A stretch of 64,000 nucleotides of DNA. Source: Phoronis australis. Lineage: Eukaryota > Animalia > Phoronida. The stretch is from positions 9,722 to 73,721 of the forward strand of contig NMRA01000201.1 of NCBI GenBank assembly GCA_002633005.1, read 5' to 3'. The translations under genes and the position numbers were made by a program. Below the pieces are notes generated by a model. That model ran no database searches. It was not told the DNA's origin and saw only the letters and a list, made by a program, of their open reading frames with translations. Shown here piece after piece: positions 1 through 64,000 of this stretch (positions are counted from its first letter, which is position 1; the number at the start of each line of letters is the position of its first letter).

Positions 1-22
1 AGTGCCGATTTTCCAGCATCCG
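1..22 (-). CDS. UBA2: UBA2 exon 7, start only (ADAGKSAL...)
   Basis: TTTTGTAG acceptor ending at 23; phase-compatible and open; truncated by the window edge. Confidence 0.65.
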
Positions 23-3000
23 CTACAAAATAACCAACACAATTTATCAGAGTACACCAACTAGGCAACAGCCAATCAGCTGCCAGTCCAGCAGAAACTG
101 TAACAACATCGCTGCAGGCCAGTCTTAAAAAAAATGGTCGAACTGTATGTGCAAAAACTTTTAATTTTATTTAAACTACTATTAAATTTGTCTAAAGTTG
201 ACTCCTATTAAGATTAAGAGTTTGCATTTGAGAAAAATCGATATTTCCCTTTTGCTCGTGGTCACTCAATGAACTGGCTTGACACAATGGCTTATGTTCA
301 ATATGGTACTCCATCTACTGCTTGGTCTCCAAGTTGGTCAATTTGGACAGTCATGTTGAGAGTGTGAATCAGAAGTCAGTTCTTTGACACAAGGTGTGTA
401 CTTAGCTGCTTAAAAGCAATTCAAATTGAAAGTCTTACAAATAGTTTCAATCTGGCAAAAAGCAGGTTACTCATTCAATCGTGTTTTTAATCTGGGCAAA
501 CCACTGATTGGCAGACCATCTAGTAAATCAATTGAACAAATGCATTCGAAGTTCAAAAAAAAATGAAAAACGGAATACCAAAAATCAAAGTATATGAACC
601 TTGCCAGGCATTTACCATGAGACAAAATTACACAGGAAGATCAACTAAGATATTGGGAGTCCTTCACAGATTGATTACACCTGCTGCATGTGTGTTCCCT
701 ATCTAAAACTGTTTTCAATTTCCTTTTACCTGGCTGTCCAAAAAATAAGGCCAGGTACACCGACAAAATTGGTTTCCAACATTTTCCTACCACGATAACG
801 TTGAATAAAGAAACAGAAGTATTCCTGGCAAGGAAACTTTCAAGCCAACTGGCAGGAAAAGTAGACCAACTTTAAGTGTTTGCAAAGACACAAAACCTTC
901 CAAGTTTAACTCTGCAAAGGAAATCTGTGTTTTGAACAATTTCACATTAATAATGTGTCCTAAAAGCCCCTACCATTGGTGCCACCTACCCATAAGTTCT
1001 GGATCCTCCCCATCGGGGGACACGTCCTGGTCTGGGTCATCCTCCCCATACAGCTGACTGAAACACAAACAAGTGAAAGAAAAACTAGTTCACTGGCTAA
1101 AAGAGCATGTTCACACTTAAAGCTAAATACTAGTTTACAGGGCAGAAGGAGAAGTTCACATGAAGTTAAAGACTATTTCACAGGGTAAAAGACCAAGTTC
1201 ACACTAATTTAAAGACTAGTTCACAGGGTACAAGGAAAAGTTCACATTAAGTTAAAAGGCTAGTTCACTCGGCAAGAGGGCAAGTTCACACTCAGCGAAA
1301 TAAAAATCACTTTCCATGACCCAAAGATGGTTCAGTCAGTAAGCTCCTAATTATATGATTAATACTTCCCTTGAGAGATAAAACCATTATTCAGCAATAG
1401 CACTTCCTAACAGAGTCACAAATATATCCTGTGCCATGTTGGACTTCTTCACATCTGTGAAAATAACTAATTAGAACCCCTGGGTATTCAATAGGCTAAA
1501 ACAGGACTTTCAAATTTTTATTACTATACTGGACAGGTGACCCTAACATCACCTTTAGATTAACTATTTGAATTTCAAGCTAATAATTCTAAAACAGTAA
1601 AAAAATTTTGATGAGCACTTTTCACAGACCCCCAGAAATTGCTTTCCCATTAGATCTCTGTTCTCATTCACGACCCTTGCATACACTCACAACTAAGACC
1701 GATTACTGAGGAGTTAGTGTAATGCTCGTTCATTAGTCAGTATTTGAACCTGTGTCTCCGAAACAGGAGTCCAGAGCTCAAACAACAGACCCACACAGAC
1801 TCCTCACTTACTTGAACAGATGTTTTGCCCAAACAATACAATGTATAGGCTCTGAAGGTGTGTTTCGGATTGTGCAACCTGGAAAACTCTTTTGTCTTGG
1901 CTTAGGTTGACATTCGTAGCACTCTGTCTCACCCTGTAAACAAAAGTCTACATTTAGCTGCTGTGACCCTGTTTAAATTCAACATGTCTACACGAGTAGT
2001 TGAACAAAGCATCTAAAGGTTTTGTTCATTTACAATTACACATTTGTACCAAAATCCTGGACACAAAAACTTGCTTATGACTGACGGACCAGGATTGCAC
2101 GAGAAACCCGACCACATCAATGGCTTTTTGAATTAAAGCGAGATTGCACATGAACATCCCACTCTCAAAACAAGTTAGACTATTTTGGTGGTACACAAAA
2201 GAAGGAGATGGGATATTTTGTTACATCTTAATTTTGCACTTGCTTCAGAAATAAAGTAGATCAGACACTTCTAGTTTCCCTTACCACTTCTGCAAAGGAG
2301 CTCATAAGTGGTGTTTTGCTGGCCTTTACTACCCCAAATTTATTTTGGTTAGAAACAACCAATTTTTGGGCCTCTGAAAGCAGTTCGTGACACCTCAGAA
2401 AATTTACCTTTTAGCCTCAATATACTGCCTTTTGTGATGCTACGTCGCCTATGATACATTCTTTTACATTTACATAGTGTTCGATTAGAAAACCATTTCA
2501 ATTATTTAGCAGGGTTCACAGGTTACGAACCTTCTTGATGACAGTCACCTGACCTAGGTAACCTGCCGTTCCGCTTTCAATTAAAGGTACGTTGGCCGCC
2601 AGGCACATTTTGTTGACATGGTTACGGGCAGCGGTGTTGTCCAGTGCATTCATCACCATGTCAAACTGCTTATAGAAGTTGACATCGTAGTCTTGGCTAC
2701 GGATGAAACAAAACTGTAATTAACTACGCTAATTGTGAACAACATTAAGGAGCGGAACTTCTACTACAATTAGTGTTTTGTTAAAAGTACATTGTGTGCT
2801 GTAAATAAGACTATTAGTTTGGAATTTCCTGACTCACAAAATGGCGAGTGCCGATCATATTAATTTATATATTTGGAATAATTACAAAAAATCACATAAC
2901 CCAAATAACTCTTCATGTTTTCTACTGTTATGCTGGAGTCAGAATGGATCTCAAAGCTTAAAGGCAAAGGCAACCTATTTGCATGTCATTTTCGTTGATT

Positions 3001-6000
3001 ATCCCAGACATATTTTCCACTTAATTACAGCTTTTCGTAATTTGATTAATTATTCGTTTTCTACTCCGGAAGTGACGTTTTAGGAGGCAAGGATTTTGCG
3101 CCAATTTCTTTTCATATAGTCTGACTGTGAGAGCAGTCGAGTCAGTCATTGTTTTACCTCGGTTGTGATAAGTTCGGTCGTCGTTTACTTTTGCTTACGA
3201 GTCAGTCAACATGCCACACTGTTGCTGCCTACCGGGATGTACTCATTATGGCCCAAAGCCTGTAAGCAGCCCTGCTGCGATATTGAATAGGAGTGAATAC
3301 AGGCCCCGTTCGACACCCAGTGAAGAGGGCAGTTCATCGTTCAATGAACAGATCGGTGAGCCAAACTTTGATAAGTTTATTGTGGACTTGTCTAAAGTAT
3401 TGGAGCTATTTAGAAGGTGCCGGGTGTGTGGCGAGGGTGTCACACAGCAGGGTGTAAGCAGTTTGCGTGCTCAAATCACTATCAGTGGGAGTGTGTCGCA
3501 GACACTCAGGCAAGTGGGACAGTTGTTCATCTGTCCGTGGGACGATAATGAGTACATCCCGGTACGCAGCAACAGCGTGGCATGTTGACTGACTCATAAA
3601 CAAAAGCATACGATGACCGAACTTATCGAAACCACGAGATAGAAAAATGACTGACTGGGCAGCTCTCACAGTCAGACTATACGAAAAGAAATAGGCGGTA
3701 AATTCTTGCCTTCCAAAACGTCACTTCCTGAGCAGTGAACAAATAGTTAATGAAATTACGAAAAGCTGTAATTAAGGGGAAAATATGTCTGGGATAACCA
3801 ACGAACCTTATTTTTGCTAAAAAAGACATGGAAAAAGGTTGCCTTCGCCTTTAACAAATTACTTCCTTTTGTTATCTCAATTTCAAGTTCAAAAATTTTG
3901 ACCTGCCTATGCAGAGTGAAATACTTAAGTTGTATCTCTTCACAGATACTAAGGTTTTGAAAACTAGTTGTCAGCATTGAGACTTATAGAATGTGAAGCA
4001 ACATTAGTTATAGTATGGCAGAGTATACACTTTAACAAATCTACAGGTTAAAGCAGCAATTAAACCTCTGATTTCCATCAACAAACAAGCTTTGATTCAT
4101 GCCATTTGCCATTTTAAAGTGGTCTCAAATTTTTCCTTACTCAGATGAGGACAGAAGAGCTGACAACCTTATGACCTTCATCTGAAGACATAGCAAAATA
4201 TCAGTTCATCCCGGAGCACAGAGATCAGTTCTAAGCTTAGTAAGGAGATAGATAGGACCACTTCTGTAACGATTAGTGGCTTAAATGAAAACCTGCATTT
4301 TTAACTAAAAGCACGGGTTCAAAGCACATTCAAGTCCAATGCAAGGTGTGGACAATAAAGGTACTATCAACCTATCTTCAATCAAAAACTAATCTTATAT
4401 GTAAGCCACTAGCTAGTTGTTAAAATGGTTTCAAATCTTAAAAATAACATTTAACCTAACCAAGGGACAAACTGAGACCAGTTTTATAACAATCAGTGAC
4501 ATAAATCAAAGGCTAGTTTATTTTCAGACGACGGTTTAAAGCTGCTGTAAAAATTCTCAAATGAACAATTAAAACAAAGAGAGAAAGACAAACAATAGGA
4601 ATAGGATGGATAAACAAACAAACAAATGGGCTTAGGAACAGAGAGACAGAAGGAGGGTCAAATCATTGGACGGATTAATAAATATAAATAGTCTAAGAGA
4701 GAGAAAGAGTCGAAGAGAGGGACAATGGAACAGAGACAAACAAACCTAATGATCGTGTCATGGTATGCTTTAATTTTAGCCTTGGGATTGAACTTGAGAG
4801 CACTTTCTTTAGCCACCTACAAGAGGAGGATGAACAATACGGAATGAAAGGTAATGAACTTCTGAATTAACACACTCAGACAATACACTTTTGTATCGAC
4901 TAACCTACAGTCACTATATGGACTATAAATGTCTTCATTATCATTATGCATCATTCTTGTTAACGAAAAACTGTCATTATTTGCACTTCAAAATTTAACA
5001 AATACTAGTTAGGCTGAAGTTTATGTAGGACTCTAGAAAAATGGCCATGTATTTTCACCACCCTAAATTCTCTAGTTTTTGTAGATATTCCACACAGATC
5101 TGTCCACACAACCTTAAGAACTGAGCCAAGCAGCATCTAGCCCTATAAATTTTAAACAATACAAAACTTACCTGCGATTTAGACTTGCCTACATGTTCTC
5201 GCCTAAAGAGAAACTGTCTGTTTAGATTGCTGACGTCGATTGTATCCAAGTCAATCTGAAATATAATTTAGGATTATACTAAAAGTAATTACTAGTACAG
5301 TAACAGGTAAATGAAAAATTACATCAAAGATGCCAGCGAAGACAAAATCAAGATCATATACATTAAATGACAATGGCGACAAAATCCTGCATGTTTTGTT
5401 TTGGTTTAAAAGGTTTGACACATTGTCACAGTACCACATACAGATGGAGTGGGGTGTGATACAATATCAACAAATTCAAAGTCCCTCAAGAGATGAAAAC
5501 TACATACTCTCATATGCTGAATCTATTTCTTAACAATGTCTTCAAATCCAAGGACATTCTGTTGACTAGACAATTATCCACTTGACTTGCCACACTGTCT
5601 GTTTCATGAAAGCGACTTATGAGTTAAGACTGGAGACAGAAATTTGGTCTTGTGCTCCATCACAATTGCTAAAAAAGGTTCAGCCATGTTATTATAAGGG
5701 CTACACAGTCTAAAAATAATTTGTAAAACTTTTCTCAATCGTAAGCAATTATATATGTATATTGATTTCTAAGATACTTTTTGGTGGACCTTCAGCTCCG
5801 TTTGAGCTGTTGTATTAGCTTGGCTAGGCCAGCTGTAATCAGCTGGCTAGACGTATGAAAACTAACGTCAAAACACAGCTAGGAACATCACACAGACCTC
5901 GACATTTCACACAACCTAGCTAATTATACTCTTCGCCTCCTTGAGAAACTTACATCAACATGTAGAGCTAACGGTGATAGACTATCGCTCACACTGATAA

Positions 6001-9000
6001 ACTATAGATAGACTATCGTCCCAGTCTGCCTTTATTTATATTGAATCAATGAAGACTTTGTTAACGATGGTGACGCCTTTTTTACAAACTGGTCGCTAGT
6101 TTTCTAAAGTGGTCACCGGACATTCAGATTGGGAAAGCTGCCAAACTGGTTACTGCGACATGTTTAAAGCGGTCATGGAAGAAGGAGGAATGAAGATTTT
6201 AAGGACATTAACTTTGAGCAAAATGTTACTTGGCCCGATTTTTACCCACGTCGGTGCAAAACCGTACTAGTACATTTCAACAGATTTGCACCAAGCTTGG
6301 TCCAAGAACAAGGTTAGGACAGCTGTTTCCATAGGCAATTACATCGCCTCTTTAATTACTTCCAACTTGAACAAATACTCCCGTTATTAAACTTTCTATT
6401 CAAGCAGTCCTTCGTTAAATTCCCACCAGTGCAAACTGACCATTTTTACACAGTGCACGCCAGGGGATATGACATCATACCACCTGCCGTGTTGTTCACT
6501 GTCTTTACTGCCCAGCTAGAGACGGTGGTCAAAGTCTACAATTTGGGTTACAATAGTTATCACGCATGGTGAAAAAGTTAACGGTGATCAAACAGTGGAG
6601 TTGGAATTCTTCATGATAGTCATATTAATACATGTACACATGCTTCATCGAGGATGTCTATAAGACCAGAAAGGAATGCTGAATCTTGAAAGTAAGCACT
6701 TTTTGGAGATAATTTTAAGAAAAAATGTATTTTTGATGAGCTCAAACAATTTACTCTCAAGTGACTGTATGGGATTAATACAGAAACTGATGGGAAGGAA
6801 AAAAGCATGAAAATTTTGAGACATCCAGTTGAGAAAACAGATCAAGTTTGAGTCAAATATTGGAATAAAAACTTACAAAAATTAGCGACGTTGTGTCACA
6901 ACATCGTCGTCCTAGTTATGGGGACATTTATGATTCGGCTATTTTTAGCCACCTGTGGGCCACTGGACATGATTTCAATACTGATGATGACATGATTTCA
7001 ATACTGATGATGCCACTATCCTAGACTTTGAGGAAGACTGGTTCAGAAGGGGTGTAAAGGAAGCTCTCCATGAGCGCATTGAGTTCGTCTTTAAATAAAA
7101 GAGGCGGTTTAAGATTTGATTTGTCGCACGTATGGGATGGTGTTCTGACGTCAATGTCGCGCCGTCTGGTTAAAACGCCACCAATTGGCCAGAATAACGA
7201 TAACATCACAAGCCAAGCTGAAGTCCGTGACATGCGGACGCAACGTCGCTAATTTTTGTAAGTTTTTATTCCAGTATTAGACTCAAACTTGATCTGAAGG
7301 GAAGAAATGTAGCTCACGTTACCTACTGCTCTAGCCTTGGCGCAAAACAGTATACTAAGTATACAGCTTTGCGCTGGGTAAAAAAATACCAAATAAAATA
7401 TGACACAAAATTAATGTCAGTAAAAACTACACCCTTCCTTGAGTAAACTTAATTAACTACCGATGTTGGAAAAATTGGCGTTCTAACGTCATTCTGCAGT
7501 TAAAATTGTGTTATGATCTGTTGCGTCAGCATTCGGCACCATGAAATATTACGTCACCTATAAGCCAATTTCTTTTTTCGCTGATTCTTCAATAAACTGT
7601 TGTTCTTTCACAAGGTTGCATACACGTCACAACAAATTATTGGAACTGACTTCATTGATTATCAGGTTTTAGAATATACACGAAAATCAAATCAGCTCGG
7701 AGCAGCACAGGTTGTCAGCTTCGTTAACAGAGGTCGCTGAAGCCACACTGAAAAATGTTCGTCATCAGCTATCACAAACAAAATCTCGGTAAAACGAAGC
7801 ATGGCAAAAAGCACTTATCCATGGTTCGGTTGATTTGCTCCAAGTTTTATCTACACAGAATTTACTCTTTCGGAATATCCCCCCNNNNNNNNNNNNNNNN
7901 NNNNNNNNNNNNNNNNNNNNNNNNNNNNNNNNNNNNNNNNNNNNNNNNNNNNNNNNNCCGCCAAGACTTAAACCATTGTTATTATTCTTAAATTCTTAAC
8001 ATTTGAAGGCATTAACGCTGAAGTAGTAACGAAGAGTCTCATTGGTTGATTTCTTAAAAGATTTGCAAATATTATATGACTCCTCAAATGTTATTAGGTG
8101 AGCCATTAACCTTCAGTGGCAGGTAAGCTAGTCGAGTTAGATGGTTTTGTTCACAGGCACCTTTGATCAGCCCTCAACTATACACTAAATAAAGAGAAAG
8201 GTACACAACTGACATTCAATATGGCCGTCTGCCGGGCACTTCCGGAATAGCCCAAACCTGTCAAATCTGAAAGTAATTTGACTCAAACATTTTATTTGCT
8301 ACAGCAACACGTTCATTGCTTCCATTTGTTGTCATCGAAACCAATAAAAACAATACATAACTCAAGATTTTCCTACTTCAGTCGCCAACATTCACGGCAA
8401 AGCGAAGAGCACAAATAACTTCAAGTGCTTGGTCTTATGCGCATGCTCATAAGACCCCTCGCGACATCTTCAGAACGCTTACATCAACTAAAAACAGCAA
8501 CATTACGAACACAGTAAGCCAAGAGGCTCTTGACGGTAATTTGCGAATATGTCGTCCTACCTCGCATGAGGATGTCAAAAAAACATGGTTGCCTCTGGCC
8601 CTGTAAGTCGACTCTTACAAGTTCTGACGAACGGAAGATAAATTGGAAGGCCCCTTGAACGTTTGACCTATTTTTGCTGAACCCAATCAGCATTCTCATA
8701 GAGGAACATATAAATTATGTTGCTGTTTTCACAATGATGTAAGCATTCTGAAGATGTCGTGAGGGGTCTTACGAGCATGCGCATTAGATAAAAATTTTGA
8801 AGTTATTTGCGCTCTTCGCTTTGCCATGAATGTTGGCGATTGAAGTAGGAAAATCTTGAGGTATGTATTGTTTTTATTGGTTTCGATGTCAACAAATGGA
8901 AGCAATGAACGTGTTGCTGTAGCAGATAAAATGTTTGAGTCAAATTGCTTTCAGATTTGACATGTTTGGGCTATTCCGGAAGTGCCCGGCAGACAGCCAT

Positions 9001-9324
9001 ATTGAATGTCAGTTGTGTACCTTTCTCTTTATTATAGTACATGGTCGAGGGCTACATAAAGGTGCCTGTGGTTTTGTCCGATTTACTCGAACTTCCCCTA
9101 CCGCTTTACAAGAACACTACAGCGCCGCGGTGGTTAACAGCCGGGTAGATTTTTATCCAGACAATGTAGGACTAACAAGAAAAATATACCATTTCAATGT
9201 TGACAAAACCAGTCAGTACAAGGTTCTTTAGTAACTCGCATCCTATTCCACCAGCTCCAACCATCAATATTTTGGAACCAGCTACTTTGTCCTTCAACGC
9301 TTTGTCAACAAATGCTGCAGCCAT
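1..9324 (-). CDS. UBA2: SUMO-activating enzyme subunit 2 (UBA2/SAE2), 5' part of a multi-exon gene; continues beyond the left edge
   Basis: Exons 9190-9324, 5172-5255, 4746-4816, 2531-2696, 1812-1933, 990-1057 and 1-22 join in frame with GT-AG sites. Product has [51 protein letters not shown] and PGCTIRNTP (catalytic Cys). Confidence 0.96.
990..1057 (-). CDS. UBA2: UBA2 exon 6 ([22 protein letters not shown])
   Basis: TTTCAG acceptor, GTAGGT donor, 68 nt, phase 2-1; resembles UBA2 QLFGEEDADQEVSPD. Confidence 0.92.
1084..1295. repeat. Degenerate ~43-bp tandem repeat (~5 copies, built from ~21-bp AGTTCAC subunits)
   Basis: Recurrent ACTAGTTCACAGGGTAAAAG...AAGTTCACA. Confidence 0.75.
1812..1933 (-). 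CDS. UBA2: UBA2 exon 5 ([40 protein letters not shown]), catalytic cysteine
   Basis: TTACAG acceptor, GTAAGT donor, 122 nt. Confidence 0.96.
2531..2696 (-). CDS. UBA2: UBA2 exon 4 ([55 protein letters not shown])
   Basis: CCGTAG acceptor, GTTCGT donor, 166 nt, phase 2-0. Confidence 0.95.
2962..3850 (+). mobile_element. Non-autonomous Kolobok-like DNA transposon with THAP/transposase remnant
   Basis: TTAA on both sides (2958-2961, 3851-3854); AGG...CCT termini; ~190-bp imperfect TIRs; internal ORF 3211-3588 begins [10 protein letters not shown] (THAP-like) and contains [20 protein letters not shown]. Confidence 0.75.
4746..4816 (-). CDS. UBA2: UBA2 exon 3 ([23 protein letters not shown])
   Basis: TTGTAG acceptor, GTTTGT donor, 71 nt, phase 0-2. 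Confidence 0.92.
5172..5255 (-). CDS. UBA2: UBA2 exon 2 ([28 protein letters not shown])
   Basis: TTTCAG acceptor, GTAAGT donor, 84 nt; E1 signature. Confidence 0.96.
6838..7296. mobile_element. MITE-like element with ~60-bp inverted repeats
   Basis: CAGATCAAGTTTGAGTC...AAAAATTAGCGACGTTG, with its reverse complement ending at 7296; internal 23-bp tandem duplication at 6966-7011. Confidence 0.65.
7885..7957. other. Assembly gap (73 N)
   Basis: Run of N. Confidence 0.99.
8152..9070. mobile_element. Fold-back MITE with ~350-bp inverted arms, possibly P-superfamily derived
   Basis: CACAGGCACC...GGTGCCTGTG termini; arms clearly reverse-complementary; flanks GTTTTGTT / GTTTTGTC (7-8 bp TSD). Confidence 0.85.
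9190..9324 (-). CDS. UBA2: UBA2 coding exon 1 (MAAAFVDK...[23 protein letters not shown])
   Basis: ATG at 9324; GxGxxG nucleotide-binding motif; GTATAT donor, phase 0. Confidence 0.93.
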
Positions 9325-9995
9325 GCTCAAAATTAAACCGGAAACACTCAGGTAACAGGGCAGAGAATCTCTTAGGGAAGGGTTTGTTTCTATTTCCATT
9401 TTCAACAAGCTCAGTTGTTGGCAAATAAGCGATATAATCAGCCTAACAGCACTAAGATTTTTTAATGCAGCAAATTATTCAAAATATGAATATTTTTGGC
9501 ACAATCATTAGTTTATCTTTTGACCATAAGATGTCACATGTAGTTGCTTCAGTAGATTGTTCCATTTCGAAAGGGAGGTCAATCCATTGAAATCAGATTT
9601 CCTTAATTGAAAAGTTGTTGAAAATTGTTGCACATCATAAATATTCGGATTATTTAACTTCAAAAAATTGTAACAAATATTTAATACGGAAATTTATTTT
9701 ACTCTCTGGTCCATTAATCCGTGAATGACTTATTTGACAATTTAACTACTACCCCTATAAAGTTGAGCATGTCGTGATTTCAACATGGAGGTCACACTCA
9801 CATGAAGAATGTCATTCAAGAATCTTAAAAGCAGGAAGTATGCGATTTTGCAACTTTTGAATATTATAGTGCAATAATATGTGATCAGGAGACGTGAAGC
9901 GTTAGAAATACGTGCTATATTTAGTTGATAATTTTATTTTTTGTACTAAATTAAGAATAGGAAGAACAACATCGCTCAGGCGTTTCAGGCCAGGG
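9325..9995. promoter_or_regulatory. Probable bidirectional promoter region of UBA2 and PLC-gamma
   Basis: Divergent genes; ETS-like CCGGAA (about 9338) and CAGGAAGT (about 9832); candidate 5'UTR donor GTCAGT at 9995. TSSs are not determinable from sequence. Confidence 0.5.
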
Positions 9996-10571
9996 TCAGT
10001 TAAACTTTTTTGTTTTTTTTCCTTTGCCTTTTTGTTTGGCAGTTGGCTGGATTTTGCATTCCCGCACTGTTCTCAATGTTTTACCATAGTTTTTTTTTTC
10101 AGCTTCCAGTATGAGTGAACACTGCTTAATATTACCTACTTGTGTGGCATGTCATAGGTGGACTTGTTATGTTGGTTAATTTCGGATCAAAGACAATGCT
10201 TTGGCTTTACTAATTTTAATAGTTATTGGAATTTTGCCTTTTGGTAGTCATCTTTTTCGGGATAGGATGTAGGTGGGTGTCCAAATATGGGGCAATATTC
10301 ATTCTGGGCCCAAGGGAAATCCTGGACCCATCAGCATCAAAACAAGGCTTGACATGCCAAAGATTACATATCAATAACACTTTCCTCAAAATTCAAGTGC
10401 TACCTGCTGATTTGGTAATTGTCCCAGTTATGCTGCACACCAGGCAGAATTAACGAGGAATATCTTGCAACACTAAACAAAGGTTTTATATTATAAAAGT
10501 CACATTTCTTGTCTGATTTTCAAAATTCAAAAATCTAATCACATGTACTTTTCATTAAAATATGCTATATA

Positions 10572-11114
10572 CTAGACAGTGATGCTCCTATAGGCACTTC
10601 ATACGCCGGAAGCTTTTCGGTGAATTATGCCTCACGCTGATTAAAGTGCCAAAGTCACGTTATTAGAAGTACCTTTTTCGCATAGAGGGACACCTTAGGA
10701 GGCTGTCGATGTATTTAATTCCTTGCAACTCGAACAAATACTCCTGTAATCAAACTTTTTCTTCAAGCAGTCCTTTGTTCAGTTCCCCAAATCGGTAACT
10801 GGTCATTTTTAACACTGCGCACACCTGGTGACCTGGAGCTATGACGTCATACCACCTGGAGCACGCAGTGTTAAAAATGGCCAGTTGCCGATTTGAACAA
10901 CTGAAAAAAGGACTGCTCGAAGAAAAAGTTCAATTACAGGAGTATTTGTTCGAGTTGGAAGGCATTAAAGTCATTGACGGCCTGCTAAGTTGTCCCTCTA
11001 TGCACAAAAGTTACTTATAACAATGTGACTTTGATTTTTAATCATTGTGAGGCATAATTTGCCGAAGGAGATCCACCGTCTCTAGTCAGGCTAGAAAGGG
11101 TGGTCACTGTCTAG
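10572..11114. mobile_element. Fold-back MITE (TAG-type termini, possibly Academ-like); related half-copy at about 6330-6530
   Basis: CTAGACAGTGA...TCACTGTCTAG outer inverted repeat; ~200-bp inner inverted arms. Confidence 0.75.
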
Positions 11115-12191
11115 CCATAAACAAACTTTCAAAATAAAAATCGAAAATACTATTGTTGCCCCCAGTGTGTTTTATGATGGGTTTAATTATTTAGAGAACA
11201 TAACAGCAGCAGCCTGAGGTGATATACTTAACTGTAGCAGCATTGTGGCTTTGATCAATGCCAGCAGATTCCGAGGTATGGAAACCTTTTCAGTTGCCCA
11301 ATCTCGACCGGTGAGCGTGTCAATGTAGGAGTCTTTTCTTGTATGGTGATTCTAATCGCTAGCTATCTAATTAGCTGGTCACATTTTTCCAATGTATTAT
11401 GGAAGTTTTATTATGCTGTAGTTGAAATACCGTGCAATTAAACCACAGTTACAATTATATCACCTTCTCGTAATAACAAAATTTGTTAAGTCATGCCGCA
11501 AATTATCTTCTCCATATGGACACGTAGTGTAGCAGGCAATACAACTATAATTTAAGCTGAAGTTGATCTCAACTTTTCAGTACTTAAATTAGAAGTTAGT
11601 TTTGCACTTTAAAGAACTGACAGTTAGTTATTGCCTGTGGCCATGTTCAGCAAGTTTGCTTGTCACGAGATGTCATTTTATGCGTCACATATGCAGAGAT
11701 ACCGAAGAATGATATATATCCAGAAATCAATCAAAAATGGTCTCATGAATTTCACCATGGTGATATTTTGCAAAACATGTTTAAGAGTCACAGGTTGGTT
11801 TACGTGAACTATAGTACAGGCTTAGTGAAGTGATGTCTAATTTATTCAAGTCGAAGAAATTATCTGAGTGTACAGTAATCAGGTCTTCGGTCATGTATTG
11901 TTGATAAATATTTGGCAGTGGTGAAGATTAAAAAAATTTTAGTCTACTTCTAGCGTGTGCAGATGTCATAAAATATCAAAATTTGCAAGTACTATTAGTA
12001 AAGTAAGCGGTTTTTGAAAAAATTGAAAATGACAATTGTGGTAATTATTTTTGTGAAATAAGTGGTTAAATTTATCATAATCAACGAGAGTGTTCAGTGT
12101 CTTGATATGGTTAGACAAGTTCAATTATTCATTTTCAATTTCAGCAGTTTGAACTTTAAAAACGAAGTAATCGAATCCTGCTAGCCTGAAT

Positions 12192-12393
12192 ATGGCTTCT
12201 AGCAGCTGCCTGGTCAACGGCGTGGGTGGCGATGACGTGGGCATGAACATCCTGCGTGTGTTGGAGCGCGGTCTACTCATGACTCGATTCTACCCTAAAA
12301 AGAAGCCAGAGAAGCGGACGTTTCAGGTGAAGCTGGAGACCAGGCAATTAGTCTGGCTTCGAAACTATGGACAACTGAAGCCGGAGGGTACAG
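12192..12393 (+). CDS. PLCG1: PLC-gamma coding exon 1 (N-terminal PH half)
   Basis: MASSS...[14 protein letters not shown]...PEGT; upstream TTTCAGCAG acceptor (12144/12147) implies a 5'UTR exon; GTGAGT donor, phase 1. Confidence 0.93.
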
Positions 12394-15300
12394 GTGAGTA
12401 GTCACATGACTTTCTCACCTTTTGTTAAAGAACCCCATTGCCCTAGTTAGATCAAGTGGAATTCGCAAATGTCAAACTTCAACAGATCAAGTTAGGGCTG
12501 CTAAATCTTCCCGTTGAAGGAGTGGTTAGTTTATTGTTTGTTATAAGAAGAGCTAACCAGCGAAATAAACAAAACAAAGGGTTCCAGCCCAAAACATGAA
12601 CCAAACCAATGGATTTCAGTGGTGGTGGTACTTGAGTCTTTAAGTGTTTGTCATTTTGTGGTTGTCTACACTCACTCAAAAATTGACAAGTTAAGTGAAA
12701 AAACACTGGTATTGATAACGTCAGTATTCAGAAATGGCTCGTCTTTTCTGATCTTTTATTGTAAAAGTCTGTTTAATAAATGAATCATTACGATTTGAGT
12801 GCGTTAACAAGATATTTCTACCACTCCAATGTTTTTAACTGCTACAGTCAAAAATAACATTAATTTTGTATTTCGCTTTCAGTGAAAGGCAACTAAGCCA
12901 GTTTACTAAAAAGGTTTTCATTAAAGGTTGACATGCTCACTATGTATACCCTACAGTGGCGGATCTAGGATATCACAAGGGGGGCCCAACATTTTGTCTG
13001 TAAACATTTGCTCAAAGCAAGATTGTAGATGCGCATAGCACCGAATGGGGGAGGTTTGCCCCCCTCCCGTCCAGGAAATTTTTCTGTTTTTTCCTCTAAA
13101 AATCAAGCATTTTCTTTGATTCCCGAAGTATTATCCTAGAAAAAAAGGCAAAAAAACACAAAAAAACGATGGTCAACCAGGAAAAACTGCAAGTACCACA
13201 GACTCGAACTCACGACCTGGCGGATATAGCACGCGGGCTTTACCACTGCTCCACCACGATTTAACTCCTAATTTGATACTAAGAGACCTACTTAATTATG
13301 GTCCACAGCATTTGTGCGCGAAACCTCCTTCTTTTTGTAATGCTTATTACATGTTTTATATTTTGTGCAATCAGTTCGTAACAAATTTGTTGTATTAAAA
13401 ATATTCAAATGTTCAAAAGACCAAATCCGTTATTTGTGTTGGCAATAATGACGTGATTGCTTTGGAAATTGTCTTAAGTTAAGGTTTGACAATGAGAGAA
13501 TTATGAGTTTCTGAGTGATTCACTAAGGCTTCGATTAAAATTGACATCTTACCAGCACCTTCTGTTTTTTCACCATCACTCAGATTCCGTTTTCTTTAAA
13601 AAATGAAGTAATTTTCTTCATTGCACAGTGGAGCAGACGACGGAAACGGAGTTGTAGTGCCCAGCGCCGCTGCCGGTCGCCTGAGATATCGCGGGAGAGC
13701 CGTGTTCCGAATTTGACACTTGCAATTGGATCTGAGCCCACCCCCCCCCCCCAAACACTAAAACTGCACACATTTAAATCTTGTTTCAGCCGTATAATTT
13801 TAATTACCGGGGTTAATTAATAAACTCAACATTTCCCTACGCTCTTGCTGTTTTATTTTGGGCCCACCCCCCTAAATCCGCCTATGCCCTAAATGCTGAA
13901 ACTTAAGCCCTGTTACTTGCAAATTACAACATTAAAACAGGAAGGAGTTTTGCTGGTGCCATAATTCTAGCAACCGGTTGAGGGCACTCCAAGCCTCTTT
14001 TTAAGGCCAAATATCGGCCCCACTCCCCTATGGAAATATTTTAAAATTGCACGCAATTCCACTCCAGAGACCCATAAAATCCCTGGCTCCAGTGCAGGGC
14101 TCGACATTAGCAATAGTCCGACTGCCCGGGACAACCAATTTTTTGGTCCGGACAAGCTCACGGCTGAGCAACATGTCCGACGGGACAAGTTGATGAAATT
14201 TTGGAAGTTATAGTAAATCGGAATGATCAGAACTTCATCGTAGCAGTGGTAACTCACTTGTTTAGCGATCAATGGCGGTAAGATGTGGCACAAATCACTG
14301 AGGTGTCGTTTAGATAATGCAGGAGCTCATGATTGAACACGATCCGAGGCACTTGCATTCGAATAGTTCTAGGCAAAGTGATGTGTTCTCATTTAAATAC
14401 ACGGCAGTATCTCTCGTAATGTGGCAAAGTTTTGATTTTAGCTAGGTCCTAGCATTGTTCCGAGCGTTTTGACCGCACGCCAGGTTCTCGACGATTTGTC
14501 TCTTGTTTAATAATGCATGTTTTTAACGACTTTCACTTCTGACACCAAAATGGAAGCGCCCAACCAAAGGCAAGAGCGCAAAAAATCAGCTTGCAATTTG
14601 TGCAAGTCGAACATTTTGTCCACGTTCCACGACAACAAAAACTTAAGTTTTTTTAATTCGCCTAATGACTTTTTGCAAGATGTGTTTTTGCTTCATTATT
14701 TTAGGGGACGAACAGTACCCCTATTGCCTAATATTAGTAACTTCCGATTGTTGAGCAGTGCTTTGAACAAAGTGGTGTTGACTTCGAACTCAAAAAGAAA
14801 TATACAATGTATATAAAAATGTTACACTGTTGAAAGTATTCAATAAGAAGACCTGTCAATCATTAGCATGTGTTTGGTTGGATATCTAAGTTCAAAGTAT
14901 TCAGTAAGACCTGTCAATCATTGGCCCATGCTTGGTTGCCTAAGTGTTCAGTGGGAAGCAAATCTTTACACAATGAGTGCTTCCCTTAAAAATACGCCAC
15001 GAATTAGCGGAGTCTTGTTTAATCTGTCTTTATTCTCAAGAAACTTGCCCTTCTGAACGCACGACTACCTGTAGGAATACCTTAGGTACGTAAACACCCA
15101 ATCACAGTCAGGATCACGACGCCACTGTATCGTGTGCGCAGGCCGTCGAAGACCAGTATTTCAATCCCCTGACTGATATCAGTGTAGCTTTGTCAGGGTA
15201 AAATCGGTCCTCTGTACAGTAAGCGACAACTCTTTGCAAAATTTTCGACTTAAACCGCCCATGCTAGGTGTACCGCACTCGCACTGTTTTTTAAATTCCC

Positions 15301-18300
15301 AATTAAAGCGCCGTGGGCAGTAACGTGGACAAGTACGGAAACTCAAATTTCAATCATTGGCTCGTCAACACATTTTGACACTTGATCGTTACAACTTTTG
15401 ATTTACTGACTGTACTTCGGGAGCAAGTTTTCGGTTATACAGAATTTGTTAAATGCACGACGCTTTTCATTGTTCAGTCTTTATTCTGTTTCGTTCATAC
15501 TTTCGGAACAAAACTCTTCTCTCAACTGGACATAGATACAGTAACTGACCTAGCGACATAATTAAAAGACACACGATATTTCGAAACATACTTGCTTCAT
15601 TCTCAAATGACAGGACAAGTTAACATAAAAGTTAATGTCGAGTCCTGCAGTGATGTAAAAAATTACCCTTAACGTTTTAATGTACTCTGGAAAATGTTAA
15701 TTTTGGCTACTTAAGGTTGTCTCAAACTTTATTCACAAAAATTGTCCATTTTTTCAATGTTTTACATGTCTAGCAAAATTCTTCATCTTTATTCTCGGGG
15801 AACTTCAAATACAAAATATATACCATGTTATGAGAAAAAAGATTTAGCAGAATCACCTTGGAACCGCGAGGATATTTGTTTACTACTTATTTGAAGTCAG
15901 AGGTTACAGGGCTGCCACACAAATCGAATTTCCCGCCAGGTACAGAGCAGCTTCATATGTGCCCTCAGTTCTTTCATTCACTGAGTCGCCATAATATTGA
16001 GTCAATGAGGTGTACATATGATCGTATATTGCCAGGGAAAACTAAGACAAAACATAGTTTTGGATCTTGAGCTGAGGGAATAGCGCGTCTACATGCATAC
16101 GTCCGTTGAGAACAAATGCTACGAGTCGCCTCATTCCTCTATGGTTACAAACACAGGAAGTTGTAAAAAGAGATAAATTCCTTGATTAATAAGTAATTTG
16201 ACATTTTGCTGTTTCAATCTTATGTTAACAACGTGCTTTTATCACCGACTCAATTTGGTTTCATATCAGTCTCAACTTAGGAACACGAGTTCTCGAAAAT
16301 GGCTCGGTGAATTTATTCATCAATCTCAGAAACGCTTTTAGGATTTTCGATATTGTAAAAGCCTGGTTTTTGTGTAATGTAACAAAGATGAATACGACTT
16401 CTATTTCTCACAAAAACACCTTACGTTTTCCGAGTTGATTTGTCATAGAAACCTAATGAAAAGGCTAATAAAAAATTCCTAACAGCTTTTTTGAGGTATG
16501 GTAACTGGCGAAGTTTTCATTTAAAAAATGTTTGAATTTCATTAAAATCGACCGAGGGGTTATTTTGCTATGAATGTACCTTTCTTAAAAATTTTGACTT
16601 AAAAAGGTGTTAATATAATAATAATGATAATAATAATAATAATAATAATAATAATGGTACGTAAATACAAAACCCATTTTTATATTCCCTGTTCTTTTGT
16701 CTTTCAGAAAATGTATACTTTTAGTTGTTACAAAGCTTAGTTTTTTGATATACGAGTTAGAATGGAGGCCACTAAATAAGGTATGAGATAACCTTAAGGC
16801 TTTGCTGTTGGGGGCTGACGACTATGGGTAGAATGAATTGACGGTAGCCAAGGGAGGGAGAGGTAGAATTTTCCCTCAACCAAAAACTTCACACAGGTAC
16901 CTTTCTCTTCAGGTGAGCGAGAGCCCTGATTTTAATGAAAGTTTCTAAAAAGTTGTCACTCTTTATTTCTCAAATGGTTCAAGTTAACTGTATGGATCTT
17001 TTCTTCATATTACTGAGTTTTTATGTGTCTCACTCACCTGTAACATGTTGTTCTAGCATTAATGTTTTTGATTGTGAAATAGTGGAGTCAGATTTTGTAA
17101 TTGTTGTTCACTCCTTTCACAATTCAGCTGACAAAAAGTTTCACTTTGTGCTTTGTTGTAGTGATGTGAGGTTTGTTGGCAATGATTGATTACGCCTACA
17201 GTACACTGAGCAGTAGCACGTGTGAATTTTGTTGTTACAATGTTTTGAGCATCAGTTTGGGCACGCTCATGTCTATAAATTTCCAAATGTAATGAGTTCG
17301 GCTTAGTGAAGTCTTAGTGACTTACTTTTGTCTATGTCACTACGAGAATCCTTGTGTGGTGTTCTAGTCAGACGCCTGTCAATGCAACAATTTTTAGCCT
17401 TTCCTCCTTTGTTCTGTCCTCTGTGTTCTGTGAAGATGTCATATGGTGCGAAAAGCTAGTTTAGTTGAGGAGCTTACATTAGAGTGATTAAATCATGTTT
17501 TCTCTAATTTGTGGCTTATGTATTGCTACGACTTTCTAGATAGCCCAATACATCTAAAATAACAAAACATGAATATGTTCATTAAGAAGTGCTTTAAAGT
17601 TTCTCGGGGATCCCTAACTTATAAAAAGTTAGGGGATTCCAGTAATTTGAGTTGCTCCCAGGCGTCACAATCATCCCCTCAAGACCCCTTTTCGCCACAC
17701 CTGTGTGTGGGACTACCAAAAATTAGCACTGCGGTGATGTGGAAGAGTGTTGTAAATTTGTATGGCGTGGTGATGTGGATGGTGACAGGTTTGCCCCGCG
17801 ATGCCTTTGGATCAGTTTAGAATTATTATTATCACTCGCAGCACTAGGAAGATGGTTGAAAAGTCTCTCCTAAAGTGGTCCGCAATAGTATCCCTTGAAA
17901 TGCCTACTGTTTAACAACTAGAGTTACCAATATGGTAATGTGTTGTTAGGATGAATGGTTTCCTAGAACACTGTCATGTTCTATTATTGGAATGTTTATT
18001 TCATTTGTCAAAATTGGTTTGCTTTCTGAATTGACTGCATCAAGCAAAAGACCTTGGTTAACTCTCACCAATTGATATTTTAAAATTTTGAAAGGGCTCC
18101 TAGATTGCTGTGAATGTCCACAATTCTTCATCATCTGATGGTAGTCACGGTATACAGTTGGGCAATTCCGTGAAAAGGTCAACCTCGAGACAAAAAATTA
18201 AAATTGTGGCTACACTAACATTTCCGGTCTCATCTGAAAGCCCATTCTCTGTAGTTGCAGGACCCATATTTGACTGTCCTATAACTTTCAATTTTTTTGT

Positions 18301-21300
18301 TTAAATGGACCCATTTTTGGGGCCACTAGACCCTAAAAAATTAGCTCGATTTTCATATGTGTTGTCATAAACACTATTGTCCAAAATTTTGGATCTCGGG
18401 GGGATTATTCATTTAGTCAGAAATTGTGTGACAGACGTACAGCAAATTTGTACGTCCGTCACGTACATCCGTCACACCCATGAAATTGCAATTTTTCAGC
18501 CAATAGTATATGCAAATAACAAGAGACCTAAAAGAATACGTGTCAAGTTGCTATTGCACTGAAATCAACATGTTATTTCTGGTCTGACCTGCTATGCTGT
18601 GTTTTGTGTTGAAAAAGCCAATACCGGGAATTTTCAAGCGGTAGGAATCTGCCACCTACTTTACTGAGCATTTTTGCCACACCCTCACTGGCTGTAGGCA
18701 CTCTTTTTTGTTTTCAGTGTATTGGGTCATTGGGTGGCTTGTATGAAATTATTTCATAGCAAATGATTACATTGTATCGTCTTACATAGTTTTGATCCTT
18801 CAACCTTTTTAAGAATTTAAGTCGACTAATTTTTTTCTGCTGAGCTTAAGCGAGATTAAACCACATTTAGAAAGGATAGAGGAACTTGTTGGAGACCACG
18901 AGAAGAACAGTAGCAACCAGGAGAAGTATAAATATCTGCTGGAATATTCTCTGAAACTAAAAAACAATGCCATTGTGGATCAAGAAATTCATAATTGTAC
19001 TTGCTCGTACTGTGATGTGGCATTATTTAAAGCCTCTCCTTAAATTTGAAAAGAAGACACAAGTTAAAGAGTTGGATGAAAACCTAATCATTATAATCAC
19101 TAAATAGAAAGCAGCATCTGATAAGTTAGCTCTACATATTCCTAAATCATAATCCTAAATGCAATTAATTTAAAATGTCTTGTTTTTCACACTGGAAGAC
19201 AGCACGTGTGATTTGAATCAAAATATGAATGCCAAAAGTCGAAGATGTTCACTAAACCACATGCCTCGCACTTGGTTTTAAGAAGATACTGAAGTTCTGT
19301 TACTAATACTTTAAAAGCATCACAGTTATTACTTACATGGGCATGTATCGGAACCATTGACAGCATGGACCAGAGAATAATTTTGTACAAACTCACAGGA
19401 CATGTTATAATTTAAAAACAATTAATAAAAATAATTTTCATGAGTAATTAGTAATGTTTCGAAATTTATTTCACATTTTATATTTTGACTGTCATATTTA
19501 CTTTACAGTTTTGAATTAGTGCTCTATTTAACGCTTAAAAACAGATTTTCCTGATAGCTAACAGCTGTCAAATACAAAATGATTATCACTCTCATTCCCA
19601 TCGATAATGCTTTCCCTCTTCAAAAGGAAGTGAAGATTGTAGTAGATTGTTTTATATATTTAATCAAATTTATTAAAAAGTTAAAATCCTAGAGTATATT
19701 CCTAGTATATCCCTACCTGTGATGATTTTGTGCAGAAGGTCAATCGGTACATTTTAATTAAAAACATTGAATGAGTAGCAAAAGACCAATATAGCTTAAA
19801 TACTGCAAAAGTTTGAATCATTCTGAACTGATATCTTAGTCACAACAAACAATTTAATACTAGAAATTCAGAGCATAGGTCCATCACGTACGTCCGTTAC
19901 AGTAACTTAACATATATGAAGCTGTTTGACAAAAATTTCTTAGCAGATATCATCAAAAAATTAGTGTAATGTACTTTGCAAACATTCCACTAAATCATCA
20001 TATAAAACATAAAATTGTAACTTAGTGCAACTCACAAAAAATTAACGTTAAATTTTTTTTTAAATTCAAATTCTCTGCGTACATCCGTCACACCCCTTTA
20101 AAGACAATTTTCTCAGTCGGATTAAAAGATAGGGGAAAAGTTGATACATGCTTTGAAAGCTATCAGTGACACCTATCAATCGATGTATTATTTTCCTGGG
20201 GTGAACATTTTTTTCACAGTTGATCAAAATGTTCTCTGATTGTACGTCCGTCACAAATGGAATTGCCCAATTAAATTAATAAACATTTATTTGGTGCTAC
20301 TTATCTTATGAAACCAGTAAAAAACTACTGCTTACTTTTACTCTGTTCAAAGCGATTATAACTTATAAGACTTATTTATAGCCTGTCTTGAGCGGTAACA
20401 CTTGTAAAATTGGTTCTTACAGTATATTAAGAGCATCCCTCTGAGCCCACTTGTGCCATAAATTGCCAAATGTAATGAATTGTTAGGTGTATTGGCTTGG
20501 TTTAATGTCTACGTCACCACCAGAATCACCTTTTAATTGAAACAGCTGCGAATAACACCCGGCACATAATGGTGGTCTAATCAGACCCCTGTTCAGTGAA
20601 CTGTTTTGTGTTGTTTTTGTGTGCTGGGATCTCGCAGTGATGTAATGTCAGTAGAAAAAAAACAACTTCGCCTATCATTTGACGGGCCTACCTTTGCGTG
20701 ATTAAACTCGCATGTTCTTATTTTGCTAAGGTTTTGCCAGGACTACCTTGTTAGCCCAATACATCTAAAGTAACAAAATTTCATTGAAGTTATGCTTTAA
20801 AGGTTATAACTCTTGGTCTGCCCACTTTTAAACAGATTTTGAAAGTTGTAACTGTAGCATGGTTGTAATCCTTTGTGAGGTTGGTTTAGGAAGAGGTTTT
20901 AACTGTTGTGACTGACCGTGAACGTTGCAGTTGAAAAAGTTATAACTCAGTAGGTAGTGCTGCTGTGCAATCTTATTGGCATCAAAGGCACACCAAGGCA
21001 CTAACTGGGGGTGAAGTGAACAGCGATAGAACTGACATCTTTTGACTGAAGCTAGGAACTAGGGTTACAACAGTTGTAACTTTCTATGTGAACAGTAACT
21101 ATTTCATAACAATTAAAACTGTGGAAAGTTACAATTGGGTTTAGTCGGTCTGAATGCAGCTTGTGTAAGCTATGGTATCTTAAATTAGTGAGATGTTATG
21201 GGTATGATGGACTTGTAGGAATAATTAAGTGTTCATGTTTCCGTTAGGCAGTGCAGACCGAAAGTAAAAGTTTCATGTAACATAACATTTATTGCCATGC

Positions 21301-24300
21301 TTCTACTTCACAGTTTGTTTTGAAAATGTTTTTAGTTTTTTATTGAAATTTGGAGGAAATTTTGTGGAGTCGAATTGAAGAATTTGGATGATGGAATGGA
21401 TTTATCTGGAGGAATTTGAGAAATTCAAAGAAAAACATGTTTTGCAAGGTTAGCAAGGATTTGTATTTTTTTGTTAAAATATCAAATTTACGCAGCTGTA
21501 ACTACACTTTTAAATTGCCCTTGCTACTTGTCAATGCAGAAATATTATCTGTTGCCAGGTATAAATTAACTAATTTAATAATCATTCAATCATTCAGTCA
21601 CTTGCATGTTGTTCTTCATGTAATAAGCAACCTTTGTTACCAAGGATTAAATTTTTTGAAAACAGCTTTGAAGTCTTTATAATAGATGCTTCAATCTTTA
21701 TATTTTTTAAGTGTTTGCTAATCGCAGCACTTTATCATGCACGAAAGCAATGCTCAGATTTTCATAATCACGTGATTGTTTTTTTTCAAAAATCACAAGT
21801 TTGTAGAAACTAAATGCCGTATTTACTATTAACACGAATTGGTTCACAGGAAACATGCAAATTTCGTTTTTTTATTCTATTTACTATTAAACGTGTTTGG
21901 GATTGTCTTTTAATGCTGTTTAGCCTGAAAGCTCAGCTGTCAACAATCAAGTCTATTGACACAAATCAAAGGAAGTCGACCTCTTCATTTTCAATTGAGG
22001 ACTGAATGGCTGAAGATCCCAGACACAGTTTTGTTGAAAAAGTGCAGTCTCTTGATGACAAATATCTGGTCATTATTTTTGTGCACTGATAAAGATTCTG
22101 TGATCATCAAGGATTTTAAGAATATGTTATTTTTTGGTCTACTATTAATAGTTAGAAATTTGATCCTTGGTATCCAAGGTTTTTTTGCAGACTGCTCAAG
22201 GTCAACTTTCCTGAGGCTGAGCTGTCCAACTTGTCAGGCCTTAATCTCGACATATGATAAGGTGACAGTAATCAGAACCTCTTCCTTTGTACTGTTCCAG
22301 TAGTTATTGTTATTAATCATTTGTGGTTGGGAGCAATCTATTCCATGAGCTCTCCAAATCAAATCATCATTTAATTCAAGTATATTGGCCTCCAACCCCT
22401 GTCACAACATGTACACAAGAACAAACTGACTAATTCAAAATTCAGTGCAAACAACTACAAGGATTCACACATTGTACCAGGTTTCTTTCGAATCATTTAA
22501 AAGCTGTTAGCTGACCTCTTTCTTCTGGTTTTATAAAAAAAATAATATCCAAATTTTAAGATATCATATGTCTTGTCAAGCTCTAGTCATAACTGCAACA
22601 AGGGGATCTGTCTCGTGCCAAAGTAAAGCAATAAATGGAAGCGCCCGGATCAAGCTACACCTGGAGAAATGAAATGAAGTACTTACAATTGAGGTTGATG
22701 ACAAAAACAAGAATACCATCATCTTGACCACAATCAAGGCGTCCATGATGATGCTGGCAATGATAGGCTTCCAGCTATTCACGACGCATATTGTAAATTC
22801 CACCCTGATTAGATAAGAAATGATACCTGTAATGTGCTAACAAAGACACAAACAAAAAAATAAACAAACACTATGACAAAGTAAAAGATTTGGAAAAATT
22901 TCATTTCACCTTAACGCTACGTAAATTTCCTGAAAAGTGTAATACTTAACATGAAGACTATAAGCCAACGAATTGCTCTATAAGAACAGTCATCTGACCA
23001 GTAAATCTCAAATATCTTGAGAGCGGCAAGTTACAGCGAGAAATGGGTTTCAGGTTACTGATAGTGCTTGAAACGATTTATTCACATACCAAATTTCGGA
23101 CAGATCTATCCAGGGATGCCGATCGTACGCCACATAATCTCAATTAATTGTAGTCCTCTCCTCGGAAATTCTTAAATAACTTGAGAACAGTAAGGCCTAG
23201 AAAAATAACAGACAAGTGAAAAATGGCTGTCACACTGCCACCTTGCTTCCAGTTTTAACCAAAATACCACGAAATGTGACTTGTGGCATGCAACAAAGAA
23301 ACAAACAAATTCTATGACAAAGTAACAGACTTGGAGAAATTTCATTTCACCAAATAAAAATTATTGAAGCTTGAGTTATGTAAAAGAAACATGGCATGAC
23401 CAATCGACCTCGAATAACTTGAAAAAGTAGGCCACAAAGAAAAATGGATGGCAGTGTGCAGACAGCACTTGCTGAGATCTTTCTACATGTAGGGACGCTT
23501 GAGATATGTCATGAAAACACAATTCAAGAGCAATCCGGGGATATTTTGGAACAACTTGAATGGTATGTCATAGATGAGAACAGGTGGCACACGTCCAATA
23601 GTCCCTGAAATGGTCTTTTCACAGAAAAAATGCTTAAATACCGTCCAAAGACAAGGGAACTATGGCTCAGCAAACCAAAAAAATAGCAAATGGCCAGCAC
23701 TGCCCCATCTTGTGTCAGATTTCCATCAAGAACCATGGGCTTGGAGCCATTTACAAGGCACATTTTTTTGGAAATTTCATGATGATCGGATTAGAAAATT
23801 AATGTGACCTGGAGCTTGCGAACAAAAAAAGTTAACGGAAGAATAAAGTACTAGAGAAGTTGCAGTTTCCATACAGTTCAAATTACATTAGGGACAACAT
23901 CTCACAAATCACGCTCGACACCTTCCCATCTACCTACCACAAACTTCAAATGAAATTGCGTATATCTAAATTGAGCCATAATTTGAATATTTCTGAAGGA
24001 TTCTAAACCTGTTATATACACTACAATTCTCAATAGGCAAATTAGTTTTATATAACTTATAACATAACTGGCTTATATGACTAGAAATATCAGCAATCTG
24101 TTTTTATATTTCAATATTCAATATCTAAGCAACGCTGTATAAATGCCTCAATAATTCTATATTATTGATTCCATCCTAGTCAAATCACATAATACCAAAA
24201 CCTGTACGTAGAAAACATTTTGTTTCTAGCATTCCTTTTCTCTTTCAGCCATTTCTAACTGGAATTCATTGAACACGCTGATGTATCTGTAGTAAGATTA

Positions 24301-27300
24301 ATTTAATGATTTTAACCAGTATTTTATGATTCAAACTCAATTCTGGCTAATCTACTTACTATCCCAGTCAGTCTGCCCAGTTCACCTCGCTTTGGTACCA
24401 AGACTCAACAAAAATTTACTAAATCTATTCTGAACCCGCTTACTAGCAACACCTCTGCGAAAGCCCCAAAGCTCGCTCCCTTACATAAGACTAGGCAAAG
24501 TTTTTGTGTCAAATATTTTCAACTAAAATAGTGAACACGTGAGAATGTCAGCAGTATAAATTTCTTCATAACACAAATACCCTTTGTATCGATACGCGAT
24601 TTCCTCGTACAATGTACGTAGAGTTGGTTAATCTGTTTTTGTAAGGAAATTGCAGTTTGTGCAAAATATTAGCAAATTGTCCACAAACAGTAAAATAATA
24701 ACTTTAACAGTCTTACGATTACTGGTAACTCAGTTGTTTTATTGAGTTTATTCAAGGTCATTCTGGTATAAGAAGCATAAGAAATGTGACATTTGACATT
24801 CTTGTCTCACCTCCAAATGATAGGCAAAGTAACCTGTCACCAGTCCGTCATTGTCCAATCGCACATAAATTTTCTCAAGAATTACGAAAGATCCCTCCAA
24901 TATTATTCCTAATAATCTTATGTTTTATTCCGTCCATTCCTCCAGACCCAGTCGAAGTCTTTATGAAAATACACAGGCAATAAAGTCTTCCTATCTGCTT
25001 AGAAATATATTTCGAAGTGAGTGTACTTGAAACAAACATGTTGTCTACAGTGCAGCAACCTTTACAGAAACCCTCCTGAGTCTCATTTATGATCTCATTA
25101 TCAGACGACTCTTTATGTAATCTGTTGCGAATTGCTTCCGAAAATATTTTACCTGTGAACTGTAGCAAGGCAATTCCTCTATAATGTCCAGGATCGTTTC
25201 TGTTCCCATTTTTATGTGCATGCATTTACAGCTATTTCTCCTTGTGGCAATTTTAATCTTTTTAAATTAGCTAGGGGTGGATCCAGAATTTTGAGTTAGG
25301 TTGGCCAGGGCAGAGAATTAGCCAGGATTTTGCCCATCAAACATTCGCATCCCCGAACTGCCAAATGGAGCCTGGGAGAATTTTAGGGGTGGCCATGGCC
25401 CTCTTGGCCCCCCTTCCCCTTGAATCTGCCACTGTTCGACTCCGTATGTTTTAGAGTTCCTTGACAGATTTTCATGAAATTTCAACTGCCAAACAGGTTT
25501 CTTTTCAGGGCACTTTCTAAGATGTGTTTAAAGAGAAGTTATCTTAAATATGCATTCTTAAATCTATAGAACACCCTCACATACAGGCGGTTGTGCTTAA
25601 AACGTTTGAATCGTTTCACTCTCTAGTTGTAGCATACATTGGCCAAGTCATTCTAAAGGACCTTTTCTCACCAATAACATTTTAAACCGGGTTTAAACCA
25701 GTCTGCTGTCCTCAAACAGCATTTGATTTATACATCTCACTGCTTTGAAAATTAGTGTCAACTTGATACTTACTCAGATGAGGAACAATTTACGATATTA
25801 CGATATTACTAGCAAAGAAGTGGTAGTTTGTTAGTGCTTGAGGCTATGATTGGCTCATAATATGACCTGCCAAAGCAAGCTGAGTGGTTGAGCCTGATCT
25901 CAACCAATAGCCACATTCTCACCAAGCCCATTAAGTATCTTTAATCAGAGTAAGGAGTAAGTTAAGACCAAGTTAGGTTAATTCCCAAAACAAAGGTAGT
26001 TAGATGTTTGATAGATGGTATGTTATCAGCTGCTTTAAGCTTTTCGAGGCCCAACGTCTTTCCTAATTGTAAAAAGTGTGTGCTGCCTTTGACAGACTTG
26101 GAAATTTTTTTATGCGCCAACCTATTTATATGTGGACGCATTATAGTACTTTCCATTATTTCGAAATATTGTTATGTTCAGCTCGCTGACCTCCCTGTTC
26201 TGTGTTTGAGGTACTACTCTTCGGCCATTTGATTTCAGAGTTGATTAAGATTTTGTAGGATCTTAGAAAAATGAAAATGTCCATGTTTGGGTAATTTTGG
26301 AACATCATATTTCAGAAATGTCTAAGAGGATTCTTAAGAAACCTTCCGATACTGTGCTTTGTGCACTATTCTCTAGGATGCTTTTAGAAATTGGACAGTC
26401 TTTAAAATGTTCCATTTTTGCACGTGAGGCTATCATAAACTGGGACTTGCGAAACAATCAAAAGTTTTATAAAAACAAATATAAAACAATTATTTAGAAA
26501 ACTGTAATAATGTTTTTGAGATTTCATCTTGAACATTTATTCTAATGAAATTTTGTTATGTTATTGGCATGGTTGTTGTCCCATCAATATACGTTACCGC
26601 TTTTTCAATAAACCACTAAGTAAAAAAACATGGTCACATGACCCAATCAGTGGTAGGGTGTTAAAATGCCAAACATCAAATTCTGCAGGCTTTCTGCTTT
26701 CAAAAAATACAAACTTTTGCCGAGTTAAATTCTGAAGTTTTGTAGATGCTTGGCTAAGTATACAGACTTGTCGATAAGGGTTCAAGTTGTCAGGCAAGTA
26801 ATAAAAGTTTATGTTCAAAGTTCAACAGATTAGTGAGTGCCTTGCTGTGCACTTCTGCTGAATGAGTACATTTCCTTTACAGGAAGTCGGTTTCACTTTC
26901 AATTCCTTTGGTCAGCTACTCCTTGAAATTGATCACCACTGTTAATAGAAATTACACAGCACAATTTTAGGAAAGCTCATTTCTGGTGCTGCGTCGTGTT
27001 TGACACAAACAATAGAAATGCGGTATATTGAGCGATGTTTGGCCTGGTAAAAAATTACCGCTTCTAAGGTACCGGTAAAATAAGAATGAAATGATTTATT
27101 ACGATAGAATCTCATCAATTCAGGACGCAACATGGCCGACAAGTAAAATTCTATTTATCATTGTTTTTATGAAGCAAGTTTTGTTGTACAGCTGCAATCA
27201 AACAAAGTTTTGAAAATTTTTGGACATTCACAACAATATTAGAAGGCCCTAAAATTTAAAAAAAATTCATAAATATTTTGTGCAAAAAGGCGAAATATGT

Positions 27301-30300
27301 GAGATTTTATCATAAGCCAAAAATAATCTGCATGAGCTTCATTCTCACCATAATTTAACCATACAAAACAAAAGTGATACTGTCTTGTCTTATCGCATGA
27401 TTCAGTTTTTTGACTTCACAAAATTTAATCAAAGCAGTCAACACTGTCTTACTGTTGTTTGAAACGGTGTGCCAATGTAATAGTCATATTACCGAAGCAG
27501 CTCTCAGTAGGGCGTCAAGTATGGGACAGCATTGTGTGACATTCCAACAAAAGGGCATCACCACCTGATGCATTTTAGTAATCTGCGGATTGCGAAAACA
27601 TTCTACATTGTCATTTAGTAGTCTGACCTGAAGTATGCACCCCTGCTACAAAGTTCCTATGCTTTCTTCCTATCAGTTACTTTAAAGACCTTATCTTAAG
27701 ATTAATCTGGTTCTGTTACCAAAAAATCTTGCCAAATATAACTTTTTTGGTTCACTTCTCTAAAATTGTTAGAAGCATCAGAGAATATATTCGCCAACTA
27801 TAGATTTTGTGTTAGTTATGATGTCTATATCAATTGCTTCCATATAACTTCTTTTAGTAAAGGTTAAAAATGTGTGCCACTAGAACATTCCTCCATCAAG
27901 ATTTTCAAAATGCATTCCAGGTTGAGAGGGTGCAAACTGTCTGGAAATTGTGTGCAAGGATGGAAAAGTTGACATTTTCAGAAGTCCTCTACATAGTCGG
28001 GATAGTGATCTGACATAATGTGTATGTTTTTGTAGAACTTTAAACTTGCTGATGATTACTGAAAATTTCTGCAAACACAACAGAATATCAGTTCAAATTT
28101 TCATTGAGCTTTTCCCAGATTTGTCAGAATGCCTAGGCCAACTTCGCTTATTCAGTTGTAGGAACTGCAGATTATTTCCTTAGAAATAACTGTTGAACCT
28201 CCACTTGAAATGGTGAACGAAGTGTCAGTTGCTACACTTCACTGGCCTGCCAGTAATGTTATCATTAATGAGAAACATCAGTGTTAATGAGTTCAAGGTG
28301 ATTTGGGATAATTTAATGAAATGGCTGTGTGGAAACAGTGCTTTATTGAACAATAGTTGTTTTGGTGCTCAATTGTCTGCAATTTACTAAGTGTATATCA
28401 TTTAGTTCAATTTGTAGTGTTCCACTTGAATGTTCAAGTTAAGGGTGTCAACCAACATACAATAAAGATAATGACACCCCTGGAGATCTCCTTATGAATG
28501 AGACAAGTAGTGTTTTACACTATCTTTGTGCCAAAGTACGTCATAACACAAGCGTTGTAATGATAGCCATGGGCATTCAGCTTGCAAACAATTTCCTGAC
28601 GAGGTTGTTCCTCAAATAGGCACATTTCTATTTTGATCTATAATAATATAACTCAGTCTTTTGTTCTTGTTAACATTGGGTATTAGTTGCAAGGCTGCTA
28701 CTGCTGTTTATAAATAACTTAATGTGGAAGGGAAGTGCTAAAGTCATAGGTCGCCTCGATCATCATGGTTTCAAACGAATAGCTAGATAAAAAATGACTT
28801 TGGCAGTGTTGATTTTGGGGTTTATTGAGAAGGTGTAGTGATGTTGTTTTCTTATTGGCATTGAGGTAGAAATTTGAAGTTGATTGTAATCTTCACCTAT
28901 GTGCAAGATTGAAGCAGATTTATCGATGAATTTCAAGGAACGCCACAAATTAAGGACAAGACATGAATAGAGCAATACGAGAAACACGCTTAATCTTGCG
29001 TAAACTGACTACCGTAACTCTGTGTGATGCAGTCTATGTTTTTAACCAAGGTGATTGGACTCATTGTTATGTGTGACGTGATAATTTTTTACCCCACTGC
29101 ATAAAGGAGCATTACTTAAGAGCACATCGGATTCAGGTGGTTGCCTGATTGTAGCTTCTAATAGATTTCCAACAGAAACCAGTCCTCAATAGAAAAGAAA
29201 TGATATAAAGTGCTCGTCAACTCTTTGTGTCAGCATTGAAACCTAGGACTATGTTCATAATACTCCCAGATTGAAACTCACTGCTGCGACAAGCTTTTTA
29301 TGGTGCAGAACTAACCAATTTTGACTATGATGTGCTGTGGTAATAGTCTGATAAGTGCCCTATGGATGCTTACTTTTGTGAGTGAATATACCAGAATCAG
29401 AATGGCTTTGTGATATATTGGGATGTGTATATTGATGTGATATCTTCCACCTTGTCACCAGTTTTAGATAAGTGCCGTCCACACACACTTACGCTAGAAC
29501 AAGTTACTCCAGGAACAAGATGTTGCTAGGTTTGAGTGCTGTGTGGACGATATATAAAAAAGTGCAACCTTCCCCACTAGTGACAACTTATTCCACATTA
29601 ACAAGGTGGTGTACCTTGTTCTAGGGTATCTTGCACCACTTGTAATCAATCTGTGGCTGCAAAAGTGGGGTACTACCAAGACGGAAATAATTATTAGCCG
29701 CGGTTACATTCAGACGGGTTTTTTTTGCGCTCCGTACTCGTCTTAGATGTCCATTGCCATGCACAGAATGACAACTTCTGCTTTACCCTAGTTATTGGAT
29801 ATGTTTGTGTGTGTGTGTGGACGCTCCACTCAAAAGTGGGGTAAGTTGCACTAGTACAAGTTAGTCTAGGGTAGACAGTGTGTGGACAGGACTACAGAGA
29901 TACATAGCTTTTTCCATCTCAAATAATTAGTGACCGTGTCTGAGTGGTGTTGAAAGACACCACCTAGACCGGATGGGGCTTTTACAGGGGTTGGAAACAA
30001 TTTGGTGGCAATGTCTACTAAGTTTTAGCTAAAATCCTCTTGGCCGCAGTATCAATGCAGAAGACACCAAACTCTTGGTATGATCACCAGGCAGGCTTTC
30101 CTCAGTCAGTGGTATGCACGGTGAAAATACTCCGTATACAAGGTGACCAAACTCTAGTCCCATGGACTTGATGGCCGCTGGTTTAGGGATTTGTCTTTAG
30201 AGGGTTTGGTGACTGCTGGTCCAGAACATGGGTTTGGTTAGAGGATTGGGACTGGAATTTAGAGGCGATGGAATTGTTTCTACCTTTACATGGATCCAAT

Positions 30301-33300
30301 CTCCCGCAGTCCGTGTTGTTCACCTCGACCCCGTCATTTTGCACCATGTAAGTCTCTGTTTAAGATTTTGCTTTGCCTGTCAGTTTGCTCTGTGTCAACA
30401 GTGAAGTGCAATATTGTCATGATAGGTGAGGAATTATGGCTAGACAACCTTGTTTTATGTCACTGTTTGTCTTGAAGACCCCAAATAACGGTCAAATGAC
30501 TTTTGAACATGTTAAATAATAATATGTATCATTGATCGACACAAACATATCATCCCTTCCTTTACTCCTGGCATTAGCTAATTACGCCAAACTTCAATTG
30601 TAACACATGTGAATGTGGTTGTTGGAGTATGTTTTGACCATCATTCTGATCACACAAGTAACATAAATTGCCAAAATGCGATGAATGGTTAGTTTTATTA
30701 TTAACTTACAGTTGTCTACATGATGGCAAGAATCTGGTCTTCTATTCAGACGCCTATTTAATACAACTAGTTTTGGCCTTTCATTCTTTTTTCTGTCTTC
30801 TCACAGTGAAGCAGAGGCATGAAAAGGCCACTTCAGTTATCATTTGACAACCGTAGGTTTCAGTCATTAAATCGTGTTGTCTTGATGTTGTTAAAGTTTT
30901 GGTAAAAATTCTCCATTTTGGGACAGTCTCCAACCTTGAGCAAAACAATAAAATTTAATTTTCTGTGTCCCAAATTGGAAATTTCTTACCACACAGGGAA
31001 TATCTAGGTAGCCAAAACACCTTAAACAAAAAGTCCGTTTAAGGAAGGCTTTAATTTGTCAGTTATTGTTCTGAAGTTGTCTTAGCTTTTCTTCTTCAAC
31101 CCAAATGTTCTCACCAGTTCTTTGTTTACAGTTGACTTGAGGTTAGTCAAGGAGATACGAGCGGGGAAGAACTCGAAGGAATTTGAAAAATGGTCGGATG
31201 AAGCGCGCAAGATAGATTCGTCAGTTTGCTTCGTCATACTCTATGGGAGTGACTTCAGGTTGAAAACTCTGTCACTAGTAGGTCAGTGCTCCGTTATCTA
31301 ATTATCTCTTTAAGTCCTTTATTGATAAAAAAGTTGAAATTAATGACAATTTGATGTTTTGCTCATATTTTCCTGCGGGCATTGTTAGGACTTACTACAT
31401 TTCCACTTAGTCAACATATTAAATGGTTTGTGGGTAGTGACCTATAAAACACTGACTCCGCAGGTGAAACAACTTTAGGCAATAATTGTTGTAATTACTA
31501 TTGAGACTACATGGAAAAAATCAATTCAATTTGTAAACTTCAGAGCGCGTAGGTTTAAGTAGAGAATAAACTTTTGAATATCTTAGCATCATTGACTAAT
31601 TGTTGGAAATGTTATCCCTATCCATATTTGTGGCTAATATGTTTTACCCTAAGGTGCAAAAACCCCCAAGTGCAAAATGGTAAATTTACTAACACAAGGC
31701 GACCTCTTCCTGTAGGATGTCTACAAATATTTTGAAAATGTGATGCGACAAAAGTTTGGTTTAAAATAATGAAGGTGTGATTTTCAATGCAAAATGTATT
31801 CGTGGCGAATTTTCCACTTGCACGAGCGTACACACCTGCGAAATTTCATATTCCCACCAATTGGTTTCACCAAATTTGCAGGTATGTCCCCACTTAAGCC
31901 TAGACGTAAATTTTAGAAGTGGTCCACAATGGACCGTTTTCGCGCAGCACCCTTCCGCTGGCTAAATGAAAGTTTCAAATAGTTTCATTGATAGCCAAGT
32001 ATAAGCATTAGCGTATGATCAATGCATGAAAGTGGTCCTTTAATCTTGGTCCCAAAGATAGTTTGCCCACTATGGTTCGTTTTGTTCACTAATAGCAGAA
32101 TGCACTCTTGTCGTTAGTCTGTACAGAAACTGACCATATTTGTCAAAATTTATTTGTTGCACACAGCCTCCACGCGGCAAGAATATGGCTACATGATCTC
32201 AGGGCTGCAACACCTCGTTAAAGAGACGCAGTGTTCCTCCTACATGCTGCACGTGGAAAGGTGAGTGCCATTTCTCTCCTGATTAAGGTAAAAATTCTTC
32301 AATTTCAGACGAAAATGATTGCTGAGGTTTCCATTTTTCTATTCTTCAGACGTTTACTATATCATTGTAAACACTCACAAGTTACCAAATGTTGTTTGCT
32401 GTACCTTACAAAACATGTTAAAAGCAATGTAAAAAAAGTTGCTTTCTTTGAGAAATTTAATAACTTTACATGTCCGCCGTGTCATGTCTGAAGAATTTTT
32501 ACCGTTAGTACAACAGTTGACGGTATTGAAATACTCTCCCATATGGTAACCTTGACAATGCATAATTACTTTGTATAACTGGCTGTTACAATATAGTCAG
32601 AGACTAAACAGCTAAACAAATATCAATTAAGCAAATAAACACTTCTCGTTAGTTGCTTATCGGCTTGTTACAATCATATAACGAATGGCATTGAATGCCC
32701 GTGACATTCTCTGCGCAGTTCCTTGCCGGATTTATTAATTTTGTCAAATAGGTTTTTACTAAGCAGACAAAGACACTTTCTTGTTTTCAGATGAATTTGA
32801 CATAGTGACTCCTAGTAGCCATTTTTATTATTTGCAAGTCTGTTTTTTGGTGTCCATCTGTTTATTGGCCAAACCATTCTAGGAGTCGGTATGACCATGG
32901 CTGACGGTTTTCAAAAGTTTTGACTACTGTGGCGTTAACTAATGGCAGTTTTGCTTTTTCGCAGCTGTTTCACCTAAGCCCCTGCAAGGTCTTTCTGACA
33001 TTACGCAAGTCTATTTCTATGAAACTGACATTGTATGATGACAACTTTTGGATGTGTCTGACTATCACTGTACCCCCCTAGTGGCTTTTTTGTGTCTACT
33101 AATGAAAGAGTGATTCAGTCAGCTCTGGGGCTTTATTATTGCTGTGACAATTACTCTGATGAGTGTTATTTCTGTCACTCTAATTGCCATTTGGTATTGC
33201 AAAAGTATTAAGAGAATGTTGAATAATGCCATGTCTATGTTTTTTATTTTTGATTTTCGACATGGGAATAACCTTTCGTAGATCAACTGTCAGCCTAGTG

Positions 33301-36300
33301 AAAACCAATTTGAATTGTTGTGTTACTTTTAGATTATTGGGTTTCACTGAGTTTTGCATAATTCAGTGATTTACAGAGGCCCCACGTGTATCTCTTCAGG
33401 CACGTTACACTCTGTTTATCAGAAAGTAATTGCGGTCATAAAAGACCATTTCATACTGACTTAACTCCGGTCTCCACGTAACTTGCGAAGTTAATTAAAT
33501 CGTTCATACCATCTTCGATAGTGAACGGACATCAAAGTTAACAGTAGGTGACGCTGATGTCATTCAAGAAATCGCAAGGTGGCGTTGATGCGTCACGTCC
33601 GTGCTAACATTTTTTAATGTGACAATTTGAGAACATTTCCACGTGCTAATTGACATAAAATGTATTTCTAATTTCATTCATTATTATTCAAGTAAAATAT
33701 TAGCAACTGTTAGCGACAACACTGCCCTTTAGTTGTTGACGATAATAGTTGCGCCTGGTGATAACTTTAATGGGACTGAAGTTGACCGTTCATACCGCAC
33801 TGCAGCATCAACATTCCGCCGTTAGATCCAACTGTTTACTGCGAAGTTAACTGGCATTGTAAACACATCAATCCAGAACCAAAGTTAACCGTTCATACTG
33901 ACCACAGCTCCTCATATCATTGCCACGTCGACGTTAGTATGAAAGGGCCTAAAGTATCTCACACTCTCTAGTAATTGGCTTACTGAGAATTACCATCTAT
34001 AAACAATTGTTGGTCCTCAGCAATTTTCAGTATTTTCAGCATGAGAAGTTAAGTTCATGTACGACCCTAGAAAATGTACAAATTTGGTTAACTTTGGAAT
34101 ATCATATCTGAGAAATGTCTGATCGAATTCCTATGAAGGTTTTTATATATTTGACTTAATACACAGACTAGTCACTGAAGTCCTACATAACCTTGAAGGC
34201 ATTAGAGTGCACCATCTACCTGGAATTTGAGGAGGGTTAATGCTGTAGTACTGTTTACTCAGCTTGTGAACATGTTGTTAAAGAAAAAATGTTAGGCCTG
34301 GAACATAAGCCGTGGTTTGTTTCACTAGGAACTCTGTTGCAACCTGTCAAGAGTGTTTGGGGTGGCTACCTTTGTGTCGGTTTCTGCAATTTTTTGGTAT
34401 GATACGGGTATTTTATTTTAAAAATTGGATATTGGTATAGGTTGCTTTAAACTGATGTGAACTTTCTCTCGACTTTGGGGCATCTTTGTCCAACGCAGGT
34501 TCACGAGTAGGACAAAAATGCCTTGCCAAGACTCAATGCCAGTGTTTTGTGGAATATAGTTGAAAATGCACACAAATGCTGTTGGTTCTCATATCACTTG
34601 AGAGTTTGAATAGTATTGAGAACTAGCGAGGAAATGGAAAAAATTAAGCTTGTGTAAACTCACTGAGAATTTGACAAGACAAATGAAACCACTTGATACC
34701 ATAATAAATTGCAATGTAAATACTTGACTTAATTACCACACAATATGGCCGACAGGAGAAATTCTGTTTTGTCGATTTTTTTCACAAATAAACAAAGATC
34801 AAGAAAATTTCAGATGTCATAACATGACATTTGGTGAAGGTTCCATCATAATTTGTAGAAAAGTAATCATCTTTTGAAGAATGAAAATTTTAGGAATTTA
34901 ATTGTTTTTGTGCAAAATAAGTGGAAAATTACAGTAGCTTTCATACATTTTTGAAAGTACATGATATAAGACCAGCTTTCACTGATAAAGTTATCTTAAT
35001 CCTTTCAATTTAACTTGTTCTCAGAAGTAAAATGGGTCGAGTGGATGTGAAAGTTATTGATCGGCTGCATGAAGAAATACTGGATGTGATCTCGCATGGG
35101 AAACATATTTTTGTGCCACTATCTTAATTTCATTCGTGTTCTGTAGTAACCATTAGTTACCTGTTTGTTTTGCTACATTTACGTTTCAACATTTCTTCTC
35201 AAACTACATCATTATCTGTGTTTTCAGTTTTGATTTTCTTGTGAACAATCATTTAATTTTACTATCATGTCTAAAACCAAGGTTTAGCATCAAAAGCTAC
35301 CCCACCATTGAATCAACTGTGAGCTCATAACAATTGAAAGCAGTCCGATGATATGTTGAATGGCTGTTGTAGAGGATTTATTACGTTATGTAGTACAGAG
35401 TACAGCCAATCAGAGCATATAGTAGCAATTCTCCAGTTACTGAAATTTGGGACACTTAAATTTAAGATGAAATTGATGTTATTTGATTCTGAAGATTGGG
35501 TGATTTTGGTGTCCATCATGTTTCTCAAATATCTGACTCTGATTTGTATGAAGAGTGTGAAATTGTTTCTGACTGGTGATGTGTTTCAAAGCGTAACCGC
35601 AAACCTTTAATTGCGCAGGCAGTATCCTACTACACTAACATTTAATTTAAAAATTTTAGACATCGGTTATTTTACCGTCTTTCTTGTTATTCTTGAATGT
35701 GAAATGGCCAGTATTGCCCATGACTAAAATAAGTCAAAAGCTCAAACTTTGAGCAAAATAATTCATTTTTCACTGTCCCAAACTGTAGAGTTTTTACCGT
35801 AATAATCTTCCATTGTTTTGACCATGAGAAGACGTTCTCGGTGTCCCATTGTTTTAGTTGGACTAAAAATGAGTTGCGATGAAAGTTTTCAGTCATCCAG
35901 TTGAGTCATAGTACAAGAATCAATAAATCTATTACTGGACTTACGGTACGTGGAAATGGCTACGTTGCGTCCTCCTCAGGACTTCATCAGGCCACTGAGT
36001 TGTCACGTGAATTGTCATGTCATCTGTCGTACAGTTTCCGCGGGATTCTCTTCCACGTACCGTAAGTCCAGTAATAGATTTATTGATTCTTATAAAAATG
36101 AGTTGCGTTTGTGAGGGCTGCAATAGCACACCGGTGCCATTTTCCTGAATTTTGTCAAACGTGCTGATATGACGTGATTGAGTTCATGAAATTCGTGTGC
36201 AATTTGCTGACATGAACTTATTGAGGGCCTAGTTTTGGTGGCGAACACACAAAAAGTTCATTTGACAAGGTCAGGACTGCTGTTCATGTGAAATGAAATT

Positions 36301-39300
36301 GAAAATGGGTATTCTCCAATTTTCTCAGGTTGGGAAAATGCATTTCACGTCATGAAATGCAGCATTTATAAAGGAATGTTTAAAGATGCTGGCAACATGT
36401 CTACTGTAACTCTTCACCATTCAGTCGTCAATATTTCGTATAAGTGAAATTTCACGTTGTCAAGTTCTCAGCAAAAATAGATTTTAAGACAGGTTAACTC
36501 TCAGGTTATCTTGTGATACAACAGGTTGAGTTTGTGAGTTTGATTCTGTGTTGGGGCTAATCTCAGAAAACCACTTTTGTCACCCATGCTGTCACATTAA
36601 TTAGTATATTTCACATTTACGTTTTGAAGCAGCATTACTGCAGACAAGTGAAATTTTATGTTGTCAAATTCCTCATCGAAAATAAACATCAAGAAAGCTT
36701 AAGTCATATTATCGGTGGTGACGGAAGGCTACTCTGTTTAGCCGACTTGACGGCAAATTACGAGTCATTTTGTTTGAATACTTTTGGTTCGTACTGTAAC
36801 GCTGTGTTGTTCTTCTTTTAGATGGCTGAGGAAGGAGTTCTACAGCATGGAGAATCCAAAGACAAACACGTACGTACTATCATGTCGATGTCTTAACATT
36901 TATTGTGATATTAGGGGAGGCTTTTAGTCTAATCACGTCTGTGTATTCAGGGGAACAGTTCGTCTAAGAAAATGCAAATGTTACTGAATTGCATAATTAT
37001 CCTGTTTCTAGTGTTTGCTTACTTCTTCTGGATAAGAAATTATATTTATTTAGTAATCTCATGTACAGTTCCTGGAAACGTATCTGAACATATGCATATT
37101 GGTTGGGGGGAGGCAATGGCCACCCAGATTTAGGGAAAATTTGCACAAAATAAGAAGAAAATCAGGCAGTGGGACATACCAATAGTGGGCATTTACGACG
37201 ACAGGAGGATGAACTCGACAGTGACAGAGGAGAAGCAGTTGACGAGTTTGCAACCAAGGGTGGAATTAGTATGATGGTATGATGACTAGAGATGAAACTG
37301 GTGCCGACGGGAGGTCAATTAGCCACACATACTTTGTTCACTAGCGAGTCAGACCTTGTGTTTGCTCAGTGGAAGTGAATGCAAAACCAAGCCCTTTGCT
37401 GGTCTGTCCATGGATGGTGGATCTGTACCAGGAGAACAACAATAAGCAAGAAAAAATGCATCACCAAGATGACTAGAAATTTAATCGTACTAAGCGACGT
37501 AACATCAAAAAAGGTATCTCCCTCTGACAATACCTTGGTGGATATACAAATATTGATTCGCTCATTGTAGGGTTTCATTAAGGGACCTCAAGTCATGGTT
37601 GCCAAGGGTCAACTACAAAATACCCACCAGCAAACTGAGAGAAAGTTACCAGGTAAGGGCAGTGTAATAACACAGTTCACCAAAAGAGGGAGCAATAAAG
37701 GCCAAACTGTCAATCTCATGGTGTGTTTTCATTTGCAGAGGCTTGTTTGCAGCTTGATGTTCATTGGTAGCCATTTAGTTAAGATTAAGGTAAAAAAATC
37801 AAATTTAGGACAGTCTCTAAAAATTAGGACTCAAGCAGCAATTGAATTTTCTTGATTCTGAACTCCCATTTTGTTTGTCCACTCAGTCAATGATTGCATT
37901 GTCCTCCTCTGACCTTTTTCACTGTGTTTAACTCTAACCTTTGCCATGGTCTTTCAACTCTGTTTTATAACAAAATGTACTAGTCTGACCTAAAAATGTA
38001 ATTCAACTTTAATAATGATAACTTAATCCTGACCTTACTTAGACATGGGGTTCAACTTCGACCTATATCATGTTGTTCATGAGAAGCTATTACACATTAA
38101 CAGATATCTGTCCCATTAGGCCCTGTATGCTAGAAGCTTTGCAGCAAATTTTGCTTTGTTCTGGCTAGCACACCATAGTCATGTAAGTATAAGTGGAGAG
38201 AGACAAATTCTGGAGGCCGTTGTTGTCAAACAAGTAGTCCAGCAATTGCTATTTCTTTCCAAAAGGTTTCTTAATTCCTAACAAAATCGATGGGCTTATG
38301 TGCTAAAAATGACGATCAATCTATATTTTCCGGACGTAATTCATACTCTTCGATTTAAGAGTGTTCAAGCTCACCTCAGGCGTCAGCTTGTACAATTACT
38401 GTTCCTAAATTGATGACTGTAAGAAAAATAAGCAAAGTCAATAAGGCTGGGCTCAAAGCTCATTTGCCATACGCAACATGATAGTCTTGTACTTCATCTC
38501 ACTCAAGGGAGATCAGGACAAAAGAGGTTGATAATGAACTGCTATTGCGTTGAAATGGAAACATACAGAGGTTTATGGGAAGGTCAACTATTGACCAGGC
38601 CCGCCAGATGGAGGCAGCACAGGTCTTGCTGTTCGCAGTTCACATCGTTCATTTCAAAATAGGAACTGAAATTTTGAGGTGTTTTTTAAATTTGTTGTCA
38701 GTCTGTACACTGTGCAAAGCTTTTTGTCCGTTGTGTTTCACTGATGATTTTCTTTAATTGGACGATTTTCCCATTTTCAGGTGGTTGAGCCCCAGACCAG
38801 AGAGATAGGCTTTGAATCATTTTCTATGTTATACAACAATCTAGTTTACGTACCCCAGGTAATTAGCCATTTTCCATTGATTGCCGTAAGCTCCCATTTT
38901 CAAACAAAGCATCTTGCAGGTAATTTTTACTTTAAGTGTTTTATTAAAGTGGCCTTTTCAGTGATAATTCCACATCAAGTTTTCAAGAGGGCCCTCACAA
39001 ATACGACAGGAAATACAATAAGTATTATAAAACAAGACTAACACAAAATTTACATTTAGCTGTAGAAACGTATGTATAGTACAAACCAAAAGTATTCAGA
39101 AAAAATGACCTTGAATTCCCGGTCTTGACAGCTGGGCGGAGGAGTAGTCTTCCATCTTTACCAAGAATGACAGGAAAGATAGTAAGGTAGCTTGATCATT
39201 CAGTAATTAGAATTTTGCTGGCCTAATAGTTATTACCAGTCCTGTTTGCTGTTAATAGAACTAACCATCATGACAGGGAAATGGTATTTTGTCTGATTAC

Positions 39301-42300
39301 TTTGGCCTGGTACTGTATGAAGTGCACTGAGCTGCGTATTTGCACTTACAGATAATTGGAATATTCGAGTAACTAGTGTTTTTGTTAGCCTGGTCTGTTC
39401 GACGTAGTTCTGCAGTGCCCATCTGCAAATCAATGGTCACATACCGTAAGTTTGGTGGTTGAAGCGTACCTTGGCTCAGTAAGTGAATGGACCGCTGCAC
39501 CTTTTCATTTCCAGGTGTATAGCGAACACTTTGCGCCATGTTTCGAGGCCAGTGAGACGATCACAGCACTTCATTTCCAGCAGTTCTTAGCCAAAGAGCA
39601 AAATGACCCCATAGCCAATGATCTTCAAGCAGTCAAGGACGTTATGAATAAGTTCCTCGATGACCCCTTTCGAAAGGCTGCTGGCTCTCACTTTACCCAC
39701 CAAGAGGTAATAACTGATACATGTCATCCAACGTAATTTTATGTTGAAGCAATTAGTAAAGATAAGTAAAGACTCGGCAAAGACTAAGGTAATTGGCAAC
39801 TTTCATCAAGTTCTTTGACATTTCATAAAATAACTTTTCAACTTTTCACTTTTAACCAATAAAAGTAAAGAATTCCTCAATACTTGAAAATTGTATTTCA
39901 GACCTTGAAAAGTTGCACAATCGGTTATATTCACGCGACCACCATTTTTTTAATTGTTTTTTGTTTTAACATGGATTGCTAAAAATCTCAACTGCATGCG
40001 ACGTTTTGTATGAACTATATTTATAATTATGCTAGGTATTGTTGCTCAGATTTTTTTATTTACCCTCAAACAACAAGATATCAGCCATCAAAGTCACTAT
40101 CTAAAAACCTGTTCATCAGAACAGAAATACAGTGCTTGAGAAAAGAAATATAGCGGGAATGCAAAGATTTGTGAGTTATCACTGAGAAAAATAACAAAAG
40201 TTTCTGGCAATGCCCACATGGTCCATGAGGGAGTAGATTGCCTGCCATCATTAAATGGTGGTGAAAACTGACACTGCTTTTTGTGAAGTACTTGGTGTAC
40301 ACATGACTCTGAAAAATGACTGGGCTTGCACAGTTTAGCTGTTTTACCATATTTTGGCTCCTAGTAATACATTTACCTCGTTTTAGCTCATGTATGCTGT
40401 TTTCCTTTATGTCGATAACCACAACCGTTAATTATGTACTATGTTATAAATTTCAGTTTATGTCGTTTATGTTTTCACCCCAAAACTCTGTGTGGGATCC
40501 TCAGTTCGATCAGGTGACTCAAGACATGAATCGACCTTTGACCCACTACTGGATTGCCTCATCACACAACACGTATGTGTTAGATTTATCTATGTGCGTA
40601 TGTGGTGTCTGTAAGACAGTCTGTAAGACAGTCTGTAAGACAGTCTGTAAGACAGTCTGTAAGACAGTCTGTAAGACAGTCTGTAAGACAGTCTGTAAGA
40701 CAGTCTGTAAGACAGTCCCTACTGAAGATTTTTACACGTCCACTGTCTGATACTTCTCTTGTCTGATTGGCAGAAACGTAGTGTAATAAGTTCCCATATA
40801 GTGTTATGTTGACCAACTGGCTCTAACACCAGATGTCGCTATTCACGAGCTGGCTAATCAATTCCTGTAGAACCCCTAAACTGTACCCACAAAGAGAGAA
40901 GACGATGTCGGTGTATCAAAGTGCGTGAGACCAAGCTAAACTAATATTAGATGGAAAAATCGGGGAGTCAGTGAGCATTTTGTACAATACAGACCCATCC
41001 TGTGGGAAAATCTGATCATGTCCACCGCGAGAGAGCAATTAAGTGATTTACAGCACTTCATAAATCTGTCCTTTACTATTAGTATTGTTTTTTGATTTTA
41101 TTTGGGCCCAAAAAGTCAAAATGATATCTTACTAAACATGGCTTCTCTTGTAACAGTACTTGGTGTATTGTTTGTCCCTCTATTGCCTCCTTCCTTGATA
41201 TCTCGACACTATACAAATGAAAATGGACCTATCCTGAAGGTGACATTAACATTTGTTTTCCTGTAGGTGTCAAAATAAGCCAAGCTCACTATTCGGTGTG
41301 TAATAGACACAGTTGTGACTAATTCTACAACTTTGAGTGTGTACTTTGTTCCGTAGGTATCTGATGGGTGACCAGTTTCAGAGCGAGTCATCTGCCGAGG
41401 CCTATGTCAGGGCACTACGAATGGGCTGTCGGTGTATCGAGCGTGAGTATTGGTCCATCTCTACGAGCCATGAATATGTGGGTGGCAAAGCTGAAGCGAG
41501 TTATTCGCAGCCATTAGATCAATACAAGTTATGGGACCCCAGAAAAATGCCCAAATTCATCTAACTTCGGAACATCTTATCTCAGAAATGGCTGATCACA
41601 TTCATATGAAACTTTCAGATACTGTCTCTCAAAATGTTGTTGAGATTTTTTTTAATATGCCACTTATGCATGAGGAGCTAACAAATAATTAAATACAAAG
41701 TTGCATAAAAAGGAAAATGAAATGATAAGTGTAGAAAACTGTAACAGTGTTTTTGAAATCTCATCTTGTCATTCAAAATAGATGTTATTGGTATCATAGT
41801 TTTGCTATGAATGTACTTTGTTTTTTGCTTAATTTCTAAAAAGACATGCTCACGTGACATGATTAATGTCAAAAATCATTTTCTACAAGCTTACTGTTTT
41901 CAGATAATGTATAATTTTGCGGAGTTAGCATCTATAGTTTTGTTGATATTTGGTAAATGCATACACTAGTCAATAATGTCCATTCGTAAATCCACTTTGA
42001 CTAAGCTGATGGGCAGTAGTTGTGGGGTGTGTTCTGTAAAGCAAGTTGTGAGATGAGCGGTATCGCGTAAGCTCACACCAAATAAAAGTTGCCATGTGTT
42101 TCACTTGTAAGCTTAAGATTTTTTTAATGTAACCAAAACGGCTGCCACTTGATCTAACCGTTTACTCATATCTATGATACACTGAATGACAGTCTGCTTG
42201 ACATATTACTACAGATTGTATGACATTTTGTGTACGTCTGCTGGCGGTCCTGCTAAGTATAATATCCCACAATCCTCTGTGTATATGACGTCTCTCGCTA

Positions 42301-45300
42301 TCCATAAAAAGGTCAATGTTCCTTATAACCAAACCTAATTTTTATTTGGAGCAAGCCTGTTGCACACAGCTCTGTTACATTAAGTCTTCCTCACGCCACA
42401 ATTACCTACGGTTGTAACGAAAAAGAAAGACGTTTTGCTGCATTTTTTGGTATTTCAGCAACCCTTGTGGCATTTTAATTTGTATTGCATTTTTTGATAG
42501 TGGATTGCTGGAATGGGCCAGATGGTATGCCGGTCATCTGGCATGGCTACACACTGACCACTAAGATCAAGTTTGAGCAAGTACTTAAGGCCATCAGGGA
42601 CAACGCGTTTCTCACCTCCGAGTAAGTTAGTGCTTAAACGATATACTACAGACCATGTGATTTCTCGTAAAATTGAAACTGGACAAGGTTTTATTTTGAG
42701 TTTCAGCTATGCTATTTTCTTGTTAAGTATGGCCTTATTTTGACATTGTGGACCTAGTCGAATAAAATTAAAATGCGAATATTGATTAAAAAAATGATGT
42801 TAAGGAGGCCAGCTCTTACATAAAAATAACTTATTTTTAATTGCTTTGAAAATTATTACCAGGATATGGATCTGATCAATCTTAATTGTTCTCAACTCCA
42901 CATGACATCACTCTGGTCAGTGAGTAAGGAAGGAGTTAAAGGCATCAGTTTTTTACCACCTTGCACATTAGTTTTGAGAAATGTGTGTAGTTAAAGCTAT
43001 AATAGCTTCGTTTTAATGTCAACATGGTTGCGAATACTTCCATTATGTTCCAACCATCTGTCAAGAAGAAACTTTTTGATTTAGACTAATATGTTAATAA
43101 AGCTGGCCTCTAATTGTCCCTTGCTTAGAAATAATTTCTGGCCCTGGGAAGGTCTGGCAATTTGTTACCACTCGAGACCAGGCTGGGTAAGCTGGTGTGA
43201 TTACACAGGTCATTGTATTTCCCGAGCATGGTCTCGAGCAATAACAAACTCTCAGTACTTCCCAATTCCAGAAATCCCTTCTAACTAAAGAACAACTTGA
43301 TGTCAGTTTTGTAAGAGTAAGTGATCTATCTCTTTTTCTGACACAAGACTGCTCCTCAATACAACAATGATCCTTTCCAGGTGTTTCTACATTTTTGTTG
43401 GTTTTTATCAGGTATCCTGTCATCTTGTCTATAGAGAATCACTGCCTGTTACCACAGCAAAGAAACATGGCCAAGGCGTTTAAAGAAATATTTGGAGGTT
43501 TGCATTAAGTTAACAACCAGTTTTTATTTGACGTTCCGGTCCTATTTGTTATCATCATCATGGAAATGTTGTCCGTAAACTAGTCAAAATGCTACCGCCT
43601 AATATTGTTGTTCTTTATTTTTTCATTGATAGTGAGGTTTAATTTAGGTGTCATTGCTTACGGTATAATGCAGTTTTCCAAGTCATTACTACTGGTAACT
43701 CTTAAGGCACTACGTTTGTTAAAACCTTGAATGTTTTACTATGGACTCCTTTGTTTTGGTTTGTTACTTCGTCAAGTTTACGCTTTTTATTACACCCGAT
43801 AAAGGAATGAACCAATTGAAGTTAGTGATTGTTTTAAAAGGAGGATTTGCTGCTGCTTACTTGGTCATTCCAGTTTAAGTTTGTAATCTTGACCAAGGAT
43901 CTCAACTTAATCTAATTTAGCGCTCTTGGGTGATTCATGACTGGATTCTCATGTGGAATATGTGAATGTAATTAGTTTTAACGCGTGACTTTTCAATAAT
44001 TTGTGCATAATCACTCAGTGTTCACAATAAAACTAACGCACTTTTTTAGATTGGGTCTTTACTTAGTTAAGGCTGCTATAATCCTGCCTTCCGTTCAATA
44101 AACTAACTTTTGATGTGGTTTCTGGACTGATACTTCCTTATTGCTTGAGATCATGCTTGGCACATGACAAATTAACTTGCCGAGCCTGGTCTGAAGCAAC
44201 AACGAAAAATCATCTCTAATTTGGGACCAATTTCGGAACGCTAAATGCTGTAAATTAAAAGTTAGTTTTTACCACGGAAGTCTAGTTTATAGCTATAATT
44301 ATATCTGTACACTGCTCGCTGTTTTCGTGTTTGAGTAGTTCTCCATGACCATCATCATTTCGGTCGTTGCAGACATGCTACTTACCAAAGTTTTGGACGA
44401 AGATGCCACACACATGCCCTCACCTAACCAACTGAAGGGAAAAATCATTCTCAAGGTAGGCACTGATTTTATTACAATATTACCAACATCATCATCATTT
44501 TCATCGGCATTTATCTAATGGGAGTAGGATTGGCATTGATTTACATTTAGTGGTAGTTTTTAAAATTTCTATTTCATACAAGATGTGGCACTGACTGCTA
44601 TAGTTATGTCATAGCTTATTTTTTAGTTTTTATTTGTACTCGATATTTATATGTACAACACAAAATAATTCTTGATTTTTTTTACATGATATTGTATGCT
44701 AATTATATGTATGTTTATATTTTGGTAATCTTGTATATATCACTAAGATTCTTGGTACTTTTGTTTAATTACTAGTGTAAGTCTTGTTAGGTGGCCTCTT
44801 TTTATTCTGAGGATGATGTTGGCACATCAAAACATGTCAACACTGCTAAATACATCTCGTTATTTTTCGTAACATGTATTTATGTCCTTATTTTTAATGC
44901 CTGGGCCTAAAAGTCACTTGTCTTACATTATATCTTCTGCGTTTAACATTTAAAAAAGTAAGCATAGGTCATGAAGACACATCATCTTGAAACTATATTG
45001 ACACTGCTGTGAGACTTTAGCTCTGCGATGCTCTTTTTGTCGAATGTTTAGAAGCCAAATGACATGTTTTTCTGCCTAATTATGTCAAATGGTGTAATTT
45101 TTTTCATAATGGGATATGAAGCTATTTTCTTGTTAACAGCTGTGCTGGGTCATGCAACACTTTGGAAGATAAGTTTGATTGTTGCATGATATCAAAAACC
45201 TTGTTCAGTAAGTTCTATATAACTTACATGTTGCTAGGATCCTGATTTTTAAACTCTGTTTGTCACTCTAACAGCACAGGAAATTACAAGAGGGAGAGGG

Positions 45301-48300
45301 CACAGAATGGCGGGAACAGTTGCCAGCAGACGACAGTGCGTGTAAGTCTAGACAAAACCTCTTAATTGTTCGCTAACATCGACTGTACATAGGCTTTGAA
45401 CTTGGTTACATTCAAAATGATGTTCATTTCTGCATTTCTGGTTACCTAGTGTATTCATTCTCCCAAATAAGACAGGACTGTATTCCATAATGCAAAACAC
45501 TTCCAACACACTTGTACCAGGTAATCTGCATTTATGGCATAGACCTTGTGAATTTTCTACCGTACTTCATCATTCAAGCCTCGACATCATATGAGTTCAG
45601 TGACGGGCAAAATGCTCGCCTTTCTCTAGCATTATTTTACGTAGTCTTTCGTGATCTCTCTTTTCTCACAAGAAACTTGCTCTACCGAACGCATTCTAGG
45701 TCATAAGCGGATCCAGGGGGCGTCAAGAGGTCTGTACCTCCTTTTTTCCTTGATTTTAGTGATATCAAATCTAAAATTTTCAAATAGTTGACTTGGATCC
45801 TCCATTTTTAAAAAAAATCCTTGATCCAACCCCCCTTTTAAAAATCCTGGATACACCCCTGTAGGTATAGCTCAGCAGCCATGGCTTTTCATTTTGGCTA
45901 CTCTCAGCAAGAACGTTTTGTATTGTATTTTCCGATTGAAAATGGTGAAATTTTCCTGTAGAAATTCAAGTGATCTGCTAGACATCTTGTTTGCGTATCC
46001 GAGAACGATTGAGTTTACGATGCTCAAATAGTATTCTACCATCTTTCTCTTCTGCTTGTTAGTGATTTGCTGGATGTCACCAATTCATTTTTTTCTTCAG
46101 CTATTATGTTGGACTCTGATCTGCTTTCATCTGTCAGAAATGGTATCCTGTACTTAGAGGACCCTATTGACCATGTGAGTAGGACTTGTATTATGACAGC
46201 TCATCCTTAACATAGTGTGTTTCTGTTAGACAAGCAATGTGATTTTTTGTTATTTTTGTTTTGTTTTTGGAGTACTTTGTTGCACTGTGCCATCAACATG
46301 CAACGTCCAAATGGCTCACCCAAATGTGCAACATGAAAAAAAGCTTTTTTCGATGAAAGGAATCGCGTTCCGTCTTTGACCTATCTTATCGAGTTTGCAG
46401 CCACAATCTTCAAGTGTTATGCATTGATTGCTGCTACTAGTGTATCATCGGTCACTGATGTTTGCTTTTGACCTTTGAGTTGGAGAGACCAATCAAGTTG
46501 AGACTGTTTATGGATTTGCTAGCTGTGCGAGGCTCTGCTCGTTCGCACCAGTATTGCATACCCTAACAAATCAATTAAACAATAGCCATCATGCTCTCTG
46601 TGATTCGTCTTCACCAGGAATGGTTCCCGCATTACTTTGTGCTGACTGCAAGCCGTCTGCATTACTCTGAAGAGACGACGTCCAGTCACCAGGCTGACGA
46701 GGACGAGGCTGATGCAGCAGATACACCGCCCTCTTCTGAAGAGGTAGACATGTTTTGTAATACTCCTAGTTGTTGAGAGTCAGTGTGACTACTTACCTAT
46801 CTAGGAGAACAGTGAAAATGAGAATAATTACAGTTGTTGTACTATCCATTCACGAACAACTCTTAGAAAGTAGAAAATGATGAAACTTCTTAAAATTTTT
46901 TAATTGATATTGATCACTGTTTATGCAATTTGAATGTTACTTTGGCACATCAATTTTGTGGTCCTGGCAAAAAACAAATCTTGAAATAAGGCATGTTAAT
47001 GCTTTGTTGGCTACAGTTATACTGTGGTCAAAGTTCATAGATGCTAGTTGCCACTTATAAACCCTTCTTATGTTATCTTACGTTATACTAAGGTTGTGTT
47101 GGATTTTATAAAAATGGCCAAATTTGGCCAACTTCAGAACATCATATCTCACAAATGGCTGATCGGATTCAAGTGAAACTTTCATATACCATGCTTTATG
47201 CACTGTTCTCAAAAATATTATTAGGAACTGTGTTTCAAATGTTCCACTTTTTGCGTGAAGGGCTATCCGAAAATATAACCTGTATGATTTTCATGAAAAA
47301 TTTTTTGAGATCTCACTTTATAAAATTTGATCATGTTATTGATGCTGTTGTTTTGCTATCAATGTACCGTTTTTTGCTAAATTTTACTAAAAAGGCATGG
47401 TCACATTACCCAATTAATAAGAGATTAATAAAAAACCAACAAGCAAATTCTACAAACTTATTGCTTTCAGAAAAATATATTTTTACTGAGTTAATATCTG
47501 TAGTTTTCCAGATATTCTGCTGAGTGTGCAGAGTTGTCAATAAGTTACTACATAATCTAAATGAGTGTTTTTATCTCTTTGTGGCCCTCAAATTCAACCA
47601 AGACATTTTAACTAGTGAGATTGTTGACGATTGGGTCCAAAGAAATGGTTTTGCAAAGTGAAACTTGAGCGTTTTGTTGACTGACTTTAAGTCATCCTCT
47701 TATGTGCTGTCCAGGACATGCCAAATGATGAGCTGCACTTCAGTGAGAGGTGGTTTCATGGCAAACTGGAGGGGGGACGAAAGTGTGCCGAGCAGCTGTT
47801 GAAAGATTACGCCCCTCTCGGTGATGGCACCTTTTTGGTGCGCGAGAGTGAGACGTTCGTCGGAGACTTCACCCTGTCCTTCATGTGAGTCAACACTTAG
47901 GCATCCTAGTCAGTATAGGCTACTTGTTATGGTTGAGTCGTAATGAATTTAGAAAATGGCAGTTCGAAAAGAAGGCATAGTTGGAACACAGTCAATACAT
48001 TTTCAAAGTCTTCATGAATCTTAGCTCAACAGACCTTACAGATGATTAGTTGACCAAAGAGCTGGTTTGGTGGTCCTCATGGTCAACTTGCCTACCGATT
48101 GTTATCGCCAAGAGCTGACTGAAAATATACTGAAAACCAGAGAGCCCAACAAGTTCAGACCCACCAACAAACGTTGTCCTTTTTGATGTTCTTTGATCGT
48201 TTTATGCAATTTAGTTTAATTCAATCTTGTTACCAGTGCAATTTACTTGGCCACATATTCAATATCGTCTGTTGACAACCGTGTTTTCTTATGGCCAAGA

Positions 48301-51300
48301 AGCAGACAATCAATTTATTATTGACAGGTAACTGGTTCCGTACATATTGCTTTGTATTTATCAATCAAAAAGTAAATTGGTTGAACAGGGTTATCACCTG
48401 CATGCCTACAGCATCTACAGGTGATGTATTGACTAACAGAGGATGTACTCTTTTGTCAACTTTTAAGAGGCATCTTTTGCACAAATCAACAAAATTCAAT
48501 GAAGTTGGCAGATTGAATTTCACATCTGAAAAAGGTAATTGGCATACGTGACAATATGGTTGGGTTAAGAGTCACTATATGCTCATTTTACCTCTGAATT
48601 GCTTCTTTCACTAGTGACAATATGGTTTGGTTAAGAGTCGCTATATGCTCATTTTACCTCTGAATTGCTTCTTTCACTAGTGACAATATGGTTTGGTTAA
48701 GAGTCACTATATGCTCATTTTACCTCTGAATTGCTTCTTTCACTAGTGACAATATGGTTTGGTTGAGAGTCACTATATGCTCATTTTACCTCTGAATTGC
48801 TTCTTTCACTAGTGACAATATGGTTGGGTTAAGAGTCACTATATGCTCATTTTACCTCTCAATTGCTTCTTTCACTAGTGACAATATGGTTGGGTTAAGA
48901 GTCACTATATGCTCATTTTACCTCTCAATTGCTTCTTTCACTAGGTGCCAGTGGCTGGTCTTGTGCTACTCGGTCTCATGTAAACAAACAGGAAATTTGA
49001 CTTAGATATTGTTGATATCCTCATATTGTAGGAACTCAAATGAACGACATTAAATAATAAGTGTCTCCTGGATTTAACTTAGACTTTCTGAAATTAGAGA
49101 ATTATTGGTTTCTTTTTTACAATTTGAACTGTGTTGGAGAAATGTCTCATTTTGCATAATTTGTCTAATGATTCAGCAGCTCCTTGTCTGTCGCAAATGG
49201 TTCCTCTATGATGTTCTCATATATGCATATGCTAGAGAGAAGCTGCGAAAGCTGTGAAAACATACTCTCTGTGAGGGATGGTACCAGAAGTACCTGAATT
49301 TTACCAAAGGATGCGGAAGAGCTCTCCTTTAGCTTCAAACTCTGAAACAAAGGGCAAATTTATTTAGATAGTATTGAACAATAACTCTTCTCTCCATACA
49401 TCTAATGGTAGGAACCGTTTTGTTTATCTAATTGTGGTGCATGGCCATATGTTTAATTAAACAGTTGACTACTATATTTACTGAGAAGTTGCTTAAAGTG
49501 GAACACTTTTCCGAAACATAGCTTCATTCCCCATCCAAATACACACGATTTTGGGGGTGGCCCAGCTAAACTTAGAAGCTTTGACATGGTTCCACCCACT
49601 TATGCAGATTTTATCAAAAATCTTCTTAGTGTGTGATCTCACAATGTCAGGTCCACTGGAACTAACAAATAGTGTGGTGTGTTTATCAAATGTCTTTTTT
49701 GATGATAACAATCAAAAACCAGAAACATTGAAACTATGACTGTGTGGGATCCATAGGCTTATCAAATCCAGAAACTACAAACCATTATACCCAGGTTAGA
49801 AAGAAAGCATTCTTAAATATGTGTAAATTATGGGATGCAAACAAGTAATGTTTACCCATAATCCTGACCTTAACTAATAGATTTCTGTGAAAAATGTCTT
49901 GATTTAATGTATACTTCTCAGGTTTCATAAAAGGTACCTGGTTACAACTGAGGCAAAAATGATTACAAAATGCTCATTTTTTTCAGTTGTCAGGAGTTTC
50001 TAAGAATGGTGCGAATGTCTGTTGTAACTTTTCAAGATATTGCATTACATTAGCTTTAGTACTAACAGAACTTGAAAATTGTGAAGCTTTTTTGTGGCAT
50101 TAATAACACTTCGTAATAAAATGAGAAATTGAAATTTCTCTTGGTCTTCCACATTATGTCCTAAACGAATGCATATTTCTGTCCCACTAAGAGGTAAACA
50201 GACATACATTTAGTTCAGTCAGGTGACCATAGGGGTCGCCATTTCTTTGTGGGAGTTCTATGAGTGATAGTAGTTCTTATGTTTTGAAGGTGGCAGGGCA
50301 AAAACAACAATCACTGTCGTATCAAGTCGAAGCAGGACCGTGGTCAGATCAAGTACTACCTGATCAGCGACATGCCCTTCGACAGCCTCTACTCGCTTAT
50401 CACGCACTACCGCCAGTATCCCCTGCGGAGTCGTGACATGGAGGTTATCCTCAAGGAACCTGTGCCGCAGCCAGAGAGCCACCTTGGCAAACCGTGAGTA
50501 TAGCTAGATCTGGTCGGATTTTTGTTTTTTGTGGTCTGAGGTTCTTTGATGAGGGCTCTTGGAAAAGTTCAGACCTTTCTTGCCGAAAACAATCACTTTC
50601 TCACCCAGATGTCATGCACACGTGTATTTATTCATTGTACGAGGCTACTTTTTTGAAGCTATTAATGTGAGGTAATGCTGGTATCTTTCCTATTAAATAG
50701 ACATTGCGTAATTATTCAAAAATAATCACTTCATAAAAATAAATTCCAAAATTTTTGTTAACAACGTTGTTGAAAAACTTTCAACACTTTGCATTGTAGC
50801 TCATCCTTGCCAAACAAAATTTTCTGAACAATATTCATGACTAAGATTTTTTTGAAATCCTTTCACTTTCAGAAATGTGTTTGTGTCTGTTAATGTTTCA
50901 GCAAGTTATAAGACTTTGGTGATAAGCATTTGCCAAAATCTTGTACTTGCTTATATCAGAATTTGTGTCTTTGTGTATTTCTTAGCAAATCAGTCTGCTT
51001 TTCAGCAAGTGATGAGCCTTTGGTACCAAACGTTTACCAAAACCTTGGTTGACCAAATTTTTTTTGTTTCCGTCCTGATTTCAAAATACGTATTTTTTTC
51101 AGCTAGTTATAAGCCATTATTAAGCAAAGATTTGGTAAATCGTGTACATGTCAGTTGAAATTGTTCTTTGTCTCTCAACATGTCAAGATACGTCTGCATT
51201 TTAGCTGGTACAATGATGAGGTTGACCGAACAACGGCTGAAGACATGCTGAAGCGAATCCCATGTGACGGAGCATTCTTGCTCCGTCATACGGAGAGTGA

Positions 51301-54300
51301 CCGCCTCTCTTATGCAATATCGTTCAGGTGATGACGCATGTCACCGCCCTGAGTTTTTATCTCTACAAATTCTTTTGTATCTCTGCTTTGCATTTCCCTG
51401 TAGGGACCACAGACAAAACTCCACCACCTTTGCCCATTTATAGTCAAATGCATCAAGCCACAGACTGGTTATTTACCTTTCTATGTATGGAATGTAGGCA
51501 GAGCTTTGTCTGTCGATCCCTTCGTCAGTATAAACTTTCTTCTCTGAACTTTGCTTGAGATGACTTTAGTTGCACTTGTCTGTGACTGACTGTCAGAGAA
51601 CAAAGATTTATACTGTTAAATCTATACACTCGTCAGCCATTGTGCAAACCATGGTTCTTATGTTTTTGTTTTAGGTTATTTCCTGTTATGTCCGCGTTCT
51701 TGTGAAAGCATTTGATGACTGTGTATTTGGCTACAATTGGCAGAAGCCAGTGTTTTGTTCAACAATTTTTGCGAAAAATATAGTCACCCACTTTTCAGAA
51801 ATTTGGCTTTTGTCTTTAGAAATGAGCCACTTAAAAGTATTTTCAAATAAATTTGAACAATTGAATTGATGAATCACTTACTGCTATTGTCAAAAACAAA
51901 ATGTCAAACCTTTGTTTTGTGTTGTACTTCTGTTCCATGCAGTTGAGAATTTTTTTTAACGATGCACTAAAAATCCTGAGTTACTTTCTTTTTCTCAATC
52001 CTAAACTATCAATGAAGTATTATCAATAATCGTGGTGTGCACGGTGACCTCTGCTTGACCTCTGCTCTTGTCCTACTAACATATTGCGGACTTGCCTCCC
52101 CTGTGTGTTTAAATTAACAGCATGGTGTTTTGCATGGCAGATGGTATCACGAGAATCTGAGTCGGGAAGATGGAGAAGACATGCTCAGTAGGATACCGCG
52201 TAACGGTGCTTTTCTGATTCGTCGCCGGGTGGATGAGAGATATTCAAATGCCAAAGAGTATGCCATCTCGTTCAGGTAACAAAGAATACTTTTTTAAAGT
52301 TCTGCTAGAGTAATGGGACTTCATCGCAAAATGTCTTGTTTTTAAAAACTTATTGTCCATCAAATAGTGTGTCGCTTACAAAGTCTGGCATTTTGGCAGC
52401 AAAATGTGTCTTGACTATTTTATAAACTTCAGAGAACATCGTAGTAAAGCTTGTTCCAAAATCCCATGATGTGTCTGTAGAACATTCATAAAAACTGGTA
52501 AAAAATTTTGTTTAATACTAAACCATTCCAGAGTCATCTAATGATGTAAAATTTTGTTTAATACTAAACCATTCCAGAGTCATCTAATGATGTAAAATTT
52601 TGTTTAATACTAAACCATTCCAGAGTCATCTAATGATGTAAAATTTTATTTAATACTAAACCATTCCAGAGTCATCTAATGATGTAAAATTTTAACTGTG
52701 TAATATCTAGTAAATGCTGGCCTTAACAGTATTCATAGCACCCTGGCTTCTTTTTAAGAAATTGAACATTTTTGTGGCATGTTTTTTTAGCTTTTAAGCA
52801 TTATTTTTCTTTGAACATTTTTTGTGTTTGTTTTTTCCATGCTGTTGTGAATTATTTATTTCAATAATATTGCTATGGCAATTGAAATTTTACTCTATGC
52901 TACTTTCTTTTTTGCCATTCTTTTATGGAACTTCATCAGTTAAATGTCCAAAAAACACGTTCTTGGAATTATTTTTGGATGGGCTAGACTTCTTGAAGTT
53001 ATTAGCACTGACCACAACTATAAAACAACAAAATCCATTGTTTAATACAAATTATGTGATTTATTGAAATGGCCATGGCCCAAAGTATAACATGTACAAG
53101 ACAGAACATTGTCAGGTGTGTTACAAGCTGGATAATAAATTGTGACTCTTGAGAGCATGATGGACAAATTTTAGAAGTAGGATATCCGGAGTTCTCATGA
53201 GAGATTGAAATTTAGATGAAGTGGGAGAATGACAAAAACGATCACTTCAGTACTTAACCTGAAGGTCTTGGTACGCACTACAAACTAACACAAGGTGGTA
53301 TTCATCCTCTACAAATACTAGAACTTGTGTCAAATGAGCATGCCTTTTTAGCAAAATTTAGCATAAAAAGAATTTGAGGGTATATTGATAGCAAAGTGAC
53401 AGCATCAACGGCATGATCAGATTTTATTGGAAATGTTCAAGATGAGATCTCAAAAACACTGTTACAGTTCTCTAAAATATTACTTTGTTTTTGTTTTATA
53501 CAACTTTAAATTTTGGTGAACCATTCCTGAGATATGGTGTTCCAAAGTTAGCTAAGTTTGGAAATTTGTCTCTAAGGTCTTACATGAACTGAAGGGACTG
53601 GATGTTTAAAAACTAGATTCTGTGAGATGCTGTAGTTAGGCTTTGGGTGTAGCTATGACTGGCTGTGTTGTTTATTACAACTTTTTTTCAGCATGCTCTC
53701 CTTGCCAAAAGGCACCACAACTCTCATTTATCATCTTCAACTGATGTTCATGTTTCCAAAAATGCTTGAAATTACTATTAAGTCTTTGGAATGCACTAGT
53801 ACACTTTTGAAAGATGTTTTATCACTCAATTTTGCCATTCGTCAAGTTCCAGGATTATGAGATTTTGTGAACATGGAAAACTGCGATTAATATATTCTTT
53901 CCTTCATTTTCACCAGCTTGGAAGGTGGTGAATAGAAACTTTAACGTTTTATAAATTACTACAGCCTTGTATATTGATTGTTGTATTATCACATCATAGA
54001 AAGTGAACTTCAATATTATTCACTTGTCTGGCGTCCATTGTGTTACTGCACCACCATCTTCATTAAATTCTGTGTATTTGAAAATATTATGTTTCATGAG
54101 ATCACCGAAAAAATTTGATCTGGGTGTGATGCTGTGTTGAAATAGCAAAATTTGGAATGAGTTTCAACAAAATTATGTTTAAATAAAGTTTTTAACCTGA
54201 GACACAGAGTATGTTAAATGTATGTTTTTATATGTTATTGAAGTAGTAAGAGTCTCTTGGGTGATAAAATATTGTGTCCCTGTTGTCAACATTCATATGC

Positions 54301-57300
54301 ATGACCAGCACATCTCTACTTGAGGGGTACTCCTCATCCAGCCCCGATACCAAAATCTGCCCATGTAATGTCACCATTTGTTGAAACCCATTTCTGTGCT
54401 CTTCTAGGGCTGAAGGTAAGATTAAGCATTGCAAAATCAAACAGGAAGGTCGGCTCTTCACCATCGGCACAGCACAGTTTGAGAGCCTCATTGAGCTGGT
54501 GCAGTATTACGAGAAGAACCCCCTCTATAGGAAGATGAGGCTACGCTACCCTGTCAATGCCAAGGTGGTGCAGGACGTCGGACTGGTGAGCTTGTGCCAT
54601 CTGGGGGTTGAAAGATCAACTAAAGTGTTGGATGTTAATGATAAATGTTTTAGATTCAAAACGTTCCGTATGATTTAGCTCTGCAAAAACCTTCAAAATT
54701 AGTAATTTTAAAAATATCTGTCGATCCTTTCTGTTTTTTGTTATTTTGATTGACAAATATTTAACTTTGTTGTATTTATTTCTTCACGTCAGTAGCAAAG
54801 AGAGATAAGTCTTGCAATAATTTTTTAGATAAACAAATTCAACTTGCAGTTGACGAACTGAAAGAGCTTGACCAGAAAAAATTCAAACCCTAATCATGTT
54901 TTGGGTACAATTCTGAATTTATACTTGATTAGACTGGAGTCGCCACTTTTGCCACCACTGTGTTCAAAAGTTTTGATCGATTACGGTTATATGTATTTGA
55001 TTAAGATGGAGTTGACTTCTTACATTTAGCCGCCTGACGATGATGCCATATATTGTGGGCCCGACCTCTATATGAACCCTAATGATTTCACCACAAAGGT
55101 AAAAGGTCACATGTGGCATCCAGCTTCCAGTTTGATTGGCTGACTCATACTAACTGCTTGAGTGCGACAATGGCGTGACAAGGTCCCTTACATTGTCAAC
55201 GCCCCAGTTCTCACAGCCAACAGTTTTGTTCAATGACATCTCGGTTTGCATGTTCTGCGATATCCTGCAAAATACCGCATTGCCTGATTCTTGTAAATTG
55301 GTTACATACAACCTTTTGCAGGTGTTTTTTTCTTGACGGATACTCTATTGGGGACTATAATGCATGCATATGCAATAATTTGAAATAAGTCAAATCTTAA
55401 TATTCACCACCAATGGCTTTGTTACAATTGCTGCCATTTTCGTTCTTTATTCTCATCTTCCACTATTTCTGTTAATTATTTTATTATCATCACTCGTAAT
55501 TGAACTTGAAAAGATGAAAAATGTTTTAATCCTTGTTGAGTTTTTGCTCACTGGAGTGAATTCAATATGCCTTGCTTGACGACTGTGACTTCTAAGTGTT
55601 TCCCAATTCAATATGCCTTGCTTGACGACTGTGACTTCTAAGTGTTTCCCAATTCAATATGCCTTGCTTGACGACTGTGACTTCTAAGTGTTTCCCAATT
55701 CTCTTGCTGTTGTCATATTTTGAACCAGCCTTGTCAGCATATTGTCAATCCAGTTGATGTCTTTATTGTTCAATTACCTGCCAAAGATTAACTGTGCACG
55801 TGATATCGCAGAATGTGACTCATAGCTAGTGCATGAATTGAGTGCTTTTTGCTTTGTTTTGCCTAAACTAACCGCACACTGTTCTCCCTCCCTCCAGGAC
55901 TCGGATGCCGGCGCCATCTCTGGGGATGATGTCTACACTGATCCCAACGAGTACATCTCCCAGGTAGTTTAGACCTCAGTTGACCTATTTACGGATGGTG
56001 TGAGACATCCTACAAACAAAGAATTGTGGGATAGTGGTCATCCAAAGTAGCACTGCTAGTAAATGTAGAAATAAATGTTCTCTAGAGATCACATGAGTTT
56101 AGAAGCATTTTAAGCTGCCAGAAATCTAGTATACCTCAGAAACTATGGTATTTTTTCACTTGTTTACCACGCAATATGTCCGACAATTAAAATTCTGTTT
56201 TGTCAAATTTATTCGCAAACATAAAGAATTTTGTTTATTACTAACATGGTGTTTGTTGTGTAGATGTTATAAAACAACAATTGGCAAAGTTTCCATTATT
56301 TGTAGCAAAGTGAAAATGGTAATTTTGTGCAAAATAATTGGAGAATTACCACGGTAAACGTGTAGCCATCTATGCCATATCAACTGCCAGCTTACCAAGC
56401 AGACAACCGCCGTCATGGCATTTCCTTTATTCTGGATAGGATGACCCATATCCTACAAGTCTGTGCTCTACAATGCACACATATTGGTTTTCGTTCTTTG
56501 TGAAAGAGATAAGTCAAACTTCACTCTGATACATGCCCGTAGCTATTGACAAGGTTTCATAGAGTGGGTTCAACAAAGCAAGTTTTCTGAATGATGAATT
56601 TACACAAGCTTGCAACTCCAGATGTCGCTAGTGTTTTGTGAGAAACCCATGAGAATAATGGTGCACTCTTGCAAAATGGCCACCGATGAAATTGATTGAA
56701 TGGCTGTGCTGGAATCTTGCGTTGTGGGAGAATACTCTGAATGCTTCCATTACATAAACCAAGGCTTTTTTCGTTATTGTCTCATGAGTAGCATTGTCGA
56801 ATGCACCCATTTTAAAAAAAAATGTTCTTATTAATACTAGGAAAGTTAAACTTGTTAAACTTCGCAGGATATGATTTTCCTTCATTCCAAATTGTCTACA
56901 GGAAAGGACAGTGAAACTGTTTTATTTTGTAAAAGTTTGTTCGTGCCTTTCTGGGCTTAATGATCAACTTTTTACATTTAAGTTTATTTTGTATTAAGGT
57001 AATCACTAATGGTAACTTACATGTTTAAAAGTTGCGTGAAAACTTTACCAACAATTGAATTCCTAGCTGTAAAGTCTCTTTTTGGACATTAACCCATCCA
57101 CCACTGTTAGTTTATGCTGTTTTGCCAGTTTTTTATGAGATCCGTTTCTCTTGCATACTGATACATTTTGGCATGTTTTGTGTAAAACTGATGTCAGCTG
57201 GTTCTTATTGTAATCATTCTACTTTTGATTTGCATTTTACAGCAATTCTTCACTTATTCATCATGGCTGATAAATGAATTTCGATTTTGTCAAATTTGCT

Positions 57301-60300
57301 TACAAAAATATATCCATGGCTTGTACTGTCATGTCATAAAACAACATGTGGCGAAGTTTCCCGTATTTGCAACAAGGTAACCAGCCTTTAAAAAATGGAA
57401 AAACAACAGTTTTGGTAATTAGTTTTGTGTGCAATAAATGAAGAATTACCGTGCTCCTCAGTCAGCATGAGCATGTGTCTATCTGATCACTGACCTTGAC
57501 CTTGCCAATGTTTATCACTTCAATCTAGTACTGCATCTTGACAGATTTTAACGCAATCATCTAATGTGTAAGCGAACGTTATTACAATCTGGATTTCACT
57601 TACAGAGCTGTCTCCTTCATACTCCGTACATAACATGCATAGTGCTCATCGGAGGCTGAGTGTACTTGGGCACAGTTTTGGTGGATTATAAAAATAAAAG
57701 TACAGAAAATGAAGATCATTAGTTTCATTTCTATACTATTTTCTGGTATTGACGCAAGATTAGCCTACTTTTTGAAGTATACCCTGTGCATTGTTCTGTG
57801 CTATTGTTGTAATTTGCGGATGGTTTTTGCTGTCCTCAAAAAATTTTGGATTCACTGGACAGTAGTGTTTGGAAGGTAAATACTGAATGGATGATTATAA
57901 ATAGGTGTACTCGACTTCAAAAAATATTTTTCAAACCTTTTCTTAACTGGAGAATACTCTAAATGATTTCTGTTTGTTATGTATCGTCCAAGTGGTTTCC
58001 ATCCATACCGGAACATTCATGGTATCGGCATGAAAACAGTTGCCAGAAAGTCATCAGTTTTGGCACGGTTGGTCAACTATCCCGAAATTTGGCTGCTGCG
58101 TATAAGTTGCTGGTGGTACCTCAATACCATTTGAAAGTAGAAACCAAGTGAAGTGCTTTGGGGTGGAATTTTTTATGCAAAGTCGGAAGGTTAAATGTCA
58201 TTGGTTCAGTTTACATTGGCTGCAAATCTGTCTGTAAAAATATTGAATTGATGCGGTTTCAACCTTATCCTTTGTACCACGAGACAAATTTGAAAAAGCT
58301 ACAAAAATTCAAATCTAGTGGGCCTAAGAGAAGATAACGCCTCTCGTGACCTGGTTGTTACAGATTCGTGTGAAGGCTCTCTATGATTATCAAGCACAGT
58401 TAGAAGACGAGTTGTCATTCTGTAAGCATGCAATCATCACAAATGTCAACAAGCAAGACAGTGGATGGTAAGCATGTTTGGATACTTATCGTTGTGTCAC
58501 TTGTTTATAGGTTGACTGTAATCCCCTTGTAAAATGCAATCAACTATTAGCTGTGACACTGTCTTGGCACTGATAGACTTTTTTAAGTAATTAATCTGAT
58601 GATGAATGCAGCTCAGAGGAATGTATTGCACACTGCACTGAACATTAACTGTGAGCATTTGAAAATTTTTGGGAAAAGACGCAACTTATATATGGCATAC
58701 TCTTGCTCTTGGGGGTAACTAACTCAGTAGTCTGTAATATGCATCATCGTCTTCTTGACAAGAAGACAATTTGCAGCAGTACGAGAAAACAATAGAGCTG
58801 AAAAAAAACAAAACATTTTTCTAGCTTGGCACGCAGCTTGTTGTATTTTTCCTGTGGTTTCACTGTTCTGCTAGCTGTACTGTGAGTATCATGATAATAG
58901 GTCACACGGATAAATGGAAGTAATCTTATAGTCATGTATGGCCCTTGAGAAAGGTCACAATCTGGGACATCATAACTCAGAAACAGCTGATCAGATTCAT
59001 ATGAAACTCAGACACCATGCTTTGTGCATTGTTCTCCAAAACGCTTGTAGAAATTGTTCTTAAAATGTTTCACTTTGCTTGAGGGGCTTTTATAAATAGG
59101 ACTTTAATCATTTTCATGAAAAAGTTAATTTACATAAATTATACAAAAACTACATGATAATTTAGATAAGTGTACCAGCGTTTTGAGATTTTATATTGAA
59201 CATCAAACAAAATTTACCCAAGGCATGTTCTGGATACCATTGCCTTCTTATGAATGTACCTTAATTCGTTTTCGCTAAACATTAATAAAAACACATGGTC
59301 ACATGTCACAGTGAATGTCAGATTGGTATTAAGTCAAAAATCAAATTCTACAGGATTTTGATTTTTAGAAAAGACATACTTTTGCTGGGCTAAAAGCTAT
59401 AGTTTGAAAGGTAGTTGGCTTAACACACAGACTTATCAGTAAAGTCCTTCCTTAAATCACAAGGCTTATGGGAAAGTTGATGCCATTTACCTGTAATTAT
59501 GCATACCTGGTAATTACAGGTGGAGGGGTGACTACGGAGGTACTAAACAGGGCTGGTTCCCGTCGAACTACGTACAGGAAATAGAAGTACAGGAAGAGAC
59601 CGAGGACTCAACGCCATTAGGCACACTGCAGAAGGGCTCCATAGATGTCGTTGGTTGTATCGTTGGTAGGTTTTACTGCTCTGAAAATATATGGTTTTTG
59701 TAGACTTTTGTCTAGTATTATTATGTAATTATGTTTGATATTGATTTTCTTCTGTAGATTTGATTGAGTGTTGCTGTAGATTTAAGAATCTAAAAACAAT
59801 AGCTGCATTCCCGTGTATTTCAGATTCCCAGAAATTTTGCGAGAATCTTTTACAGGAATTATTTACACTAATATTTTGTGTCGGCATGTGATTAAGAATC
59901 CCTTTTCAAACCTCCCTGAGACTGACAGTTTTGTGTATGTTAATTGACTCAGAATGATCCTAATCCTAAACCTATTGATAAAACCACTGGCCAAATATAA
60001 TTCTTTGATTGTGCAGATGGTAGTATTCACTGCCACTGGCTTCATCAATTCCAATTTTGAATTTTGCTTGACTTCCTTAGGGCAGCGTTGTATATTTAGC
60101 TGTGTGCACTGAGAGATTTGCCTTAAATCTTCCATAATTCCTTCACTGCAGAGCCTGTGTGTGGCGAGAGGATGAACCAGGAATACGTTTTCCGCATCAT
60201 CGCTAACAATGGTGAGAAGTTAGAGATTGCGGCGCGGACACTCGAGGACATGAACGACTGGATTAGTACACTGAGGGAGTGCACTATACTGGCTGAGAAA

Positions 60301-62617
60301 ATGGTAAATGTTTGCTGCAACAATGTCACGTGACATGTTATTTTGGTGTCATCTGAGCAGTCACAAGTATCTTAACTCCAAATTCAATCTTTCTTCTAGG
60401 ATATCATATTTTTTATAATTCCTGTTCAAAATACAGTACACGTCGAAAGTATACAGTCAAAATAGCAAGAATTTGCAGATCAACATTGGTCTATCAGATG
60501 ATTTGAATCAGCAATCTTTTATGTCATATCAGGTTTTATTGTTCGAATTGGCTGTCTGCTCAGTAGACATTGTGGGGAGTGTATGTCTCCGTTATTGTGA
60601 ATGCCTATCATCTCAAGAATTCACCTCTATGCATAAATTGTCAAGTAGGCCATTTTGGGAACCTATTTCAGTCCCAACTGAGACTGAAGATTGTTTATCA
60701 GTTTTCTCCAGACTATCTCTCTTTAATTCATTTTTACCAGTTAAGAATGCATGTTACATGTTATGTCAATTGAAAAATACTGTGAAAATATAAACGTGAT
60801 ACATTAGAGCCCAACATGTGGTCCCTAAGTTGATAAAAATATCAGCGTTATTCACTTCGGCAGCCATTTTGTTGATGCACCTGTCCCGGCACCTGAGTTA
60901 GAAAATTGAAAATTAGGTAATATATGTCGTTTGTTTTGAAAAAGCATTATTTGAAAACAAGTGTTTACCAAACTGGTTTGCATTTAAATTCATTTCATGA
61001 AATTGTAATCAAAATGAAGTTGAGGGAAAAGCTTTGCTAGCGCAACTACAGCAGACGTTTCTGTTTCTCTGGAGTCATGTGCCTCTCATAGTAATTTAAA
61101 CCAGGTGTGATTGTGTTGTGATTTGTAGAAAATCGACTGCAAGAGAATGGAAAGGAACTACAACATAGCCCAGGAGTTGTCCAACTTGGTGGTATATTTT
61201 AGGACAGCCCACTCGCAGCAGCTCATGCCTGATGGTAGGTTATGCAACATGACTATTGCCTTTTGACATCCTGTTTCACTCAACACGACTATTGCCTTTT
61301 GACATCCTGTTTCACACAACGTGACTATTGCCTTTTGACATCCTGTTTCACACAACATGACTATTGCCTTTTGACATCCTGTTTCACACAACGTGACTAT
61401 TGCCTTTTGACATCCTGTTTCACTCAACACGACTATTGCCTTTTGACATCCTGTTTCACACAACATGACTATTGCCTTTTGACATCCTGTTTCACACAAC
61501 ATGACTATTGCCGCCTTTTGACATCATGTTTCACACAACATGACTATTGCCTTTTGACATCTGTTTCACACAACGGCAAGTGTCAAATGTTTTGATTTAG
61601 TTTTGTGTTCCTCTTAAAAATTGAGTTGTGTAATAAAACAAGTTAACACTTCTGTTTTTTGTGGTTGTGGTGCGGAGATCATAGGGGTTAGTTTTGACTT
61701 TAATGAATCACTACTTTGATGTTCGCTATTTTTTATTCATTGTGCTTGATGTATGCTTCAAATAATTACTAAACTTGAATTTCTTTGCCACTCGGGAACA
61801 ACGATTGTTTTTCAACAAATTTTTTTTGGTTGTTAAGAGAAGTTGAGGAATGATTGGTAATGAAGCTTGAAACTTGGGACTGAAGTCAGGGTGTATGAAA
61901 TGTGTCCTAGATTGCTTGTGTCATGATTAAGCGTTGTCGGCATATTTCCTGTTTTCCTGTTCCTAGGTTTACCAGGCCCGTACTATGAAATGATGTCATT
62001 TCCGGAAACCAGGGCAGAGCGATTGGTTTCTAAACTAAAGGCCAAGAAGTTCTTGCAATATCCTTTGAACAATTTACCATGTTCTTAAAGGGCATTCTGT
62101 AGTGAGGTGCTAATAAACAGTACTTAGTGGTTGTGAAATGTACCAGTATTGATGGAATGACGAAAGCTCATTGTACTGACTATTTACGGCCACATGTTTC
62201 TTATAGTCACCAGCCGATCATGATAACTTTACCTTGTCTGCTGATTATTTCACACACTGCTTTACTTCCGACAACTGTATGTCAAGTTGATAAAGTCAAA
62301 ATATTTCCTTTATTTGATGAAAGTGTCAGGTATTTTTTCAGTTCTGTTGAGAGCAACTTTGCCCAGAGGGCGCCGTAATTGCTTCGGTTTTCATTAAAGG
62401 TGTAAAATACATAAAACTGAGTTGTTTACACTATCTTGTATCTTTGTTTTGTTATCAAGATCATGTTATGTCTTTTTCTTAACCATGTTCACATACAACC
62501 ACCACCAGTTTAGTCGAGTCTACCCAAAAGGTCAAAGGTTAGACTCATCGAACTACGACCCCATGCCCATGTGGAACTGTGGTAGCCAGCTCATAGCTCT
62601 CAATTACCAAACTCCAG
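12192..62617 (+). CDS. PLCG1: Phospholipase C-gamma (PLCG1/PLCG2 ortholog), multi-exon; 3' end (rest of Y-box, C2) lies beyond the window
   Basis: 26 exon positions join in frame. Motifs: PH ([10 protein letters not shown]), X-box ([27 protein letters not shown]), two SH2, SH3 (ALYDY...WWRGDYGG...WFPSNYV), split PH, Y-box ([17 protein letters not shown]). Confidence 0.96.
12954..13886. mobile_element. Non-autonomous DNA transposon with 5-bp TSD (hAT5-like)
   Basis: CAGTGGCGGATCTAGG...CCTAAATCCGCCTATG termini; CCCTA on both sides. Confidence 0.7.
13191..13260 (-). pseudogene. tRNA-derived sequence (SINE head or tRNA pseudogene)
   Basis: Minus strand reads GTGGTGGAGCAGTGGTAAAG (A box)...GTGAGTTCGAGTC (B box) at tRNA-like spacing; acceptor stem not intact. 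Confidence 0.6.
14095..15647. mobile_element. Non-autonomous hAT-like DNA transposon with 5-bp TSD
   Basis: TIRs CAGGGCTCGACATTAG / TTAATGTCGAGTCCTG; CAGTG on both sides; repeated subterminal GGACAA motifs. Confidence 0.8.
15715..16793. mobile_element. TTAA-TSD non-autonomous element (Kolobok-like)
   Basis: TTAA|GGTTGTCTCAAAC...GTATGAGATAACC|TTAA; contains a (TAA)n microsatellite at about 16615-16654. Confidence 0.7.
18160..20268. mobile_element. DNA transposon remnant with GGGCAATTCC termini (Sola-like, tentative)
   Basis: GGGCAATTCC...GGAATTGCCC; flanks AGTT/AATT; TACGTCCGTCAC-like motif repeated near both ends. Confidence 0.6.
23880..25225 (-). mobile_element. Decayed non-LTR retrotransposon (LINE) reverse-transcriptase fragment
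   Basis: ORF 24875-25225 [18 protein letters not shown]...[12 protein letters not shown], followed by a frameshifted GVRQ-like RT motif near 24810; left boundary approximate. Confidence 0.85.
25272..25434. mobile_element. Short MITE of the CAG(G/T)GGCGGATC family
   Basis: TAGGGGTGGATCCAG...TGAATCTGCCACTG termini; related to the elements at 12954 and 45702. Confidence 0.6.
26255..26780 (+). repeat. Dispersed ~500-bp repeat family copy (others at about 34050, 41525, 47090, 53400 reverse, 58930)
   Basis: Shared consensus resembling AACTTTGGAACATCATATCTCAGAAATGGCTGATCGGATTC...CTTTCAGAAAA. Confidence 0.75.
31132..31281 (+). CDS. PLCG1: PLC-gamma exon 2 ([20 protein letters not shown]...[18 protein letters not shown])
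   Basis: TTTACAG/GTCAGT, 150 nt, phase 1-1. Confidence 0.95.
32167..32260 (+). CDS. PLCG1: PLC-gamma exon 3 ([31 protein letters not shown])
   Basis: ACACAG/GTGAGT, 94 nt, phase 1-2. Confidence 0.9.
33443..33950. mobile_element. PIF/Harbinger-like MITE
   Basis: TIRs AGACCATTTCATACTGAC / GTTAGTATGAAAGGGCCT; 3-bp A/T-rich flanks; repeated AAGTTAAC..CGTTCATAC motifs. Confidence 0.6.
35912..36094. mobile_element. Small element with 41-bp perfect inverted repeats enclosing a hammerhead motif (Penelope-derived)
   Basis: AAGAATCAATAAATCTATTACTGGACTTACGGTACGTGGAA (35915-35955) and its exact reverse complement (36051-36091). Confidence 0.75.
35955..35996 (-). ncRNA. Minimal type-I hammerhead ribozyme motif (one core substitution)
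   Basis: AGUGGC-CUGAUGA-A-GUCCU(GAGG)AGGAC-GCAA-CGUA-GCCAUU: stems I and II pair; ACGU palindromic stem III; GAAA reads GCAA. Confidence 0.7.
36822..36869 (+). CDS. PLCG1: PLC-gamma exon 4 ([15 protein letters not shown])
   Basis: TTTTAG/GTACGT, 48 nt. Confidence 0.9.
37571..37652 (+). CDS. PLCG1: PLC-gamma exon 5 ([27 protein letters not shown]), EF region
   Basis: TTGTAG/GTAAGG, 82 nt, phase 2-0. Confidence 0.9.
38781..38858 (+). CDS. PLCG1: PLC-gamma exon 6 ([26 protein letters not shown])
   Basis: TTTCAG/GTAATT, 78 nt. Confidence 0.88.
39515..39706 (+). CDS. PLCG1: PLC-gamma exon 7 (VYSEHF...[11 protein letters not shown]...FLDDPFR...FTHQE)
   Basis: TTCCAG/GTAATA, 192 nt. Confidence 0.92.
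40457..40572 (+). CDS. PLCG1: PLC-gamma exon 8 ([14 protein letters not shown]...[17 protein letters not shown])
   Basis: TTTCAG/GTATGT, 116 nt; X-box start with catalytic His. Confidence 0.96.
40607..40714. repeat. Perfect 12-bp minisatellite (GTCTGTAAGACA) x9
   Basis: Read directly; produces the spurious CKTV/TDCL ORF repeats. Confidence 0.97.
41357..41442 (+). CDS. PLCG1: PLC-gamma exon 9 ([28 protein letters not shown])
   Basis: CCGTAG/GTGAGT, 86 nt. Confidence 0.96.
41525..41975 (+). repeat. Dispersed repeat family copy (same family as 26255)
   Basis: AACTTCGGAACATCTTATCTCAGAAATGGCTGATC... Confidence 0.7.
42501..42621 (+). CDS. PLCG1: PLC-gamma exon 10 ([39 protein letters not shown])
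   Basis: TGATAG/GTAAGT, 121 nt. Confidence 0.96.
43412..43497 (+). CDS. PLCG1: PLC-gamma exon 11 ([28 protein letters not shown])
   Basis: TATCAG/GTTTGC, 86 nt. Confidence 0.95.
44373..44455 (+). CDS. PLCG1: PLC-gamma exon 12 ([27 protein letters not shown])
   Basis: TTGCAG/GTAGGC, 83 nt. Confidence 0.95.
44802..44842 (+). ncRNA. Degenerate Penelope-type hammerhead motif
   Basis: CUGAGGA-U-GAUGU(UGGC)ACAUC-AAAA-CAUGUC: stem II intact, palindromic ACAUGU stem III, G12 changed to A, stem I weak. Confidence 0.45.
45275..45341 (+). CDS. PLCG1: PLC-gamma exon 13 ([22 protein letters not shown])
   Basis: TAACAG/GTAAGT, 67 nt; a same-phase GTGCGT donor lies 6 nt upstream. Confidence 0.85.
45702..45861. 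mobile_element. Short MITE with 5-bp TSD (hAT5-like)
   Basis: CATAAGCGGATCCAGG...CCTGGATACACCCCTG; TAGGT on both sides. Confidence 0.75.
46101..46174 (+). CDS. PLCG1: PLC-gamma exon 14 ([24 protein letters not shown]), split-PH N part
   Basis: CTTCAG/GTGAGT, 74 nt. Confidence 0.93.
46618..46743 (+). CDS. PLCG1: PLC-gamma exon 15 ([19 protein letters not shown]...SSEE)
   Basis: CACCAG/GTAGAC, 126 nt. Confidence 0.93.
47090..47545 (+). repeat. Dispersed repeat family copy (same family as 26255)
   Basis: AACTTCAGAACATCATATCTCACAAATGGCTGATCGGATTC...; explains ORF 47155-47523. Confidence 0.75.
47715..47884 (+). CDS. PLCG1: PLC-gamma exon 16, nSH2 first half ([10 protein letters not shown]...[19 protein letters not shown])
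   Basis: GTCCAG/GTGAGT, 170 nt; FLVRES motif. Confidence 0.96.
48548..48943. repeat. 66-bp minisatellite x6
   Basis: GTGACAATATGGTTGGGTTAAGAGTCACTATATGCTCATTTTACCTCTGAATTGCTTCTTTCACTA. Confidence 0.97.
50290..50493 (+). CDS. PLCG1: PLC-gamma exon 17, nSH2 second half ([13 protein letters not shown]...[17 protein letters not shown]...[12 protein letters not shown])
   Basis: TTGAAG/GTGAGT, 204 nt, phase 2-2. Confidence 0.92.
51205..51327 (+). CDS. PLCG1: PLC-gamma exon 18a, cSH2 first half, alternative copy A ([41 protein letters not shown])
   Basis: TTTTAG/GTGATG, 123 nt, phase 2-2, no stop; paralogous to 18b. Confidence 0.9.
52141..52275 (+). CDS. PLCG1: PLC-gamma exon 18b, cSH2 first half, alternative copy B ([45 protein letters not shown])
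   Basis: TGGCAG/GTAACA, 135 nt, phase 2-2, no stop; paralogous to 18a. Confidence 0.9.
52500..52692. repeat. 46-bp minisatellite x4
   Basis: GTAAAATTTTGTTTAATACTAAACCATTCCAGAGTCATCTAATGAT. Confidence 0.95.
54408..54585 (+). CDS. PLCG1: PLC-gamma exon 19, cSH2 second half ([15 protein letters not shown]...[27 protein letters not shown])
   Basis: TTCTAG/GTGAGC, 178 nt, phase 2-0. Confidence 0.96.
55030..55098 (+). CDS. PLCG1: PLC-gamma exon 20a, cSH2-SH3 linker copy A ([23 protein letters not shown])
   Basis: ATTTAG/GTAAAA, 69 nt, phase 0-0; aligns with human EPDYGALY775EGRNPGFY783VEANP. Confidence 0.88.
55559..55701. repeat. 46-bp minisatellite x3
   Basis: AATTCAATATGCCTTGCTTGACGACTGTGACTTCTAAGTGTTTCCC. 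Confidence 0.96.
55898..55963 (+). CDS. PLCG1: PLC-gamma exon 20b, cSH2-SH3 linker copy B ([22 protein letters not shown])
   Basis: ACTAAC branch point, strong pyrimidine tract, CCAG acceptor, GTAGTT donor, 66 nt, phase 0-0; paralogous to 20a. Confidence 0.85.
56165..56352 (+). repeat. Second dispersed repeat family copy (others at about 27130, 34741, 57262)
   Basis: Shared CAAYATGKCCGACA...TTTTGTCAAATTT...TTTTGTGCAAAATAA..GAATTACC; old and diverged. Confidence 0.55.
58364..58467 (+). CDS. PLCG1: PLC-gamma exon 21, SH3 ([35 protein letters not shown])
   Basis: TTACAG/GTAAGC, 104 nt. Confidence 0.96.
58930..59445 (+). repeat. Dispersed repeat family copy (same family as 26255)
   Basis: CATCATAACTCAGAAACAGCTGATCAGATTCATATGAAAC...ACATGGTCACATG. 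Confidence 0.7.
59520..59665 (+). CDS. PLCG1: PLC-gamma exon 22 ([20 protein letters not shown]...[17 protein letters not shown])
   Basis: TTACAG/GTAGGT, 146 nt. Confidence 0.95.
60152..60303 (+). CDS. PLCG1: PLC-gamma exon 23, split-PH C part (...YVFRII...[21 protein letters not shown]...)
   Basis: CTGCAG/GTAAAT, 152 nt. Confidence 0.93.
61129..61234 (+). CDS. PLCG1: PLC-gamma exon 24, Y-box start ([35 protein letters not shown])
   Basis: TTGTAG/GTAGGT, 106 nt. Confidence 0.92.
61245..61574. repeat. 36-bp minisatellite x9 immediately after the exon 24 donor
   Basis: CAACATGACTATTGCCTTTTGACATCCTGTTTCACA; produces the [15 protein letters not shown] repeats. Confidence 0.97.
61967..62057 (+). 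CDS. PLCG1: PLC-gamma exon 25 ([30 protein letters not shown])
   Basis: TCCTAG acceptor; ends at the U12-type ATATCCTTT donor. Confidence 0.9.
62058..62492 (+). other. U12-type (minor spliceosome) AT-AC intron
   Basis: 5'ss ATATCCTTTG; branch site TTTTCTTAAC at 62474-62483; terminal AC at 62491-62492; removal restores [18 protein letters not shown]. Confidence 0.93.
62493..62617 (+). CDS. PLCG1: PLC-gamma exon 26 ([41 protein letters not shown])
   Basis: AC acceptor (U12), GTTAGA donor, 125 nt; Y-box signature. Confidence 0.94.
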
Positions 62618-62896
62618 GTTAGAAACTTAACTATACCAGTCTTGTTATTTAGTTTCTTCTCCCTATCAAATTGCTGAATTTTAATTGCTTTCAATTTGTT
62701 ACAAGTCTCCAATGGGGCTTCCCCGGATTACACAGCGACACTAAAATCTAGCTCTATTTACCCACAATGCTGTCAGGCATATTAATTGCTGCCTCATTTT
62801 CTTGCTACTGGAGTTTCACATGTTGATGTCTGATTCTTTACAAGTTTTTCACAGTTGCATTACTGTATTCGTCCTTCCAATGTCAACGGAGTATTA

Positions 62897-64000
62897 CCGT
62901 ATTCGCCGTTATAACCCCCTTGCCGCTATAAGCGCCCCCCCACGCGTTTTCAGACTTTGCTGAAATAAGCGCCCAGTCCATGAACGCGTACATGCAAACA
63001 ATGACGTACCTACAGTCCTAAAACTTGGCTACAGTAACGTCTTCAATTTATCAAAAAAATGTTTGCACGGGTCTTCGAGACCACCAGTGGCACTGCTACG
63101 TTTGTATTTAGCCGTGACTTTACACTTCAAAGTAACGCAGCGCTTCAAAAAGAACGCAACAGCGTTGCTACGCTCTCGTGACAACCGTGTCCCACTATGG
63201 TCTGACCTTTCAGTAGACACATCGACTGTCTCATGAATAAAAATAACTCGGGTGTTAAACGCACGTGGCCAGGAAGCGCGCGCGCTACATACATGAACCT
63301 GTTATCAAAGACATTAGTCGGGAACTATCCATTCATGAAACGGGTATCATAGCATTGATAAGAAATGAATATTGGCACTAATTTCCGACAATTTCTAATA
63401 CTATAAAATGTGTTTGCGTTATTTTTGAGATGGATTGTTTGATTAACCATAATTGGTGTTTTTAAGCCGAATATCCGATAAAATGACAACTGACAGTGAA
63501 TGCTTACACACCCTTACACCGAAAAATAACTGTCAGTTAAGTTACGTATGGATCCAGCTACACGGCGACTAATTTGGGCCTTACCGAGACAAATGCAAAG
63601 TTTTTAGCACGAGACAGGCAAGTGCTGAATGAAACACGCTCTGGTTTAGGCCTATTGCTTGTGCAAATTTCTTTAGACACATCTAGCTAGTTAGATTGCG
63701 TGGCTCTGGCCAAAAGACGGTCTCTGCTTTAGCAAATGAACTCTTGTGACACGCACGCGCTTGCTTACTCGCAGACGAACTTCAAAACAAACGTCACGTG
63801 ACAACAACACGTGTGTTCGTCCAGACATTTTTCTCGCCGTGTTGCCGATCATACATGTAGATGGCACGGTCTTGCACAGATTTGTACTTAAACCTGCCGT
63901 TAATCCAGACTCCACGGAAACTAAAAAAATCTCAGAGACGCTACTTATAAAACTTAACAAGGATTTCAGGTAATTTGCTCGAGTCGAAACCATTTTTATT
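62897..64000. mobile_element. Probable Tc1/mariner(pogo)-like element, right end outside the window
   Basis: TA|CCGTATT start with repeated ATAAGCGCCC subterminal motifs; CpG-rich relative to flanks; second TIR not seen. Confidence 0.45.

Follow-up and report, generated by a model that had tools for sequence, protein, structure and literature searches.

The PLC-gamma gene of Phoronis australis carries tandem duplicates at exon 18, which encodes the first half of cSH2, and at exon 20, which encodes the Tyr783 linker, and this raises the question of whether the two exon choices are made as matched pairs or separately. We consider it probable that the locus reflects two old tandem duplications at the activation switch of the enzyme, and that the exon choices are separate dials on activation, not matched pairs.

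Within the window, the whole stretch of 64,000 nt that was analysed, tblastn with 14 PLC-gamma proteins placed the PH, EF-hand, X box, split PH, nSH2, cSH2, SH3 and Y box domains in this order across positions 12192-62616, which identifies the gene as PLC-gamma. All exons lie on the forward strand. The constant exon 17 (50290-50493; splice sites and the RNA joint 50493>52141) encodes the end of nSH2 and the nSH2-cSH2 linker. It is followed by exon 18a (51205-51327; 123 nt, 41 codons), the short type of the cSH2 first half, and exon 18b (52141-52275; 135 nt, 45 codons; RNA joints on both sides), the long type, both of which match Pfam SH2 positions 1-40. The second half of cSH2 is encoded by the constant exon 19 (54408-54585; splice sites, Pfam and RNA joints on both sides), the cSH2-SH3 linker by exon 20a (55030-55098; 69 nt; ancestral type; RNA joints on both sides) and by its second copy, exon 20b (55898-55963; 66 nt; RNA joint to exon 21, with the upstream joint inferred), and the start of SH3 by the constant exon 21 (58364-58467; splice sites, tblastn and RNA joints from 20a and 20b). 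All seven exons are flanked by AG and GT, and the phase is the same within each pair (18a with 18b, 20a with 20b) but differs between the pairs. The four copies are open, phase-matched and bounded by intact splice sites, as a preliminary description of this DNA had stated. That description also counted exactly two duplicated positions, which holds for as much of the gene as the window contains: tblastn with the 14 homologues found no other duplicated exon position in 12192-62616, and the 3' end of the gene (the rest of the Y box and C2) lies beyond. Profiles built from 96 exon-18 and 95 exon-20 peptides found exactly two copies of each exon, and no third, in the window. The exon-18 profile also matches the nSH2 exon 16.

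The copies within each pair are clearly related. The peptide alignment score of 18a to 18b (104) was reached by 0 of 2000 shuffles, and that of 20a to 20b (40) by 1 of 2000. At the nucleotide level, 72 of 135 aligned columns are identical in 18a and 18b and 36 of 69 in 20a and 20b, and the introns flanking the duplicated exons are no more similar between copies than controls, which together indicate that the copies are old. A recent duplication or an assembly artefact is ruled out by the dissimilar flanks and the RNA joints.

Mapping of residue equivalents by alignment to PDB 7t8t confirmed that each partner of the pTyr783/cSH2 switch is encoded in part by one of the duplicated pairs. In PLC-gamma1, Arg675, Arg694 and Arg696 bind pTyr783, and F706, L726, L746 and Y747 form the pY+1/+3 pockets, as described in PMC3532599. 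Exon 18b retains the equivalents of all three arginines, followed by four extra loop residues, whereas 18a has Thr at the Arg696 position; this contrast is not universal, since the long exon 18 of the chiton Liolophura has Ser there. The F706 equivalent is identical in 18a and 18b, and the other three of the four pocket residues (L726, L746 and Y747) fall in the shared exon 19. By standard SH2 topology, the EF and BG loops come after the segment encoded by exon 18 and belong to exon 19 as well. These are the cSH2 loops that clasp C2 according to PMC7004563. In the linker, 20a has equivalents of both Tyr775 and Tyr783, five residues apart, and 20b has the Tyr783 equivalent, Ser at the Tyr775 position, a spacer one residue shorter, and Thr at the pY+1 position vs. 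Met in 20a.

On the reading with two separate dials, the choice at exon 18 would set the phosphate-binding half of cSH2 (three arginines and a longer loop vs. Thr), and swapping it might make the phosphorylated linker stronger or weaker at detaching cSH2 from the catalytic core. The choice at exon 20 would set the kinase target, with both tyrosine equivalents in 20a and only that of Tyr783, next to a different +1 residue, in 20b. Soluble kinases require both the Tyr775 and the Tyr783 site of PLC-gamma1, and therefore the exon 20 swap would be expected to alter the set of kinases that activate the enzyme. The peptide-reading and C2-clasping surface encoded by exon 19 is common to all isoforms.

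Use of the exons was assessed in three RNA runs (X1, X2 and X3) chosen by species label, about 18-19% of each being examined, with a joint listed only if at least 3 reads supported it in one run. Joints of 18b were listed in all three runs, with 5, 6 and 2 reads in X1, X2 and X3, respectively, for the joint from exon 17 (50493>52141), and 8, 8 and 3 reads for the joint to exon 19. For the linker, the joint from exon 19 to 20a had 3, 2 and 1 reads, that from 20a to exon 21, passing over 20b, had 5, 5 and 3, and that from 20b to exon 21 had 9, 2 and 3. The joint from exon 19 to 20b is absent from the listed joints and is inferred from reads whose fit ends 1 base before 20b. Both linker copies are thus spliced into transcripts, and at about equal levels (13 reads join 20a to exon 21 and 14 join 20b to it). 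In a fourth run (X4, contigs), the pieces listed contained repeat matches only.

No 18a joint was among those listed in X1-X3, and, given the 3-read threshold and the partial reading of the three runs, the share of 18a in these samples could be anywhere from zero to about 25%. The absence of listed 18a joints would fit a reading in which 18a is a silent leftover in Phoronis and the linker choice alone is live. We regard this as very unlikely, because 18a has an open frame and canonical splice sites and is 71% identical to the Lingula exon despite flanking introns without similarity. There are also possible faint traces of 18a in the RNA: in X1, bin 51324-51604 has a depth of 0.01, which weakly fits a read ending near the 18a donor, and X3 has depth in the 18a bin and none in either neighbouring bin.

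The preliminary description had proposed two matched lock-and-key isoforms; on this reading, each exon-18 copy would have its own co-adapted linker. Because 18b joints alone were listed for exon 18 while 20a and 20b were used about equally, 18b has to be combined with either linker in these samples. When strict pairing of exons 18 and 20 was evaluated indirectly, in either direction, from junction counts (no single read spans both choices), it was rejected both with the per-run product (p = 0.00024 and p = 0.00031) and with pooled counts (p = 0.0015 and p = 0.0006). The eight RefSeq isoforms of Liolophura show the same two alternatives, their differences being confined to exons 18 and 20 and two indels of one residue each. 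They include the long exon 18 with linker a (3 models), the long exon 18 with linker b (2 models) and the short exon 18 with linker a (3 models), so that the long exon is joined to both linkers. Moreover, the models of Octopus, Haliotis, Bradybaena and Mercenaria vary the linker on one exon 18, several of them stacking two copies, and three of the four peptide-reading residues reside in the shared exon 19, the fourth being the same in 18a and 18b. Matched isoforms are accordingly not borne out and we consider them highly improbable, although both exon pairs flank one common exon, the chiton models include none that combines the short exon 18 and linker b, and the single models of four other genera look paired, with the short exon 18 going with linker a in Lingula and Chaetopterus and the long one with linker b in Owenia and Capitella.

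The last two observations leave room for partial coupling. In the form that we weighed, 18a would be tissue-restricted and joined to 20a only, giving an ancestral-type enzyme, and 18b would accept both linkers; the cause would be a splicing regulator common to the two choices, not co-adaptation of the protein. The chiton models represent exactly these three of the four combinations, 18a is rare in the RNA samples, and two motifs are enriched near the alternative exons. GCATG, which we take to be an RBFOX-type motif, occurs within 150 nt 4 times at the 4 alternative exons vs. 4 times at 24 constant exons, and ACTAAY, which we take to be a QKI-type motif, occurs 3 vs. 2 times in the same comparison (p ~ 0.02 for each, uncorrected, with the edges of the constant exons approximate). 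However, the ACTAAC copies on the upstream side could be no more than branch points, the combinations are drawn from 8 predicted models of one species, and models joining the short exon 18 to linker b exist in Solemya, Potamilus, Octopus and Haliotis. We therefore view one-way coupling as rather unlikely, and the two choices as likely to be largely independent.

Within each pair, it is likely that each Phoronis transcript contains one exon and that the choice is made by splicing factors, not by frame or intron length. No joints from 18a to 18b, from 20a to 20b, from 17 to 19 or from 19 to 21 were listed in X1-X3 at the threshold of 3 reads in one run. The reading frame does not enforce exclusivity, because all 16 combinations of inclusion and skipping of 18a, 18b, 20a and 20b are free of stops. 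The introns between 18a and 18b (813 nt) and between 20a and 20b (799 nt), together with the frame being kept on double inclusion, led us to reject steric or frame-based exclusion. No clear shared docking site for competing RNA pairings was present among the longest inverted repeats; a perfect 12-nt pair (55253-55264 and 55802-55813) is, by our own estimate, about as much as would be expected by chance in 3.8 kb.

The duplicated exons are conserved beyond Phoronis, both pairs in the chiton models and the linker pair across mollusc classes, with most relatives represented by predicted gene models. Among 15 sets with multiple models, a tally that leaves out one cluster, from ticks, in which an N-terminal extension makes the linkers differ, linker variants were found in 7, all molluscs (7 of 9 mollusc sets, including cephalopods, gastropods and bivalves), vs. 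none of 6 non-lophotrochozoan sets, and exon-18 variants were found in 1, the chiton. The linker pair in relatives is not strictly exclusive: models and two assembled sequences (P0208 and P0213) carry two or three copies, and some models carry none. In 7 of 7 models with stacked linkers, a 4-residue spacer like that of 20b is present in the second copy and never in the first; the 5-residue spacer of 20a is found in 12 of 12 outgroup linkers. A word-based sequence search with 18b returned no match, and a HMMER search gave 57 protein hits, with many frames of long-type exons among them; these hits were not counted as taxa.

In the exon-18 tree, built after removal of one out-of-frame segment, 18a falls, together with the short chiton exon, in a starred clade (98/92) that comprises 14 short exons from lophotrochozoans and excludes 18b and the long chiton exon. 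The closest exon to 18b is that of Owenia (71% identity), and in the tree 18b groups with vertebrate exons (86/89, unstarred), both having Arg at position 696. The starred clade supports orthology of the exon-18 pair, whereas AU tests on 41 columns leave an independent exon-18 duplication unrejected both in Phoronis (p = 0.17) and in Liolophura (p = 0.44). The exon-20 tree is poorly resolved, with 20b placed near the single linker of Lingula. A bolder reading, which we consider distinctly unlikely, is that the exon-18 pair predates the protostome-deuterostome split, that lineages kept different copies, and that splicing programmes cell-type-specific PLC-gamma tuned to receptor vs. soluble kinases. 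Under such an old origin, the copy with three arginines (18b type) would have survived in vertebrates, the other one in arthropods and most ambulacrarians, and both in lophotrochozoans, along with a duplicated phospho-linker, and there would be mollusc forms with two or three successive activating tyrosine sites.

The phosphotyrosine switch of PLC-gamma has been mapped in detail in mammals, yet cooperation between Tyr775 and Tyr783 is called an open question in PMC7004563. The Phoronis gene and its relatives provide natural, long-kept variants of these very elements in an enzyme that is the same in all other respects: the linker may carry one tyrosine site, two, or a stacked series, and the pocket may have or lack the third arginine. 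This cooperation thereby becomes directly testable. They also flag a hidden isoform choice for studies of the enzyme in eggs and neurons of molluscs and annelids, for which databases often show one copy.

Our literature search, whose scope ended short of subscription journals and supplements (including human and fly exon catalogues), found no description of this exon arrangement in PLC-gamma, and PLCG1 and PLCG2 are not mentioned in the main text of a survey of human tandem duplicated exons. In FYN, exon choice is said, in the title of a cited work, to modulate autoinhibition. FYN (FynB/FynT) is a tyrosine-kinase signalling enzyme with tandem duplicated, alternatively spliced exons in a linker adjoining SH2 (PMC9741552), and PLC-gamma likewise has tandem duplicated exons covering a linker beside an SH2 domain; unlike the single pair of that kinase, the phospholipase has two pairs, which involve the SH2 domain and its intramolecular phosphotyrosine ligand. 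As in the clusters of Mhc, Dscam and the CACNA1 family, the copies are homologous, phase-matched and old within one gene, and several clusters per gene are known there; unlike in these mutually exclusive clusters, both copies of the PLC-gamma linker can be included together in relatives. The vertebrate PLCG1/PLCG2 switch offers a further parallel, with the same domain order, conserved equivalents of Arg675, Arg694 and Tyr783, and a resemblance of 18b to vertebrate exons in its Arg at 696. Vertebrates diversify PLC-gamma by gene duplication (PLCG1/PLCG2), whereas the Phoronis gene, in which the switch is predicted from sequence, would do so by exon duplication.

We identified a PLC-gamma gene on the plus strand by tblastn, extending from 12192 to 62616, with most of the gene inside the window and its 3' end past the window edge. 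In a tree built from 679 columns of constant exons (28 of 41 rows used), the protein falls within a starred lophotrochozoan clade (98), its nearest relative being the brachiopod Lingula (81, unstarred). Two exon positions are occupied by pairs: the first half of cSH2 by 18a (51205-51327, short type) and 18b (52141-52275, long type), and the cSH2-SH3 linker with the Tyr783 equivalent by 20a (55030-55098) and 20b (55898-55963); the shared exon 19 (54408-54585) contains the second half of cSH2. All five exons are as the preliminary description had them and have AG/GT ends, and its count of exactly two duplicated positions holds for the gene portion inside the window: profile scans of the window found two copies of exon 18, two of exon 20 and no third copy of either, and no further duplicated position was found between 12192 and 62616. 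The copies are homologous, the alignment score being reached by 0/2000 shuffles for 18a and 18b and by 1/2000 for 20a and 20b, and the introns flanking them have similarity scores at the control level, which indicates that the copies are not recent. All four lengths are divisible by three, and 16/16 include/skip combinations are open. Exclusivity by frame or intron length is ruled out, the introns between copies measuring 813 and 799 nt.

Elsewhere in the gene, the first intron (12392-31128) spans about 18.7 kb, and an AT-AC minor-class intron (62058-62492) interrupts the Y-box part; it is the one place in the window that fits the minor donor pattern, has a branch-like motif directly before its AC end and leaves the frame open after joining. 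A minus-strand exon of a ThiF-family activating enzyme (2519-2719; Pfam PF00899, E = 4e-14), presumably the SUMO-activating subunit UBA2, is transcribed away from PLC-gamma. Open frames at 3211-3585, which starts with a Cys-rich stretch that we take to resemble a THAP finger, and at 7058-7249 have no Pfam match, and an N run occupies 7885-7957.

Sequences of relatives, mostly predicted gene models, came from homologue searches and isoform look-ups. Of 15 sets that each comprise more than one model from a single species or series, seven show linker variants, every one a mollusc (7/9 mollusc sets, 0/6 others), and one shows exon-18 variants, the chiton Liolophura, whose eight RefSeq models differ only in exon 18, exon 20 and two single-residue indels and combine long exon 18 with linker a (3) or linker b (2) and short exon 18 with linker a (3). 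Two consecutive linker copies are present in forms from Octopus, Bradybaena, Plakobranchus, Elysia crispata and Mercenaria and in the assembled sequences P0208 and P0213, and three in Ruditapes. Some Octopus and Haliotis models (P0066, P0072 and P0191) skip every linker copy, hence lack the Tyr783 equivalent and, if real, would be a phosphorylation-insensitive PLC-gamma form.

The length of the spacer before the Tyr783 equivalent is a common mark tying the linker copies, with five residues in 20a and 12/12 outgroup linkers, and four in 20b and the second copy of 7/7 stacked models. In the exon-18 tree, a starred clade (98/92) unites 18a, the short exon of the chiton and 12 more short-type lophotrochozoan exons, and an unstarred group (86/89) joins 18b to the exons of Owenia and Capitella, the long exon of the chiton and those of chordates. 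AU tests on 41 exon-18 columns did not reject separate duplications (p = 0.17 and p = 0.44) and the exon-20 tree left the branching unresolved, so a single origin predating the split of annelids, molluscs and the Phoronis lineage, which is Cambrian or older, is likely, not proven.

From three stranded RNA runs (X1, X2 and X3) that carry the same species label, we compared about 18-19% of the reads of each with positions 50200-58600, listing a joint only if one run had 3 reads of it. The joints were constant exon 17 to 18b (5, 6 and 2 reads in X1, X2 and X3), 18b to 19 (8, 8 and 3), 19 to 20a (3, 2 and 1), 20a to constant exon 21, skipping 20b (5, 5 and 3), and 20b to 21 (9, 2 and 3); none of 19 to 20b, 18a to 18b, 20a to 20b, 17 to 19 or 19 to 21 reached 3 reads in one run. 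Reads at the joint of 20b and 21 have a longest short side of 64 letters in each of X1, X2 and X3, one base more than the counted part of 20b; since the 20b acceptor has one base in common with exon 19 and would have two with 20a, exon 19 is the likely source of these reads. The same plus-one pattern is seen for 20a in X2 and X3. The gene contains two old exon pairs, three of whose four copies are spliced. No 18a joint of any kind reached 3 reads in any one run; the only hints of 18a come from X1, where the bin that starts at 51324 has a depth of 0.01, and from X3, where the 18a bin has depth and its neighbours are empty. A share of up to about 25% is still compatible with the joint counts, and a silent 18a is very unlikely. 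Reads in the dispersed repeat between 18b and 19 (52960-53510) match both strands with many differences and loose ends, and those in a 46-nt unit repeated three times in tandem between 20a and 20b (55559-55696) have joints going back 46 or 138.

Given at most 2 reads in each of the six 18a cells, the probability of a strict pairing between 18a and either linker is 0.0002-0.0003 (per-run) or 0.0006-0.0015 (pooled). Therefore, 18b likely goes with both linkers in these samples, as judged from separate joints, each read covering one choice. The matched lock and key proposed in the preliminary description, with each exon-18 type tied to one linker, is thus not supported and is highly improbable; one-way coupling of the two choices is unlikely. 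A search for competing RNA pairings yielded nothing convincing. Short motifs that we take to be of RBFOX and QKI type are somewhat commoner around the alternative exons (uncorrected p about 0.02), a weak hint at control of exon choice by splicing factors.

Alignment to PLC-gamma1 in PDB 7t8t agrees, with a constant offset, with the residue names in the papers. Passages of PMC3532599 describe Arg675, Arg694 and Arg696 as binding pTyr783, and F706, L726, L746 and Y747 as forming pockets for the pY+1 and pY+3 residues; according to passages of PMC7004563, the BG and EF loops both engage the pTyr783 region and clasp C2, and for soluble kinases Tyr775 and Tyr783 are both required. By alignment, exon 18 contains the three arginine positions and F706, and exon 19 the equivalents of L726, L746 and Y747. 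The EF and BG loops presumably lie in exon 19, as in standard SH2 topology. All three arginines are kept in 18b, which has four additional loop residues, 18a has Thr at position 696, and both have the same residue at 706. Among 22 lophotrochozoan exons, position 696 is Ser or Asn in 18 short-type exons (including Dreissena's 45-residue variant) and Arg in 3/4 long-type exons, the chiton's being Ser. Both tyrosines are present in 20a, and 20b has Ser at position 775 and Thr in place of Met at +1; the upstream Tyr is present in most b-type linkers of relatives, which makes its loss particular to Phoronis australis and some Octopus and Plakobranchus copies.

We infer that the exon 18 choice would set the strength of the phosphate grip and through it the activation threshold, that the exon 20 choice would determine the kinase that writes the signal and the number of sites available to it, and that the peptide-reading and C2-holding surface would be constant across isoforms. 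Such separate tuning is consistent with free mixing and with the molluscs' stacking of linkers on one SH2 type. The exon pairs are real, conserved and apparently undescribed: a search of literature outside the subscription journals found no earlier description in PLC-gamma, and the alternative exons are already present, without comment, among automatic RefSeq isoforms. In their working they appear to resemble the exon pair of FYN and further swaps of tandem duplicated exons, as described in passages of PMC9741552.

Follow-up and report, generated by a model that had tools for sequence, protein, structure and literature searches.

The window, the whole 64,000-nucleotide stretch of DNA that was analysed, carries a PLC-gamma gene on its forward strand (12192..62616, +). 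This span is given by tblastn hits and not by exact exon ends, and the gene continues past the 3′ end of the window. By tblastn, the encoded domains follow the order PH, EF, X, split PH, nSH2, cSH2, SH3 and start of Y. In the PLC-gamma gene tree, the sequence is lophotrochozoan, falls outside Mollusca (support for molluscs 100) and is joined with Lingula at a support of 91. Two constitutive exons frame the region of interest. Exon 17 (50290..50493, +) encodes the C-terminal half of nSH2 and the nSH2-cSH2 junction and supplies a common donor. It was located by tblastn with annelid and brachiopod PLC-gamma; its 3′ end is fixed by the RNA joint 50493 to 52141, and its 5′ end was set from tblastn and the ag/gt borders. 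Exon 19 (54408..54585, +) encodes the C-terminal half of cSH2 with the EF and BG loops and supplies the common acceptor.

Between them lie two versions of one cSH2 segment, which comprises alphaA, betaB, the BC loop and betaC. Exon 18a (51205..51327, +) is 123 nt long, encodes 41 amino acids with Thr at betaB7, is preceded by ttttag and ends in TTCAG followed by gtgatg. Exon 18b (52141..52275, +) is 135 nt long and encodes 45 amino acids with Arg at betaB7; it is preceded by tggcag and ends in TTCAG followed by gtaaca. Both exons are in phase 2-2 and have lengths divisible by three; the intron between them measures 813 nt. Coordinates, lengths, phases and translations taken from an earlier sequence-only reading of this DNA were all correct when rechecked on the sequence. 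Against the PDB, both exons match the N-terminal half of the PLC-gamma cSH2 domain, 18a with a best E-value of 9e-9 (residues 668-706 of a full-length PLC-gamma1 chain) and 18b with a best E-value of 1.4e-8. The domain is the second SH2 of a gamma-specific array and has the alphaA2 and betaB5 arginines. Chance does not account for two copies of this conserved exon in the interval from exon 17 to exon 19.

Age of the exon pair

The sequence-only reading had proposed an old duplication under selection, and strong DNA divergence, conservation at the protein level and unalignable intron flanks bear this out. At the nucleotide level, 62 of 108 anchored positions are identical, and 20 of 36 anchored codons encode the same residue. 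Among 18 degenerate codons for the same residue, 12 differ synonymously; synonymous sites are near saturation. For the 300-nt intron flanks, 48 and 49 of 200 shuffles score equally high. In protein alignment the two exons agree in 21 of 37 columns, and they are neighbours of similar length and the same phase, as in the clusters of Hatje et al. 2017.

Each exon finds its closest counterparts in other animals. Exon 18a is identical in 27 of 37 columns to Lingula and to Chaetopterus (A type), and 18b is identical in 27 of 37 to Owenia and to Tubulanus (B type). The chiton Liolophura has both types among its PLC-gamma RefSeq isoforms (XP_064611127-135): X1-X5 are of B type (5 of 8), X6-X8 are of A type (3 of 8), and none of the eight carries both. 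These isoforms, which come from automatic annotation, resemble the present gene in having either/or A and B cSH2 segments as well as either/or linker segments. The B exon of the chiton differs from 18b in having an 11-residue loop and, at betaB7, a Ser that precedes two Arg, so that a switch to Arg is not the conserved difference. An AlphaFold model of the B-type tandem SH2 of the chiton contains two complete SH2 domains with a mean pLDDT of 88.9 (65 for the BC loop block), in a domain orientation that differs from solved structures (TM ~0.46). As a stand-in, this model may speak for retention of the fold only, with the window isoforms represented by proxy.

Elsewhere, single copies prevail. 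In five spiralian-like metagenome loci that cover exons 17 to 19, a single copy is present, of B type in four and of A type in one. No second exon copy was found in the introns of these five loci or of one cnidarian-like locus, the loci spanning exons 17-19 among 32 fetched. None of 370 fetched proteins carries A and B cSH2 copies in tandem, and no alternative cSH2 segments occur in 7 deuterostome, horseshoe-crab and anemone clusters. Since 9 of 10 protein clusters show one cSH2 type and the metagenome loci are single-copy, most lineages manage with one exon.

In a loop-free tree of 37 columns, from which the Mytilus row was left out, the 12 B-type rows cluster with a support of 91/94; in a reduced set the support is only 75/92. 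A sister clade of 18a and 18b is rejected by the AU test (p = 0.022). Together with the either/or pair of the chiton, this rejection indicates that the pair is likely Cambrian-old. Judged from these alignments, the origin of 18a and 18b likely lies in a duplication of the exon early in Lophotrochozoa, and one shared ancient duplication is probable. It is unlikely that the exon was duplicated independently in the window lineage and in chitons, with the basic, longer BC loop and Ser/Cys683 of the B type arising by convergence. Such independent events are compatible with a chiton A+B clade, which the AU test does not reject (p-AU 0.14), and repeated exon duplication and loss is described for other clusters (PMC5740500). 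Only 37 columns enter the comparison, and the B grouping weakens when columns 695-696 are removed: two changes are then needed, and a single change is found in 35% of bootstraps. Long BC loops also occur in two A-group rows and long basic loops in single exons of cnidarians, so that B features can arise separately. Besides the rejected 18a+18b clade, two observations argue against convergence. The B rows of annelids, nemertean, chiton and the window share several residues outside the loop, and a linker duplication is common to the same group of animals. At two positions outside the definition of the groups, A and B rows differ: Lys occupies position 683 in 18 of 22 A rows, against Ser or Cys in 10 of 11 B rows, and position 688 is Asp throughout the 22 A rows, while 6 of 11 B rows have Asn there.

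Splicing of exons 18a and 18b

Three raw-read RNA runs, matched by species label, were read to ~18-19% each, with a threshold of 3 reads per run for listing a joint. In an additional contig run (X4), coverage was found on repeats alone and the exons were uncovered. The joint from exon 17 to 18b was seen in 5, 6 and 2 reads (13 total) and that from 18b to exon 19 in 8, 8 and 3 reads (19 total). The former bridges 18a, the behaviour that Hatje et al. 2017 describe for the downstream member of an exclusive cluster. For 18a, 8 of 11 RNA reads are clipped precisely at the exon ends. Depth rises from 0 to 2 right at position 51205 in two of three runs, and returns to 0 after 51328, again in two of three. 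In the four reads clipped at the 18a donor, the alignment extends by one base, G, beyond it, which fits exon 19 (starting with G) and not 18b (starting with A). Exon 18a accounts for ~20% of boundary reads (~4 fragments), with spliced reads in all three raw-read runs. In the three RNA runs read, 18b is the major and 18a the minor isoform.

Among the junction counts that the sequence-only reading had suggested as a check, those from 17 to 18b and from 18b to 19 were obtained. Neither 17 to 18a nor 18a to 19 reached the 3-read threshold in the three runs, and we therefore infer the splice partners of 18a. No 18a to 18b joint was listed at this threshold with ~18% read, a depth at which a rare joint would escape, and no joint skipping from 17 to 19 was listed. 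Mutual exclusion, as postulated earlier, fits the unlisted 18a-18b joint and the either/or isoforms of the chiton. Both exons are spliced, likely one at a time, and strict mutual exclusion is highly probable.

Two non-exclusive cassette exons, with double inclusion or skipping at a real rate as in the linker pair of molluscs, are improbable. RNA depth is low here, both lengths preserve the frame so that decay would spare such products, and in bivalves, gastropods and octopus the RefSeq models carry both linker copies or neither. However, the two telling joints are unlisted, the four reads leaving 18a fit exon 19, neither the eight chiton isoforms nor the 370 proteins include both segments, and the products would hold 1.5 or 0.5 SH2 domains.

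The exclusive clusters of Hatje et al. 2017 (PMC5740500) are alike in consisting of neighbouring exons of similar length and sequence, in the same phase and the same structural region, with bridging joints, seen here from 17 to 18b. The frameshift and steric mechanisms given there are inapplicable to 18a and 18b, which keep the frame and are separated by 813 nt. The main text of that paper contains no mention of PLCG or SH2.

Residues of the phosphotyrosine pocket

Residues were numbered with W668 as column 1 and dolphin PLCG1 as reference. The alignment upheld the earlier residue calls: both exons keep the R675 and R694 equivalents, positions 687 and 696 are occupied by Cys and Thr in 18a and by Arg in 18b, and the BC loop of 18b is longer by 4 residues. 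The importance ascribed to the two sites in vertebrates also agrees with published work. In human PLC-gamma1, R675, R694 and R696 touch pY783 (PMC3532599); R687W is cancer-associated, activating and analogous to PLCG2 R665W (PMC7004563), and residue 687 packs against the C-terminal linker (PMC6035297).

A reading of 18a as phosphate-poor or gain-of-function on account of Cys687 and Thr696 is not supported, as invertebrates mostly have a non-Arg residue at 687 and Ser at 696. In a set of 115 distinct cSH2 segments from non-vertebrates, 15 kinds of residue occur at the 687 site (Tyr 31, Ser 20, Arg 12, Cys 1), which is non-Arg in 103; Ser occupies the 696 site in 95 segments, Arg in 11 and Thr in 1. 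Ser at betaB7, which 88% of human SH2 domains have, is the usual hydrogen bond donor to the phosphate (PMC12878756). Taken with this canonical Ser, the counts mark 18a as the ordinary invertebrate type and 18b, with its basic and longer BC loop, as the special one. By the same alignment, the Arg687 network of vertebrates is not the standard condition in invertebrates. It is accordingly very unlikely that 18b is normal and that in 18a Cys687 raises activity and Thr696 weakens the binding of phosphate. The activating R687W mutation (PMC7004563, PMC6035297), the contact of R696 with pY783 (PMC3532599), the minor share of 18a and its rather long end branch (0.37 in the 37-column tree) would fit such an oddity, but the residue counts and the canonical betaB7 Ser speak against it. 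Even less credible is that 18a is a relic being lost and included merely as splicing noise, for despite its few fragments and the single-copy loci of other lineages, its open frame, splice sites and every core SH2 residue are intact against near-saturated synonymous divergence from 18b, it is spliced in every raw-read run, and the A type is the annotated form in Lingula, Chaetopterus and most molluscs.

A second exon pair, exon choice and function

A second spliced pair, overlooked in the sequence-only reading, encodes the Tyr783-type linker. Exon 20a (55030..55098, +; cSH2-SH3 linker, 23 amino acids) has tyrosines that by alignment would correspond to Tyr775 and Tyr783. Exon 20b (55898..55963, +; 22 amino acids) retains the Tyr783-type residue, has Ser instead of the Tyr775-type residue and an additional Tyr five residues further on; against the second linker exon of molluscs it scores 24-42, which does not establish that the two are orthologous. 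Both lead to the acceptor of exon 21 (58364..58467, +; start of SH3; RNA joints and tblastn). Across the three runs, joints were seen from 19 to 20a (3, 2 and 1 reads), from 20a to 21 (5, 5 and 3) and from 20b to 21 (9, 2 and 3); a 19 to 20b joint was not listed at the 3-read threshold with ~18-19% read. Strict coupling of the pairs is not borne out: chiton A models occur only with 20a (3 of 3) and B models with either (3 and 2), the models being unphased. A B-only metagenome locus has a 20a-type linker.

Frameshift decay was ruled out as a mechanism of exclusion, since 123 and 135 nt both keep the frame. Steric hindrance was rejected as well. The best sequence match to a branch point of 18b, a candidate TACTAAC (52074..52080, +), lies ~750 nt from the 18a donor, compared with less than ~50 nt needed. 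With lengths in multiples of three and a distant branch point, neither mechanism enforces exclusion, which would then depend on a splicing regulator and on the failure of the 1.5-domain product of double inclusion to fold. In five duplex scans for docking-site and selector RNA pairing, none fell outside the range of 20 shuffles, and the inverted repeats showed no docking pattern. The 800 nt around the four alternative exons contain GCATG four times, compared with once in 4000 nt for 20 constitutive exon cores (p 0.003-0.009, post hoc). One GCATG (51336..51340, +), a candidate RBFOX-type enhancer, lies 9 nt 3′ of the 18a donor; GCATG and TGCATG (52120..52136, +) lie within the weak 3′ splice site of 18b as a candidate RBFOX-type silencer. 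According to the RBFOX rule, GCAUG downstream activates and upstream represses an exon (PMC11874969), and the motif positions, 3′ of 18a and 5′ of 18b, fit this rule. An RBFOX-type protein would thereby favour 18a and 20a via the GCAUG sites between the members of each pair, a choice that we propose tentatively and regard as somewhat doubtful.

The exon 18 segment spans alphaA2, betaB5, betaB7 and the BC loop, the elements that contact pY783 in PLC-gamma1 (PMC3532599), and binding of pY783 by cSH2 releases the autoinhibition of PLC-gamma (PMC7004563). The 18a and 18b isoforms are predicted to differ in how the pocket grips the phospho-Tyr783 linker of the enzyme itself, and the 18 pocket with the 20a or 20b linker would tune the ease of activation. 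From the residues, a difference in affinity for pY783 or in response to kinases has not quite an even chance, with the basic, long-loop 18b binding more tightly or more selectively. The vertebrate PLC-gamma1/2 switch shares the domain, the R675 and R694 equivalents and the linker tyrosine (PMC3532599, PMC7004563, PMC6035297), and the role of the second linker tyrosine is described as an open question (PMC7004563). Whereas the vertebrate segments fetched have one 40-residue form with Arg696, splicing here provides two alternatives for the pocket half and two for the linker.

No published account of 18a/18b splicing in PLC-gamma or of the chiton isoforms was found in a search that was thin on subscription journals. 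The pair belongs to a known kind of system, and RefSeq already contains the chiton isoforms. In the kinase Fyn, the FynB and FynT exons are mutually exclusive. They likewise swap a segment at the SH2 domain of an enzyme of tyrosine-kinase pathways, giving tissue-biased isoforms of differing output; Fyn exchanges the end of SH2 and the start of the kinase domain (PMC2119231), whereas 18a and 18b exchange the phosphate pocket itself.

Overall, we consider it probable that the window holds intact copies of a pocket exon, likely spliced singly, that stem from a duplication early in Lophotrochozoa and are predicted to grip the pY783 linker differently. A more speculative and rather unlikely extension is an ancient two-part switch, in which pocket (18a or 18b) and ligand (20a or 20b) are co-selected by one RBFOX-type regulator as tissue-specific lock-and-key pairs. 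If true, these pairs would differ in thresholds or kinase inputs, and lineages losing one copy would have fixed either type, giving the scattered Ser and Arg at the R696 site. PLC-gamma is switched on through the contact of cSH2 with pY783, and human disease mutations cluster at this contact. Caution is called for in comparing PLC-gamma models of annelids, molluscs and nemerteans, since the exon copies that they show at the cSH2 site may not be orthologous. Pocket and ligand pairs that were probably kept for about half a billion years would be natural variants in one protein background, and could be used to probe the parts that the residue at betaB7, the length of the BC loop and the spacing of Tyr775 and Tyr783 play in setting the activation threshold.

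Exons 18a and 18b and their use in RNA

Most of a PLC-gamma gene was located by tblastn matches at 12192-62616 on the forward strand, downstream of an assembly gap of 73 N (7885-7957). Between exon 17, which ends at 50493, and exon 19, which starts at 54408, lie two exons on the same strand that each encode the N-terminal half of the cSH2 domain, 18a (51205-51327, 123 nt) and 18b (52141-52275, 135 nt). Both have AG/GT ends and phase 2-2, and both match PDB PLC-gamma cSH2 chains (E ~1e-8). The residues that the sequence-only reading had named in them are correct (numbered from W668, with dolphin PLCG1 as a check). The two exons share the same residue at 20 of 36 anchored codons, differ synonymously in 12 of the 18 degenerate ones and have unrelated intron flanks, which by sequence comparison marks them as an old duplication maintained by protein-level selection. 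The introns also hold short tandem repeats (52500-52700, 55560-55700 and ~40600-40740; units of ~46-51 nt and one 12-nt unit), with reads looping back on the array at 55560, and dispersed repeat fragments (52900-53600 and 58900-59400), where reads map to both strands, differ at many positions and have loose ends.

Joint counts had been proposed as a check of mutual exclusion. From each of three raw-read RNA runs labelled as this species (X1, X2 and X3), ~18-19% was mapped to the region, with a joint threshold of 3 reads per run. The joints of 18b were listed, with 5, 6 and 2 reads for 17-18b and 8, 8 and 3 for 18b-19. None of the joints 17-18a, 18a-19, 18a-18b and 17-19 reached 3 reads in the mapped share of any run. 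Narrow mapping to 18a gave 11 reads in total. In runs X2 and X3, depth was 0 through 51204 and 2 from 51205, and in runs X1 and X2 two reads apiece go one base beyond the donor and stop there, at 51328. Intron read-through does not fit the latter, as the match would have run on into the intron. The base past 18a in clipped reads is G, as is the first base of exon 19; that of 18b is A. Altogether, 8 of the 11 reads (~4 fragments) are clipped at exon ends, and the other three, all from run X1, are unspliced. Exon 18a is in use, at roughly one fifth of boundary reads (8 versus 32, the two counts being made in different ways); its splice partners and strict exclusion with 18b are what we infer.

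The phosphate pocket and the age of the pair

For human PLC-gamma1, R675, R694 and R696 have been described as pY783 contacts (PMC3532599), and R687W as activating, residue 687 facing the C-terminal linker (PMC7004563, PMC6035297). On this basis 18a had been regarded as functionally odd at 687 and 696, a human-centred reading that fails among 115 distinct non-vertebrate cSH2 segments, a set biased towards arthropods and molluscs. Arg is near-invariant at 675 (112/115) and 694 (115/115); position 687 carries 15 residue types, with Arg in 12, and at position 696 (betaB7) 95 segments have Ser and 11 have Arg. Phosphate is usually contacted at betaB7 by Ser, which 88% of human SH2 domains carry there (PMC12878756). 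Given the variability of 687 and the common Ser at 696, 18a encodes an ordinary invertebrate cSH2, its sequence giving no sign of hyperactivity or poor binding. The conserved difference lies with 18b, whose phosphate-binding loop is longer and more basic.

Homolog searches and cluster look-ups divide lophotrochozoan cSH2 segments into two types. Lingula, Chaetopterus, gastropods, octopus and most bivalves are annotated with type A, mostly 41 aa long with Ser, Thr or Asn at betaB7. Type B segments, 43-50 aa long with a longer, basic BC loop, occur in many exon-sized ORFs and in the annotated forms of Owenia, Paralvinella and Tubulanus; of 11 B rows, 10 have Arg at betaB7 and the remaining one, the chiton, has Ser and then two Arg. 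Both types occur together in one of 27 multi-member clusters examined, that of the chiton Liolophura, whose RefSeq isoforms X1-X5 carry B, X6-X8 carry A and none carries both. In a predicted structure of the chiton B-type tandem SH2, used as a stand-in and uninformative on affinity, the two SH2 folds are intact, with a mean pLDDT of 88.9 and 65 for the loop block; its best structural matches are PLC-gamma tandem SH2.

A quick gene tree (820 columns from constitutive exons only, 36 rows) placed the gene in Lophotrochozoa (SH-aLRT 99), next to Lingula (91) and outside Mollusca (100). In loop-free trees, 12 B rows cluster at 91/94 among 48 rows (bootstrap not settled), and the B group stands at 75/92 among 30 rows. 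Constraining 18a and 18b as a clade was rejected (p-AU 0.022); the AU test did not reject the same constraint on chiton A and B (p-AU 0.14). Loop and betaB7 were used for group assignment and are therefore circular as support, and without columns 695-696 the B group requires two changes; positions 683 and 688, independent of the group definition, largely sort with A and B. Five spiralian-like metagenome-assembly loci that span exons 17-19 have a single copy each (four B, one A). The pair is real and likely ancient. Its simplest explanation, and probably the right one, is one exon duplication early in Lophotrochozoa, with both copies kept here and in chitons and one copy elsewhere. Independent duplications with convergent B features, favoured by the long basic loops also present in cnidarian single exons, seem unlikely.

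In cnidarian-like cSH2 exons (L015-L020, P0035), which are single copy where checked, betaB7 is Lys and the BC loop is very long, the segment measuring 55-60 aa. PLC-gamma paralogue pairs exist in some echinoderms and neogastropods (P0019/P0158, P0117/P0127, P0007/P0119), the sea-cucumber paralogues differing by Arg versus Ser at the R696 site, the split that 18a and 18b make through splicing. P0311, a PLC-gamma-like protein of 578 aa, has one nSH2-like and two entire cSH2-like domains.

Linker exons 20a and 20b and exon choice

Exons 20a (55030-55098) and 20b (55898-55963), both phase 0-0 on the forward strand, encode the cSH2-SH3 linker between exons 19 and 21 and are spliced in RNA. The three runs gave 3, 2 and 1 reads for 19-20a, 5, 5 and 3 for 20a-21 and 9, 2 and 3 for 20b-21; 19-20b and 20a-20b were not listed in the mapped ~18-19% of each run at 3 reads per run. 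By alignment, a Tyr783-type tyrosine is found in both exons and a Tyr775-type is missing from 20b. Chiton, octopus, gastropods and bivalves have annotated duplicates of the linker segment, with isoforms carrying either, both or neither, and up to three segments occur in Mercenaria RefSeq models; the clusters checked for deuterostomes, horseshoe crab and anemone have a single linker only. With the two exon pairs, alternative splicing affects both the cSH2 pocket and its intramolecular ligand.

As a basis for exon 18 choice, neither frame-based decay nor steric hindrance applies, and no intron duplexes were found above shuffled sequences. One GCATG follows 18a by 9 nt and two precede 18b, by 21 and 9 nt; the interval from 20a to 20b holds three copies of TGCATG. 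GCATG density is 4 per 800 nt in the flanks of the alternative exons versus 1 per 4000 nt at constitutive cores (p 0.003-0.009, for a motif picked after the sequence was seen). Downstream RBFOX binding is usually enhancing and upstream binding associated with repression; the same source cautions that GCAUG is widespread and the repression rule loose (PMC11874969). RBFOX, where present, would favour 18a and 20a, and such a choice through the GCATG sites is a tentative suggestion. A perfect 12-nt inverted repeat (55247-55264 / 55802-55835) spans the 20a-20b intron, with TGCATG adjoining each arm, and could form an RNA bridge. TACTAAC lies at 55148, 50 nt past the 20a donor.

Relation to known exon pairs and predicted effect

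Exons 18a and 18b probably belong to a well-known class, tandemly duplicated exons that are mutually exclusive (PMC5740500), with Fyn as the closest signalling analogue (PMC2119231). The chiton isoforms are already in RefSeq as automatic models, and our literature search, with most subscription journals and supplements outside its range, found no published description of such a pair in PLC-gamma.

Binding of pY783 by cSH2 is described as displacing cSH2 from the C2 domain, which releases the core (PMC7004563). The C2-holding EF/BG loops come from constitutive exon 19, so both isoforms would retain autoinhibition; exon 18 contributes the phosphate pocket and the linker-facing surface. The most likely effect, put forward with some reserve, is that 18a and 18b may differ in affinity for the pY-linker or in kinase response, combined with the two linkers.

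Follow-up and report, generated by a model that had tools for sequence, protein, structure and literature searches.

Alternative linker exons 20a and 20b of a phoronid PLC-gamma gene differ in the tyrosines of the activating loop

A PLC-gamma gene with two duplicated exon pairs

The window analyzed here is a 64,000-nucleotide stretch of Phoronis australis DNA (contig NMRA01000201.1, forward-strand positions 9,722 to 73,721), which contains most of a phospholipase C-gamma (PLC-gamma) gene on the + strand. Alignment of 15 lophotrochozoan proteins by tblastn revealed colinear exons at 12192..62616. This colinear homology, together with the domain order PH-EF-X box-split PH-SH2-SH2-SH3-Y box, identifies the gene as a PLC-gamma. 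The gene runs on in the 3' direction past the last exon that was matched, and its C2 end found no match inside the window. In a quick version of the species tree, built from 21 constitutive exon pieces and with no phoronid among the sequences compared, the window gene falls inside a starred lophotrochozoan clade, and its nearest neighbour is the brachiopod Lingula (SH-aLRT 92, unstarred). The features on which the analysis centers are as follows.

12192..62616, + strand: in-window part of the PLC-gamma gene (PH, EF, X box, split PH, SH2-SH2-SH3, start of the Y box), placed by tblastn and the tree
51205..51327, + strand: putative exon 18a, the shorter (123 nt) of two versions encoding the cSH2 domain's first half, from tblastn, splice sites and translation
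52141..52275, + strand: exon 18b, the longer version (135 nt), whose loop has 4 more residues, supported by the 18b-19 joint
54408..54585, + strand: exon 19, present once and encoding the second half of cSH2, from phmmer matches to PLC-gamma1 chains and RNA joints
55030..55098, + strand: exon 20a, 69 nt, 23 aa, conserved A-type cSH2-SH3 linker; codons for the Y775-like tyrosine at 55051-55053, the Y783-like tyrosine at 55069-55071 and Pro at +3 at 55078-55080
55099..55897, + strand: intron between 20a and 20b, 799 nt, with a branch-point-like CTAAC 30 nt before 20b
55898..55963, + strand: exon 20b, 66 nt, 22 aa, diverged linker copy without a Y775-like tyrosine; codons for the Y783-like tyrosine at 55934-55936, followed by Thr, and for Tyr at +6 at 55952-55954
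58364..58467, + strand: exon 21, start of the SH3 domain, from joints 20a-21, 20b-21 and 21-22 and tblastn

Exons 20a and 20b are each bounded by AG and GT, share phase 0-0 and lie between exon 19, which matches the PLC-gamma1 cSH2 domain at E 8e-26 by phmmer, and exon 21. A sequence-only reading had singled them out as alternative, alignable linker exons in phase 0-0, and its two peptides match our translations exactly. Splice sites, phases and shuffle tests agree with that description. The two peptides align with a score of 41 against a shuffled mean of 3.2 +/- 6.4 (0 of 5000 shuffles reach 41), and the two DNA sequences with a score of 35 against 8.5 +/- 6.4 (0 of 2000 codon shuffles reach 35). 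The DNA alignment sets a 3-nt gap right on the Y775 codon, which would fit an independent origin. As in tandem duplicated exon substitution, the exons are adjacent and homologous, share a phase and encode the same protein segment; one copy alone fits the length of homologous linkers, which measure 22-27 aa in single-linker homologues. The same reading went too far in stating that both exons are missing from the open reading frame track, since 20b sits in a 48-aa stop-to-stop frame at 55826-55972. Nor are such exons always missed by annotation, as public mollusc gene models carry counterparts as isoforms.

The second duplicated pair, 18a and 18b, lies just upstream, such that the two pairs stand around the single exon 19. 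Both lengths are again multiples of 3, and 18b is spliced to exon 19 in 19 RNA reads. Exon 18a encodes Cys at the R687-equivalent position and Thr at the R696-equivalent position, while 18b encodes Arg at both. We take the R696-equivalent Arg to be part of the phosphate pocket. In PLC-gamma1, R687 couples to the cSH2-SH3 linker, and the R687W substitution shifts the closed state of the linker (PMC6035297). Long forms of exon 18 are present in models of Owenia, Capitella, Paralvinella, Lineus and Tubulanus. In a tree with insert columns dropped, seven long copies including 18b, from chiton, annelids and nemerteans, group at 92/80, unstarred. A single clade of 18a and 18b is rejected (p-AU 0.0002), and holding the chiton exon-18 pair together is not (p-AU 0.145). 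The exon 18 duplication thus predates the window's lineage, and the chiton Liolophura shares the pair.

Elsewhere in the gene, the first intron measures ~18.7 kb (window 12392-31128), and a weak tblastn match at 33235-33315 (E 1.1) is probably due to chance. Intronic repeats at ~52960-53560, 56170-56400, 58960-59050 and 59310-59360 attract RNA reads of either orientation, in which mismatches and loose ends are frequent, and are likely dispersed elements.

Splicing of exons 20a and 20b

To describe splicing, RNA reads were aligned to window positions 52000-59800 and then to 54990-56020. Three stranded raw-read runs of one study (X1, X2 and X3) and one contig run (X4) were matched by species label; ~18-19% of each of X1-X3 was used, such that counts are low, and tissues are unspecified. 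A joint was listed when 3 reads from 2 starts supported it within one run. Three of the four single-inclusion joins occur in all three raw-read runs: 19-20a (3, 2 and 1 reads in X1, X2 and X3), 20a-21 (5, 5 and 3) and 20b-21 (9, 2 and 3). The neighbouring joints 18b-19 (8, 8 and 3) and 21-22 (22, 19 and 7) were recovered in the same runs. The fourth join, 19-20b, is thin, being seen in one of the three runs as 3 X1 reads whose 13 loose letters before 55897 equal the end of exon 19 (agreement 1), and it falls below listing as a joint in the 52000-59800 alignment. The contig run X4 has zero depth on both exons. In total, 14 reads join 20b to exon 21 and 13 join 20a to it. The junction-read check proposed with the sequence-only reading thus bears out that both exons are used as alternatives, and the RNA excludes both of the cases named as fatal to it, that 20b is never spliced in and that 20a and 20b are both constitutive.

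No 20a-20b join was listed in X1-X3 in either alignment, and no 19-21 join was listed in X1-X3 in the 52000-59800 alignment. At these counts a Poisson estimate gives a chance of 0.004 of missing a join present in 50% of molecules (0.19 on halved counts) and of 0.34 of missing one present in 20% (0.79 on halved counts). The tandem inclusion and double skipping that the earlier reading suggested were not seen here, but both lengths are multiples of 3, both forms appear in mollusc gene models, and at this depth minor forms of either kind may exist.

Inspection of read depth indicates that some of the 20b signal has another source. Intron depth is ~1-7 outside repeats. In X3, a depth of 3.4-4.3 at 55830-55899 runs from the upstream intron through 20b and falls to zero past 55970, such that part of the 20b-21 signal reflects incompletely spliced RNA. 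The stretch upstream of 20b at 55826-55897 is open in frame and follows an AG at 55824-55825; X3 RNA begins after 55829, covers ~55830-55897, then extends across 20b and on into exon 21, and this coverage is probably incompletely spliced. A longer in-frame 20b starting from an acceptor at 55826 is the less likely alternative: the frame is open, but zero joints or loose ends mark that site. The variants listed from the reads include 14 across 753 nt of non-repeat intron and none across 135 nt of exon, a weak difference (P about 0.08).

Strict exclusivity of neighbouring exons can arise from steric hindrance, U12 mismatch, frame-shift decay, or docking-site/selector RNA pairing. Steric hindrance would call for a branch point no farther than about 50 nt from the upstream donor. 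The first three are set aside for 20a and 20b by an intron of 799 nt, a CTAAC 30 nt before 20b, GT-AG borders throughout and lengths divisible by 3. Branch-like pentamers do lie 33-51 nt past the 20a donor, and an unusual distant branch point is conceivable. Docking/selector pairing would require a conserved intron element able to pair, in competition, with sites next to either copy; a search for it gave no convincing candidate, the inverted repeats being short or imperfect among the 25 listed of 32 pairs. Regulation of the choice by splicing factors is our default guess. Two unrelated tandem repeats of 46-nt period are present nearby, at 55559-55701 after 20a and at 52502-52685 after 18b; in the former, copy number varies among reads.

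Linker residues and their distribution

Residues were placed by a hand count along rat PLC-gamma1, anchored on the residue numbers in PMC6035297, and the Y775/Y783 register is backed by alignments of Chaetopterus PLC-gamma with rat PLC-gamma1 and of 20a with the frog linker. In this register 20a holds both a Y775-like and a Y783-like tyrosine, as originally read, with a spacing of 6 in place of the 8 of vertebrates; the second tyrosine is followed by Met, Asn, Pro, Asn, Asp and Phe. In contrast, 20b has no upstream tyrosine, again as first described, and its Y783-like residue is followed by Thr, Asp, Pro, Asn, Glu and Tyr. Despite its divergence, 20b keeps the reading frame, the splice sites, the Y783-like tyrosine, Pro at +3 and Asn at +4.

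To place these residues in context, linkers were extracted from 157 cluster representatives by a parser that demanded Pro at +3, of which 127 were parsed and 30 dropped (fragments, read-through models or sequences with no Tyr-x-x-Pro). The +1 residue is Met, Ile, Val or Leu in 103 of the 127, and cnidarian single linkers carry His there. Asn at +2 is present in 20 of 127 and is kept in lophotrochozoan A linkers, but it also occurs in the chiton B copy and in Paralvinella. At +6, Phe is found in 107 of 127 and Tyr in 3, one of them mis-parsed. The downstream tyrosine that the sequence-only reading ascribed to 20b is thus present, but its case as a new site is weak: the slot is usually Phe, the A-type Lingula linker has Tyr there too, and the residue in 20b looks like a conservative Phe-to-Tyr change. 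The upstream Y775-like tyrosine is absent from 25 of 127 representatives (28 by script, 3 of them mis-parsed), including hemipterans, mites, ticks, octocorals and Octopus, which indicates that its loss is tolerated in many lineages. In Octopus it is absent from both copies, whereas mollusc B copies mostly retain it (5 of 6, at a spacing of 5), such that its loss is no class mark of a second copy.

The distribution of second copies was read from isoform lists for 30 clusters, holding at most 15 members each, all of them predicted models. Among the members listed, 7 of the 14 lophotrochozoan clusters, all molluscs, have two or three types of linker: Octopus, Liolophura, Mercenaria/Ruditapes (three copies), Aplysia, Haliotis, Biomphalaria/Bulinus and Sinanodonta. 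The Plakobranchus representative has two linkers as well. The other 7 of the 14 show one linker type among the members listed (Lingula, Dreissena, Patella, Gigantopelta, Lineus, Tubulanus and Pomacea), and a second type was found in 0 of 16 clusters of hemichordates, echinoderms, amphioxus, arthropods and corals on the same basis. Second copies persist across four mollusc classes. The linker is skipped altogether in one sea-cucumber and one ant model. In Octopus the models contain A, B, A and B together, or neither; A and B also occur together in models of Aplysia, Biomphalaria, Bulinus, Plakobranchus, Mercenaria and Sinanodonta, and a skip model is present in Haliotis. The 8 full-length models of the chiton Liolophura show single inclusion only.

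At the +1 position, mollusc A copies have Met, Ile or Val (6 of 6) and B copies have His or Tyr (6 of 6), against Met in 20a and Thr in 20b. Exon 20a is A-type, with a mean score of 82.8 against A copies and 44.2 against B copies. Exon 20b scores 36.7 and 31.3 in the same comparison, which gives no clear B-type assignment, and is most like the linkers of Owenia and Lingula. In the linker tree the branch leading to 20b has a length of 0.98, compared with 0.12 for 20a. The tree, built on 22-27 aa, is mostly unresolved; neither a clade of 20a and 20b (p-AU 0.30) nor a single clade of all second copies (p-AU 0.27) is rejected. It is compatible with one old duplication or with several, and with 20b being orthologous to the mollusc B copies or not.

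Proposed tuning of the activation switch and rival explanations

PLC-gamma activation depends on a single short loop carrying the on-switch tyrosine. In vertebrate PLC-gamma1, Y783 once phosphorylated becomes a ligand of the enzyme's own cSH2 domain, in competition with the C2 domain, and draws cSH2 away from the catalytic core; the loop is required for activation and dispensable for autoinhibition, such that swapping the linker should alter activation only (PMC7004563). According to the same source, soluble kinases require both Y775 and Y783 and receptor kinases only Y783, and how the two loop sites cooperate is called an open question. We put at about 0.62 the probability that 20a and 20b are tandem-duplicated linker copies which enter the transcript between exons 19 and 21, for the most part singly, and which tune activation rather than add an adaptor dock. 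Exon 20a would provide the standard two-tyrosine switch with an aliphatic residue at +1. Exon 20b, which lacks the upstream tyrosine and has Thr at +1, would be expected to bind cSH2 less well, and loss of the Y775-like site would make it a poorer route for soluble kinases, leaving a 20b enzyme that may be a higher-threshold or receptor-kinase-biased form. A difference in kinase input is plausible because 20b has no Y775-like tyrosine and soluble kinases need both sites (PMC7004563). The PLCG1 C-SH2 preference is listed as pY-hydrophobic in PMC3514216, from which the Thr of 20b departs; the motif is a rough guide only, since the pY783 peptide itself stayed below threshold with the isolated domain in the array of that paper. 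Given how common Y775 loss is and the His at +1 of cnidarian single linkers, the changes in 20b need not lower activity. The choice between 18a and 18b likely swaps the reader half of the same switch, which would add a second level of tuning.

The expectation that inclusion is mainly single has its rival in independent cassettes, where forms with both exons (two activating tyrosines in series) and with neither (kinase-deaf or scaffold-only) would be made and relevant. Such forms are in keeping with the multiple-of-3 lengths, with the combined and skipped mollusc models, and with loop-deleted PLC-gamma1 that remains folded and autoinhibited (PMC7004563). Against this, neither a 20a-20b nor a 19-21 join was listed in the three runs, the mollusc entries are predicted models, and the chiton's 8 models include one linker each; we consider independent cassettes unlikely. 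The assumption that the choice matters at all is challenged by the view of 20b as a tolerated, drifting duplicate, spliced into an enzyme that behaves much like the 20a form, or present as a leaky minor form. Its long branch speaks for drift, as does the occurrence of Y775 loss, Phe-to-Tyr at +6 and a non-aliphatic +1 each in single-linker homologues, and some of the reads behind it come from incompletely spliced RNA. However, the features retained in 20b and the persistence of second copies in four mollusc classes argue otherwise, as do the near-equal numbers of reads joining 20b and 20a to exon 21 and, weakly, the absence of exon variants, and on balance drift strikes us as improbable.

Two further explanations keep the functional difference but place it elsewhere. 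The isoforms might differ chiefly by adaptor docking, with 20a recruiting Grb2 through a pYxN motif, as the sequence-only reading proposed, and 20b offering another SH2 site at its +6 tyrosine. Exon 20a does supply the Asn at pY+2 that Grb2-family SH2 domains need, a residue kept in lophotrochozoan A linkers, but its motif is pY-M-N-P, and these domains reject Pro at +3 (PMC3514216). Moreover, Asn at +2 is shared by the chiton B copy and Paralvinella, the Y783-like tyrosine already serves as the intramolecular cSH2 ligand (PMC7004563), and at +6 an aromatic residue is conserved across homologues. Docking as the chief difference is hardly credible, and we do not retain the Grb2 proposal. Alternatively, splicing could pair 18a with 20a and 18b with 20b, giving each isoform its own cSH2 and its own tyrosine ligand. 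Short exon 18 does accompany an A linker in the single models of Chaetopterus and Lingula, and long exon 18 accompanies a linker of 22 aa with spacing 5 in those of Owenia, Capitella and Paralvinella. The 8 full-length chiton models comprise long with A (3), long with B (2), short with A (3) and short with B (0); the missing class would suit fixed pairing, but the three long-with-A models do not. Other molluscs swap the linker with only short exon 18 seen, and in our reads 18b-19 is frequent while 20a accounts for about half of the joins to exon 21, which suggests molecules with 18b and 20a. By the usual SH2 layout, moreover, the +1 to +6 specificity loops would fall in the single-copy exon 19. 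Such fixed pairing is highly unlikely.

A broader form of the preferred reading, activation tuning by 20a and 20b, holds that the whole activation switch is rebuilt by splicing in lophotrochozoan PLC-gamma, with 18a/18b as reader and 20a/20b as ligand, a biased and regulated pairing, and several enzymes of distinct kinase inputs and thresholds. This extension is tentative, and we doubt it more than we favour it. If true, one gene would achieve through exon choice what PLC-gamma1 and PLC-gamma2 do in vertebrates, and the 20b form would be a natural test of Y775/Y783 cooperation. A gene with natural two-tyrosine and one-tyrosine loops and two versions of the cSH2 half offers a 2 x 2 set of variants for studying that cooperation.

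The pair belongs to a known class, that of substitution events between tandem duplicated exons, or homologous mutually exclusive exons (PMC9741552), in which adjacent homologous exons conserved across species replace one protein segment. The window gene departs from the class in having two pairs that flank one constitutive exon, and strict exclusivity is here something we infer. Use that differs between tissues is typical of the class, though no strict part of its definition. The main text of PMC9741552, whose gene lists stand in supplements, holds no match for PLCG or phospholipase. Within the described systems the nearest analogue is the FynB/FynT exon pair (PMC9741552, PMC2119231), which likewise provides duplicated alternative exons over a linker just after an SH2 domain in tyrosine-kinase signalling. 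In Fyn the exchanged segment spans the SH2-kinase linker and the beginning of the kinase domain, whereas in PLC-gamma, a lipase, it contains the activating phosphotyrosine itself. Vertebrate PLC-gamma1 (Y775/Y783) and PLC-gamma2 (Y753/Y759) share the domain order and the linker position (PMC7004563), with a Y783-like tyrosine matched in both window exons and a Y775-like one in 20a. Vertebrates diversify the switch by two genes and the window gene by exon choice, with a tyrosine spacing of 6 against 8 and a 20b devoid of the Y775-like site. The on-switch of a signalling enzyme hereby joins the ancient duplicated-exon events, in an animal branch little studied for splicing. The literature searched, with subscription journals largely outside it, contained no account of PLC-gamma exons that alternate in the linker or in cSH2.

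Databases already list the mollusc forms, as uncommented isoforms, which limits the surprise. Predicted isoforms of Liolophura (XP_064611127-35), Octopus (XP_036366319-21), Mercenaria (XP_053401757-67) and Biomphalaria (XP_055891168-73) contain two linker copies or three, the A-like one leading where the model has them in tandem, and the chiton set also has short and long exon-18 forms, like the window gene. These models are automated and carry no functional note, and most of their B copies keep the Y775-like tyrosine, unlike 20b. Venerid clams show a third linker copy (P0090, P0092). In models of Aplysia, Biomphalaria and Bulinus an additional basic insert separates the B linker from SH3, and a single Apostichopus paralogue has an acidic one (P0213, P0133, P0225, P0226, P0195); this insert is possibly a further alternative exon.
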